From positions 29,140,001 through 29,204,000 of the forward strand of contig NC_043014.1 in assembly GCF_006345805.1 (NCBI RefSeq): a stretch of DNA of 64,000 nt, read 5' to 3'. The position numbers were made by a program, and so were the translations under genes. The stretch comes from Octopus sinensis (Eukaryota). Under the pieces are notes generated by a model. It was not told the origin of the DNA. It searched no databases and was given only the letters and a program-made list of their open reading frames with translations. Position 1 is the first letter of the stretch, and every line of letters starts with the position of its first letter. Positions 1 through 64,000 of the stretch are shown here, piece by piece.

Positions 1-45
<45 letters not shown>

Positions 46-194
46 ATATATATTATATATAGCATATATATATACATATGTAATGCATATATATATAGTG
101 TGTGTGTGTGTATGTGTGTGCCTTGTGTATGTGTGTGTGTGTTGATGCAAACGGGAAAAATAGAACTCAAAAATGAGTATATGTACATTTTTAG

Positions 195-338
195 TAATAT
201 TTAGCAGAAGCAACAGAGTGACAAGAGGACCGAGAGTTGCGTGCGTTGGCACTTATCAAGTCCCAAAACATGAAGCTCAAGTGCCAACGCACGAAACTCT
301 CGTTCCTTTTGTCACTCTGTTGCTTCTGCTAAATATTA
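195..338. repeat. 60-bp inverted repeat (foldback), Penelope-like terminal-repeat type
   Basis: Arms 195-254 and 279-338 are reverse complements with 3 mismatches; 24-nt spacer; contains a small stem GTGC-CAAC-GCAC followed by GAAAC. Confidence 0.75.
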
Positions 339-411
339 ATATCAATGAATATGTGTGTGCGTGTCTATATATATATATATATACATAGGCGTATGCATAC
401 ACACACACACT

Positions 412-509
<98 letters not shown>

Positions 510-512
510 CAT

Positions 513-678
513 ATATCCGACAGGTTTTCACTCAGTTTTACCGTCTAAGTACCGTCTAAGTACCGTCGGCCTGACGCTATTAGTAGAACAGACAGGTCCA
601 AGGTGCCATGCAGTGGATTTGACCCGAATCCAAGTGGTTGCCAAGAAATCTTATTAATATCATAACCATGCCTGCACG
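513..678 (-). mobile_element. SINE family A, degenerate 5' half
   Basis: Reverse complement resembles the head of the young copy at 2677-3050 (CCAAGGTGCCATGCAGTGG, AGTAGAA). Confidence 0.65.
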
Positions 679-1059
679 TAAGCTACTACGTTCGTGTATG
701 AATATACTGTACACAGGTTGTTGATATAATTCTTTCCAGTTTTATTGTGAGTTCAACAAGGTAGTAATTTAGCAATAATAGTTACTGCCCCGCTTATTGC
801 CCTTAAAGTTCTTGCAAGTACCTGGTAATTAATAATCCTTAATATTGTCACTGGAAGCATAACAAATGCTTCCATTATTAGGAATATTTCAAAGGGAATA
901 TTCTGAGGAAATTGTTGGTGCTTCTGCTTATTTTGTCCCAAGAACTGCTGTCATTTCTTTTACAAAACTGTAGTGGTTCCTAAGTTGCAGAAAAACACCA
1001 AAATACAAGAATATATCCCATGTCACTGAAAATATCTGAAATTCTGATAACAGCTGGTC

Positions 1060-1521
1060 CAGTGATTCCCAACGAGGGGCATACGTCCCATGGTGGTGGC
1101 TGGGAAAATCGTGGTGTGACATGGGATCCCAAAGTTTTTGGGTTTTTTTTTAGTTTTAGTTTTATTTGGTTGAGTGTGGTTTTAGTACTGTTGACGATTT
1201 GCTTCTGGCCAAGAGAAATGGTGATTTATAGCTAAAGCTAATAAAATTGTCTCCTCGAATTAAAGAAATCTGCCATAGTCACCAGGCACAAGGTTTACAT
1301 TAAAGTGATTCACAGTTTTTTTGTTTTTATTTCTTAGTTAATAACGTACTTTTTTTCTTGTACTCAGTACTTGATAAAAGAGTTACCGGCAGATTCGTTT
1401 ATATTAAATAATTGTGATGAAATATCAAAAATAAAGTTGTTTTTTCCCAACCACTAGAGGGGCTTACATTTTTCCGAAAAGTTATAGTGGGTACTGGGGG
1501 AAAGATAACTGGGAAACATTG
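1060..1521. mobile_element. hAT (Charlie-like) non-autonomous MITE
   Basis: Termini CAGTGATTCCCAAC ... ACTGGGAAACATTG match the CAGTGNTTCCCAA Charlie-type TIR; flanking 8-mers AGCTGGTC and AACTGGAC (6/8 identical) fit a decayed 8-bp TSD. Confidence 0.55.
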
Positions 1522-1689
1522 AACTGGACCTAGTAAAATTTTCAGCTGGCATAGAAATGAAATTTGGTAGAAATAAACGTTCGTATTTGCTATTTGGACG
1601 CGGTTAAGTGCTTCTCACATCAAAATCATTTACGTCGTCATCTCTGGATTTCTACAAATACTCAGATTTTGTATCATATACATTTCATT

Positions 1690-1975
1690 TTTGGATTCGG
1701 TTTGCAAGATTCTTTTTGTGAGTTCGTGTGTTGAACCATATTTTGTTGTGTCTGGGGAGAGTCACTTTCCTTTTGTGCCTTATAATTTAACACATTCACC
1801 GGTAAAATTTCTTATTTTTATTTCTTAAAACTTATTTCTTATCTTTATCTTCCTAAAATTTTCGTTGCGTCTTGCAACCTTAATAGTCTTGAAATAAGTG
1901 GAAATTTTACCGGTGAGTGTTTTAAATTATAAGGCACAAAAAGAAAATGACTCTCCCCAGACACAACAGAGTATC
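1690..1975. repeat. Foldback element with ~68-bp inverted arms, Penelope-like terminal-repeat type
   Basis: Arms 1744-1811 and 1901-1968 are near-perfect reverse complements; the minus strand of the spacer carries GTTGC-AAGAC-GCAAC-GAAA. Confidence 0.65.
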
Positions 1976-2004
1976 ATATACAGACAGTGTGGAAAACAAG
2001 GGAG

Positions 2005-3140
2005 TCGAAGCAGGTGGGACTGCTGTAAGATTCTTGCTTCATAAACCACATGGTTCCGAGTTGAGTCACACTGTGTGGTACCGTGTGCAAGTGGCATTTA
2101 CTATACCCAAAGACACATGAGTGGAGTTGGCAGACGGTCGTATATATCTATGTGTGCGCGTGTGTGTATCTGTGTGTGCGTGTATCTATGTGTGGGCCTT
2201 TTTGTTTGCATGTGTCCCCAAATACTGCTTCACAACCGGAGCCGGTTTGTTTACGTCCTCCTATACATAGCGGTTCGACGAAAAGTGATAGAGAGAAGGA
2301 GCAACAAGCTTTTAAGACAAAATAGGTACTGGGATCGATTTGTTCTATTAAACCCTTCTGAGCTGTACCCCAGCATGGGCGTGTTAAGAAGCTTGCTTCC
2401 CAACAACATGGTTCTGGTTTCAGTTTCACTGCGTGGAACCTTCAGCAAGTGTCTTCTACTATAGCCTTAGGCCGACCAAAGCCTTATGAGTGGTTTAACA
2501 GTTGGAAACTGAAAGAAGCCTTTCATGTGTATATGTGTGTGCGTGTATGTGTCTTTGTGTCTGTGTTTGTTGCCCAAAGTGGTATTGATGTGTTTACGTT
2601 CCCGTAACTTAGCGGTTCGCCGAAAGACACCGAGAGAATAAGTACCAGGTTTAGAATAATAATTTTTCTTAAAGTAGGCGCAGGAGTGGCTGTGTGGTAA
2701 GTAGCTTGCTAACCAACCACATGGTTCCGGGTTCAGTCCCAATGCGTGGCATCTTGGGCAAGTGTCTTCCGCTATAGCCCCGGGCCGACCAATGCCTTGT
2801 GAGTGGATTTGGTAGACGGAAACTGAACGAAGCCTGTCGTATATATATATGTGTGTGGGTTTGTGTGTCTGTGTTTGTCCCCCTGGTGTGTTTACGTCCC
2901 GTTACTTAGCGGTTCGGCAAAAGAGACCGATAGAATAAGTACTGGGCTTACAACGAATAAGTCCCGGGGTTGATCTGATCGACTAAAGGCGGTGCTCCAG
3001 CATGGCCGCAGTCAAATGACTGAAACAAGTAAAGAGTAAAGAGAAAGAGAGTACTAGGATCGATTCATTCGGACTACAAATTCTTCAAGGCGGTGCCCCA
3101 GTATGGCCGAAGTCTAACGACTGAAACAAGTAAGAAAAAA
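2005..3140 (+). mobile_element. Cluster of three SINE-A copies; young copy 2677-3050 nested inside an older copy (2378-2670 plus 3051-3140)
   Basis: Young copy has head GGCGCAGGAGTGGCTGTGTGG (A-box-like), GGTTCAGTCCC (B-box-like), CORE-like CTTGGGCAAGTGTCTT, internal TA/TG microsatellite and tail CAGTCAAATGACTGAAACAAGTAAAGAG. The host copy resumes after the insertion. Confidence 0.85.
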
Positions 3141-3694
3141 AAAGAAATAAAAAATATTTATAGAAAACTTTAAAGTAGTCGTTTTTATTCCTTTTACAAG
3201 ACAATATTCCACAATGCATTTGCACTGGTACAATATTTCGGGTGGTTGATTGGTTTAGAGAGGATATCTGCTTTATCGATAACAATTTTCAATGATTTTG
3301 TGAAGCGTGTGTGTGTGGTGTGTGTGTGGTGTGTGTGTGTGTGTGGTGGTGTTCGAAATAAAAATGATCATACAATGCTGCTTGTGGTGGTGATGATTGT
3401 GATGATGGTGATTATGGTGATGATATTTATGGTAGTAATTATAAACCACCACAGTGACGACACGGGACGACGTGGACAACGACGTCGGTGATAATGACAA
3501 CGACAACGATGATGACGATGATGATGTTGACGACGACGACGATGACGACGACGATGATGATGATGATGACAACGTCGGCGATGGTAGAAAAAAATTAGTT
3601 AAATGTAGAGCGAAAGAGAGGGTGAGAGAGAGTGAGAGCGAAAGGGTGAAAGAGAGAGAGAAAGCAAAGGGGTGTGAGAGAGAGAGAGAGAGAA

Positions 3695-3725
<31 letters not shown>

Positions 3726-4176
3726 GGTGTGTTTGTGTGTGTGTGTATGTGTGTGTGATATCAACTGTAAGCGAGTGAGATAGATATAATGTATAAGAGA
3801 TGATAGTGGGAGAATCATGCTGGAAGAAGAAGAAGAAGGAGGAGGAGGAGGAGGGGAGACGGGGTATTGGAAGGAGGCTGAAGAGGAAGTAGAAAGGGAG
3901 GAAGTATGAGAGATGAAGAAAAGTGAATTGAAATGAAATAGAGGGGGGAAACAGAAACGTAACAACTGTGAAGAAGGGGGAAAATGAGTTACAACCAGAA
4001 AGAGAGAGGGGGAGAGAGAGGGAGACAGAGGGAATGAGAGAGAGAGTAAGGGCTAGGGAGTGGGTGGGAGGGAGAGAGACAAAGAGAGTGTGACAGAGAG
4101 AAAGAAACACAGAGAGATAGATAGAAATGGAGTATGTAACAGAGAGAGAGAGGCGTAGACTATCTTACTGTGACTG

Positions 4177-4219
<43 letters not shown>

Positions 4220-4344
4220 TGGTGATTGTGATATGGAGGGATAGAAAGAGAAAGTGTGTTACTGGGTGAAAGGGAGAGAAATGACTGCGTGTGTGTATGT
4301 GTGTTAAGACAGAGAAACATAGTCTGTGACTGTACGAGAGAGAG

Positions 4345-4376
<32 letters not shown>

Positions 4377-4551
4377 GTCAGAGTATGACTGTAAAAGAGA
4401 GGGAATGAGGGAAAGAAATAAAGTGTATCATTATGAGAGGGGGAAATATAGGTGGAGAAAGAGAAGGTGAAAAACGAGAAAAAGATTGAGAGGAAAAGAG
4501 GAAACAGAGAAATACAGAGATGTAAGAGAGAGAGGGGAGGAATAGTGTGTG

Positions 4552-4585
<34 letters not shown>

Positions 4586-4958
4586 AGTGTGTGCGCGAGA
4601 GAGAGAGAGGGGGAGAGATGTGTGTCTTTGTGAGTGTGTGAGTGAGAGAGAGAGAGATGTGTGCGTGCGTGTGTGTGTGTGATAGAGAGTGATGTCTGTG
4701 CGTCTGTGTGTGTGAGAGAGAGAGAAAGAGAGGTGTGTGAGAGAGAGAGAGAGAGAAAGAGAAATGCGTGTGTGTGTGCGTGTGAGAGTGAGAGAGAGAG
4801 AGGAAGAGAAATGTGTGTGTGTGTGTGTAAGAGAGAGAGAGGGGGGGGGAGAAAGAGTAAAAGAGAAACAAAGCGTGAGATTCTATTGGAAAGAGGTCTG
4901 AGAGAAAAAAATGTAGGGAAATGAATAGCAGGCAATAAATGAAGAAAAGAAAGAACGA

Positions 4959-5002
<44 letters not shown>

Positions 5003-5039
5003 AGGAAAGGCAATAAAGAAAGGAAAGGCAATAAAGAAA

Positions 5040-5100
<61 letters not shown>

Positions 5101-5345
5101 GAAAGAAAGAAGGAAGGAAAGAAATTAACGAAGGAAAAGAAAATAAAGTTGCTAAGAAAAAGTGTAATGAAAGTGCGTGGGGTGGGGAACAGAATAAAGA
5201 AAAAGAGTCATGTAATATAGTGGGTGAAAAAGAGAGCCAGACAGAAAGGTAATATTGCGAGAGAGAGGGTAAGAAAAACCATAGACTAGACTGAGGGAGG
5301 AGGAGAGAAGGATGTGATATAAGCACTGAGGGGGAAAGAGAGAGA

Positions 5346-5740
5346 TGCGCAGGCGTGGTGGTGTGGTTAGAAGTTTGCTTCCCAACCGCATGGTTTCAGG
5401 TTCAGTCCCACTGCGTCGCACCTTAGGTAAGTGTCTTCTGCTATAGCTTCGGGCTGAGCAAAGCCTTGTGAGTGGATTAGGTAGACGAAACCTGCAAGAA
5501 GTCCGTCATGTGTGTGTGTGTGTGTCTAACCACTGCTTGACAACCGGTGTTCGTTTATTTACGCTTACCCATAACTTAGCAGTTCGGTATTAAAAAAAAA
5601 AAAGGACAGGTAGAATAAGTGCCAGACTTTAAAAAGGTAAAATAGATACAAAGGGTAATTTGTTCGACTAAACCTTTCAAGGCAATGCCCCAGTATGGCT
5701 GCAGTCCAATGACGGAAGCAAGCAGACGATAAATGATAAA
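5346..5740 (+). mobile_element. SINE family A, older copy
   Basis: Same head, core and tail order as 2677-3050. Confidence 0.85.
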
Positions 5741-6908
5741 AGATATATTATGGAAGGGTGAGTGGGAGTGAGTTATAAGGGGAAAGTGGGTAGAGGGAGA
5801 AAGGAAATGATATTGTGACAGAAAGTTAAGAGGGCAGACATTAAATGCAAAGAGGGTTAGCTTAGACAGAGGTAGAGAGAGAGAGAGGGATAGGGAGGAA
5901 GGGAAGAAAGAGAGAGAAAGGGAGAGAGAGAGAAATACCCACATTAGACATGCATAGGTATATGTGTGGTGTATTTATGTATATATTTATATGTATGTGT
6001 GTATGTATATATATATATATATATATAATATATGTGGATGTGTTAAAACAGAGATAGGAAGAGAGGTAGAGTAAGTGGATGAAAGAGAGAGATAGACAGA
6101 AAAAGAAAGAAAGGAAGAAAGAAAGAGAAAAGTAGAGTGAGAGAACTTAATATACAAGCAGGGAGGTAGGGAGGAAACTGATTGAGAGAAATAAATAGAT
6201 AGATCAAATAAGAGAGAATTGAAGGGGAAAGTGGCTGAAATACAGAAAAGAAATGGAGAAGGAAAAGAAGTAAAATATAAGGAGCGAAGAGAGAGTGATA
6301 GAAAGAAAGGGAACAACACAGAAAGAAGACGATTGAAAGAATGATTCAACTGACAAGGAGGGAAAATTATGCAAGGATAGAGGGCTGAAGGAGATTGATA
6401 GAGATAAAGAGAGAGGTAGGCAGCGAAAGAGAGAAGAAGAGAGAGGCAGTCAGAGTCAAGAGAGAGAAAGAATAGAAAATAGTGTGAACATAGAAGGGGA
6501 GGTAAATTCATTGAGTGACGTTTGATAGACTGAGAGAGAGAAAGAGAGTGAGGTAGAGAGAAAAAAAGAGAGAGAATGCGTGCGTGTGTTCGTGTGAAGA
6601 AAATCACAGAGGGCGAGTCAGAGGCGGGCGTGAAGCAGTGAGGGAGGGTGAAGAAGAGAATTGGGTAGTGAAGGCGATGGGTTTTGTAGACTGGGATGTA
6701 GAGATTATGTGAGAGAAAGATTAAAGAGTAGGAGAGAGGTTGTGTAATATGGTAAACTGAGAAAGAGTGAGAGAGGGGGGAAATAAAGAGAGAGAGAGAG
6801 AGGGGGTGTAGTGTAGACTAAGAAAGAGGTTCGATGAAATGAAATAGAGAGATAGACTAGAGTGAGAAGCAGGAGAGCAAAAGAGGTAATTGTGTAGAGA
6901 CGGCGACG

Positions 6909-7095
6909 GTGTTTAACCACAGGTCCAGCATTGATCAAGCGGAACTATGATCAAAATTGCTCTAGTTGTTTTACTATCCCGTCAGAGGCTATATTGCACA
7001 ATAACTATCCCTTCTTTTAAGACCAAGATGATTTGAGAGAAATTAAGCTGCTATTACTAACAGGTCGAGTGAATGTAAAAAGGTTCCCACGTTCA
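6909..7095 (+). repeat. Dispersed repeat family C (unclassified, ~190 bp); further copies at ~8480-8670, 8812-9240 (split by a MITE), 9500-9660, 14675-14830, 17470-17640, 17980-18175
   Basis: Shared degenerate motifs GTTGTTTAACCCCAG, GTTCCAGCCGTRACCATCCCGTC, GATTTGAGRGAAATTTRGCTGCTATTTCTAGCAGGT. Confidence 0.65.
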
Positions 7096-7111
7096 CTCAG
7101 AGAGAAGAAAT

Positions 7112-7150
<39 letters not shown>

Positions 7151-7720
7151 CTATATATAGAGAGAGACTTGAGAGAGAAAAGAGAATAGTGTATGTCGAG
7201 AAAGAGAAGTGGTAGACGGAGAAATGAGATCATATAGAGGTAATGTAACTGAGAGAAAGAGAGAGAGAGAGAGAGAAAGAGAGAGATGGGTGATATAGAG
7301 TAGACTGAGAGAGGGGTAAAATTATATAATGACAGATATAGGGTGGACTGAGGGGAATGGGAAGAGTTATGAAGAGAAAGAGAAACAGAGAGGGAGAAAG
7401 AAAAAAATCCTAGAGAATCAGTAACGTAGACTAAGTAAGAAAGAGTAGTAGTAATAAAAGAGAAAGAGAAAGGCAGAATAGATTGAGAGAGAGGAAATTA
7501 TATAATAGCGGGGAGATAGGGTAGACTAAAGAAGTGAGAAACAGAGTGATTAGGTGTGTGTGTGTGTGTGTGTGTGTCTGCGTGTGTGTGTGTGTGTGCG
7601 TGTGTGTGTGTATACATACAGAGAGAAAGAGAAAGAGGAGAGAGGGAAGGGTAGAGACATACACATATACACACAAAAGTCGACCGAAATCTCTCTCTCT
7701 CTCTCTCTCTGTATATACAT

Positions 7721-7751
<31 letters not shown>

Positions 7752-8940
7752 CACACATACATAAACATATAGTAAGAGAACGCAGAGAGGGAGGAAGAGA
7801 GAGAGGGGAAGATAGAATAGACAAAGAGTAACAAAAGATAGGGTGGAAGAGAGAGGGAGAAATTATATAGAAACAGAGAAGTGGTATAAAATCAGCAGAT
7901 AGAAGGGGAGTGAGAAGGAATGAGGGAGAGAAAGAGAGAGAGAGGAAGGGGAGGAAGTGAAAAAGGACAAGGAGGGGCAGAGTGAGGAGAGGAGGAGAAG
8001 TAATGTTTTAGAGACAGAGAAGGGAATAAGGCCAAGGAAAAGAAAGGAATAACACTAAGGACAAGGAAGCAGACAGACAGAAAGAGTGAGAGAAAGAGAG
8101 AGACAGACAGAGACAGACAAACAGACAGACAGAGATAGGCTGTTAAAATAGACCGAGAAGGACGAGAGAGACATAGAGACAGAGAGAGAGAGTAGAGTGA
8201 GGGTGGGAAAGAGAGGCATGTAGAGCAAGCTGTGAGAATGATAGAGAGAGAGAGAGAGAGAAAGAGATATGGAGAACAGAAAGTGTATGAGTGAGAGAGT
8301 AATAGCTTGAGCAGTAAATGAAGGGATATCGTAATGGAGGACATGAGTGAGTGAGTGAGTGAGTGAGTGAATGAGTGAGTGTAAGAGAAGTTATGTGAGT
8401 GAGTTGAGAGTGAGTAAGTGTGAGAATGGATGTGTGTGCGTGAGAGCGATAATCCGTCTAGATATGTCTGTACATAATGCTGTTTAGCCAGCGTTCCAAT
8501 CAGGACCATCCCGTCTTTTCAAGGTTTTTAAGAATAGGTTATCGAATGAGTCCTGTCCTATTTTTCTCAGCTTGATACGATTTGAGGGAAATCTAGCACT
8601 TATTTCCAGTGGATCGCGTGAAATCTGGCTGTTATTTCGAGCGGATCGGTTCCTCCGTTGGCTCGGTTGTTAGTATTGTGTCATTACATAACTGTGACTG
8701 TATGTCTGTGAGTGTGAGCGCGCGTGTGTACGCGTGTGTAATGTGCGCCTGCACGTTACTTTTATGTCTATATATTTTCATATTTTCGTGAAATACGTTC
8801 GCTATAATGCGTTGGTTTGTTGTTTAACCCCAGATCAGCCCTGATTCAGCATGAAGAAAAGTGTCACAGCCGTGAAGTATTCCGTCTTTTCGTATAACTA
8901 GTACATTGTGTAACGAAGCCTTCATTTTCTTATATATATA

Positions 8941-9145
8941 TACAAGGGGATACTCAAGAGTTTCTGGCTTTGGGTATAAGAAAGTACAGGAGGATCAGTT
9001 AATTATGATTTTTTCCAACATATTCCCCTCAGATTTCTCACACTTATTGCAGCGGTCCTTCAGTCTATCTAAGCCCTGTAAAAGAACTCGGAAGGCTGGG
9101 CCTCCATCCCTTAAAGCCAGGAACTTTTCAGCACCCGCTAGTGTA
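8941..9145 (-). mobile_element. mariner-derived MITE
   Basis: Inverted termini related to TACGAGGGGTGCTGAAAAGTTCCTGGCTTT, TA flanks; reverse-complement homolog of 18879-19110. Confidence 0.75.
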
Positions 9146-10702
9146 TATATATATAGTCAGGTACAATGTAAAAAGAGAGAATTCGGCTGCTATTTCTAGC
9201 AAGTCGAATGACCATTTAGATGCCCTCGCATGTTGGATCATGTTTAGTGTTGTGGGTCAGGAGAAAGATATGTGTCTGTGTGTCCGTGTGTGTGTTTGTG
9301 TGTACTATATGTCTGTTAATATCTCTATACGTGACAGTGTAAACTTACGAGTGGTTGTCCGTGTGTTTGAGTCGTGCAAAATATACCAGGGTGTGGCTGT
9401 AAAGCGTGCGTATGTGCATGCGCGCGCGCGTGGGTGCGTACGTGTAGTGTGCGTGTGTCTGAGTTGGGCTGGCGTAACAGGGTGTGTGAATATTGTTATT
9501 ATTGTAGTTTAAAGCTAACCGTGTAGATCCATAGTCAAACTTTCCAATCATGACCAACACACCTCTTCGTGCATTTAGGACTACATGGTATGTCCTTCAT
9601 TTTATAAGATAGCAGGATGCGACTTGACGGGATCGGACTGCTGTTTCTAGCAGGTTACGCATCTGTATTATTTGTGTCTCTTTATGTATGTATGTACGTA
9701 TGTATGCATGCATGTATGTATGTATATATGTATGTATACGTGTTTTACAGTGTTTGTGTGTGTGTGTCTGTGTGTGTGAGAGAGAGAGAGAGAGAGTCTA
9801 TGTAGGTAAAAAGGGCGTAGATGTGTATGTATTTATGTTTGTGTATGTGTAAGCAGCAACAGTGAGGGTATGCGCGTGTACACAGAAGTCCAGAGGAGTG
9901 TGTGTGCATGGATACGTCTGCTTAAGTGAATATGTATGCGTATATTACAGGACGTCTAATCTCTAAGCGTGTGTGTATACAGACACAGAGGACGTCTGTG
10001 CGGCAGGACATCCGTCTTGGAATATTGTTGGGTGGATACAGCAAGCAACTTGTGTGCATGCTTGTGTGTTTGAATGTGCATATAGACGTATAGATATGTG
10101 TGTGAGTATGTGTGTGTGTGTGTGGGGGTATTAGTATTTATATGCATATATGCAAATTTACATGTATATGCATATATAATGACGTGTGTGCGTGAATGTA
10201 TTTAGGACAGTGTTTGCCTGAGATTCACAACCAGTGAATGTGGGTGATTACAGGTTAGGCTTCTGCGAAGTTGTGTATGGGCGCGTGCGTATGTGTGTGT
10301 TGTGTGTGTGTGTGTGCATGTGTGTATGTGTGTATGTATGTGTGCGCGCGTTTGTGTGTCTATAACGATATGTACGTACGTGAGTGTAAGGGTTATGTGC
10401 ATTTGTATTTTACATATAGGAAGACATGAGCGTATCTGTGTCAAAGTATAAACGTGTGCGTGTGTGTATGTGTTAGTGTGTGTGTGTATGTGTGTGTGAG
10501 TAGCCGCGCGCTCGTCTGTGTGTGTGTTACTGTGTCTGTGTGTCTGAGTGTGGTAGGTGATGTAACTGTTGATATAAAGAAGGATGTAGGATATGGGAGG
10601 TGAGGTGTGAGGAATGTTTGTGCTGAAGTGGTCTACTTGAATGCTGTGTGCTGCGTCATGTATGAAGCTACGACACAACACGTACACACTGGCGTATATA
10701 TA

Positions 10703-10757
<55 letters not shown>

Positions 10758-10813
10758 CTCTGTGTGTATATTTGTATGTAAATATATGTATACACACACC
10801 CACACCACACACA

Positions 10814-10872
<59 letters not shown>

Positions 10873-10913
10873 ATATAGTATATAAATATATGTGTGTGTG
10901 TGTGTATATATAG

Positions 10914-10950
<37 letters not shown>

Positions 10951-10952
<2 letters not shown>

Positions 10953-11619
10953 TGAGAGAGAGAGAGAGAGAGCGGAAGAGAAAATATTTTATTAACATGG
11001 ACAAATATAAGTTTATATACACACTTATTAGTATGTATCTGCATACACAAAACATATATGTATGTATGTATGTATGCATGTATGTATGTATGTAGGTATG
11101 TGTGTATGTATATGTATATATATATATATATGTTATATATGTATATTTATAAATGCATGTATATGAATTTATATATGCATACATATATATACATGTGTGT
11201 ATACATATGTGTGTGTGTCCATGTATAAATAGAAACATTTATGTGCGTATATGTATGTATTATATATAAACACGTGCACATACACACCCATATGTATATA
11301 CATGTATGTGTACACAAACACACACACACACACACACACATTATATATATATATATAATATATATATATATATATACGCATGTACATATGAATGCATGCG
11401 TGTGTATATATGTGCGTGTATGCATATGTATATGTATATATGTATGTATATGAGAACCCGGATGAGCCTACGTGACAGCAAGAAACACAAATGGGGTCAG
11501 AGTGATATTAAACTCCTTCATTTACTAAACCACATAAGGAGCGCTATAGAAACAGAGGCAATATTAATGGCGTTGCTCCTGCTTGGCCGTAGCCAGTAGA
11601 CCGCAACAAGTTAAAAGAG

Positions 11620-11665
<46 letters not shown>

Positions 11666-11696
11666 ACTCCATATATGTATATGTATATGTATATAT

Positions 11697-11756
<60 letters not shown>

Positions 11757-12319
11757 TATATATGCATATATATATATACCTACATACACATCCCATATGT
11801 TAACATTGTATATACATATATCTGTTTGTATACTCCAGTCTTCATTGAGTAATTGTTTTTTTTCCTACATTTTAACAGAATATTCATTTGTTATATACAT
11901 GTTTGTATATATATGTTTATATATGTATATATACGTATATATATATATACATACTGAGAGAGAGAGAGAGAGAGCGGAAGAGAAAATATTTTATTAACAT
12001 GGACAAATATAAGTTTATATACACACTTATTAGTATGTATCTGCATACACAACATATATGTATGTCATGTATGTATGCATGTATGTATGTATGTAGGTAT
12101 GTGTGTATGTATATGTATTATATATATATATATGTATATATATGTATATTTATAAATGCATGTATATGAATTTATATATGCATACATATATATACATGTG
12201 GTATACATATGTGTGTGGTGTCATGTATAAATAGAAACATTTATGTGCGTATATGTATGTATTATATATAAACACGTGCACATACACACCCATATGTATA
12301 TACATGTATGTGTACACAA

Positions 12320-12378
<59 letters not shown>

Positions 12379-12623
12379 ATATACGCATGTACATATGATG
12401 CATTTGCGTGTGTATATATGTGCGTGTATGCATATGTATATGTATATATGTATGTATATGAGAACCCGGATGAGCCTACGTGACAGCAAGAAACACAAAT
12501 GGGGTCAGTGATATTAAACTCCTTCATTTACTAAACCACATAAGAGCGCTATAGAAACAGGCAATATTAATGGCGGTGCTCCTGCTTGGCCGTAGCCAGT
12601 AGACCGCAACAAGTTAAAAGAGT

Positions 12624-12665
<42 letters not shown>

Positions 12666-12678
12666 ACTCACATATATG

Positions 12679-12760
<82 letters not shown>

Positions 12761-12950
12761 TATATATGCATATTATAATATACCTACATACACATCCCAT
12801 ACATGTTAAACATTGTATATACATATATTGTTTGTTATACTCCAGTCTTCATTGAGTAATTGTTTTTTTCCTACATTTTAACAGAATATTCATTTGTTAT
12901 ATACATGTTTGTATATATATGTTTATATATGTATATATACGTATATATAT
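10951..12950. repeat. Tandem duplication, ~1.0-kb unit x2
   Basis: ACTG(AG)nCGGAAGAGAAAATATTTTTATTAACATGG at 10951 and 11953; internal unique blocks repeat at 11451/12459 and ~11835/12841. Confidence 0.9.
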
Positions 12951-13083
12951 ATATACATACATACATATATATATGTTTGTATATATATATATATATCTGT
13001 ACGTACGTATGTGTGTACATATATATGTAAGTATATATGTGGTTGCATGTACATATATTTATATCCATACATATATTACATAT

Positions 13084-13115
<32 letters not shown>

Positions 13116-13340
13116 ATAACATATATATACATATATATATATATGTATGTTTATATGTATATATGTCTGAGCATTTACGTTTTATTTTTATGTACATGCA
13201 CGTGTGGTGTGAGTGCATACTATATAATTAATACATATATACATACACACATATATATATGTATATACATATATATATACATAATTACATATATATATAT
13301 ATATATAATAGATATATATATATATATATATACATATATT

Positions 13341-13395
<55 letters not shown>

Positions 13396-13932
13396 GAGAG
13401 AGAGAGTGAGAGGCAAGAGAGAGAGAGGGAGAGAGAGAGATTGTATGCTGTGTTGTTAAGAAATTCGCTTAAACATCCACGTGGTTCCGGTTTCGATCCT
13501 ACTGCGTGCAGATTGGTAAAGTGTCTAAGGTTATATCACTGGCATCAACTTAAGTAAGCAGTATATAAACATAGTTGAAAGAAACTGTTAATTGATATAT
13601 TTCTAAATATATATACATACATATACATATATATGTATATATAATTTAAGTATATATATATATATATATATATATACATGCATACATATGTATATATATA
13701 TATATATATATATACATACACACACACACACATACACGCACATACATCTAAACATATATTGCCACTCACTATACCCACACGCACGCATTCCTTTATATTG
13801 CGAGATAAATATTATTTTCATCGTATACCAATAAATACATACTCATGCGTTTGTGTGTACGAATATGAATACGCTAGCGCGCGCACGCAGGCATGCGTAC
13901 ACACTTCATAAATAGATATACATATTATATAT

Positions 13933-13988
<56 letters not shown>

Positions 13989-14141
13989 ATATAATACACA
14001 CACACACACACACACGCATATATATATATATAAATACATACATATATTATATATATATATACTTACATACATACATACACACATACATTCATACATACAT
14101 ATACATGCGTATATATATATAAATATGAATATGTGTGCATA

Positions 14142-14247
<106 letters not shown>

Positions 14248-14381
14248 TGTATATACGCACACACATACACCCATAAACTCACACGACACAGAAGAAAGAG
14301 AACATATATATATATATATATACATACATATATATATACGTATATATATATATGTATATATATATAACAACACCAACAAAC

Positions 14382-14514
14382 CTGAGTAACCGTTTCCGAA
14401 GCTGGAGCCGTTATAGAACGTCGTCATCTTCCACCGAGCTCGCCGCCGCACTTGACAGCACCAGAACCACTACTATCAGCAGCTACACACCACCACTTCA
14501 TACTACAGCCAGAA
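14382..14514 (-). CDS. Candidate exon with a start codon ([15 protein letters not shown]...) of an unidentified host gene
   Basis: Unique GC-richer island; minus-strand acceptor ...TGTTGCTACAG|, AAGATGA start context with upstream in-frame stops, donor CAG|GTTTGT. No homology recognised. Confidence 0.3.
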
Positions 14515-14599
14515 CTGTAGCAACAGTGCACATTTTGAAAACAGAATACGGAATATGTCGAATACATAAGTCTTTTAACGATGTTTCTATTTAGCTGAC

Positions 14600-16560
14600 A
14601 CATCTTTTATAATTGCTGTTGTTGTTGTTGCTATCACTGTTGTTTTTGTTTTCGTCCGTTAGTGTTGTTTGTAGTCGTTGTTTAACCCCACATCAGTTGT
14701 AAGTGAGAAGACCTATCATCAACGACGTTCCAGCCGTAACCATCCTGTCTTAATTTTATGACGTAAGACTGCAATTTGAAGGAAATTTGGCTAGTTTAGC
14801 GACTACCTTAGGGGCACGCTTGTTGGCTCGTTGCTGTTGTTATTGTTGTTGTGCTGTTGCGGTGGTGGTGGCGGCAGCGATAACCACGGTAGTGTTCCGT
14901 TGTGCCTGTTGCATGTGTTGTAGTGTTATTGTGACTGTGTTGTAGTGGCTACATCGTGTATTGTTGTGGTTTGTGTTGTGGAGTTCTGGTTGTGGTGTTT
15001 TGTCGCTACGTTATAGTAGTGTCATGTTGTATGTGCAACAGTGTTATGTTTATGAATTTGTTGTGCTGTTGTGGCGTTAATATTGGAGCGTGTATTTTTT
15101 TTTTTTCTGTAAAACTGTGTTGTGGTGATTGGAATGTTTTGGTTGTTCTCTAGTTGTTGTAATGTTGTTACTGGTAGTATTTGCGTGGTCTTGTAGTGGA
15201 TGAAGTTATGCGGTCTGTATTGTAGCGGCTATTGTAACTAACTCTAACGTTGTTCTGTTGCGCTTTCTGTATTACTTAATTTTCTTCTGGCTCTCTTGTT
15301 GCGGTGGTAGTATAACAGTTGTGATTTACAGTGGCTCTGTTACCGTTGAGGCGGTGGTTGTGATGTAGCGTTACAGAGGGAGTGTTACTGTAATTAAGTG
15401 ATGTCTGCGTAGTTTCTGATGATCGGGCTATTGTTGTGGTGGTTAGCTACACTGTTGGAGTTGTAGTAGCTCTAGTATTGTGGTTATTATTTGTTGTAAT
15501 CTTGTTATTACCATGTTGTTGTTGTTGTTGTTGTCGTTGTTGCTGTTGTTGTTGTTGTTGTCGTTGTTGTTGCTGTTGTTTCTGCTGTTGCTGTTGTTGT
15601 CATAACAGTTCTGACGTCCCAACGCTGGTGGTTGGTGGTTGTGGTCACTCCGTTGCTATGTTGTGCGGTGGCTGTGTTGTTGTGTTGCTTGTTATGTAAT
15701 TGTAATGATAACAGGTTTTTATTGAGGTGACGGTGGTATTGTTTAGGTTGTAGTATTCTACTGCAGCTGTGTTCTGGTGGATGGTACTGTTGTGGCTGTA
15801 GTGGCTTTGTTAGAGTGTTTAGGCTGAGGTGTCTACACACGTATCTCTGATGTTGTGATGTTATGGTTGTGTATACGTCTATAATCACTGACACACTGTT
15901 GCTGCTGGTGTCTATCATATTGTTGTTGTGATTACCATAATCACGTTGCTATGGTGATAGCAAGGCTAACAGTCGTAGTGATAGTGTTGCTGCTGGTAGT
16001 GGTGATGATTGTAGCGATGATAGTGATGGTTGTGGTGGTGTGATATTGATGACTGTGGTGGTAGTGAAAATGTTGATGACGATGATGATGATGATGAGAA
16101 AGATGATGATGAGAAAGATGATGATGATGATGATGATAATAATGGTGATGATGATGGTGATGATGATGATGATGATGATGATGATGTGATGATGATGATG
16201 GTGATGGTGGTAGTGGCGGCGTTACGGTGGTGGTGGTGGTGCTGGAGGTGCTGGTGCTGGTGATGATGATAATGGTAGTTGTTGGTGATTATAGTGGTGA
16301 TGGTTATAATATTGGTAATAATAATGTTAGTGGTGGCGGCGGCGGTAGCGGTGGTGGAGGTGGTGGTGGTGGTGGTGGTGGTGTTGGTGGTGGTGTTGGT
16401 GGTGGTGTTGGTGGTGGTGGTGGTGGTAATTATTCTTGTCGTGTTTTTCGCTATTAATGCAGTTATTTGGTGTTGTTATTTGTTCTTGGTGTTCTTCTTG
16501 AGACTGGTGCCGCTACGGTTGTTTTTATTGTTCAATGTTTGTTTTTTTTAGTGAATTTGG
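14600..16560. repeat. Degenerate (TGT)n/(GGT)n/(GAT)n trinucleotide low-complexity region
   Basis: Directly visible; yields poly-C/V/D/G pseudo-ORFs. Confidence 0.85.
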
Positions 16561-16589
16561 TGTGTTCTTATTATTAGTAGTATTGTTGC

Positions 16590-17010
16590 TACTCCGCCGA
16601 GGTCGACTTGGCCTTTTATCCTTTCGGTATCGATAAATTAAGTACCAGTGACGCACTGGGGTCGATGTCATCAACTAGTCCCTTCCCCTCAAATTTCAAG
16701 CCTAATGCTTTTAGTAGAAAATATTATTAGTATTATTCTTGCAGTTGTTGTTGTTGTTGTTGTTGTTGTTATTGCCACTGCTTTTCTGTTGCTGATGATG
16801 TTGTTGTTACAATAGTCATCATTGTTTGTTATGCTTAGCGGAATTTCCTCCGTTTTCACATTCTTAGTTCAAATTCTGCCGAGGTCCACTTTGCTGTCAG
16901 GATCCTGTGAGTTTCGATAAAATAAGTACCAGTTGAATACTGGGATCAATGTAATCGACTTAGCCCCTCCCATCGAAACTGCTGGCCTTGTACCAAAATT
17001 TGAAATCGAA
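16590..17010 (+). mobile_element. Two 5'-truncated SINE-B copies (16590-16735 tail type ii; 16832-17010 tail type iii)
   Basis: GCCGAGGTCGAC...CCTTTCGG...GATAAAWTAAGTACCAG...GGGGTCGATGT central module. Confidence 0.8.
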
Positions 17011-17029
17011 ATTAAATATTGCTGTTTTT

Positions 17030-17432
17030 CTTACTCTTTTACTCTTTTACTTGTCTCAGTCATTTGACTGCGACCATGCTAGAGCACCGCCTTTACTCGA
17101 GCAAATCGACCCTAGGACTTATTCTTTGGAAGCTTAGTACTTATTCCATCGGTATCTTTTGCCGAACGGCTAAGTTACGGGGACGTAAGCACACCAGCAT
17201 CGGTTGTCAAGCGACGTTGTGGGGACAAACACAGACACACAAACATATACACACACATACATATATATACATATATACGATGGGCTTCTTTCAGTTTCCG
17301 ACTACCAAATCCACTCACAAGGCTTTGGTCGGCCCGTGGCTATAGTAGAAGACACTTGCCACGCAGTGGGAATGAACTCGGAACCATGTGGTTGGTAAGC
17401 AAGCTACTTACCACACAGCCACTCCTACGCCT
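17030..17432 (-). mobile_element. SINE family A, full length
   Basis: Reverse complement of the 2677-3050 consensus. Confidence 0.9.
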
Positions 17433-17741
17433 GTTGATTTTTTTTTTACTCTACCATTGTTTTGTTTTCATCCTCAGCTCAAACATCATTGAGCAGGCGT
17501 GTGGTCACTAGCGTTCCAGTCATACCCATCCCGTTTTGTTTGTTAGGGACAATATTGCCAAACGTGTGCTTCACTTTTAAAATTCGCTAGCGTGTGATTT
17601 GAGATAGTTTTAGCTGCTATTTTTTGCAGGTTGAGCATCGTCATTTGTTCATCATTTTATTGTTGTTAGTGCTGTTTTTCTTGTTGTTGCTACTGCTGCT
17701 GGTGGCGGCGGCAGCGATGGTGACGGTAATTTGTCCCATCA

Positions 17742-17973
17742 AGGCGGCGAGCTGGCAGAATGGTTAGCACGCCGGGCGAAATGCGTAGCCGTATTTCGTC
17801 TGCCGTTACGTTCTGAGTTCAAGTTCCGCCGAGGTTGACTTTGTCTTTCATCCTTTCGGGGTCGATTAAATAAGTACCAGTTACGCACTGGGGTCGATAT
17901 AATCGAATTAATCCGTTTGTCTGTCCCTGTTTGTCCTCTCTGTGTTTGGCCCCTTGTGGGTAGTAAAGAAATA
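17742..17973 (+). mobile_element. SINE family B, full length, Tx1-type tail (type i), with 15-bp TSD
   Basis: A box TGGCAGAATGG (17753-17763); B-box-like GAGTTCAAGTTCC; TSD GGTAATTTGTCCCAT (17725-17739) / GGTATTTTGTCCCAT (17974-17988). Confidence 0.9.
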
Positions 17974-18435
17974 GGTATTTTGTCCCATAGCTCTCTTAGA
18001 CTCAACAAATCCATGATCACACACGGTCAAACTACAACCATTCAGTTCTTACCTCGGACATAGTATATCTAGGACGACATTATCCAATGTGTTACTCCAA
18101 TTTCAAGATAACAAGAGGGATTTTAGCTGCTACTTCTAGCATATCGTGCTACGGCGTAGAGGCGCCATCGTTGTATCTGTTGTAATTGTTTAGTATCGAT
18201 GTTAACTACGCCGATTGTCAATCCTTGCGTTTTCTCACTGTCCTGAGTTCAATCCTAACAGGCATCACAGTAAACCTGCTTTTGCCCTTTTAACTATCTG
18301 TGTGTGTGTGTGTATGTGTGTGTGTGTGTGTACACGTATGAGTGTACGTGCATGTCTATGCGTGTGTGCATAAACAAATCTAACGCAGCAACCCTTTCTT
18401 TCTCTCTTTCGCTTTCATTGTGATTGAACGTATAT

Positions 18436-18821
18436 ACATGTATGTTTGTATGTATGTATGTATGTATGTATGTAGTGTGTATGTATGTATGTGTGTATGT
18501 ATGTATGTATGTATGTTTGTATGTATGTATGTATGTATGTATGTATGTATGTATGTATGTGTGTATGTATGTATGTATGTATGTTTGTATGTATGTATGT
18601 ATGTATGTATGTATGTATGTTTGTATGTATGTATGTATGTATGTATGTATGTATGTTTGTATGTATGTATGTTTGTATGTATGTATGTATGTATGTATGT
18701 ATGTATGTATGTATGTATGTATGTATGTATGTATGTATGTGTGTATGTATGTAATGTATGTGTGTATGTATGTATGTATGTATGTATGTATGTATCTATC
18801 TATCTATCTGTTTATTTATTT

Positions 18822-18860
<39 letters not shown>
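18436..18860. repeat. (TATG)n tetranucleotide microsatellite
   Basis: Directly visible. Confidence 0.95.
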
Positions 18861-18878
18861 GCCACATGCACACACACA

Positions 18879-19110
18879 TACGATGAGGCGCTGAAAAGTT
18901 CCTGGTTTTCAGGGTATCGCGGCGGGCCGGTTAGAGACCCAACCTTCCGTTTTCTTTTACAGGGCTTAGAATAAAATGAAGGACCGCCGTAATAAGTGGG
19001 TGAATTTGAGAGGGGAATATACTGAATAAAATCAAATTAACTGATCCTCTTGTTTTTTTTTGGGGGGGGGGGTTAAACCCAAAACCAGTAACTTATCGGC
19101 ACACTCTCGT
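18879..19110 (+). mobile_element. mariner-derived MITE retaining the transposase C-terminus
   Basis: TIRs as at 8941-9145; degenerate translation FFLQGLE...K.VNLRGEY.E matches the mariner C-terminal motif. Confidence 0.75.
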
Positions 19111-19149
19111 TCGCATACATAAATATATACATAATTGCATACATGTATG

Positions 19150-20340
19150 TACAAGGTATGTCCAAAACGAAAGCAAACTTCAATAAATTGTTAGTTTACT
19201 TACAAAATAGTTCCCTTCACCAATGTTGTTACACTGCTCATAACGATTTTTTTCTTTTAGTTTTGGGATGCAATTTCAGAAATAGTTGCACAGTTGTAGG
19301 GTGAATTTTTCTCCAACTAATTCTATCGTCTGAAATCGAGTACTATTATGGTTGAATTTCAACAGTAAAAGACAAACAGGCCAACAAGGGGTCAAATGCA
19401 TAAAGGAGGGCGGTTTGGAGATGAGAGTCGTCTCGTGTTTTGTCAAAACAACCACAGACATGCAGTGACGTACTGAGTTTTTTTGTTTTTTGTTGATACC
19501 CGACGCTCTTCTTCAGTACTGTTTCATAGTATTCAGGTAAAAGGCTTTGTTGATTGCCTGACAACGTGGAACAAAATCATGGTCTACGACACCCTTTCAA
19601 TGAAAATAAAAATCACCTTCACATTTGAGCCCTTCTGACGTAGGAAATCACCTCGGCCATGAGCCAAATCACTGAAATGACTACCTCATTGTTTTGACAT
19701 CCGAAGCTCTTGCCGTGTGGTGGTGTAGCTGAGATTGTGGGGCACTAATCAAGAACCTCATGCCTAGTTGGAAAACACGTCTTTTCTGTAACAACCAGCA
19801 CTTAGCCGAGATAACAATCCAAAAAGTATCTTTACATTCCGTCCCCAGTTTTGGCGCTATTCAGAAAGCCTTCATCAACGTTCAACCGATCAAACATGAC
19901 TGTGACGTGATACGGTTCCCTTTAGTCCACAAAATTCCCTGCGACATGATGCATTTTCAAGTTTCATTTAACATCGCGTGGCATAAATTTTTACTGACGC
20001 TTTCAACATCGGAAATTTCACCAATAGAGTCAGGTTATGATTTTTTACGGATCACAGCACGCATTTTAGCAATGTGATCAGCATTTCATGCCATAGAAGT
20101 TCGTCCAAATGCTGAATTGTCTTCAGTTGATGTTTTTCCTAATTTCAAACACTGGTACCAAACGCATTCTGCAATATAGGAAAGTCTACGAATTTTCTTC
20201 TCCAAATTTGAAACAGAATTTCACACAAACAATTTTACTCTTCAGAATCATCTCCTGCTCAGTTTGCAACATATTGCGCAGTGCATTAGACATACCGTTA
20301 CTTTAGCATATGTAGATCAATAATTGACGTGGCGATGTGT
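19150..20340 (-). mobile_element. Decayed mariner transposon (transposase pseudogene)
   Basis: Minus-strand fragments GVVDHDFVPR.Q.IN..FY, PPSFMHLTPC (decayed PPYSPDLAPC), RFQTIE, EGNYF; ~1.2 kb; many stops and frameshifts. Confidence 0.7.
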
Positions 20341-20629
20341 GAGTCTTTGTCAATTTGAATTAAAGCTCGTCCACACGCAGCACTGCAATGGACAATACGT
20401 ACTCTGCATCAATTTGTTTAAAAGATCGGTTCCGCTTTTGATAAACATCGGGCATGTTTACGTATTTCCGACTTTGTGTAGCACCAGAATACATTGTATT
20501 TGAAATCCTACTTGAGTCAAGCTTATTATTCCGAGTGAAAAATATAATGTGCCAATCGTATACCGGAAAACGATATGTTGGACTACCTCTACCCCAAATC
20601 ATATGGTCAAGTGGCAATGGAAACATTAA

Positions 20630-20818
20630 GGATCCTTTCTACTATAAGCATAAGGCATGAAATCTTGGGGAATACGGCAAGTCGGTTACATCGAACCCAG
20701 TGCCCAGACGCTATTTATTCCATCGACCCCGGCAAAATTTGAACTCAGAGCAAAAGACGGACGATATGCCCCTAAGCATATTTCCCGGCGTACTAATGAT
20801 TCTGCCAGCTGGCCGCCT
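20630..20818 (-). mobile_element. SINE family B (internally deleted), adjacent to (TAA)n at 20819-20890
   Basis: Reverse complement of the head GGCGGCCAGCTGGCAGAATCATTAG plus tail type ii. Confidence 0.8.
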
Positions 20819-20829
20819 TAATAATAATA

Positions 20830-20891
<62 letters not shown>

Positions 20892-20929
20892 GCAACAACA
20901 ACAACAACGGCGATGCAGTATAGTTAAAG

Positions 20930-22920
20930 AAAGCAGTCAGTTCTAAGACTAACTAATGCATTAATGAGGAAAATTTCAGGAAAAATGCCGAATTAGGAGG
21001 ACCCAGGACCAGATTTAGTTCAAGGCTAAAGAAATTTAATAGTTTACCTAGGAGGCTGAGGGAGCAACTTCAGGTTTGTCTTACTGGAGGAATAATACCA
21101 GATTGGATGACTAGAGGAAGGACAGTACTCATTATGAAAGATAAAAGCAAGGGTGATACAGATAGCAACTATAGACCAATCAGTTGCTTACCATTAGTGT
21201 GGAAGCTGTTAACAGGAATACTTTGAGAAAGCATTTACGAGCACCTTGCCAACCAGAATTTACTGCCAGAAGAACAGGAAGGTTGCAGGAAGAAGATTAG
21301 AGGAATGCATGATCTATTATACATAATCAAAACAGTTCTAGATGAAGTAAAAGCTAGAAAGAAAAAAAATCTAACAATAACATGGATACATTATAAGAAA
21401 GCTTATGACATGATCTCACAGTCATGGATAATTAAATGTTTGAGTATATTCAGTATAGCAGATAACGTAAAAGAATTAATTAGCTTTAGCATGAAGAAAT
21501 AGTAAGTAGATATCTACTCAGGTGACACACTCTTAGCGAAAGTTAGAATAAAAATTAACCATCTACTCTACATAAATAATCTGAAGCTTTTTAGTAAGGA
21601 TGAAAAAAAGATACATTCCTTAATACAGACTGTAAGCCTCTTCAGCAAATATATAGGCATGGAATTTGGTATAGATAAGAGTGCAATATTAGTCATGAGA
21701 GGGGGACAGGTAGTCAACAGCGAAGGCATCCAATTACCAGATGACCAGACATTAAAATCATTGAAAGGAGAAAGTTAAAAGTATCTAGGAGTATTAGAAT
21801 CTGACAGAGTACTAACTACAGAAAGGAAAACGAAAATTGAGAAGGAGTACATCAGAAGGGTGAGGAAGCTAATGAAGTCAAAGCTAAGTCGTCCGAATTT
21901 AGTGAAGGCTGTAAATACTTGGGCAATATTATTACTTAAATACTCAGCAGCTAATGTAGATTGGACAAAAATTGAATTAGCAAAGCTAAACAGAAGAACT
22001 AGGAATGAATTCAATGTGAAGGGCAGGAGTAACAAGATTATACTTACCTAGAAAGGAAGGTGAAAGAGGGTTAATAACAGTAGAAGACTGCGTGGAATTA
22101 GCTACAGCAGATATAGACTCCTATGTAGGTAATAGTGAAAAAAGTTGCTAGAGTCACAGCAAGACATAGAGAAACCAAAAACCCAAACGAAGTTAAAAAC
22201 CAGAAAAAAGAACAGAAGTTATCTGACTGGCAGGATAAGGCGTTGCACGGTAGGTTCCCAAAGATCGTTGCAGCAAATAGTAGTAGTGAGACATGTTTAT
22301 GGTTGCAGAAAGGAAACCTGAAAAAGGAGGCCGAAAGTTTGTTAGTAGCTGCATAAGATCAAGCGTTAAAGACTGATTGGATAAAAGCCAAGATAGAGAA
22401 AAACCAAGTAGATTCCCAATGTAGGTTATGCAAATCAAAAGAGGAAATAGTAACTCATATAATAAGTGAATGTCGCATGCTGGTACAGAAAGAATACAAC
22501 AAGAGACATAACAACCTAAGGAGAGTAATCCACTGGGAGTTATGTAGAAAGCTAGGATTTGAATATACTGATAGATTTATGAACATGAACCTAGTAAAGT
22601 ACTAGAAAGTAAGAAATACAAGATGTGAGACTTTAACATTCGGACTGAGAGAGTAATAGAAACTAGAAGCCCCGATTTAGTAGTAGTAGATAAAGAGAGT
22701 AGAAAGTGCCAGATAATTGACTTTAAATCCCAGATGAGGAAAAAAATCAATATTAGGAGTATAGAAAAATAGTAAAGTACCAAGACCTAGCCATTGAATT
22801 ACGGATACTATGGAAAGTGAGGGTAAAATGTATCCCAGTAGTTATAGGTACATTGGGAACTATCCCTAAAGATCTGAACAGGTGGATAGAGGAAATAGGC
22901 AAGCCTAGTTGAAAAAACAG
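20930..22920 (+). mobile_element. Decayed R4/Dong-like non-LTR retrotransposon (RT, CCHC, restriction-like endonuclease), 5'-truncated
   Basis: PDWMTRGRTVLIMKDKSKG..NYRPISCLPLVWKLLTG; YKKAYDMISQSWI; NHLLYINNLKLF (decayed YMDD); CRLCKSKEEIVTHIISEC; KRHNN; RSPDLVVVDKE..C.IID; KYQDLAIEL..LW....IPVVIGTLG. Multiple stops. Confidence 0.85.
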
Positions 22921-22957
22921 GCCGAAGTAACACTCAAAATTTTCTGCGGTAGCCGCA

Positions 22958-24272
22958 GTGGCTACCGAGAACATTGACATCGATGTCAACCAGCTCGTCG
23001 AGCTATTTAAAAGAATGCAAGAGGAGGGTGGTGATGTTAAAATATCACCCTCCGCCAGTATCGTGGAGACCGAGAAGCGGACCGTAGTGTTTAAAACTTT
23101 CTGTCCACAAAGCAGAAGGTTCAAACACTTTGAAAAAAGCACCATCGAGAAATGCCTGTCCCCGATTTGGAAGGACATCGTGTACGTCGCCAGGAGACGG
23201 GCATATGGCACTGTGGATGTCCGCTTCTCGGGGGAAGAAATGGCCCGCGGGCATTCTGTGAACCCCCTAAAAACCAAGGAGGTGGTACTTTTCCCAAGCT
23301 ATAGGGGACGCAGGACGTCCCGGGTCAGGATTGTAGAAGCCCCGCCGGAAGTAGATCCGGTAGAGGTAGTGGCCGCCCTGTTATATAAAAGGGCGGACAA
23401 AATAAAAATACTACAAGTAACATGCTCTACCCCTCGATTTTGGCTCGGGCGTAACATTAATATATTAATTCAAGGAACAGCGGAGGACCTGAGAGGGTGC
23501 TCGTGGGCGAGAACGTAGCCCTCAGGGTACAGGTCGAAGGCCGAAAACCCACCTGTTACGCCTGCGGCAAAAAGGGCCACATTCGTGTAGACTGTCCAGA
23601 CAAGCAAAAGAAACCGCAGACACCAGGCCCCTCAGATAATAAAAAAGTCCCTACCCTTGCAAACACACCTACCCCTACAAAAACAAAAAATCCCACTCCT
23701 GCTGTTACGGTGCCAACCCCAAAACAGACTGAAGAAAAAACCCAGCCCTCGCACTCACAAACCCCTACACTATTAAAACCTCCCACCCCCTAAAAACTGC
23801 GGCGCCTACCGAACAAACTATTGCTACCCCAGACGATACCATGGAGGTATCAGAGGGGGGATTTACACCAGTTCGTAAAAGAATTCGTGCAGCATCCCCG
23901 TCCACATCCCCTACAAAAAATAATAAAAACAAAGATACACCACAGACACGGAAAAAAAAATCCCGCTCAACTGGCCCAGAAAAAGAAGACAAAAAAGAAA
24001 ATGAACTCATATTAATTGAATTCGACACACAAGACAAATACATAAACGATATTGTGGTTCAGCATCAGTCAGCAAGACTGTACAACAAATACAAAGATCG
24101 AAATAGACACGCGTGGATTGCGGAAACAACGTTCAAACAATTAAAAGACAGACACCCAAACGCCATCCGGCATATCGCGAACTTGCCGGACTATCTGAAG
24201 AAAGAGGAGAAAGAAGGGGCCCACAAACGTGTGGTGAGGTCGGCCCCCACCTCTCCAACGAAATGTAAGTAG
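22958..24272 (+). pseudogene. LINE ORF1 (gag-like, zinc knuckle), broken into three frames
   Basis: Segments 22958-23518, 23497-23793 and 23841-24272; CYACGKKGHIRVDC = CX2CX4HX4C; Pro/Thr/Lys-rich tail; homologous to 43160-43653 (LFPSY[RK]GRR). Confidence 0.8.
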
Positions 24273-24289
24273 AACTTTTACTTTTTGTA

Positions 24290-27200
24290 ATGGCTTCGCT
24301 TAACCTTGGTTGTTTAAATGTGCGTGGTCTGAGTTCGAAGTGGAAGCAGGCTTGTTTCCTCGACGACCTCAGATCACATGATATACATGTGATGGTTGCT
24401 ACAGAGACCAAGCTGGACAGCCTACAAACCTTCTCGCCTCTCCTGAATGGCTACGAGAAAATCATGTCTCCTGGCCAGACCGGAGGGCGAGGGGGCGTAG
24501 TGGTACTGATCCGTAAAGACTTGGCTCTACAGACAAGAACAGTCTATGTAGACCCAGAAGGTGGGCTGGTCGTCCTTGATGTGACATACAGCAGTAAGGC
24601 CTTCAGGTTGATCGGACTCTATGTACCTTGTGCTAGAGGTTTCCAAACTGATTTTTATCGGCGCCTAGAGGGCTTTCTCGTGACGTCGAAGACTTTAGTG
24701 ATATTAGGGGACTTTAATGCTATCGTTGACGTACACATCGATAGCGTTGGCTCGATCTATAGGAAAGTGAACTCACGTCTCGTGGATCTGCTTAAGCGGT
24801 TTCAGCTGGCAGATCGTTACAGACTTGACCATCCGAACGTCCCAGAGTGGACCTGGATGAGTGGCGACGGAAGGTTCAAGTCTTATCTAGACAGGATAGT
24901 GATAAGAACTAGAGATAAGTCTAGTTTTAGTTGTCCACAGCTCGTCCAGGTGCCCTATACTGACCATAGAATGGTCACGTGTAGACTGGACATAGATAGC
25001 ACAGCTGAACAAGTCTATTTTGACACGCGAGGCATACCGTAGCCGGATTAAGGTGTTAGTGCAGAGGGCGTTAACCGGAGCCGTGGTTAACAACCGGTGG
25101 TGGTTCACCCTCAAAAGAGCCATTCGATTCGAGTCCATTAGATTTAGTAAACAACTAAGAAGATAGGGCTAGAATAGAAGGCAACTAGTTAAGAACTTAG
25201 AGGAGGCGTTGAGGTTGGGCTCTGCATCTCACATTTTAGCGGCGAGAACGGCATTAGACCGTCACCTCAAAACCAAACATGAGGGATGTAGAGTCCGGGC
25301 TAAAGTACGAGCATTGAGCCGTGAGGGAATTAATGTTGCCGGATGGGCCCGTACGATAGAAACACAGCGTGGAAACGATGCCACAATTGGGTCTCTTGTT
25401 GATGAAAACGGATGCACGATCAAGAAGCGGGACGAGATGTGTGAGGCACTTCACAAGCACTTCGCCGAGTTGTTCGGGAGGTGCGGGACGCTGGATCATG
25501 GTGAGGCCCTTAGGGACTTCCTGTCTGGTGGCCCGCGCCTCTCGACACGAGAGGCTGAGTGCTGTGAAGGGCCAATCACAGCCGAGGAAGTAATCGAGGT
25601 GTTGGGCAAGTGCCCCGGGGAGAAGTCGCCGGGTCTCGATGGTCTGCCCTATGAATTTTATAGAAGTATGCCAGACTTGTTCGGGCACCTGCTGGCTAGC
25701 GTCTACGCCAACTGGCAGCAGAATGGGAGAATTCCCAAGTCTGCGAGCCGGGGGGCGGTGACGTTGATCAGGAAGGACCCGAACAAGGGGGACGAGATAG
25801 GGAACTTCAGGCCCATAACTCTGTTAAACACAGAGTTAAAGATTCTGGCCAAGGTGCTAGCAAAAAGGTTGGCGCGGGTCGTGGACAAACTTGTCGGGGA
25901 AGCGCAAACGTGCGCTATCACCGGCAGAACGATCCACGACAATCTCCACCTTATACGCTACTCCTTAGAGAGGGTGGGGAAGCTTTCTGGCGCAGGGGGA
26001 GCACTGGTACATTTAGACCAGTCCAAAGCATTTGATAGGGTCGACCATAGGTACCTGGCGGCGGTCCTCGGAGAGGCTGGCCTAGGCCCGACCTTTCGAG
26101 GTTGGATCGCTGCTTTGTATAGCGACATTGAGTCTGTAGTCAAGGTGAACGGTTCCTTTTCGAAGCCGTTCAGGATCGAGCGTTCAGTTCGTCAAGGGTG
26201 TCCCCTGTCCTCGCTCCTATACGTATTGGCTCTTGAGCCTTTGCTGCGGAAGTTGGAGGCACTAGGGGGCGCGCCGCATGATCTATGGTGTGGAAGAGGA
26301 GCTACGCGCGTATGCGGATGACACCTCCATCATCGTGGCAGACGAAGGCCAGCTTCCAGTGGTGGAAGAGGCCATCAAAAGCTACGAGGCGGTGGCAGGA
26401 GCAAAGGTTAACAAGGACAAGTCGGTCGGTTTGCAACTCGGCACCTGGAGGGGCAAGCCGATGCCGTCCAATAACGTCGTAGGGCGTTGGACGGAAGGTC
26501 CTGTTAAGCTGCTCGGAGTCTGGTTCGGGCCAGACCTCCAGATTGAGAAAAATTGGAGTGAGGTGGCCAACAAGGTGACCACTCTAACCCAGACCTGGTC
26601 TGGGCGGGCGTTATCCCTGCTAGGGAAGGCGGGGGTGGTGCAGATGTTTATAGCATCAGTAATCAGCTACCGTCTGACCGTGGTGCCTTGCCCCGATTTG
26701 TGGCTGAACAAGTTGGAGAGAATCCTTTTCCAATTTTTGTGGAAAGGAGGAAAGCCACTTGTAAAGCGCTCTGTCTGCTGCCAGAAACCGCTAAAGGGTG
26801 GGCTAGGGATGCCTTGGCTGAGGATGCGAAAACTCGCGTTAAGGTTGAGGCAACTCTGGCTTTACCTGGATGGAGAGCAGGTGTGGTCACCGCACGTCCG
26901 GTTCTACCTTCCCCAGTTAACATCCCTAACGGACATCGGTGCATGGATCAAGCGGAGACCTAAACTGAGTGAATGGCATTTGGAGTGCCGTCAGGCGCTC
27001 CAGCTACTATCTCGGGTGGGCAACGCCGGCAACAGGAGTTCCACCACGGATTTCTATAGCGGGTTAGTGGAGATTAAGTCCGAAGACGCCTTGGGGGAGA
27101 CCCTGGGCTACGATGAAAATCAGTTGGTCAACCTGTTCCGGAGGACGTTCGGGCCGGGGTATCTGGATAATTACCAGAAATCCCTGGCCTGGCAGTGTTT

Positions 27201-27663
27201 CCGTGCGGCTTTACCTGTTCGCGACAAGCTGTCAAGGCTCGGTAGTGCCGTCTCGCCGACATACCCGCGATGTGAGCAGGATAGGGAGACCGTCTTGCAC
27301 GCATTCGTGGAGTGTCCGGAGTTATCGGGACTGATAGCTTTTGTTGAACAACTGTTGTCAGTGATGGGAAGAGTACAGCTATCAGCTGAGTCTATCATCG
27401 AGACTGTGCCGCCCCCTTTCCTTAACAGGGAAAGAAAGGCTTGTTTTTTCTGTGTTGTAGCCATACTGAAAGAAACAGTATGGAAGACGCGTACGAAAGG
27501 TATAGTGACAGGCACCTTTGTCTCCGGCCAGGGGTTGATTAACTTTTTTAGTTACCACCTCAGTCGCAAAATCAGGCTGGAGAAGAGGTGTCTGTCACGA
27601 GATATGTTTGCGAAAAGATGGAAGCCTGTGGCATACAAGATGGGTATGTTTGGCACCAGGTAA
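24290..27663 (+). pseudogene. LINE ORF2: APE endonuclease, reverse transcriptase and C-terminal Cys/His motif; at least 3 frame disruptions
   Basis: LNVRGL, ETK, GDFN, SYLDRI, TDH (APE); KSPGLDG, NFRPITLLN, DQSKAFDRV, RQGCPLS, YADD at 26311 (RT); YPRC..ETVLHAFVEC. The GYW of the GYWKLN motif is deleted near 25003. Confidence 0.92.
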
Positions 27664-27890
27664 GTGTGACCGGATCAGAAAGTAAAGGTTCTACCGGATG
27701 GCTGGGTGTCCGTCCTTCGACACGATCATTATATTTTTAAACATTGCCTTCGTAAAATTCATTGTTTATAATCTTATCCGTAATTTCATTCGAAAATTGT
27801 AACTGTGTTAAGCTACTTCACCCTTTATATTTGTCTGTCCTTGTTTGTCCCCTCTTTGTAAATGCCTAAATGGCAAATTATATGAAATAA

Positions 27891-28250
27891 AGTAGCTTGC
27901 TTACCAACCACATGGTTCCGGGTTCAGTCCCACTGCGTGGCATCTTGGGCAAGTGTCTTCTGCTATAGCACCTGGCCGACCAATGCCTTGTGAGTGGATT
28001 TGGTAGACGGAAACTGAAAGAAGCCTGTCGTATATATGTATGTGTTTGTGTGTCTGCGTTTGTCCTCCTAGCATTGCTTGACAACCGATGCTGGTGTGTT
28101 TAGGTCCCCGTCACTTAGCGGTTCGGCAAAAAGAGACCGATAGAATAAGTACTGGGCTTACAAAGAATAAGTCTCGGGGTCGATTTGCTCGACTAAAGGC
28201 GGTGCTCCAGCATGGCCGCAGTCAAAATGACTGAAACAAGTAGAAAAAAA
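27891..28250 (+). mobile_element. SINE family A lacking its first ~23 nt, abutting the LINE 3' end
   Basis: Begins AGTAGCTTGCTTACCAACC; otherwise near-identical to the young copies. Confidence 0.9.
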
Positions 28251-28504
28251 ATCTATAAGTATAAATTTGTATATCTTAATAAACATTGTGTTTATGATAT
28301 TGTTGTGATAACAGACTAGATTGACATTACAGCGAGAAAATGTTCATTCTGATGTCTTATTACGGATGCAGTAACTTGTCTTTGCGGTTGTCAATTAAGC
28401 AACTGCGTCTTCATCCACGTTGACACGTTGTATTTGAGTCCTTTCTCGAAGTTCTCCCTGGTGATTTCTCCACTATTGTTAAAGTTATTTTGTCCAGCCT
28501 CTTC

Positions 28505-28780
<276 letters not shown>

Positions 28781-29379
28781 TACCATTCTCTCTCGGTGGT
28801 GTTGCATATAATCAGCACGTTGGTTACCATTCATGTTCCCTCTACGTATCAGCTCACTTCTTGTTTGACACTGCAGGTACGCTGCATATTTTTGCTCAGG
28901 TTTTTTGACTCTTTTTGCGCATTAGTTTTGTTAAAAATTAAAACTTTTCCCATTTCTTGTCATTCTTTTTCTCACCCCTTGCTACTATATTCTTGTTCTT
29001 TAAAGTTTTCAATTTATGAAATAAGAATAAAATATGTAGTGCCAAAAAAAAATGCAATAAAAATTTTAAAACCATAAAAGATGACAAGAAACTGCATCTG
29101 TTGTTACCTTACTGGCTGCTCCCATATGAAAGAAAGTAAAGCGAAGATAAAAGTGTTTTCCTTCAAATACCAACGAGTTGGTTTTCTAAAAGATGGAATT
29201 ATTAAAGGCCACTTGTTTTCCAAGCAAACGAAATTATAAAGGAACGTAAGAACGTAGGAAATTATGATTCACACACATAATCCCAATCTTATGGACATCG
29301 TAATTGTTCACACAATCGTTTGAGCATCATGAGTGGAAAAGGTCTTGTAACTACAGATGCTTAATATTCATCTAAGGTG

Positions 29380-31038
29380 TCGAGGAAAATCATCACACTG
29401 GAAGCAAAATTGTTGAGCCGATTGCCAGCTGGCGAACGTCAGACAAGGTAAGTCTTTCAACATGGCCACATAGTTAATAGTTACCATCTCGAAGAAGGTA
29501 TATTTGGAGGAAATAAATAGAAGATATTATTGCTATATGGCTGGACAATGAAAGGCAACGCAGCATACCATTAACCCAATTTATGTCAGTGGAAAAAGTA
29601 AAAGTAAGCATCAATTGCAGGCACTTCCAAGGAGAACGAAATAATTCAGAAACATTCTTAGCTATCAGGTTTTGATTATATAGATTCAAACGAAGGTGTA
29701 ACCTACAAAGAATCTGTATCTTTGGTTTAACTTCATATTCAGAAACCTTGGCAGCTATGGAATTTCTTCAAATTCTTAAGAGTAAAAAGGATTGAGTGTG
29801 GTAACTATCGTCCACGAATTCTATTCAATGCACAAACTCTTTTTGAAAATGAATACCATCCTGCACTTACATCTCGAGAGTAAAAAATGCACATCTGTGT
29901 TTGAGGCCGAAAGAAAACGCGTTTACCTTAACGTTAATGTTTCATGAGACTTCAAGCTTATATTATTGCTCATTTATCATTCAGAATATGAAAAATATGA
30001 AAATGGCTAAAAGAAATGAATGAAGAATATGTGAAAAATATGAAAGTTGCATCTGCCTGTGATCTGGAACTCCAACGAGAAGACCTGGATGACAATAGAA
30101 ATCTTCACATAGTGGTTTGTTTCACACTTTTGTCCATCAGCGAAAAGATATGAACCTAAAGCATTGCCAACGACTGATAATGTTCCACACCCACTTGTTC
30201 CCTCTAAGCTTGCGCTTGTGTGCGCGTGTACGTGTCTTATAACTATGAAAGGGAAAAATTGTGTCCACACAAGGTTTTCAAGGCGAAATCGGATGTTTTT
30301 AATTGAAAAAATCTGACCGATATTCACTCGTATGGATGCGCACATACTTTGCAAAGATTTAGGGAGCCCATTGTACACCACCCTCAGAATCTCGATGTTC
30401 TTCGTATCTACATTCCCGTGGAAGTACTTCATCTGCCACCAAACAGGACTTCTTTACCTTAACCCATATTTTAGGGGAGCTATTTCTATCTTGTTCGCAC
30501 TTTCAAGCAATACTGAAGGAACAAATAGACGAGTTAAATAACTTATTAAACAACTTTATCACGAAAGTCATGGATAATATCAAAAGAGCCTATGGCGAAG
30601 TAACCAAGAACGGCATGAACTCAGTCTGCTATGAATTCTTAGAATTTTCGGAAGAAATACTAACAGCATAATTGAGCTGAACAATGAGGTGAGAACGCAA
30701 GATGCGATGTCATTGCGAAAGACATGGAGGAGTTTATTGAGTTTCAGGGAAAGAGTTTATCCCTGAGAAAATATTGGAGTTAGTATAGCAACGCATCCAA
30801 AGTGAGCTAGAAGACTATTTTAGTGGAAGAAATGCCATAAAGAATCTTTACAAGTGAATTCTTCACTAACAGGCGTAGGGGTGGCTGTGTGGTAAGTAGC
30901 TTGCTTACCAACCACATGGTTCCGAGTTCAGTCTCACTGCGTGGCGCCTTGGGTAGGTGTCTTCTGCTATAGCTTCGGGCCGACCAAAGCCTTGTGAGTG
31001 GATTTGGTAGAAGGAAACTGAAAGAAGCCTGACGTATA

Positions 31039-31086
<48 letters not shown>

Positions 31087-31600
31087 GTGTGTGTATATAT
31101 GTTTGTGTTTGTGTTTGTCCCCCTAACATCGCTTGACAACCGATGCTGGTGTGTTTACGTTCCAGTAACTTAGCGGTTCAGCAAATGAGACCGATAGAAT
31201 AAGTACTAGGCTTACAAAGAATAAGTCATGGGGACGATTTGCTCGACTAAAGGCGGTGCTCCAGCATGGCCACAGTCACATGACTGAAACAAGTAAAAGA
31301 GTAAAAGAGTAATAGAGTTTCTCCAAGTTTGCGGAAATTATGAATTAGTTCAATGAGCACGATTTTAACTGGGAGCACATATCCAAGGTAAAGACAAACG
31401 TTCTGAATCCTGCTATCACGGTTTCTTTGCTGAGACTTAAGAAAATTCAAACATTAGATGTATATAGTTCGAAAAGTAACTGACATGCCAGGAAGAACTA
31501 AAGCTTGGATCCTCTCCCTGGATTTAGCATATACCATCTGTAGTAGGTTTGTGTACTCGAGATTAAATTTGATTGGTTTGATCTATTTAATAATATCTTA
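29380..31600 (+). mobile_element. Decayed Tigger/pogo-like transposase, interrupted by an insert (~30200-30400) and by SINE-A
   Basis: RKIITLEAKL; IWLDNERQRSIPLT; RFKR; LPVIWNSNEKTWMTIEIF..WF..HFCP; LPPNRTSL. These are typical CENP-B/pogo DDE motifs. Confidence 0.75.
30871..31310 (+). mobile_element. SINE family A, full length
   Basis: Matches the consensus from head to (GTAAAAGA)n tail. Confidence 0.9.
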
Positions 31601-31877
31601 ATAACTTACTTCTTTACTTCATCGTGACTTTCGATCCCACACTATGCAAGGTTATCTAAAGCTATCAAGTACATGGATGGTGTGAAAGCGAATTTCTGAT
31701 GTTCTTTTTTTCGTTTCATTTTGTTTTGTTTTTTTTGTTTTGTTTTGTTTTGTTTTTTGTTTTGTTTTTTTTTGTCATTTAATGGTGTTTATTAAATTTT
31801 TCCCTATTTGAAATGTTTTGAAAAATAATCTGTCATTTCTGTACCTATATTTTTGTCATTATACTGACCTTGCTTAA

Positions 31878-32098
31878 CCCTTTAGTGTTCAGATTACTCT
31901 GTTAAATGTAATACTTTTTCACTCAAATTGTTTTGAATTAATCATGCATTATCTTATAGCTTTGAGGTTTCAGTGATGTGATTGTTCATTTTCAGAATGG
32001 CATTGTAGGTTAGGTGTGAGAGGTTAGATATGGCCAGCTTGAATATAAAACATATAGAATATATTGGGCCAGATTTGGCCGGTTTAAACACTAAGGGG
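31878..32098. mobile_element. piggyBac-type MITE (duplicate copy at ~33196-33415)
   Basis: TTAA|CCCTTTAGTGTT ... AACACTAAGGGG|TTAA: TTAA TSD and CCC/GGG termini. Confidence 0.8.
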
Positions 32099-32102
32099 TT
32101 AA

Positions 32103-32320
32103 AGGGGTGAGCTGGCAGAATCGAAAACACGCCAGTCAAAGTGCTTAGCGGCATTTCGTCCGTCTTTACGTTTTGCATTTAACTTCTACTAAGGTCGACT
32201 TTGCCTTTCATCCTTTCTGGGTCGATAAAATAAGTACCAGTTGCGTACTGGGGTTGACGTATTCGGCTCAACCGCCTACCCTCAAATTACTGACCTTGTG
32301 CCAAAATTTGAAACCATTAT
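32103..32320 (+). mobile_element. SINE family B, tail type iii (duplicate at ~33420-33640)
   Basis: GGTGAGCTGGCAGAATCG head; tail CCTTGTGCCAAAATTTGAAACC. Confidence 0.85.
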
Positions 32321-33911
32321 AATGACGTCGTTTAGGCGTTTTTCGTTTGGTGATGCATTTTTCGGAACGTGTGCAAGGTACTACTCTGTGTGTGTATTTG
32401 TGTGTGTGTGTGTATATATGTTTGTGTTTGTGTTTGTCCCCCTAACATCGCTTGACAACCGATGCTGGTGTGTTTACGTTCCAGTAACTTAGCGGTTCAG
32501 CAATGAGACCGATAGAATAAGTACTAGGCTTACAAAGAATAAGTCATGGGGACGATTTGCTCGACTAAAGGCGGTGCTCCAGCATGGCCACAGTCACATG
32601 ACTGAAATAAGTAAAAGAGTAAAAGAGTAATAGAGTTTCTCCAAGTTTGCGGAAATTATGAATTAGTTCAATGAGCACGATTTTAACTGGGAGCACATAT
32701 CCAAGGTAAAGACAAACGTCTGAATCCTGCTATCACGGGTTCTTGCTGAGACTTAAGAAAATTCAAACGACATTAGATGTATATAGTCGAAAAGTAACTG
32801 ACATGCCAGGAAGAACTAAAGCTTGGATCCTCTCCCTGGATTTAGCATATACCATCTGTAGTAGGTTTGTGATCGAGAATTAAATTTGATTGGTTTGATC
32901 TATTTAATAATATCTTAATAACTTACTCTTCTACTTCATCGTGACTTTCGATCCCACACTATGCAAGTTTATCTAAAGCTATCAAGTACATGGATGGTGT
33001 GAAAGCGAATTTTTATGATGTTCTTTTTTTCGTTTCATTTTGTTTTGTTTTTTTTGTGTTGTTTTGTTTTTGTTTTTTGTTTTGTTTTTTTTGTCATTTA
33101 ATGGTTTTTATTAAATTTTCTCTATTTGAAATGTTTTGAAAAATAATCTGGTCATTTCTGTACCTATATTTTTGTCATTATACTGACCTGCTTAAACCTT
33201 TAGTGTTCAGATTACTCTGTTAAATGTAATACTTTTTCACTCAAATTGTTTTGAATAATCATGCATTATCTTATAGCTTTGAGGTTTCAGTGATGTGATT
33301 GTTCATTTTCAGAATGGCATTGTAGGTTAGGTGTGAGAGGTTAGATATGGCCAGCTTGAATATAAAACATATAGAATATATTGGCCAGATTTGGCCGGTT
33401 TAAACACTAAGGTGGTTAAAGGGGTGAGCTGGCAGAATCGAAAACACGCCAGTCAAAGTGCTTAGCGGCATTTCGTCCGTCTTTACGTTTTGCATTTAAC
33501 TTCTACTAAGGTCGACTTTGCCTTTCATCCTTTCTGGGTCGATAAAATAAGTACCAGTTGCGTACTGGGGTTGACGTATTCGGCTCAACCGCCTACCCTC
33601 AAATTACTGACCTTGTGCCAAAATTTGAAACCATTATAATGACGTCGTTTAGCGTTGTTTCGTTTAGTGATGCATTTTTCGGAACGTGTGCAAGGTACTA
33701 CTCTGTGTGTGTATTTGTGTGTGTGTGTGTATGTTAGTCTATATGCATAAGTGTATGTATGTGTGTTAGTCTATATTCATAAGTGTATGTATGTGTGTTA
33801 GTCTATATGCATAAGTGTGTGTATGTGTGTAAGTGTATATGTATGAATGCATATATAGAAAGGGCGAGATAGGAAGATAACAGATTTACCCTGCCATATT
33901 TCGCTCTGTCT

Positions 33912-33971
<60 letters not shown>

Positions 33972-34203
33972 TCTCTCTCTCTTTGCCCACAACTCCCACT
34001 TTCTGCACATCATACACCTTCTCCTCTATGCATCTTTCATTCTATGACGTAATGCTAAAAACAATATCATTTAGGTATCATTTCCTCTTACAGAACCTCT
34101 TTCTCACTCTTTCCGGCTGTCTTATTGTATCTCGTTCCCTCTTTAAACGCATTTTCCTCTTTCTGACTTCTTTCCCTTCTCTCTTCGTATATATATATAT
34201 ATA

Positions 34204-34262
<59 letters not shown>

Positions 34263-34299
34263 CTATATATATATATATATATATAATAATATATATTTA

Positions 34300-34341
<42 letters not shown>

Positions 34342-34484
34342 GTATATATAATATGTGCGTGTGTGTGTGAGTGTGTGTAACATATATATATATATGTATA
34401 TCTATCTGTAGTATTAATGTATATGTATACATATATATGTACGTACACACATTATAGTGTATGTATGATGTAGTATGTATGTAT

Positions 34485-34888
34485 CTCTTTTACTCTTTTA
34501 CTTGTTTCAGTCATTTGACTGCGGCCATGCTGGAGCACCGCCTTTATCGAGCAACTCGACCCCGGGACTTATTCTTTTGTAAGCCCAGTACTTATTCTAT
34601 CGGTCTCTTTTGCCGAACCGCTAAGTAAAGGGGACATGAACACACCAGCATCGGTTGTCAAGCAATGCTAGGGGGACAAACACAGACACACAAACACACA
34701 CACGCATATATATATACATATATACGACGGGCTTCTTTCAGTTTCCGTCTACCAAATCCACTAACAAGGCTTTGGTCGGCCCGAGGCTATAGTAGAAGAC
34801 ACTTGCCCAAGGTGCCACGCAGTGGGACTGAACCCGGTACCATGTGGTTGGTAAACAAGCTACTTACCACACAGCCACTCCTGCGCCT
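34485..34888 (-). mobile_element. SINE family A, full-length young copy
   Basis: Reverse complement of the consensus. Confidence 0.9.
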
Positions 34889-35196
34889 ATGTATGTATGT
34901 ACCTATGCATGCATGTACGTATGTATGTATCGAAAACAAAGATATCTTTTTCCACACGAGTTGTAGAAATATAGAAGAAAGAAGTTGAAAATGCACTGGG
35001 ATTAGTTTTAATTTTTTTTAATTTTTAATTTTTAAAGAGTTAACCAGTTTCACAGACTTCTTAGATTTTCAAAAGTTAAGATAGAAAGACGTGGACCTAT
35101 GCTAAAACTGTTGCGAAATGAGTTAAGTCTTTAAAGATTTTAAAATGAAAAATTTAAAGGAATCCCAGAGCATTTTCAACTTATATGTATATATGC

Positions 35197-35228
<32 letters not shown>

Positions 35229-35427
35229 TATATGGAGTAAGTGGAGCATAGGTACACACGAAAACGAAAGTGTTACTGAAACGGTCACAGATATGTGACG
35301 AATGATTTCCGGTCTATGGACATGAGTTAAAATAAGAACAGTAATAAATGAGTGAAGAACAAATATATAGCGCGTGTGTTTATTTGGCAAAAGAAGAAAG
35401 TGACCCTCCCGAAATACAACAATATAT

Positions 35428-35496
<69 letters not shown>

Positions 35497-35569
35497 GAGA
35501 GAGAGAGAGAGAAAAGAGGGAGAGCAATAAGAAAATGGAGTGTATGTGTGTGTGTGAGTGTTTGTGTGT

Positions 35570-35790
35570 GTGTGTGTGTGTATGTATGTTGTATCTTTGT
35601 ATTTCCCCCCCCCCCATCGCTTGACAACCCATGCTGGTGTGTTTAGGTCCCCGTAACTTAGTGGTTCGGCAAAGAGACTAAAGGGATGAGTACTAGGCTT
35701 ACAAAGATTAAGTTCCGGGGTCGATTTGTTCAACTAAAGGCCGTGCTCCAGCATGGCTGCAATCAAATGACTGAAACAAGTAAAAGACTA
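35570..35790 (+). mobile_element. SINE family A, 3' half
   Basis: CATCGCTTGACAACC...ATGACTGAAACAAGTAAAAGA. Confidence 0.8.
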
Positions 35791-35841
35791 TATATACATA
35801 CATATATAGAAACATATATACATAAGACTATATATACACAC

Positions 35842-35874
<33 letters not shown>

Positions 35875-35879
35875 ACGGG

Positions 35880-35915
<36 letters not shown>

Positions 35916-35917
<2 letters not shown>

Positions 35918-36108
35918 ACGGGAAGGTTTACGAAAATAAACAAAAAACGAAGGCAGGTGGAGTACAAACAAACAATTGTATTAGTATGGCGCTCAGGAAT
36001 ATAAATAAAAAAGTCTTTTACGTTTCGAGCCTACGCTCTTCGACAGAAAGATACACAGAAAAGAAACAAGGAGAGAAAAAAATGCGTGTAGGGGCTAACG
36101 ATCCAACA
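35916..36108 (-). mobile_element. Penelope-like terminal-repeat element with minimal hammerhead-like motif; copies at 62055-62268 and fragment 36797-36862
   Basis: Near-identical copies embedded in (TA)n; minus strand reads TCTTT-CTGTCGAA-GAGC-GTAG-GCTC-GAAAC-GTA-AAAGA. Confidence 0.7.
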
Positions 36109-36960
36109 TATATATATGTGTGTCTGTGTGTGTGTCTAACACTTTCTGTACCTCACTAATCTCCCTCTTTCTTACCTTAATGTATCACTCTTTACCTACC
36201 TGTATATAAAATATACACCTATGTGCATCCCTTCCTCTCTTACTGCACACACCACAATCTCTCTCCTTCTTCACTCTCACTCTATCTCCCCCTCTCCTTC
36301 TATCTCTCTCTTTCTCACGCGCTATATCTCTGTCTCCTTCAAATTTTCACCATGCTCTTCCACTCTCTCTCTTTATCGTACCTCCATCCATGCGCCTATC
36401 ATTTCCTAAATCTCACAGTCCTCCTCATTGCAGGCATTTCTCTCTGTCCACCAGCACATCCAAATCCCTGTACATTCACCTCTGTCTCTCACTCATTTTC
36501 ATTGCTAAATTCGCAGTTTACTTCTGTTCCCACCGCTCACATACTTGATGTGCATATGTATATTTGTGCATTCTAATGTTTCACTCCCTCCTTCTCTCTC
36601 TCTCTCACTCTCTCACTCACTCCCTCACTCCCTCTCTTTCTCTATCTCACTCTCTCACTCCCTCACTCCCTCATCCCACTCACTCTCTCTCTCTCCTTCA
36701 CTTCCTCTCGCTCTGTCAAACACAGGTATATATACATATACGTACCCGCAAATGCTTATGTATACATACCTGTATATATATATATATATATATATATAAC
36801 AGGAAGCTTTATGAAAATAAACAAAAGACGAAGGCAGGTGGAGTACAAACAAACAATTGTATGGTAGATATATATATAATATATATATTATATATATATA
36901 TATATATAAATATAAATATAGGCGGTGCTCCAGCATGGTCGCAGTCAAAATGACTGAAAC

Positions 36961-36995
<35 letters not shown>

Positions 36996-37028
36996 ACACA
37001 CACACACACACATATATATATATACATA

Positions 37029-37441
37029 TAGTAGCAGATAAGCCCAGTTTCACCCGGTCTATTTGGATGATGTGGCTATGATCGTTTTCGGTTAGGCATA
37101 ATATATGACAGCGTTTGTCAACCTTATCATTTCGGGTCCCCTATTTCGATTAGAGCCTCCAACTATATGAAAATTTCCTGACCCCACCCCGTCAGAAAAC
37201 AGCTTCTAAGCAACTGGTTGTTTTATTGGCAGAAGAAAGAGGGAAATTCCATTAGAAAATGTTTTAGTCGATTTTCTCGGTAAGTAAGGGGGTTAGGGAA
37301 AAAATACGAACTGCATTCCAATCTATGCACCTGTCCCCACGTGTGTGCCATTTTTCACGCGAATCCACCCAGACGTTTGGCTATGAACCTCGAGACAAGA
37401 AAGAATACAACGATCACCCATGTCCAATTTATATTACATAT
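37029..37441 (-). mobile_element. Non-autonomous Helitron-like element (degenerate)
   Basis: Left end GTAGCAGATAAGCCCAGTTTCACCCGG and right end TTTATATTACATAT parallel the termini of 59943-60338. Confidence 0.5.
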
Positions 37442-37444
37442 ATA

Positions 37445-37493
<49 letters not shown>

Positions 37494-37504
37494 TATATAT
37501 ATAT

Positions 37505-37734
37505 CTATTCTTTTACTTGTTTCAGTCATTTTCACTGCGGCCATACTGGAGCACTGCCTTTAGTCGAACAAATCAACTCCGGGACCTCTAAGTTACAGGG
37601 ACGTAAACACACCAACATCAGCTGTCAAGCGATAGTGGTGGGACAAACACAGATACACAAATACATACATACATCATACATACATACATACATACATACA
37701 TACATACATACATACATGCGTTAATACATGCATG

Positions 37735-37797
<63 letters not shown>

Positions 37798-37926
37798 ATA
37801 ATCAAAATAAGCAACAGTGATTATAATCACCCAACGGATTTTTATGGATAACACCACACAAAATTCTGGTGCATCTAAATTAAGTACCATATTCATTGAA
37901 TCTAAATTTTTGCTAAACTTATATAC

Positions 37927-37958
<32 letters not shown>

Positions 37959-37962
37959 ATAA

Positions 37963-38019
<57 letters not shown>

Positions 38020-38070
38020 CATATATAATATATATATATATATATATTATAATATATATATATATATATA

Positions 38071-38112
<42 letters not shown>

Positions 38113-38280
38113 ATATATATATATACGACAGGCTCTCTCTGTTGCCAAATCCACTTAGAAGGCTTTGGTCGGCCTGAGGCAATAGTAGAAGACACCTGCC
38201 CAAGGTGCCATGCAGTGGGACTGAACCCAAAATCATATGATTGGGAAGCAAGCTCCTTCTCACGCAGTCATTCAAGCGCA
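37505..38280 (-). mobile_element. SINE family A split by expanded internal microsatellites
   Basis: Tail at 37505-37660, head at 38122-38280. Confidence 0.75.
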
Positions 38281-38349
38281 TATATCAATATTCATAAATA
38301 TATATGTGTGTGTGTGTTTGTGTATACATGGTGTATATGTGTATGTGTA

Positions 38350-38393
<44 letters not shown>

Positions 38394-38406
38394 TATATAC
38401 ATATAT

Positions 38407-38443
<37 letters not shown>

Positions 38444-38914
38444 GACAGATAGAGGCAGAGAGGAGAGAGAGAGAGAGAGAGATAGATAGATAGATTTAAA
38501 AGTCATCTCTCTCGCGCCTAAACAAGGGGAGTAAAATTATTTTAAACGGATAAAAAAAAACGTATTCTATATGTGTATATGTGGTGGTGGTGGTGGTTGT
38601 GGGGGGAGAATATGTGGGTATGTGTGTGCCTGTCTTTCTGCATGGATGTATATATGTACGTATGTATATATGCATGTATGTATGTATGGATAGATGGTTG
38701 CATGGATGGATGCATGCATGCATGTTTGTATGCATGTATGCCTCGATATATTTTTGTACGTGAATATATATAAATATACATATATGCTGTGTGTATATAT
38801 GTGTATGTATGAACGCACACACACACATACCATACCTAAGAAAGCTTATATGTGTGTGTTTATAAATACAAATATATGTATAGGTGTATATATATATACT
38901 ATATATATATATAG

Positions 38915-38946
<32 letters not shown>

Positions 38947-39069
38947 CATACATGCACACTGATACACAAACAATTGTGTTATATATATATATATGTGTGT
39001 ATGTATATATAGATATGTACAAACAATATACACACACTCACACACACACACAAATATACATACATACAT

Positions 39070-39100
<31 letters not shown>

Positions 39101-39465
39101 GAACAAGCACAAACATATACTGTGAAATAAACACATACACACTGACTCCTTATTTATATTATAATATATATATATATATGGTATGTGTGTGTATGTGGTG
39201 TGTGTATTGTGTGTTGTGTTGTGTGTGTGGTGTGTGTGTGTGTGGTGTATAGGCATAGATACGATATTTACTCACACTTTCCACCCTATCTGTCTGTCGA
39301 CCAGCAAGGTCGGAAGAGACCTACATATGCTACACCCAACACCGAACATACAATATATGCACATACCACCATAGGACAGCGTGATAGTTACAGAACTGCG
39401 ATATACATACATACATACATACATACATACATACATACATACATACATACATACATACATGCATG

Positions 39466-39535
<70 letters not shown>

Positions 39536-39755
39536 CTTTATTTAAAAACAGCAGAAATATAACAAAAGCTATTACTCAGAGTTTCACGTTCCCGTTTGTC
39601 GGACATTTTAACAAAACTGTTCGACGAACGGGACCGTGAAACTCTGAGTAACAGCTTTGTTTAATTTCTGCTGCTTTTAAATAAAGCATATTACTCTACC
39701 TCTGGTATTTGAGTACACTTTTTCCCACCTTGTTTCACACTTATGTACTTACTCC

Positions 39756-39758
<3 letters not shown>
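39536..39758. mobile_element. Penelope-like inverted terminal repeat with hammerhead-like motif in both arms; second copy 53646-53837
   Basis: Arms ~39536-39605 and ~39618-39688; + arm reads CTGT-TCGACGA-ACG-GGAC-CGT-GAAA-CTC-T-GAG-TA-ACAG. Confidence 0.7.
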
Positions 39759-39795
<37 letters not shown>

Positions 39796-39796
<1 letters not shown>

Positions 39797-39892
39797 CCGA
39801 AATTGCTAGGATGATCCGGTTCTTGACTGAAGATTGTGTTTTTGTATCGTCTTCTAAATGTTTTACGTTCTTGTCCCAGTTTGTATTTTTCT
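39796..39892 (+). repeat. Dispersed repeat fragment shared with 53100-53340
   Basis: AGCCGAAATTGC..GGATGATC.GGTTCTTGACTGAAGA ... TTCTTGTCCCAGTTTGTATTTTT in both. Confidence 0.7.
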
Positions 39893-39894
39893 AC

Positions 39895-39938
<44 letters not shown>

Positions 39939-40143
39939 ATATATCATACACACCACACACACATATGTATTATATATAATACATGTTTGTGGGTGTTGTA
40001 TCTGACGGTGCTGTTATTTATATATATATATAAAGTTGGGCCAATGTCATTATGCAGCGGTGTGTATGTGTGTTCACGCCGACAACAAATTCACAAACTT
40101 AAGTGTGTATTTAAACACACAAACACACGCGCACACACAAACA

Positions 40144-40184
<41 letters not shown>

Positions 40185-40404
40185 CACACAGATGTGTCTA
40201 CGTTTAACAGAGAGAGAGAGAGAGAGAGGAGGGAAGCGGGTAATGTCTGTGTGTGCGTGATAGAGAGAGAGAGAGGAGGGAAGCGGGTAATGTCTGTGTG
40301 TGCGTGATAGAGAGAGAGAGAGGAGAGAGAGAGAATGAAAGGAAAAGGGAGAGAAAGAGATAGAGTGTGGTATGCATGTGAGAAAGAGAGAGAGAGAGAG
40401 AGAT

Positions 40405-40681
40405 GTACGTAACAACATTTAATACACATAGAGATATTACGCAATACACATGCAAGATACACATACGCATAGGCAAATATACCCACTCAAATATCTATCT
40501 ATATGTGTGCGTGTGCGCGTGTGTACGTGTGTGCGCGCGTGTGTGTGTGTGTGTATACACACACATATGCGCGCGCACACCTATATATATATGGCGTGTG
40601 GGGTATATTTGTGTATGTGTATGTGAATCTTGTAATGTGTATTGCGTGATATCTCTATAGGTATTAAACGTTGTTACGTAC
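40405..40681. repeat. Imperfect palindrome centred on GTGTATACAC (40551-40560)
   Basis: GTACGTAACAACATTTAATAC.CATAGAGATATTACGCAATACACAT versus its reverse complement ending at 40681. Confidence 0.8.
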
Positions 40682-41712
40682 TGCTCTCTTTCTTCCTTTC
40701 TCTCTCTCTCACTTTCCTCTCTCTCTCTCTTTCTTTCTTTCTCTCTCACACACACGTACATTTCATTCTCTCTCTCTAACATCCATACACACACACATAC
40801 ATATCACTCTTGCTCTCTTTCTTTCCTTCTCTCTCTCATACACATATCACTCTCTTCGCTTTCCTTTCTCTCTTTCTTTCCCTCCCCTTCTCTCTCTCTC
40901 TCTCACATATCACTCTCTCCCTCTTTCTTATTTCTTTCTTTTCTCCTCTGTATCTTCCTCTCCCCACCACCATCACATTCCGGCTGCAGTCCAGACAAAG
41001 TCGGAGGGAGGGGAGGTAATAATGTTCTTTTTTTTTCTCTTTTTCTATTCTTTTCACTATCACCACTACTACCTTCGCCGACATTACAGCACAACCACCA
41101 CCACCACCACCACCACCACCACCACCGCCACTACCATCTCTACTGCCACCACCCCCACAACTACCACTACAGCCGCCACCACCAACACAATCACAACCGC
41201 CACCGCCGCCGCCGCCAGCACAGCCACCGCAACCACCACCAACACCAACACCACAACTACTGGCTGACACTGCACAAACACAGACACCTTCGTAGACAAT
41301 ACCCCTATTATCACCACCACCACCACACCACCACCACCACCAGTAAGATTACAACCACTACTAAGCATCGTCCCTTGCATCACCTATATACAGACATTAC
41401 ATTAACACTACAAACACCACTACCACCACCACCACCTCCCCATCACCTCCACCATATATACATACCTACGCTGGCACCATATTCTCCACCACTACCACCA
41501 GTACCCTTATCTTTGCTGACACTACACTACACAACCACTAACCACCTCCTCCACTACCACCACCACTCCTCCTCTTATCTTGCCGTCACTATCACTGCCG
41601 CCGCCACCACCATTCGCTGACACTATACTGTTATCAACACTGTCACCACCAGTACCCCTATCTTTGCTAAAACTATACTACCACCACCGCCACAACAACC
41701 ACCACCACCACC

Positions 41713-42150
41713 ACCATTAACACTGCCGCTACAATTACCACCTACTACAACATTAACACTGCCATGCTACTAATAACACTTACTAACACTGCTGCTAATA
41801 TACCACCACGACAAATCTTGCCACAATTATTACCACCACCACCACCACCACTACCACCACCACCATTAACACTGCCGCTATAATTACCACCTACTACAAC
41901 ATTAACACTGCCATGCTACTAATAACACTTACTAACACTGCTGCTAATATACAACCACGACGAATCTCGCCACAATTATTACCACCACTGCCACCAACAC
42001 TACCACCACCACTACCACCACCCCATTAACACTGCCGCTATAATTACCACCTACTACTACAACATTAACACTGCCATGCTACTAATAACACTTACTAACA
42101 CTGCTTCTAATATACGACTATTACAAATCTTGGCACAATTATTACCACCA
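41713..42150. repeat. Minisatellite, ~150-160-bp unit x3, within an (ACC/ACT)-rich region
   Basis: CCATTAACACTGCCGCTA at 41713, 41863 and 42023. Confidence 0.85.
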
Positions 42151-42385
42151 CGACCACTACGACCACCATACAACCACCACCACACCACCACCACCACCAC
42201 CACTATCAGAACTACCTTCTCGACCGCCAACCCTCCACCATGAGCACCATCAACACCACCGTCGCCACAACCATTAACACTGCCGTTACTATTGAGGCTA
42301 CCACTTAACACTATTGTTACGTGAATGAAGACAATCAACAATGCTATTGTTACCATTACGACTACTACTTAGACTACAACTACTT

Positions 42386-42418
<33 letters not shown>

Positions 42419-42596
42419 ATAATAATAATAATAATAATAATAAAATAATAATAATAATAATAATAATAATAGTAATACTGCTGCTACTACTACTACTACT
42501 ACCGTAATCACTAATACCACTCACACTACCAGTAAACTGTTGCTGCTATTATTACTACCACCAATAATGCGATCATTATCATTACCACTAGTACTA

Positions 42597-43140
42597 GGAC
42601 GGCGAGCTGGCAGAACCTTAGCACACCAGGTAAAATGCTTACTGGCATTTCGTCCGTCTTCACGTTCTGAGTTCAAATTCCGCCGAGGTCGACTTTGCTC
42701 TCCTCCTTTTGGGGTCGATAAATTAAGTATCATCGAAATACTGGGGTCGACGTAATCGACATAACACGTCGACAAGAAATTGCTGGCGTTGTGCGAAAAT
42801 TTGAAATTGCGTGATGTGCTGGTAGAATCGTTAGAGCGTTGGATAAAATGCTTAGCGGAATTTCTTTCGATTGTCTGTTTTGCGTTCAAATCCCACCGAA
42901 GTCGACTTCGTTTTTCATCCTTAAGGCGGCAAGCTGGCAGAATCATTAGCACACCGGACGAAATGCTTAGTGGTATTTCTTCTGGCACTACATTCTGAGT
43001 TCAAATTCCACCGAGATCAACTCTGCCTTTCATCTTTTCGGGTGGATAAATTAAGTACCAATTGAGTATTGGGGTCGATATAATCGACTTAACTTCTTTC
43101 AGGCCTTGTGCCTATAGTAGAAAGGATTATTGTTATCATT
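42597..43140 (+). mobile_element. Three head-to-tail SINE-B copies
   Basis: Heads near 42597, 42815 and 42924. Confidence 0.8.
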
Positions 43141-43159
43141 ATTATTGTTGTTGCTGTTG

Positions 43160-46100
43160 TCACCATAGCTGGAGTTGTCTACAGGTGTTTGAGCATAAAG
43201 ACAAGCAAACTCAAAAACGCTAAACGCGACCAGGTGGTAAAAGCCTTGAAAGACATATGGCAGGGTACCCACTACACTGCGAGAGAGAAGCAGTACAGCA
43301 GAGCAGAGGTCCTTTTTAAGATTGAGGGGCACGAGATACAGAGCTCGGTGACCAAGCGTCGCACCGAGGAAAACGCCCTCTTCCCATCGTACAAGGGAAG
43401 AAGGGCAGTGCGAATTACGGTACCTGGAGTCCCACCAAGCCTGGATTTATGGTGGATACTCGCCTGTATTTGTACGGACGGCGGAGAGAATCTCCTGGAT
43501 GTTAAAAGATCGAGGAGGGTGAATTGGGTCGGGACTACCTTGGAGGTTCTTCTCCACGTGAAGCCCGAGCAGTTAGAGAAAATCCCAGACCTGATTTCCC
43601 TCTCGAATCGATTTGAAATAGGGATGAACGCGGAGGGTAGAAGGCCGAGGTGACACGATTGTGGTTCAACGGGTCACTTATAGTTTTTCTGCCCACAGAA
43701 TTAGAACAGAAGGGCTGAAGGAAATGTGCAAACGAAAGCACCACAACCCATGAGTCAACAAAAACAACAACAACAAAAAGGCTAGGGAATTGAAACCAAA
43801 GGAACAAAGCAGGTAGGTGTTACAGTGAAAGTGGCAGTGGGAGTAACACCAGCAGCAGTGGCGGAAGCTACACTAACAGGAGAAACAACAACTAGAAGAG
43901 TAGCAGAACAAACAACACCAGAATAAAACATATGAGACACGGACTCCTCCCCGCATCCAAGGGATGATGAGGGGTAAGCCCAAAAGCCAACAAAAAGAAA
44001 ACAAGAAAGAGACACAGAAAAAAAGGGAGGAATCCAACAAACGGTAAACACGGACAGGTCTTATCTAGATAGGGTATTTTGTAGGCCAGCTGATAGGAAT
44101 AGCATAGAGTGTCCACAATTTGAATTTAACTACACAGACCACAAATTTGTGCTCTGTACTGTTGGCCTAGATAGGCTCCATAGGCACAAACCCGGATACT
44201 GGAAACTGAACGCGCCCTTCTTGGCGCGTCAAGCTTTCAGAGACCGGCTTAGCAAGTTCGTCCATCGAAAGTTGACAGGTGCAGTCGTCAATAACCGTTG
44301 GTGGTGGGCTCTAAAACGGGCGATTAGAGTAGAAGCTGTAGAATTCATCGGAGAAGTAGCGATAGAGAAGACTAGAGTAGAGGGAGACCTAGTTAAGAAA
44401 TTAGAAGAGGCGCTCAGTAGAGGCATAGCAACCGACGTGTTGGTAGCGAGATTGGTTCAGAACCAATTCTTCAACACCAAGCATGAAGGTGGCACTGTCA
44501 GACCTAAGGCGTGTGCTCTAAAGCAGGTGAAAACAAAATCCATTCGATGGGCCCGAGTGGCCGAGGCGCAACGTGGTAATAGAACTACAATTCGGTCTTT
44601 GAGATATCGGGGCGGGCGGATGATACACGAGTCGAAGCAGATTTGTGCGGAATTTCAGCGGTGCTTTGCTGAACTGTATGGAAAGCGTGGTGGCCCGGAG
44701 GCGGAGGTGACCTTTACTTTCTACCATGATGGTATGCCACGACTGTCGGCCAGGGACGTGGAGTTCTGCGAAATGCCGATAACAGCTGAAGAGATACGTG
44801 ATGCTTTGGCAAGTTGCACGAGGGAGAGGTCTCCGGGATTGGATGGTCTGTCCTTCGAGCCTTATATACATATACCAGACTTGTTTGGTGAGCTTTTGGG
44901 AAACGTCTACGGCAACTGGTCGCAGAATGGGAGAATACCCGGATCTATGAACCGAGGTGTAGTGACGCTACTGAGAAAGGGTTCCGAATAAGGGGAACGT
45001 TGTTGATAACTTTAGGCCGGTAACTTTGTTAAATACAGATTACAAAATTTTGGCCAAAGTGCTAGCAAAGAGGTTGGCGCTTGTCGTTGACAAACTGCTG
45101 GGTGATGCACAGACTTGCGCTATCACCAGCAGAACTATACACGACAACCTCCACCTCACGCGATACACCATAGAGAGGGTTGGTTAAGAACCTGGCGTGG
45201 GTGGGGCCCTGGTGCATTTGGATCAATAGAAAGCTTTTGATAGGGACGACCATCAGTACTTGGAGGCTGTCCTCAAAGTGGCTGGTTTCGGTCCTGTTTT
45301 CAGAGGCTGGATCGCTGCAATGTACAGTGACATCTGTTCGGTGGTGAAAGTAAATGCACGTTCGATCCGTAAGGGATGTCCACTCTCACCCCTTCTCTAT
45401 GTACTGGGATGCAGAAATTTCGTGTTCGTGTATACGGACGACGTCACCGTGATAGTGTCAGACATCTCGGAAATGGAGATGGTCGGCACTACCCTAAGGG
45501 AATACGAAGCGGTGACAGGAGCAATGATCAACCAAGAGAAGTCAGTGGGCTTGAAGATCGGCACCTGGAGAGGCAGGCTCATGCCAACCGACAGCGTAGT
45601 GGGGCGCTGGACAGAAGAACCTCTTAAGTTGCTCGGGGTCTGGTTCGCTCCGTATCTCCAAATGGACAAGAACTGGGGCGAGGTGACAGACAGGGTGGCC
45701 AGTCTCACAGCAGAAATGGGCCAAGAGGAAGTTGTTCCTGAAGGGTCGAGCGGAGGCGGCGAATGCGTACATCACATCTGTCATTTACTACCGCCTGACT
45801 GTCGTCCCATGACCCGCTTCGTGGCTGTACGGGATAGTGCGTTTGCTCTTCCGTTTCCTGTGGAGGGGACAGGTACCGCTTGTCAGACGGTCCATTTGCT
45901 GTCAGCGCTCATTGTGTGGATAACTGGGCAAGTCGTAGCTGAGTATGTACAAACATGCGCTGAAGCTGCTACATCTCCAGCGATACCTTAACGTTGAGCA
46001 GGTGTGGTCGCCGTTTGTTGAATGCGCTTTTCCGCAGCGCATCTCCTTGAAAGAGCTACACCCTGGATCAAGCGTAAATCGAGGCGGGGCGCTTGGCATT

Positions 46101-47020
46101 TAGAGTGTCTTCAAGCGCTCACAGCCCTTGGCCAGTCAGGCAATGCGGCCGGTGTAAGTTCCACCTTGGAGTTCTGTAGGGGTTTAGTGGAGGGCAAGAG
46201 CGACGACGTCGAGAGGGATCAATCAACTGGCTGGTCTCTTCCAGAGGACCTTCGGAACAGGAACTATGGATAACTTCCAGAAATCCTTGGCCTGGCGGTG
46301 CTACCGAGGGTGCTGTCAGAAAGGTGTGCAGTCAGTCGGGCTTGTCCGAGATGCACATGGAGTAATGAAACCGTTCTGCATGCCCTCGTGCTGTGTCTGC
46401 CCATTGCTGACTTGTGGAGCTTTGTCGAAAAGTTATTGTCATGTATAGGATGGATCCGGCTATCGTCTGAGTCCATCGTGAAGATTGCCCTGCCCCCTTC
46501 CTTTGGTCGGGAAGAGAGAGCAATTATTCTCTGACTGGTTGCTATAGCAAAAGAGGTTGTGAGATAGACGCGATTGAAAGGGTTGACGCGATTGAAAGAG
46601 TTGAAGGAAGGTACATTCCTCTTTGGCCAAGGTCTCATTGACTTATTCAGGTTCCCTGCTGAAAAGGGAAGTGAAGCTGGAGAGGGAGGTACTGTCACCC
46701 AGTAAGTTCGTTGAAAGGTGGGTGAATGTGACAAGAATGGCCCTCGTGAATGGGCCTGCTCTAAGTGTGCGCCTGTAGGCCAGATGGAAGGGATAAATGA
46801 AGATGCCTTCCCGAGGAGCCATTGGTGTTAAGGGGTCCAAAGTGCGTCAGGTCCCTTTGGTCACCTTACGATGGAACCCCCCCCCTACTGGAGAAGCATA
46901 TTGTTGATTTGATCTCTTTGTTAATCGTGGTGTTTGTTGACTGTTTACACGTTTAACCTCACCTCTGTGTATGGTCATCCATGTTTTGTGTTCGGCTCTA
47001 GTGGCCAATAACGAAAGAAT
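43160..47020 (+). mobile_element. Second, divergent Tx1/L1-clade LINE; most of the APE domain deleted; many stops and frameshifts
   Basis: ORF1 remnant 43160-43653; RSYLDRV at ~44056; PGYWKLN; RSPGLDG; NFRPVTLLNTDYKILAK; RKGCPLSPLLY; YTDD; CPRC..ETVLHALVLC; ends before (TTA)n. Confidence 0.9.
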
Positions 47021-47024
47021 TATA

Positions 47025-47028
47025 ATTG

Positions 47029-47067
<39 letters not shown>

Positions 47068-47158
47068 TATTATTATTATTGTTATTATTATTATTATTAT
47101 TATTATTGTTATATTATTATCATTATTATTATTATTATTATTATTGTTATTATTATTA

Positions 47159-47189
<31 letters not shown>

Positions 47190-47234
47190 TTATTATTATT
47201 ATTATTATTATTATTGTTGTTATTATTATTATTA

Positions 47235-47288
<54 letters not shown>
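47025..47288. repeat. (TTA)n microsatellite
   Basis: Directly visible. Confidence 0.95.
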
Positions 47289-47289
<1 letters not shown>

Positions 47290-48433
47290 GGCAGAGAGCT
47301 AACAGAATCATTAGCACACCGGGCAAAATGTTTACTGGCATGTCGTCCGTCTTACGTTCTGAGTTCTAATTCTGCTGAGGTCGACTTTGCTTTTCATCAT
47401 CTGGATTGATAAATTAAGTAGCTGTTGAACGCTGGATGTAAATGACAAGCACTCTCCCCGAAAATGTCCGGCCTTGTGCGTCTAATAGAAAGGTGTATTA
47501 TTGTTGTTGTTTTTGTGGCTATGGCAGAAGAGGCTGTGTAATGGACTCGTCTGAAAGGTTTGAAAACATGTAGTTTGCTATCTGGCCAAACATCTCATAA
47601 CTTTCTTCAAATATCATTTGAAGAGGAAAGCAAGGGTAGAGAAGGAGTAGCTGCATTCTAGTGTATTTGTCAAAAGATGTACGAGGGTGGTAAGATAGGT
47701 GAGACTGAATGGGTCTACTCAGAGCAGGGTTTTCCAGGTAGGAGGAAAGAAACTGGATGATGACACTTCACGTGCTTTAGAAATGGCAGAGTAATCCGAG
47801 ATTTTGAGTGGGGTTATCCAGAACTAAGTAGTCTACTCGATATTGGGGATTCTAATTTTTAATTATTTATTTTTCTAATTTCTGTTTATATATTCTTTTG
47901 TTGTATCCTTTAATATCGTAGTGTCTCCCCTTGATCTATGTAAACTCCACTTGTTTTGTATGTTGAAATTTGTCCTTTGATATTGTCCTGCATGGATTAG
48001 GCCCTTGTGGCCAATAAAAGAAATCGTCATTTCGTCCGTCTTTACGTTCTGAGTTCAAATACTGCCGGGATCGACTTTGCCTTTTATTCTTTCGGGTCGA
48101 TAAAATAAGTACCTGTTGAGCACTGTGATCGACGTAATCGACTTACCCCTCCGCAAACATGCTGCCCTTATGCCAAAATTTGAAATCATTATTATCATTG
48201 TTTTTACTATTAAGGCGGTGAGATGGCAGAATCATTAACACGCCGGTCAAAATGAATAGTGGCATTTCATCCATCTTTAATATATGAGGTTGACTTTGCC
48301 TTTCATTCTTTCGGGGTCGATAAATTAAGTACCAATTAAGAAACACTGGGGTCGATGTAATCGACTAGGCCTCTCCCGCATTTCAAATCTTGTGCCTTTA
48401 GTAGAAAGGATTACTATTATATTATTATTATTA

Positions 48434-48474
<41 letters not shown>

Positions 48475-49038
48475 GTTCTATTAAGGCGGTGAGCTGGCAG
48501 AATCGTTAGCATGCCGACAAAATGCTTAGTGGAATTTCATCGTCTCAATTAGCTTTTCATCTTTTCGAGGCCGATTGAAATAAGTACTGTTGCGCAATAG
48601 GGTCGATGTAATCGACTAACCATCTCCCTCCAAACCTCAGGCCTTATACTCTTCAGTAATAACACTTTACCTTTCATCCTTCCGGGTCGATGAATTAAGT
48701 ACCAGCGAAACATGGGGGTCGATGTAATCGACTAGTCCCCTCACCCCAAATTCAGGCCTTGTGCTAAAGTAAAAAGGATATTATTATTATTAATTATTAT
48801 TATTATATATTATTATTATTATATTATTATTATTAGTTCTATTAAGCGGTGAGCTGGCAGAATCGTTAGCATGCCGGACAAAATGCTTAGTGGAATTTCA
48901 TTCGTCTCTAATTAGCTTTTCATCTTTTCGGGGCCGATGAAATAAGTACCTGTTGCGCAATAGGGTCGATGTAATCGACTAGTCCCCTCACCCCAAATTT
49001 CAGGCCTTGTGCCTAAAGTAAAAAGGATTTTATTATTA

Positions 49039-49100
<62 letters not shown>

Positions 49101-49409
49101 GTTCTATTAAGGCGGTGAGCTGGCAGAATCGTTAGCATGCCGGACAAAATGCTTAGTGGAATTTCATTCGTCTCTAATTAGCTTTTCATCTTTTCGAGGC
49201 CGATGAAATAAGTACCTGTTGCGCAATAGGGTCGATGTAATCGACTAACCATCTCCCTCCAAACCTCAGGCCTTATACTCTTCAGTAATAACACTTTACC
49301 TTTCATCCTTTCCGGGTCGATGAATTAAGTACCAGCGAAACATGGGGGTCGATGTAATCGACTAGTCCCCTCACCCCAAATTTCAGGCCTTGTGCCTAAA
49401 GTAAAAAGG

Positions 49410-49486
<77 letters not shown>

Positions 49487-49945
49487 GGAAGGTGGTGAGC
49501 TGACAGAACAGTTAGCAAGCCGAGCAAAATGTTTAGCGAAATTTTTTTTTCCGTTTTCACGTTCTGAGTTCAAATTCTGCTAAGGTCAACTTTGCCTTTC
49601 ATCCCTTTGGGGGCGATAAAATAAGTACCGGTTGAGTATCGGGATCGATGGAATACACTTACACCCTCTCCACGAAATAGCTGGTCTTGTGCCAAAATTT
49701 GAAACCAATATTACTAGCACTAAGGCGGTGAGCTGGAAGAGTCATTAGCACGACCGGCAAAATGTTTACCGGCATTTTGTCGTCCGCCTTTACGTTCTGA
49801 GTTCAAATTCCACCGAGGTTCACTTTGCCTTTCATCCTTTCGGAGTCGATAAAATAAGTACCAGTTGAGCACTGGGGTTGATGTAATTGATTTAACCCGT
49901 CATCCTGAAATTACTGGCCCTGAGCCAAAGTTTGAAACGTATATT
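47289..49945 (+). mobile_element. Dense co-oriented SINE-B array separated by (TTA)n, including a triplicated unit (48475-48779, 48836-49027, 49101-49410)
   Basis: About ten heads or central modules, all on +. Confidence 0.88.
47514..48024 (+). mobile_element. Third Tx1/L1 copy, 5'-truncated (ORF2 C-terminus plus 3' UTR)
   Basis: VAMAEEAV*WTRLKGLKT..LLSGQ..LITFFKYHLKRKARVEKE aligns with VAILKETVWKTRTKG...SGQGLINFFSYHLSRKIRLEKR of copy 1; ends GGCCCTTGTGGCCAATAAAAGAAAT. Confidence 0.8.
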
Positions 49946-50429
49946 ACCTCTACTACCGCCAGTAATAACCAACGTTGCTGCTACCGTTACTGCTATTATC
50001 CCCTCAAATGTTCCCCTGCAACCAACATAAGTATTTGTAAGTGTTTGTAAGTGTTTGTAAGTGTTTATAAGTGTTTATAATCGGTCACCACTCTTAAAAG
50101 AGAGCCAGTATTACTTAAGCATCTCTAGTATACATATAGTATCTGCAGAAGTGTCGGGATAGTCAAAGATGAGGTCCCCCCACCCCGCTCCACCTTCTGT
50201 AGGTCTCTGCTAGTTGCGGTTGATCGGATCCAAAACAGCAACAACACCCGACAAAACGCAACACGGCCATCGTTATCGTCTGACCGATGATCAGAGATCC
50301 CTCCGCGACCATCACCATCACCGCCACATTTCCACTACTACTATACCATCACACCCTCCGTCGTCACTTCCGCCGCCACAACTACAACGAACACTAACAA
50401 ATCCCCACTATTAACACCATCACTACCAC

Positions 50430-50494
50430 CATCACAACTGCTGCTGCTGCTGTTGTTGTTGCAGCTGTTGTTGCTGCAGCTGCTGCCACTGTTG

Positions 50495-50533
<39 letters not shown>

Positions 50534-50595
50534 TAACTACTACTACAACTACTACTACTACTACTACTATACTGCTGCTGCTGCTGCTACTGCTG

Positions 50596-50632
<37 letters not shown>

Positions 50633-50728
50633 CACTGCTGCTACTGCTGCTGCTACTACTACTACTACTACTACTGCTGCTGCTGCTTCTGCTGCTACTA
50701 CTACTGCTACTACTACTACTACTACAAG

Positions 50729-50774
<46 letters not shown>

Positions 50775-50976
50775 ACTACTACTACTACTACTGCTACTAC
50801 TACTACTACTACTACTACTACACGCAAACTCCAGTAAACACCTTTAACATTAATTCCATTTCCCCACCACCCCACAAATTGTGTACTACCACTCCAACAC
50901 CATACCCGAATACCACAACCAATGCAGCTACTACTACTACGACACCGGCATATGATTGGGAAGCAAGCTTCTTCTG

Positions 50977-51016
<40 letters not shown>

Positions 51017-51140
51017 AACTACTTCTACTACTACTACTACTACTACTACTACTAATACTACTAATACTACCGCTGCTGCTGGAACGACTATTACCACATC
51101 TATCACTACTACTACCATCATCACCACCACCATCACTACA
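50430..51140. repeat. (CTA)n/(CTG)n trinucleotide repeats
   Basis: Directly visible. Confidence 0.9.
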
Positions 51141-51417
51141 ATAAAAAACAAAAACAAAGCAATATATACCCCAGTACCGACATCCATACAATATCTACCC
51201 AGCCAACCACCCTTATCGATAATACACATTGCTTACTGTGCGTGCGTTCAACATGTTCATATCCTCTTTTCATATGTGTATGTACCTATGTATATATGAA
51301 TATGCATGTGTTTGTGTGTTTGTATGAGTATCTAATCTATCTGTAAATATGTATATGTACCTATGCATGTATATATTATTTTATGTATATGAATATGTGT
51401 GTGTGTATATATATATG

Positions 51418-51448
<31 letters not shown>

Positions 51449-51560
51449 ATATATATAGGTATATATATATATGTATATATATATATGTATATATATGTGT
51501 GTGTGTGTGTGCGTGTGTGTGTGTACATGCATACATATACACTAACTCACTAACTAGCTG

Positions 51561-51639
<79 letters not shown>

Positions 51640-52031
51640 TTCTAATATCCTGCACATCGCGAATAGTTTTAAGTGTAAGGCACACGTTTTAATAAGCGCA
51701 GAATTTTAGCCTATCAAATAAACCCTGTTTTGCATAATATGCATGAACTGTTATGCAAATTAGATTGAACTGTATTACTGAGCCCTGGTTTGTGTATTCT
51801 GTTAAAAGCTATAAGCTATTAACAAAATCTCTCTAATGCATAAAGCATAAGCATGCTTTCTCTATTGCAGAATTTCTATCCAGAAATGAATTCAAAAACT
51901 GGTCAAATTGATCCCGCTATTTCGGCCCACGGACAAACATGTATTGCCATTCAGTTCGATTTTGGCATCGAGGCTCAACAGACTCACACACGCACACAAA
52001 AAACATACATACACAAAGACACACACACACA

Positions 52032-52063
<32 letters not shown>

Positions 52064-52172
52064 ACACACGCGCACACATAATTTTACTTTTATTTGTTTC
52101 ACTCATTTGACTGCGGCCGTGCTGGAGCACTGTATATATATATATGTGTGTGTGTATGTGTGTGTGTTCGTG

Positions 52173-52203
<31 letters not shown>

Positions 52204-52591
52204 TTTGTGTGTGTGTGTGTATGTGTGTGGGGGGGTTGTTTGAATTTGATTATATAGACGCAGGTATGGCTGTGTGGTAAGAAGTTTGCTTCCCAACTAC
52301 ACGGTTACAGGTTCAGTCCCACTGAGTGAAACCTTGTGCAAGTGTTTTCTACACTAGCTGCGTGTTGACGTTAACCTTGAAAGTAGATTTATTACAAGGA
52401 AACTAAAAGAAGCCCACCACACACACCACACACACACACACATACACACACACACACACACACACTCATATATATATATGTATGTACGTACGTATGCATG
52501 AATTGTCATACATACATACATTCATACATACGCATGAACACATTCATAATGTATATATATATGTGCATATAATATATATATATATGTAGTG

Positions 52592-52629
<38 letters not shown>

Positions 52630-52640
52630 ATATATATATA

Positions 52641-53045
52641 GGCGCAGGAGTGGTGTGTGTGGTAAGTAACTTGCTAACCAACCACATGGTTCCGGGTTCA
52701 GTCCTACTGCGTGGCATCTTGGGCAAGTGTCTTCTGCTATAGCCCCGGGCCGACCAATGCCTGTGTGTGGATTGGTAGACGGAAAACTGAAAGAAGCCTG
52801 TCGTATATATGTATATATATATGTATGTGTGTGGTTTGTGTGTCTCTGTTTGTCCCCCTAGCATTGCTTGACAACCGCGCTGGTGTGTTTACGTCCCCGT
52901 CACTTAGCGGTTCAGCAAAAAGAGATCGATAGAATAAGTACTAGGCTTACAAAGAATAAGTCCTGGGGTCGATTTGCTCGACTAAAGGCAGTGCTCCAGC
53001 ATGGCCGCAGTCAAATGACTGAAACAAGTAAAAGAGTAAAAGAGA
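52641..53045 (+). mobile_element. SINE family A, full length (fragments also at 52080-52130 on - and 52257-52415 on +)
   Basis: Matches the consensus. Confidence 0.9.
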
Positions 53046-53360
53046 GAGAGTATATATATATATAATTATTAGTATTATTATTTTTACGTAATTTTTTTTT
53101 TTTGCATCGTTCGGTTTTCCGTCCTTGTTTCGAGGCTTTCTTCCAAGGAATCTAATGCGCTTGCTTAGATTTTCCTTTGGGGCTGGCCAGATCGGAGCAA
53201 TCTCAAGATTAATCAGCCGAAATTGCGAGGATGATCGGTTCTTGACTGAAGAGATGAAGGTTCGAATGTCCCGTCCGTTTTTTTAGTATCGTCTCTTAAA
53301 TGTTTTACATTCTTGTCCCAGTTTGTATTTTTTACAAATACTCACACACACACACACACA

Positions 53361-53429
<69 letters not shown>

Positions 53430-53865
53430 GTATATACGTATATATAGTTATGTGTATATACATGTCTGTGTCTGTGTGTTGGCATGTGTGTGTTAGGAGA
53501 TGCAGAATGTATGTATAACAAAACTTGAGAGTATATTCAAAGTTAAAGCCCGGCTGGACCGGTCACGATTCTTCTTACACACTCTCTGTGCTTTAACATC
53601 ATTTACTATTATTATATATATATATATATATATAATATATATATATTTATTTAAAAGCAGCAGAAATATAACAAAAGCAGTTACTCAGAGTTTAACCTTC
53701 TCGACGAACAGGAACGTGAAACTCTGAGTAACAGCATTTGTTATATTTCTGCTGCTTTTAAATAAAGCATGTCACAAGTTCTGGTATTTGAGTACTCTTT
53801 TTTCCACCTTGTTTCACATTTGTGTGCTTACTCCGGTATACATACATACATACATACATACACAC

Positions 53866-53909
<44 letters not shown>

Positions 53910-54115
53910 TATATATATGTACTGTATATATGTATATGCTTATATATATACACACACATATTCATACATATATATATATAGATGTATATATATATACATG
54001 TTCATATATACATATATATATAATATTCATCTATATACTTTTAAAACTGTTTGTGTTCGTGTGTGTATTATAGATATCTTCGTATATGTGTGTTATATAT
54101 GTGTGTATGTGTGTA

Positions 54116-54168
<53 letters not shown>

Positions 54169-54176
54169 GAGAGAGG

Positions 54177-54274
<98 letters not shown>

Positions 54275-54714
54275 TGATATAGATCCTGTTGAATTAGATA
54301 CTTAAGCTGAAGCACCAAATCTGTCCATTATTTTCCGATTATATATATATATATATACACAAATATGTATGTATGTATTTATATGTACATCTATATATAT
54401 TATTATATACCGATGTATATAATAATATATGCATATATATATCTATAAACGTATAAACATACATATATGCATGTATATGCGTATGTTTTTCCTTCTATGT
54501 GCTTTTGTGGGTGTGTACGTAGGTGTGTGTGGCTGTCTGTGTGCCAGTGCTTGCGCGCGCGCGTGTGAGTGAGTGTGTGTTGTCCGAATCAAGACCTTGA
54601 AAGAGGTAAAATATTAATGCTAATATGCATATATGTATCGGCATACGTCCATGTAAACACGGAAGGGCACGCATACACACACACACACGCACACATACAT
54701 ACACACATACACAC

Positions 54715-55070
54715 GTCTGTCTTTATGTTCTGAGTTCAAATTCGGCCGAGGTCGACTTTGTGTTTCATCCTTTCGGGGTCAATTAAATAAGTACCGGCAC
54801 TGGTGTTGATATAATCGATTTAATCCGTTTGTCTGTCCCTGCTTGTCCCCTCTGTGTGCAGCCCCTTGTGGGCAGTAAAGAAATAAGAAACGTTAGCACG
54901 CCGGTATTTCGTCTGTCTTTATGTTCTGAGTTCAAATTCCGCCGAGGTCGTCTTTGCCTTTCATCGTTTCCGGGTCGATAAATTATGTACCAGTTGCGTA
55001 CTGTGGTCGATCTAATCGACTGGCCCCCACCCCCAAAATTTCGAGCCTTGTGCCTAGAGTAGGAAAGGAT
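54715..55070 (+). mobile_element. Two tandem 5'-truncated SINE-B copies (tail i then tail ii)
   Basis: First ends GCCCCTTGTGGGCAGTAAAGAAATA; second ends GCCTTGTGCCTAGAGTAGGAAAGGAT. Confidence 0.85.
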
Positions 55071-56483
55071 ATATGTATGGAATATCCTAGAGAGGTTGAC
55101 ACCAAACTTTGTCATACCAGCACCTGAACTGCTGGTCACTGCATTGTTCCAAATGTCCCACCCATCCCGTCAAGTGTGATGACCATGTACTGCAATAGAT
55201 TGGGATTCAAATGTCCACAGCTATCTAATGTCTTGGCAAAACATCTGAAAAATCTACATGGATTAAGGGTAAATCTGAAAAAAACTTGACGTTCTGCTGT
55301 CCAAGCCCCAAGATTACATCAGGGCAAGAATCTAAAAAAAGGGATAGCAATTTCGAATAACCACTTTCACCAAAATGCAATCACAATAAAATGGTCATTG
55401 AAAAAGTGATAATACTGACGGTTGTCACACCACAACATTTGGGGTAGAAGAGAAACGCCTATATATACATTATAGGGTGTGTGGTATGGGTGGGTGTGGG
55501 GTGCGCGGGTGCGTATATATATATATAGAATATATATATATATATTATATATATATACATATATATATACATATATTATATGTGTATGTATATATCTATA
55601 TCTAGATATATCTAGATATCTATATATATATAACTATATATCTTTTTTCCCGTACTTCTCTATCAACATAACTATCTTAGAAACTAACTAACTTCAATTT
55701 TTTTTTTTTTTTTATAAGCTTTTGACTTTAGTTTTCTTAGTTTGTAATTTTAAGTTCAAATTTTAAATTTTTATTTTCAGTTTTAATTTTCAATTTTAGG
55801 TTTTAATTCTTAATCCTTTATCTCATATTATTTAATACCTATGAAGCTTCAAATAACAATTTTAAAAATCTGCAGTAAACTATTGAGCTTATAACCTTAC
55901 CCAGATTGGCCTTCCACCCCAAATCTACCGAAACATTAATGCTTAACCCCAAACTCCCATACAATATTGACATATCTAAATCGTTACCTTTACTTTCCTT
56001 TATTTATTTTTTATCTTATTATTCTTTACCTCTATCTCATTTTATTCTTATTCCCTTTCTCCTCTCCCGTACACACTCACTCACAAAATCCATTTACGAT
56101 ACTTCGTCATTACCTCATCTTTTATTTTCATTATTATTTTTTATTCTAAATTTCATTATTTTTATTTCTATTTTATTCTTATTTTCCCTTTTATCACTAT
56201 CTTATTTTCTAATCCTTTCTCTCTTATCTTTCTCTCACTCCTCTCCCTCTCTCTCTCTCTCTTTTTCATACACCCACTCACAAAACCCATTCATGTCCAT
56301 CATACTTCCTCGCTCTATATACACATTTACAATATAAATACGTCATTCACAACACTGCCAAAATGTCGCCTGGATTTACATCGGATTTTAACTAAAAACC
56401 TGTACCTTCATGGAAATACCGACCGACTTTCATATCCTCTGGAAAAAGTTGAGTTGCGAAGATTACTCTCCTGCCTATATTCT

Positions 56484-56514
<31 letters not shown>

Positions 56515-56621
56515 ATATATACAAAGTAGTAAATAAATGGCACAACTAAGTACCGATATTTACCGGAAGGCAATACTTTGTATTGCATTACTAATTTATA
56601 TATATATATATATATATATAT

Positions 56622-56858
56622 GTTTCTTTATTACCCACAAGGGACTAAACATAGAGGGGACAAACAAGGACAGACAAACGGATTAAGTCGATTACATCGA
56701 CCCCCAGTGCTGGTACTTAACTGGTACTTAATTTATCGACCCCGAAAGGATGAAAGGCAAAGTCGACCTTGGCGGAATTTGAACTCGGGACGTAACGACA
56801 GACGAAATACGGTTACGCATTTCGTCCGGCGTGCTAACGTTTCTGCCAGCTCGCCGCC
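56622..56858 (-). mobile_element. SINE family B, full length, Tx1-type tail
   Basis: Reverse-complement head GGCGGCGAGCTGGCAGAAACGTTAGC; tail contains the exact 26-mer of the LINE 3' UTR. Confidence 0.9.
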
Positions 56859-56877
56859 ATATATATATATAAAACAC

Positions 56878-56929
<52 letters not shown>

Positions 56930-56934
<5 letters not shown>

Positions 56935-58030
56935 ACAGAAGTAAATAGACACCTTTATAATCATTAAAATTTATTTGAATCTGAAATTATACAATCAAAT
57001 TATTTATTAATCATTATAATGTGAATATCTGATATTTGTAGACATTCCGTTTGCATTTTTCAATGCAAAGATCCTAAGGCATGGTACTGAGCAGATGATG
57101 AATATTATCTTGAGGAATTTCTTGGACAAGTTTCATACAGTAATCTCAAAAGATCTGACTTTGAGGATGCTTTCTTGTTCTTTTTACGATGTGCTTTCTC
57201 TATTATGTCCCAGAGGTATTCAATAGGGTTCATATCTGGTGACTGGCTTGGCTATGGAAGTTTTTTAATGCCATTCTTTTCCAACCACTCTTGGGTCTTG
57301 TTAACCATGTGACAAGGAGCCCCCATCTTCTATAAATAAAGAGTCTTCTTTAATCATTTCACCATTGGAGAAGACTGGAAAGAGACCTTTCTGCAATATG
57401 GACACATATTTATCTGAGTTTATGATTCCATTACACTCCGCTAACTGATTGACCAATAAACAAAATTATTCCCCAGACCATCACAGAATAGCTACCTAGT
57501 TTCATTGTTGGCAGCAACTTTTTCGTGTCAAATTCTTGATCACAGAGTCTCCAGACCCACACTTGACCACCGTCAGAAAATACAGCAAATCTGGACTCAT
57601 CAGAGAATATGACAGTTTCTCAAAATGCTAGCGGCATCATCTCACTGGCCCAATCGTTTCCCCACTTGATATTGATTGGTTGAAGAAATAGCTTCCTTGT
57701 TGCTGCTCTGCCATAGTAGCCAAGTTTGTGGCGACAACTGACAGCTGTCCTGGGGCTGACATCAACCTGTTTCGCTATGTCAGAGGTCTTGCAATAAGGA
57801 TTATCCTCCACACTTCACTAAACAAAGCAGATGGTCCTGGTCGACCTGGGCGAGGTGATGTAGACTCCTTCCCCTCCCTGATGAATTGCACAATCACCCT
57901 ATTAACTGTAGAAAGCGGAATCCCAAGGTATTCTGCGATTTTACGCTAAGTCCACCTTCAGATTGACCCACAATACGGCCTCTTTGAAATTTGAACAGTT
58001 ACAAGGATTCTTTTGTACGTGCCATGATTA
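56930..58030 (-). mobile_element. Decayed Tc1-like transposon
   Basis: Minus strand: GRPGRP, VIFSDESRFAV, P*PSQSPDMNPIEYLWDII (Tc1 DD34E signature). Confidence 0.85.
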
Positions 58031-58049
58031 AACAGTCACATATATATCC

Positions 58050-58536
58050 TCCGTTAAAATTAAATGCATTGATCCGTACTTATTCCCACTTTGTGAGCAA
58101 TTTCCTGGATTGTTGCACGACGGTTTTCCATATCTATTCGTCGTACCTTCTCAATTAGCTCTTCCTTTCAGTTTGTAGATGGCCTGCCAGAGCGTGCTTC
58201 GCTCTGCACTGAGGCACGGCCATGTTTGAAGAGTTTGTACCACTCATGGAATTAAGTTTTGCCTATGGCATCATTGCCAGAGGCCTGCTGAATCTTCTGG
58301 GTGGTTTGAGCTTGAGTATCACCAAACTTTCGGCAAAACTTGATGCAATATCTCCCTTAGTCGAATTCGGTGAAATCAAAACTCAGGCGACGCGTACTAA
58401 ACGTCTATACTCTAAGCGTAACTACCAGCGCAGAAATTTTCGCGCATGCGCAAAAAAGAATGATGTCACTTCCCCTTCAAAGGATTTCGCCTACTCGGCA
58501 TTAGATTTGGCGGGAAAAAATAAACGCATTTCGTTT

Positions 58537-58540
<4 letters not shown>
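58050..58540 (-). mobile_element. mariner 5' fragment (HTH region)
   Basis: RYCIKFCRKFGDTQAQT..KIQQASGNDA ... EWYKLFKHGRASVQSEARSGRPST. Confidence 0.8.
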
Positions 58541-58580
<40 letters not shown>

Positions 58581-58719
58581 GTATGTATGTATGTATGTAT
58601 GTATGTATATAGGTAGGTAGGTAGGTAGGTAGGTAGGTAGGTAGGTAGGTAGGTAGGTTGATAGGTAGGTAGCTGGGTAGATAGATAGATAGCGGCAGAG
58701 AGAGAGAGAGAGTAAGTGT

Positions 58720-58768
<49 letters not shown>

Positions 58769-59032
58769 CGTAGGGGAAGAAGAGAGAGATAGGGATGTTA
58801 ACAGCTAAAGGAGACATGTGTTGGCCGTAAGTGTCATGCCCGAAACTACCGGCCATTGAGCCAGCGATACAGCTTTACACTTAATAATTACGCATATATG
58901 ATACCTGCTCTCTCTATTGACTTCTATTTGTACCACTGGCCCTATAAATATATTATGTAAGGTATACATACATACATACATACATACATACATACATACA
59001 TACATACATACATACATACATACATACATACA

Positions 59033-59477
59033 TAAGATCAGTGAAAAAGAGAGCACCTATGCTGAACTATTGAGAAATCTACAATTACACTATCCAGATT
59101 ACAAGTTCAGGTTTATACCTGTAATTATTTGGGCCCTTAGATATGTAACGCATTGCCTAAATGCCAATCTTGAGAAATTAGACTTCACAAAACCAGAAAG
59201 GAAAAAACCTAATTCTAAGACTACAGATCCAATCCATCACTGGAACTATAAAAATCTGTAAAACCTTCCAGAATTGTATTATTTAAATATATATGACCAT
59301 GTCTAGATATGTAACTATATGCATGAGGATATATACATAAAACATACAAATCTGCATATACATACATACATACATACATACATACATACATACAAACAAA
59401 CAAAAATGTCCTAGGTTAGAAACCGGTTCTTTCCCTATTGGTAAGAAATCTTGAAATAAACTGAATAATGACATACA
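59033..59477 (+). mobile_element. 3' fragment of an RLE-type non-LTR retrotransposon within (CATA)n
   Basis: KISEKESTYAELLRNLQ....FRFIPVIIWAL resembles the K..KY..L ... PV.IGALG C-terminus of restriction-like endonucleases; flanked by CATA repeats on both sides. Confidence 0.6.
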
Positions 59478-59942
59478 TACATATACAGTGTGGTGCAAAA
59501 GTAGGCTAACAATTGTATATTTTTATTTTTACAGGACAATGAAGCATAATGTGATATTCCAACAGGATGAGGCACCACCGCCTTATGCAATTCGTGTGCG
59601 CAATTTCCTCAGTGAAATATTCCCTTGGAGGTGGATTGGGCGACGTGGGAGTATTGAATGGCCGCTCAATACCCCAGACCTAACGACCATGGATTTTTTT
59701 TTCTGGGGTGTTGTGAAAGAGAAAGTATTCCAAAGAAAACCATGCATTCTGCCCCAGCTATGTGGGTTCAGTACAGAGGCCTACCTGGAAATCAACACTG
59801 ACCTGAACCTGGGTCGTTGTGCGTGTCGCAGTGTGGCTGATATAATCCAAGAATGGGTCAATGTTCGGAGCGGAGATTTTGATCATTTACGAGACTAATA
59901 TTGTACAATGGCTTTTAAATAAAAAGATAAAATATACAACTA

Positions 59943-60338
59943 CTAGCAGTATCGCCCGGCGTTGCTCGGGTTTGTAAGGGAAATAATTATATAAGCATTT
60001 TTAGAGATGTAAAGTATAATAGCCATCTCAATATGGCTAACCACAAAGGGGGAGGGGTGTTACTGTAGCTTTTTACGTTCTGAGATTTAATAATAAATTT
60101 TAGAGAGTTACTTCCCTTATATATGTCAAAAATGGATTAAAAATGGGAAAAATTGATGGTAAATTTTTTTTTAAATCGTAGACTCATCGTAGACGCGCGC
60201 TAATACCCAGACGGTCTCGATAAGAATCACGACTATAAGATACCCGGTTTTGGTTAAACTGCATCGCAAAATGTGGGGAGTAGTTAGGAATCTAAATCGT
60301 AGGAGACAGACACACAACCTCACTTTTATATATAAAGA
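59943..60338 (-). mobile_element. Non-autonomous Helitron-like element
   Basis: Minus strand 5'-TC...CTAG-3' in an A|T site; subterminal hairpin CCCGGCGTTGCTCGGG (59955-59970). Confidence 0.7.
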
Positions 60339-60431
60339 TTCCTCTATTACATAATATTGAGGTCTCTTTCTTTCTTTTGTATCTTACTGTTTTTACAAAT
60401 AACATATATATATATATAAATATATATATAG

Positions 60432-60750
60432 TTACAGAGATGTACTTGCATAGCAAGTGACTTGATCTGAGATCGTGTGCTGGAACGAAAACAGTTGCAG
60501 CGTTGAAGGTGTTTATAAGCCATTTAAGAAAACACACAAAAACCGTTAGATTCACTTCAACATTTAATTATTTGTCAAAATATTTTCATCGCTTTGAGAC
60601 CGCGACCTGTTAGCACGATATTTTTGTCAGTGAACAGGTCGCGGTCTCAAAGCGACGAAAATATTTGGCAAATTAAATTTAAATGTTGAAGTGAATGTAA
60701 CGGTTTTTGTGTGTTTCTTAATGGCTTACAAACACCTTCCACGCTGCAAT
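60432..60750. repeat. Foldback element with ~117-bp arms, Penelope-like terminal-repeat type
   Basis: Arms 60495-60611 and 60633-60749; contains GTCGC-n9-GCGAC-GAAAATATTT. Confidence 0.7.
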
Positions 60751-60819
60751 ATATATACACACATATATATATGTATGTATGTATGTATGTGTGTATATGT
60801 GTATGCATGTATGTGGGTG

Positions 60820-61040
60820 TGTGCGTCTGTGCTTGTGATTGTCCTCCACCACTGCTTGACAACGAATGTTGGTTTGTTACATCCCTGTCACCTAGTGGTT
60901 TGACAAAGGAAACAGATAGAATAAGTACAATGCTTACAAAAATAAAAGTGGAGTTGATTCATTAAACTACAATTCTTCAAGGCATTGCCCCAGCATGGCC
61001 ACAGACCAATGGCTGGAAAAAGCAGAAGAATAAAAGAATA
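60820..61040 (+). mobile_element. SINE family A, old 3' half
   Basis: CACTGCTTGACAAC...GATAGAATAAGTAC...CCCAGCATGGCCACAG. Confidence 0.7.
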
Positions 61041-61097
61041 CATTCTCTGCTTTGGTCAAGGCATGAGAAAGCTTGAGTTTACATGAGAAGGCCTAAC

Positions 61098-61470
61098 AGA
61101 CCTGGGAAGAAACAGCAGCCAAATCTCCCTCAAATCACACCTTACTGTCTTATGTATGTATATATATATGAGCCAATGAGGGGGACCTCTACATGGTAGC
61201 TAGACCTGGTAGAAAAGCAGCCAAATTTCCCCCAAATCACACCTTACTGTCTTATCTATGTATATATGTATGTATGAGCCTATGAGGGAGACCCCTACAT
61301 GGCAGCTAGACCTGGTAGAAATAGCAGCCAAATTTCCCCCAAATCACACCTTACTGTCTTATCTATGTATATATGTATGTATGAGCCTATGAGGGAGACC
61401 CCTACATGGCAGCTAGACATGGTAGAAATAGCAGCCAAATCTCCCTCAAATCACACCTTACTGTCTTATC
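61098..61470. repeat. Minisatellite, ~105-bp unit x3.5, derived from repeat family C (reverse strand)
   Basis: Units start at 61098, 61202, 61308 and 61415; AGAAATAGCAGCCAAATCTCCCTCAAATC is the reverse complement of the family C motif. Confidence 0.85.
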
Positions 61471-62024
61471 TTTCTGCTACTTGGATATAGGTGTTATATT
61501 CGTCGTAAAAACTTTCCTATCACACACTCACGCACACGCACACACACACACACACGCACCCTCACACACACACACGCGCGCACCACCACACACCCACTCA
61601 CACACACGCACGTTAGCTTACAATTTTATTTATATATTTGCGTGTGTATGTGTGGAAAGAGGAAGTGGGAAGCAGAGTGAAAGAATCACTCACTACAGTA
61701 AGTCAATTACTTTCATTTTATTCGTTGCCCACTGTGTGTGTGCGTTTGCGTGTGGTGTAAACCAGACTAAGAAAAGCATTTGACACACACACCAGAATGT
61801 GAGTTTTCTGTAAAATTTTGCTTAATTGGAGTTTAAATTTTAAAAACTGGACCTGGCATGACGCGATGCATGTACTCTTAAAACTATAGGTAAATTGTAA
61901 TTGAAGAAATCCTATATTTAGATTTGTATAACTCCCAAGGGAGGCAGATAAAATCTGCCTTTTATATAAGAGATACAACTGTAAGCCTACTTTGCACCGC
62001 CCTGGATATAAGTATGTATATATA

Positions 62025-62058
<34 letters not shown>

Positions 62059-62266
62059 CGGGAAGGTTACGAAAAATAAACAAAAGACGAAGGCAGGTGG
62101 AGTACAAACAAACAATTGTATTAGTATGGCGCTCAGGAATAGAAATAAAACAAGTCTTTTACGTTTCGAGCCTACGCTCTTCGACAGAAAGATACACAGA
62201 AAAGAAACAAGGAGAGAAACAAGGAGAGAAAAAAATGCATGCAGGAGCTAACGATTCAACATGGCG

Positions 62267-62309
<43 letters not shown>

Positions 62310-62383
62310 CATATATATACACATGCATACATACATACATAGATACATACAAACATACATACATACATACATACATACATACA

Positions 62384-62417
<34 letters not shown>

Positions 62418-62905
62418 CATACACCTCATGTTGTGCGTCTGAAGAATGTGCCTTATTTTATAGGGTCAGTTGTGTGGCGATAGTGAAGTGAGGAAGATGC
62501 TGACAATGTTAGTTAATGTAACCAATGTATTATTCGTTCATGGTTTTAGTTCCTATCATGGTTTGGACCTGTTCATAGGGTCTTTTTTAAATTTTCTGTT
62601 GAAGCGTTTAGCAAAAGCAGTGAATCTGTGGCCTTCATCTTTTTTTTGAGGCTCCCTGTATGCGTCATTGTGTGTGTGTGTGAGTATGTGTAGATACATA
62701 GATAAGTAAATGTATACGTATATACATATATACGCACATATATTTATATATACCCATATACATGGATGCATGTATATGTATACACACACATATATAAATA
62801 TAGATAGAGAGAGAGAGAGAGGTAGCTAGATTGCTTGATAGATAGGTTCATAGATGTGTATATTTATATGTATAAAGATATATATCAATGTGTGTGCGTA
62901 TATAT

Positions 62906-62987
<82 letters not shown>

Positions 62988-63228
62988 GAATTCTCCCTAC
63001 ATATTTATATACACATATATATGCACACATTCATACGATATACATATATATGTATGTATATATATATATGTGTTTATATAAATTATATTTATACATATAG
63101 ATTATCTTTATATATGTATATTTATATACATATGAATATAGTATACTATATACACATGTATATATATATGTGTGTGTGTGTGTGTATCTTAAATAGATAT
63201 GTAGTTAGATATAGACAGACAGACAGAA

Positions 63229-63267
<39 letters not shown>

Positions 63268-63292
63268 TAGATAGATAGATAGATAGATAGAT

Positions 63293-63337
<45 letters not shown>

Positions 63338-64000
63338 TTATCACATTATACGTGTTATTATGCCGTTTTATTATTTTTTCAATGTCCTTTTTTTTCAGCT
63401 TAGAGAAAGAACACCACCACACCCAGACTGTTCTATCATAACTGTCATAGACAACACAGAGCGATTGTGTTAGTAGTTAAAAAAAAAAGTAAGAAATGCC
63501 GCCACCATCACCACCACCACCAACCACCACCACTCCTATCACACCTACAGTCTGCCACTTTTTACCGCCACCACAAACATTATTGCCGTTACCACACAAT
63601 CACCACCAACGTCTCCACATACAACATTCGGCTCTGCCTCAATTATAACCACTTCCACCATCATCGCAGTCCACTAGCAGCAAGCAATCACCATCGCCGC
63701 CATTATAAGAACCACAATCACCATCACCGAAACCGCCACCTGTATCACCTCAACAGTCGCCACCGCCTCCACTTACCACCACCAGCTTAACAACTACTGC
63801 TACTACTACTACTATGAATACTACCATTGCAACCATCTCAACCACTGACGCCGACGACAAATGTACAGATTCTTTCAGTGACTTGCCTGCGTCGAGAAAT
63901 CCTTTATTACGTCACCCACAGGCAAAGCAGTCAGTCAACACCGCTGCTGCCGCCACCACTACCACCACCACCACCATCAACTGTGCAGACACAACACCAA

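Follow-up and report, generated by a model that had tools for sequence, protein, structure and literature searches.

Retrotransposon ends in the window

The window, by which we mean the whole 64-kb stretch of Octopus sinensis DNA analyzed, contains three LINE ends assigned by sequence to the L1 clade, one SINE-A family, and 22 SINE-B matches. SINE-A and SINE-B are working names carried over from a preliminary description of the sequence and are not equated with the published OK, OR1, or OR2. A repeat finder run over the whole window returned output dominated by microsatellites. The LINEs, with hairpins written as arm-loop-arm, are located as follows.

22931..27891, plus strand: LINE1, an L1-clade, Tx1-like retrotransposon
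27863..27875, plus strand: LINE1 terminal hairpin, TGCC-TAAAT-GGCA
27876..27891, plus strand: A-rich end of LINE1, 16 nt, without poly(A)
27892..28252, plus strand: SINE-A copy targeted by the LINE1 family, which inserts at a fixed position in the SINE-A head
43174..47021, plus strand: LINE2, an older, decayed L1-clade element flanked on both sides by (TTA)n-type repeats; approximate at its 5' end
46994..47006, plus strand: LINE2 terminal hairpin, GGCT-CTAGT-GGCC, in a decayed copy, followed by a AATAAAGAAAGAA-type end and (TTA)n
47520..48024, plus strand: LINE3, a third family, 3' end only (5'-truncated)
48000..48012, plus strand: LINE3 terminal hairpin, GGCC-CTTGT-GGCC, followed by AATAAAAGAAAT

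SINE-B copies end in one of three tail types, of which the following carry the hairpin.

17741..17973, plus strand: SINE-B with tail i, which is homologous to LINE 3' ends; hairpin at 17949-17961
54714..54885, plus strand: SINE-B with tail i and its hairpin (54861-54873), followed by a further SINE-B from within its head
56623..56859, minus strand: SINE-B with tail i; hairpin at 56633-56645
43101..43113, plus strand: hairpin of SINE-B tail ii, AGGC-CTTGT-GCCT
49002..49014, plus strand: hairpin of SINE-B tail ii
49385..49397, plus strand: hairpin of SINE-B tail ii, AGGC-CTTGT-GCCT
49682..49694, plus strand: hairpin of SINE-B tail iii, TGGT-CTTGT-GCCA, in a decayed copy; family majority TGGC-CTTGT-GCCA

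LINE1 has a broken ORF1 with a CCHC knuckle and a frameshifted ORF2 (APE, RT, zf-RVT); its family is young, with 98-99% identity between the top copies compared. The ORF2 domains are PF03372, PF00078, and PF13966, corresponding to an APE endonuclease, a reverse transcriptase (RT), and a C-terminal zinc knuckle, and members with an intact ORF2 encode 1,126-1,145 amino acids. Against solved proteins, ORF2 matched human L1 ORF2p at an E value of 3e-66 and R2 at 4e-23; on these sequence grounds, the window LINEs belong to the L1 clade in the broad sense. The nearest named RT homologue was from Argonauta (64%), and no named Tx1 reference appeared among the homologue-search matches. The elements do display the Tx1-type preference for multicopy targets, and we call them "Tx1-like" by that preference and not by phylogeny. 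L1-Tx1 LINEs and tRNA-SINEs are described as abundant in octopuses in the portions of two reports consulted (PMC13282606, PMC8967140); the 29 occurrences of "Tx1" in the consulted text of PMC4176376 are names of mutants and not the Tx1 clade. A metagenome scan for relatives yielded 48 distant loci, with best segments mostly 21-36% identical. A plausible 3' end was present in about 3 of 11 of these loci inspected, and one relative (L308) has a poly(A) end, its AATAAA preceded by an AU-rich inverted repeat.

The seven 13-mers that the preliminary description had read as hairpins are exact at the positions it gave, on the plus strand, and pair as it described; the minus-strand tail i copy was absent from its list. 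Two of its window stems do not stand for their families, as both copies are decayed. Specifically, the tail iii majority differs as listed above, and the majority hairpin across 30 LINE2 loci is GGCC-CTGGT-GGCC, so that the CTAGT loop and G.U pair of the window LINE2 are attributable to copy decay. The LINE3 family, which groups with LINE2 in the ORF2 tree, has GGCC-CTTGT-GGCC across 30 loci, as in the window copy. For LINE1, too, the family end over 30 loci agrees with the window copy, with TGCC-TAAAT-GGCA followed by 16 A-rich bases. A sister subfamily of LINE1 has CGCC-TTAAT-GGCG, a compensatory change relative to TGCC-TAAAT-GGCA. The pairing described holds for the SINE-B copies cited, but these had been chosen for being intact: by eye, all four pairs are intact in 9 of the 21 tailed window copies, and the remainder carry scattered changes, as dead copies would show. 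When folded in a 65-nt context, the pairing probability was 0.04 for one window tail i copy and 0.3-0.4 for the tail iii copy.

Pairing of the terminal stem beyond chance

LINE ends were sampled from the 2.72-Gb genome. A Pfam zf-RVT search gave 24,043 candidates, of which 150 were scored; two single-protein searches gave 150 matches each, and DNA searches with LINE1, LINE2, and LINE3 gave 30 loci each. The 90 loci returned by the protein searches, 80 more stretches chosen for diversity, 20 arbitrary 10-kb stretches, and the DNA-search loci made up 239 ORF2 ends, collected largely blind to the hairpin. Ends were anchored on an upstream TCTATGT-like word and on AATAAA, which were picked post hoc with pairing ignored. 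Twenty copies without a readable end were left out, and LINE2 and LINE3 contributed 24 of 30 ends each. The sample contained 60 distinct LINE end types, many of them single copies, and three spurious anchors were kept in the main counts.

A stem of 4 bp with a loop of 5 nt, the form initially described, proved to be the mode rather than the rule, as stems span 3-6 bp and loops 4-6 nt. Among the stems are GCCC/GGGT, GCCC/GGGC, GGCC/GGCC, AGCC/GGCT, GCCA/TGGC, TGCC/GGCA, CGCC/GGCG, GCCT/AGGT, ACCT/AGGT, TCCT/AGGA, TACCT/AGGTA, AACCT/AGGTT, ATCC/GGAT, GATT/AATC, AATT/AATT, GATC/GATC, and AAAATC/GATTTT. T is nearly always the last loop letter, and a CTTGT loop is common to several LINE families and all three SINE tails, which hints at cross-recognition between families. 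Several end types have three pairs only, and some AU-rich stems are barely stable, at about -1 to +1 kcal/mol. One young 30-copy family with long open ORF2s has an AGCC/GGCC stem, in which the outer pair is A.C.

Pairing was compared between the terminal 26-nt window of each of the 60 types and five windows taken further upstream in the same UTRs. At least four Watson-Crick pairs were found in 34 of 60 terminal windows (8-24% upstream), at least three in 52 of 60 (27-69% upstream), and a stem of at least 4 bp with G.U allowed in 55 of 60 (32-62% upstream). A hairpin of -1 kcal/mol or lower occurred in 50 of 60 terminal windows, versus 7-13% (4-8 types) upstream. When the last 18 nt were shuffled (56 types, 300 rounds), at most 21% of types retained pairing, compared with 54% observed. 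Permuting arms across types left a mean of 8.8-11.3 stems, against 31 observed, a value reached in 0 of 20,000 permutations. As a control for ancestry, neighbors in the ORF2 tree were joined into 30 disjoint pairs and their arms exchanged. The true pairing was better in 21 pairs, worse in 2, and equal in 7 (p=3e-5). When the three spurious ends were excluded, the ratio was 17:2, with another 9 pairs tied (p=4e-4). The corresponding ratios for seven upstream controls were 8-16 : 10-18.

Alignment columns gave a fainter signal. RNAalifold, applied to a structure-blind MAFFT alignment of 54 ends, returned no consensus structure. In fixed columns, pairing was 60.6%, versus 51.5% after shuffling, with the best value at zero slide; the covariation score was matched by 3 of 500 shuffles, and pair-type measures on the same fixed columns did not rise above shuffle. 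We attribute these results to indels in the loop and spacer, which shift the register of a blind alignment.

The SINE-B tails provide a second source of variants. The tail iii hairpin exists as two amplified haplotypes, TGGC/GCCA and TGCC/GGCA. Genome-wide, the pair that distinguishes them is G-C in 4,653 copies, C-G in 428 (46 expected under independence), G.G in 84, and C.C in 38 (the last by subtraction), giving 122 mismatched. This swap is a single compensatory event, with the intermediates at decay level. The outer pair was counted by hand in the first 100 listed matches for each of the other tails. For tail ii (15,815 matches), it was G.U in 56, A-U in 35, G-C in 2, A.C in none, and other in 7; for tail i (59,682 matches), it was G.U in 72, G-C in 24, A-U in 1, A.C in none, and other in 3. 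Part of the A-U class may reflect CpG decay. By strand, stems of at least 4 bp occur in 55 of 60 sense terminal windows, versus 38 of 60 antisense. The presence of G.U without A.C, together with this contrast between strands, indicates folding of the sense RNA and not of DNA.

The preliminary description had itself raised chance pairing as a concern for such short stems. Apparent hairpins could arise from chance pairing of brief words that are GC-rich or palindromic (GGCC, GATC, and AATT) combined with shared ancestry, or from a DNA inverted repeat without an RNA role. Stems of at least four pairs with G.U are indeed common, being present upstream in 32-62% of windows. Several of the stems are, in addition, 4-mer palindromes and hence direct repeats as well, and RNAalifold found no consensus. 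The phylogenetically independent swaps (21:2) nevertheless largely refute chance; moreover, non-palindromic stems such as GATT/AATC, ACCT/AGGT, TGCC/GGCA, and ATCC/GGAT follow the inverted rule, and amplified SINE variants tolerate G.U but not A.C. We therefore regard this explanation as very improbable. The covariation first proposed is likewise borne out by the arm swaps, the tail iii haplotypes, and the sense-strand bias, while being weaker on the structure-blind alignment. Together, these data demonstrate that the terminal hairpin is a real RNA element under selection for pairing on the sense strand. It does not correspond to the histone mRNA stem-loop, as its stem letters vary freely over mostly 4 bp and no Rfam match was obtained. 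The histone element has a sequence-conserved 6-bp stem and a 4-nt loop.

Three-prime junctions and SINE-B tails

No poly(A), scored as a run of 10 A, was present at the ends of 184 copies, or at those of 30 LINE2 and 30 LINE3 loci. Where a family has mixed flanks, conservation breaks off 11-12 nt past the stem; the LINE1 junction lies 16 nt past it. The hairpin had been placed about 10-15 nt upstream of an A-rich end; rather, the A-rich stretch directly follows the stem, and it is the end of the element that lies 11-16 nt beyond. Insertion sites are specific as well. Among 30 LINE1 loci, all 29 readable ends adjoin the same GTAG site, and 32 of 34 members of the LINE1 cluster match the SINE-A head at one position; a second count for the SINE-A head as target is 7 of 7. 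Two 5'-truncated LINE1 copies have duplications of about 14 bp. Other targets are (TTA)n (27 of 30 in the L206 family) and (TC)n (2 of 2), and one LINE copy abuts a U1 snRNA gene.

A covarying hairpin followed by a stop about 11-16 nt later without poly(A) is likely an RNA handle gripped by the LINE enzyme. By analogy with characterized elements, we favor the reading that the LINE ORF2 protein probably selects its RNA template by this hairpin and uses it to position the start of reverse transcription. The hairpin might instead belong to a 3'-end processing signal that presents AATAAA to host cleavage and polyadenylation, or that fixes the RNA 3' end, with ORF2p not the reader. In most LINE types the stem is indeed followed by AATAAA at a distance of 0-3 nt, and the LINE1 group has the hexamer within 11 nt; its frequency is partly circular, given that it served as an anchor for picking ends. 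Tail i has AGTAAA (24 of 43) or AATAAA (14 of 43). However, the non-coding tails ii and iii retain the hairpin without the hexamer, the genomic copies end without poly(A), and they stop about 5 nt past AATAAA, nearer than the usual cleavage distance of 10-30 nt. In addition, SINEs headed by A and B boxes would be expected to be transcribed by Pol III. The SINE-B head contains A/B-box-like words by eye, judged against the box consensus, and ARAGORN and Rfam detected no tRNA in the window. On this evidence, a processing signal is an unlikely account of the hairpin.

Selection on structure is silent on the identity of the reader. The reader of the RNA hairpin could be ORF1p or a protein of the host, or the hairpin could guard the RNA end from decay, with template choice by ORF2p being relaxed, as it is in human L1, whose ORF2p is the closest solved relative. 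Set against this, the fixed distance of 11-16 nt from stem to junction without poly(A) links the hairpin to the point where reverse transcription begins, and the monocot study treats capture of a LINE tail by a SINE as the characteristic sign that the LINE enzyme recognizes that tail (PMC3472496). A reader other than ORF2p thus appears quite improbable.

To what extent SINE-B tails derive from these LINEs depends on the tail. In 1.24 Mb, 185 tails were found (43 of type i, 39 of type ii, 42 of type iii, and 61 unclassified). The preliminary description had linked all three types to Tx1 LINEs, and for tail i this is upheld: it aligns to LINE ends with a local score of 66, versus a shuffled maximum of 34, and by sequence homology its LINE origin is shown. 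The upstream part is nearest the L107/L238 group, and the hairpin is identical to those in the L092 and L167 groups; as the similarity is split in this way, no single LINE partner is named. Tails ii and iii scored 30 and 28 against the 57 sampled LINE ends, with a shuffled maximum of 32 and best alignments off the terminal register. Among the 239 copies, no LINE with a tail ii or tail iii end was found, and the tail iii pattern had a SINE body upstream in 24 of 24 loci among the matches listed. The link of these two tails to Tx1 LINEs is accordingly not firm, and would rest on the shared hairpin, spacing, and (TTA)n preference.

Tails ii and iii might have been moved by another LINE clade, with a hairpin inherited from an older tail or arisen by convergence. 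Besides the lack of significant alignment, their age is in keeping with this, as both are older than tail i (15% and 24% mismatch, respectively, versus 9%). On the other side, they have the same CTTGT loop, a GAAA placed 10 nt beyond it that is also found in LINE2 and tail i, and the (TTA)n context of LINE2, LINE3, and the L206 family. Specifically, (TTA)n lies downstream of 33 of 81 tails ii/iii but 3 of 43 tails i (p=5e-5), and upstream of 17 of 38 versus 4 of 25 (p=0.03). An R4/Dong-like LINE was considered as the partner and is unsupported by the single end examined (L075), which is (TAA)n, shows no hairpin by eye, and has no match to the tails. Mobilization of tails ii and iii by a different clade is therefore an unlikely, though not a far-fetched, alternative.

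A proposed template signal and its precedents

We propose that ORF2p would dock on the stem and read its shape and not its letters, given that the stems include forms as different as GCCC/GGGU and AAUU/AAUU. The short A-rich stretch would then be threaded to the active site, replacing a poly(A) tract, and DNA synthesis would begin at the nicked target at a fixed distance from the stem, so that the first base copied is set. SINE-B would borrow this machinery by carrying the same hairpin, with tails ii and iii likely using the families that insert at (TTA)n (LINE2, LINE3, and the L206 group). The LINEs have also retained AATAAA, which may have a role of its own as their polyadenylation signal. 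Reading by ORF2p is inferred from three precedents: UnaL2/ZfL2, monocot L1, and the structure of human L1 ORF2p.

The sections consulted of the papers cited here provide the following comparisons. ZfL2 ORF2p binds its own 3' stem-loop, and pairing matters more than stem sequence (PMC4176376). In common with eel UnaL2/UnaSINE and zebrafish ZfL2-1/2, where letters are exchangeable and pairing is needed (PMC1636434, PMC4176376), the octopus LINEs and SINEs have a stem-loop at the 3' terminus. UnaL2/ZfL2, however, belong to the L2 clade and have a longer stem, in which both a bulge and a mismatch are required; the octopus stem is 3-6 bp with no conserved extension across types, and a long UnaL2-type stem with bulge or hinge was not found. 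The analogy with UnaL2 drawn in the preliminary description thus applies to position and role and not to shape, the stem being far shorter with no conserved bulge seen. Binding and transposition have been shown by experiment for UnaL2/ZfL2; the octopus hairpin is described from sequence. Their loop is family specific, while CUUGU is common to several octopus families and to the three SINE tails.

Within the L1 clade, a 3' end shared with SINEs is reported for monocot LINE1-1_ZM with ZmSINE2/3 and sorghum SINEs and for Chlamydomonas L1-1_CR with SINEX-3_CR (PMC3472496, PMC3747384). The monocot L1/SINE hairpin shows compensatory changes (PMC3472496), and both systems resemble the octopus one in having variable stem letters, compensatory changes, conserved loop or flank letters, and a function deduced from sequence. 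The octopus elements differ in being animal, Tx1-like, and target specific, with a much smaller hairpin and about 60 end types; the plant and algal L1s are described with poly(A) ends, which the octopus genomic copies lack. Among the 58 pairs surveyed by Ohshima (2012), three SINEs, from plants and algae, had L1-clade tails (PMC3472496); the main text of a 2013 review does not mention octopus, and reported mollusc SINE partners are CR1, CR1-Zenon, L2, and Nimb (PMC4824008, PMC11481361).

Human L1 ORF2p holds a stem beside a 15-nt A tract, and an unpaired stem leads to heterogeneous start sites (PMC10830416). In this Alu-like template, the stem helps set the start and is combined with about 15 nt of single-stranded A-rich RNA, to which the proposed octopus arrangement would be similar; human L1, in contrast, is relaxed, needs poly(A), shares no tail with Alu, and has a long stem (PMC10830416). 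The ends of the octopus copies are not those of a relaxed, poly(A)-ended L1. In crocodilians, Kojima (2015) infers that SINEU is mobilized by Tx1 LINEs (Tx1-Mar) with a shared target preference, and Tx1 families insert in repeats and microsatellites (PMC4494074), as in octopus; SINEU nevertheless has poly(A), that study found no LINE with the 3' end of SINEU, and the sections consulted describe no hairpin (PMC4494074).

The principle of a 3' stem-loop common to a LINE and a SINE is thus known from other clades, and in its proposed operation the octopus hairpin would resemble the stringent type seen in L2-clade LINEs and in one monocot L1 lineage. In the literature searched, we found no report of this hairpin in animal Tx1-like LINEs; repeat-database entries or supplements may record the tail match. 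More tentatively, the data allow for a poly(A)-free initiation code in the L1 clade, in which a minimal, sequence-free hairpin and an A-rich ruler of 11-16 nt would be the genome-encoded counterpart of the human L1 ORF2p template of a stem plus 15 A. Many families with different targets would read the same shape; a SINE could then be carried by several of these families, and an exchange of tails would alter where it inserts. We consider this extension possible but doubtful.

With about 60 hairpin variants, intact ORF2s, a captured SINE tail, and no poly(A), the octopus elements offer a natural panel of compensatory mutants for asking by what means enzymes of the L1 clade select an RNA and whether the poly(A)-driven, relaxed mode of human L1 goes back to a stringent ancestor. 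SINE-B is also abundant, with 59,682 matches to one tail i pattern. If the proposed reading is true, it would point to the LINEs that probably drive a SINE ranking among the most abundant in octopus.

SINE-A as a target of LINE insertion

The LINE1 family (Tx1-like, L1 clade) and a sister family both enter the head of the short element SINE-A at a single, constant insertion site, as seen in the window at 27876-28252 and in the sampled genomic loci L001-L030 and L273-L292. This site adjoined 29 of 29 readable LINE1-family ends, and a duplication of ~14 bp was present at the copies L013 and L026. SINE-A is a target of these LINEs.

3' flanks of other LINEs

Among other Tx1-like families, 3' flanks were (TTA)n in 27 of 30 members of the L206 family (L206-L234) and (TC)n in both members of a second family (2/2; L284, L300), endings reminiscent of the microsatellite-targeting Tx1 groups. 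A full U1 snRNA gene lay directly at the end of one Tx1-like copy (L111:2228-2391; Rfam, 125 bits); three close relatives of this copy carry a different flank. A related clade (L107, L237, L240, L241, L247, L250, L253, L254, L290, and L092) shares a recurring 3' flank containing a short inverted repeat of the AGACCTT..AAGGTCT type. This flank could be an uncharacterised repeat or the start of a different element, at its 5' end, and may be the target of the clade. In metagenome contig L333, a distant L1-clade element is followed by further sequence (4893-5163) that we take to resemble 5S rRNA. LINE1 truncates a decayed LINE (window ~21000-22930) close to the 3' end of the latter; from its motifs we presume this decayed LINE to be R4/Dong-like, and its relative L075 ends 3' in (TAA)n.

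Copy arrays and local duplications

A genome search with Pfam zf-RVT, in which 150 of 24,043 candidates were scored, recovered many Tx1-like copies in head-to-tail arrays spaced ~3.5-5.8 kb apart, several with an intact ORF2 of ~1,130 aa (octopus contigs G000:C9, C3, C6, C25, and C28). The window itself holds near-identical local duplicates, possibly tandem duplications or assembly artefacts:
10973-11954 and 11975-12960, ~1.0 kb
32102-32400 and 33419-33732, ~1.3 kb

Tandem forms and shared modules of the SINEs

Tail-i copies of the second family, SINE-B, are often followed directly by another SINE-B that begins within its head (15/43), as in the window:
54886-55072, SINE-B starting inside its head, after a tail-i SINE-B
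Such successions form tandem chains with a unit of ~185 bp, also visible among the tail-i pattern matches listed. The tail-iii motif recurs every 115 bp in several arrays (G000:C1:41262843-41263904 and neighbours), which are a SINE-derived tandem repeat. SINE-A and SINE-B in the window have a body segment in common (GAT..AATAAGTAC...GGGGTCGAT...CGACT), which suggests an exchange of modules.
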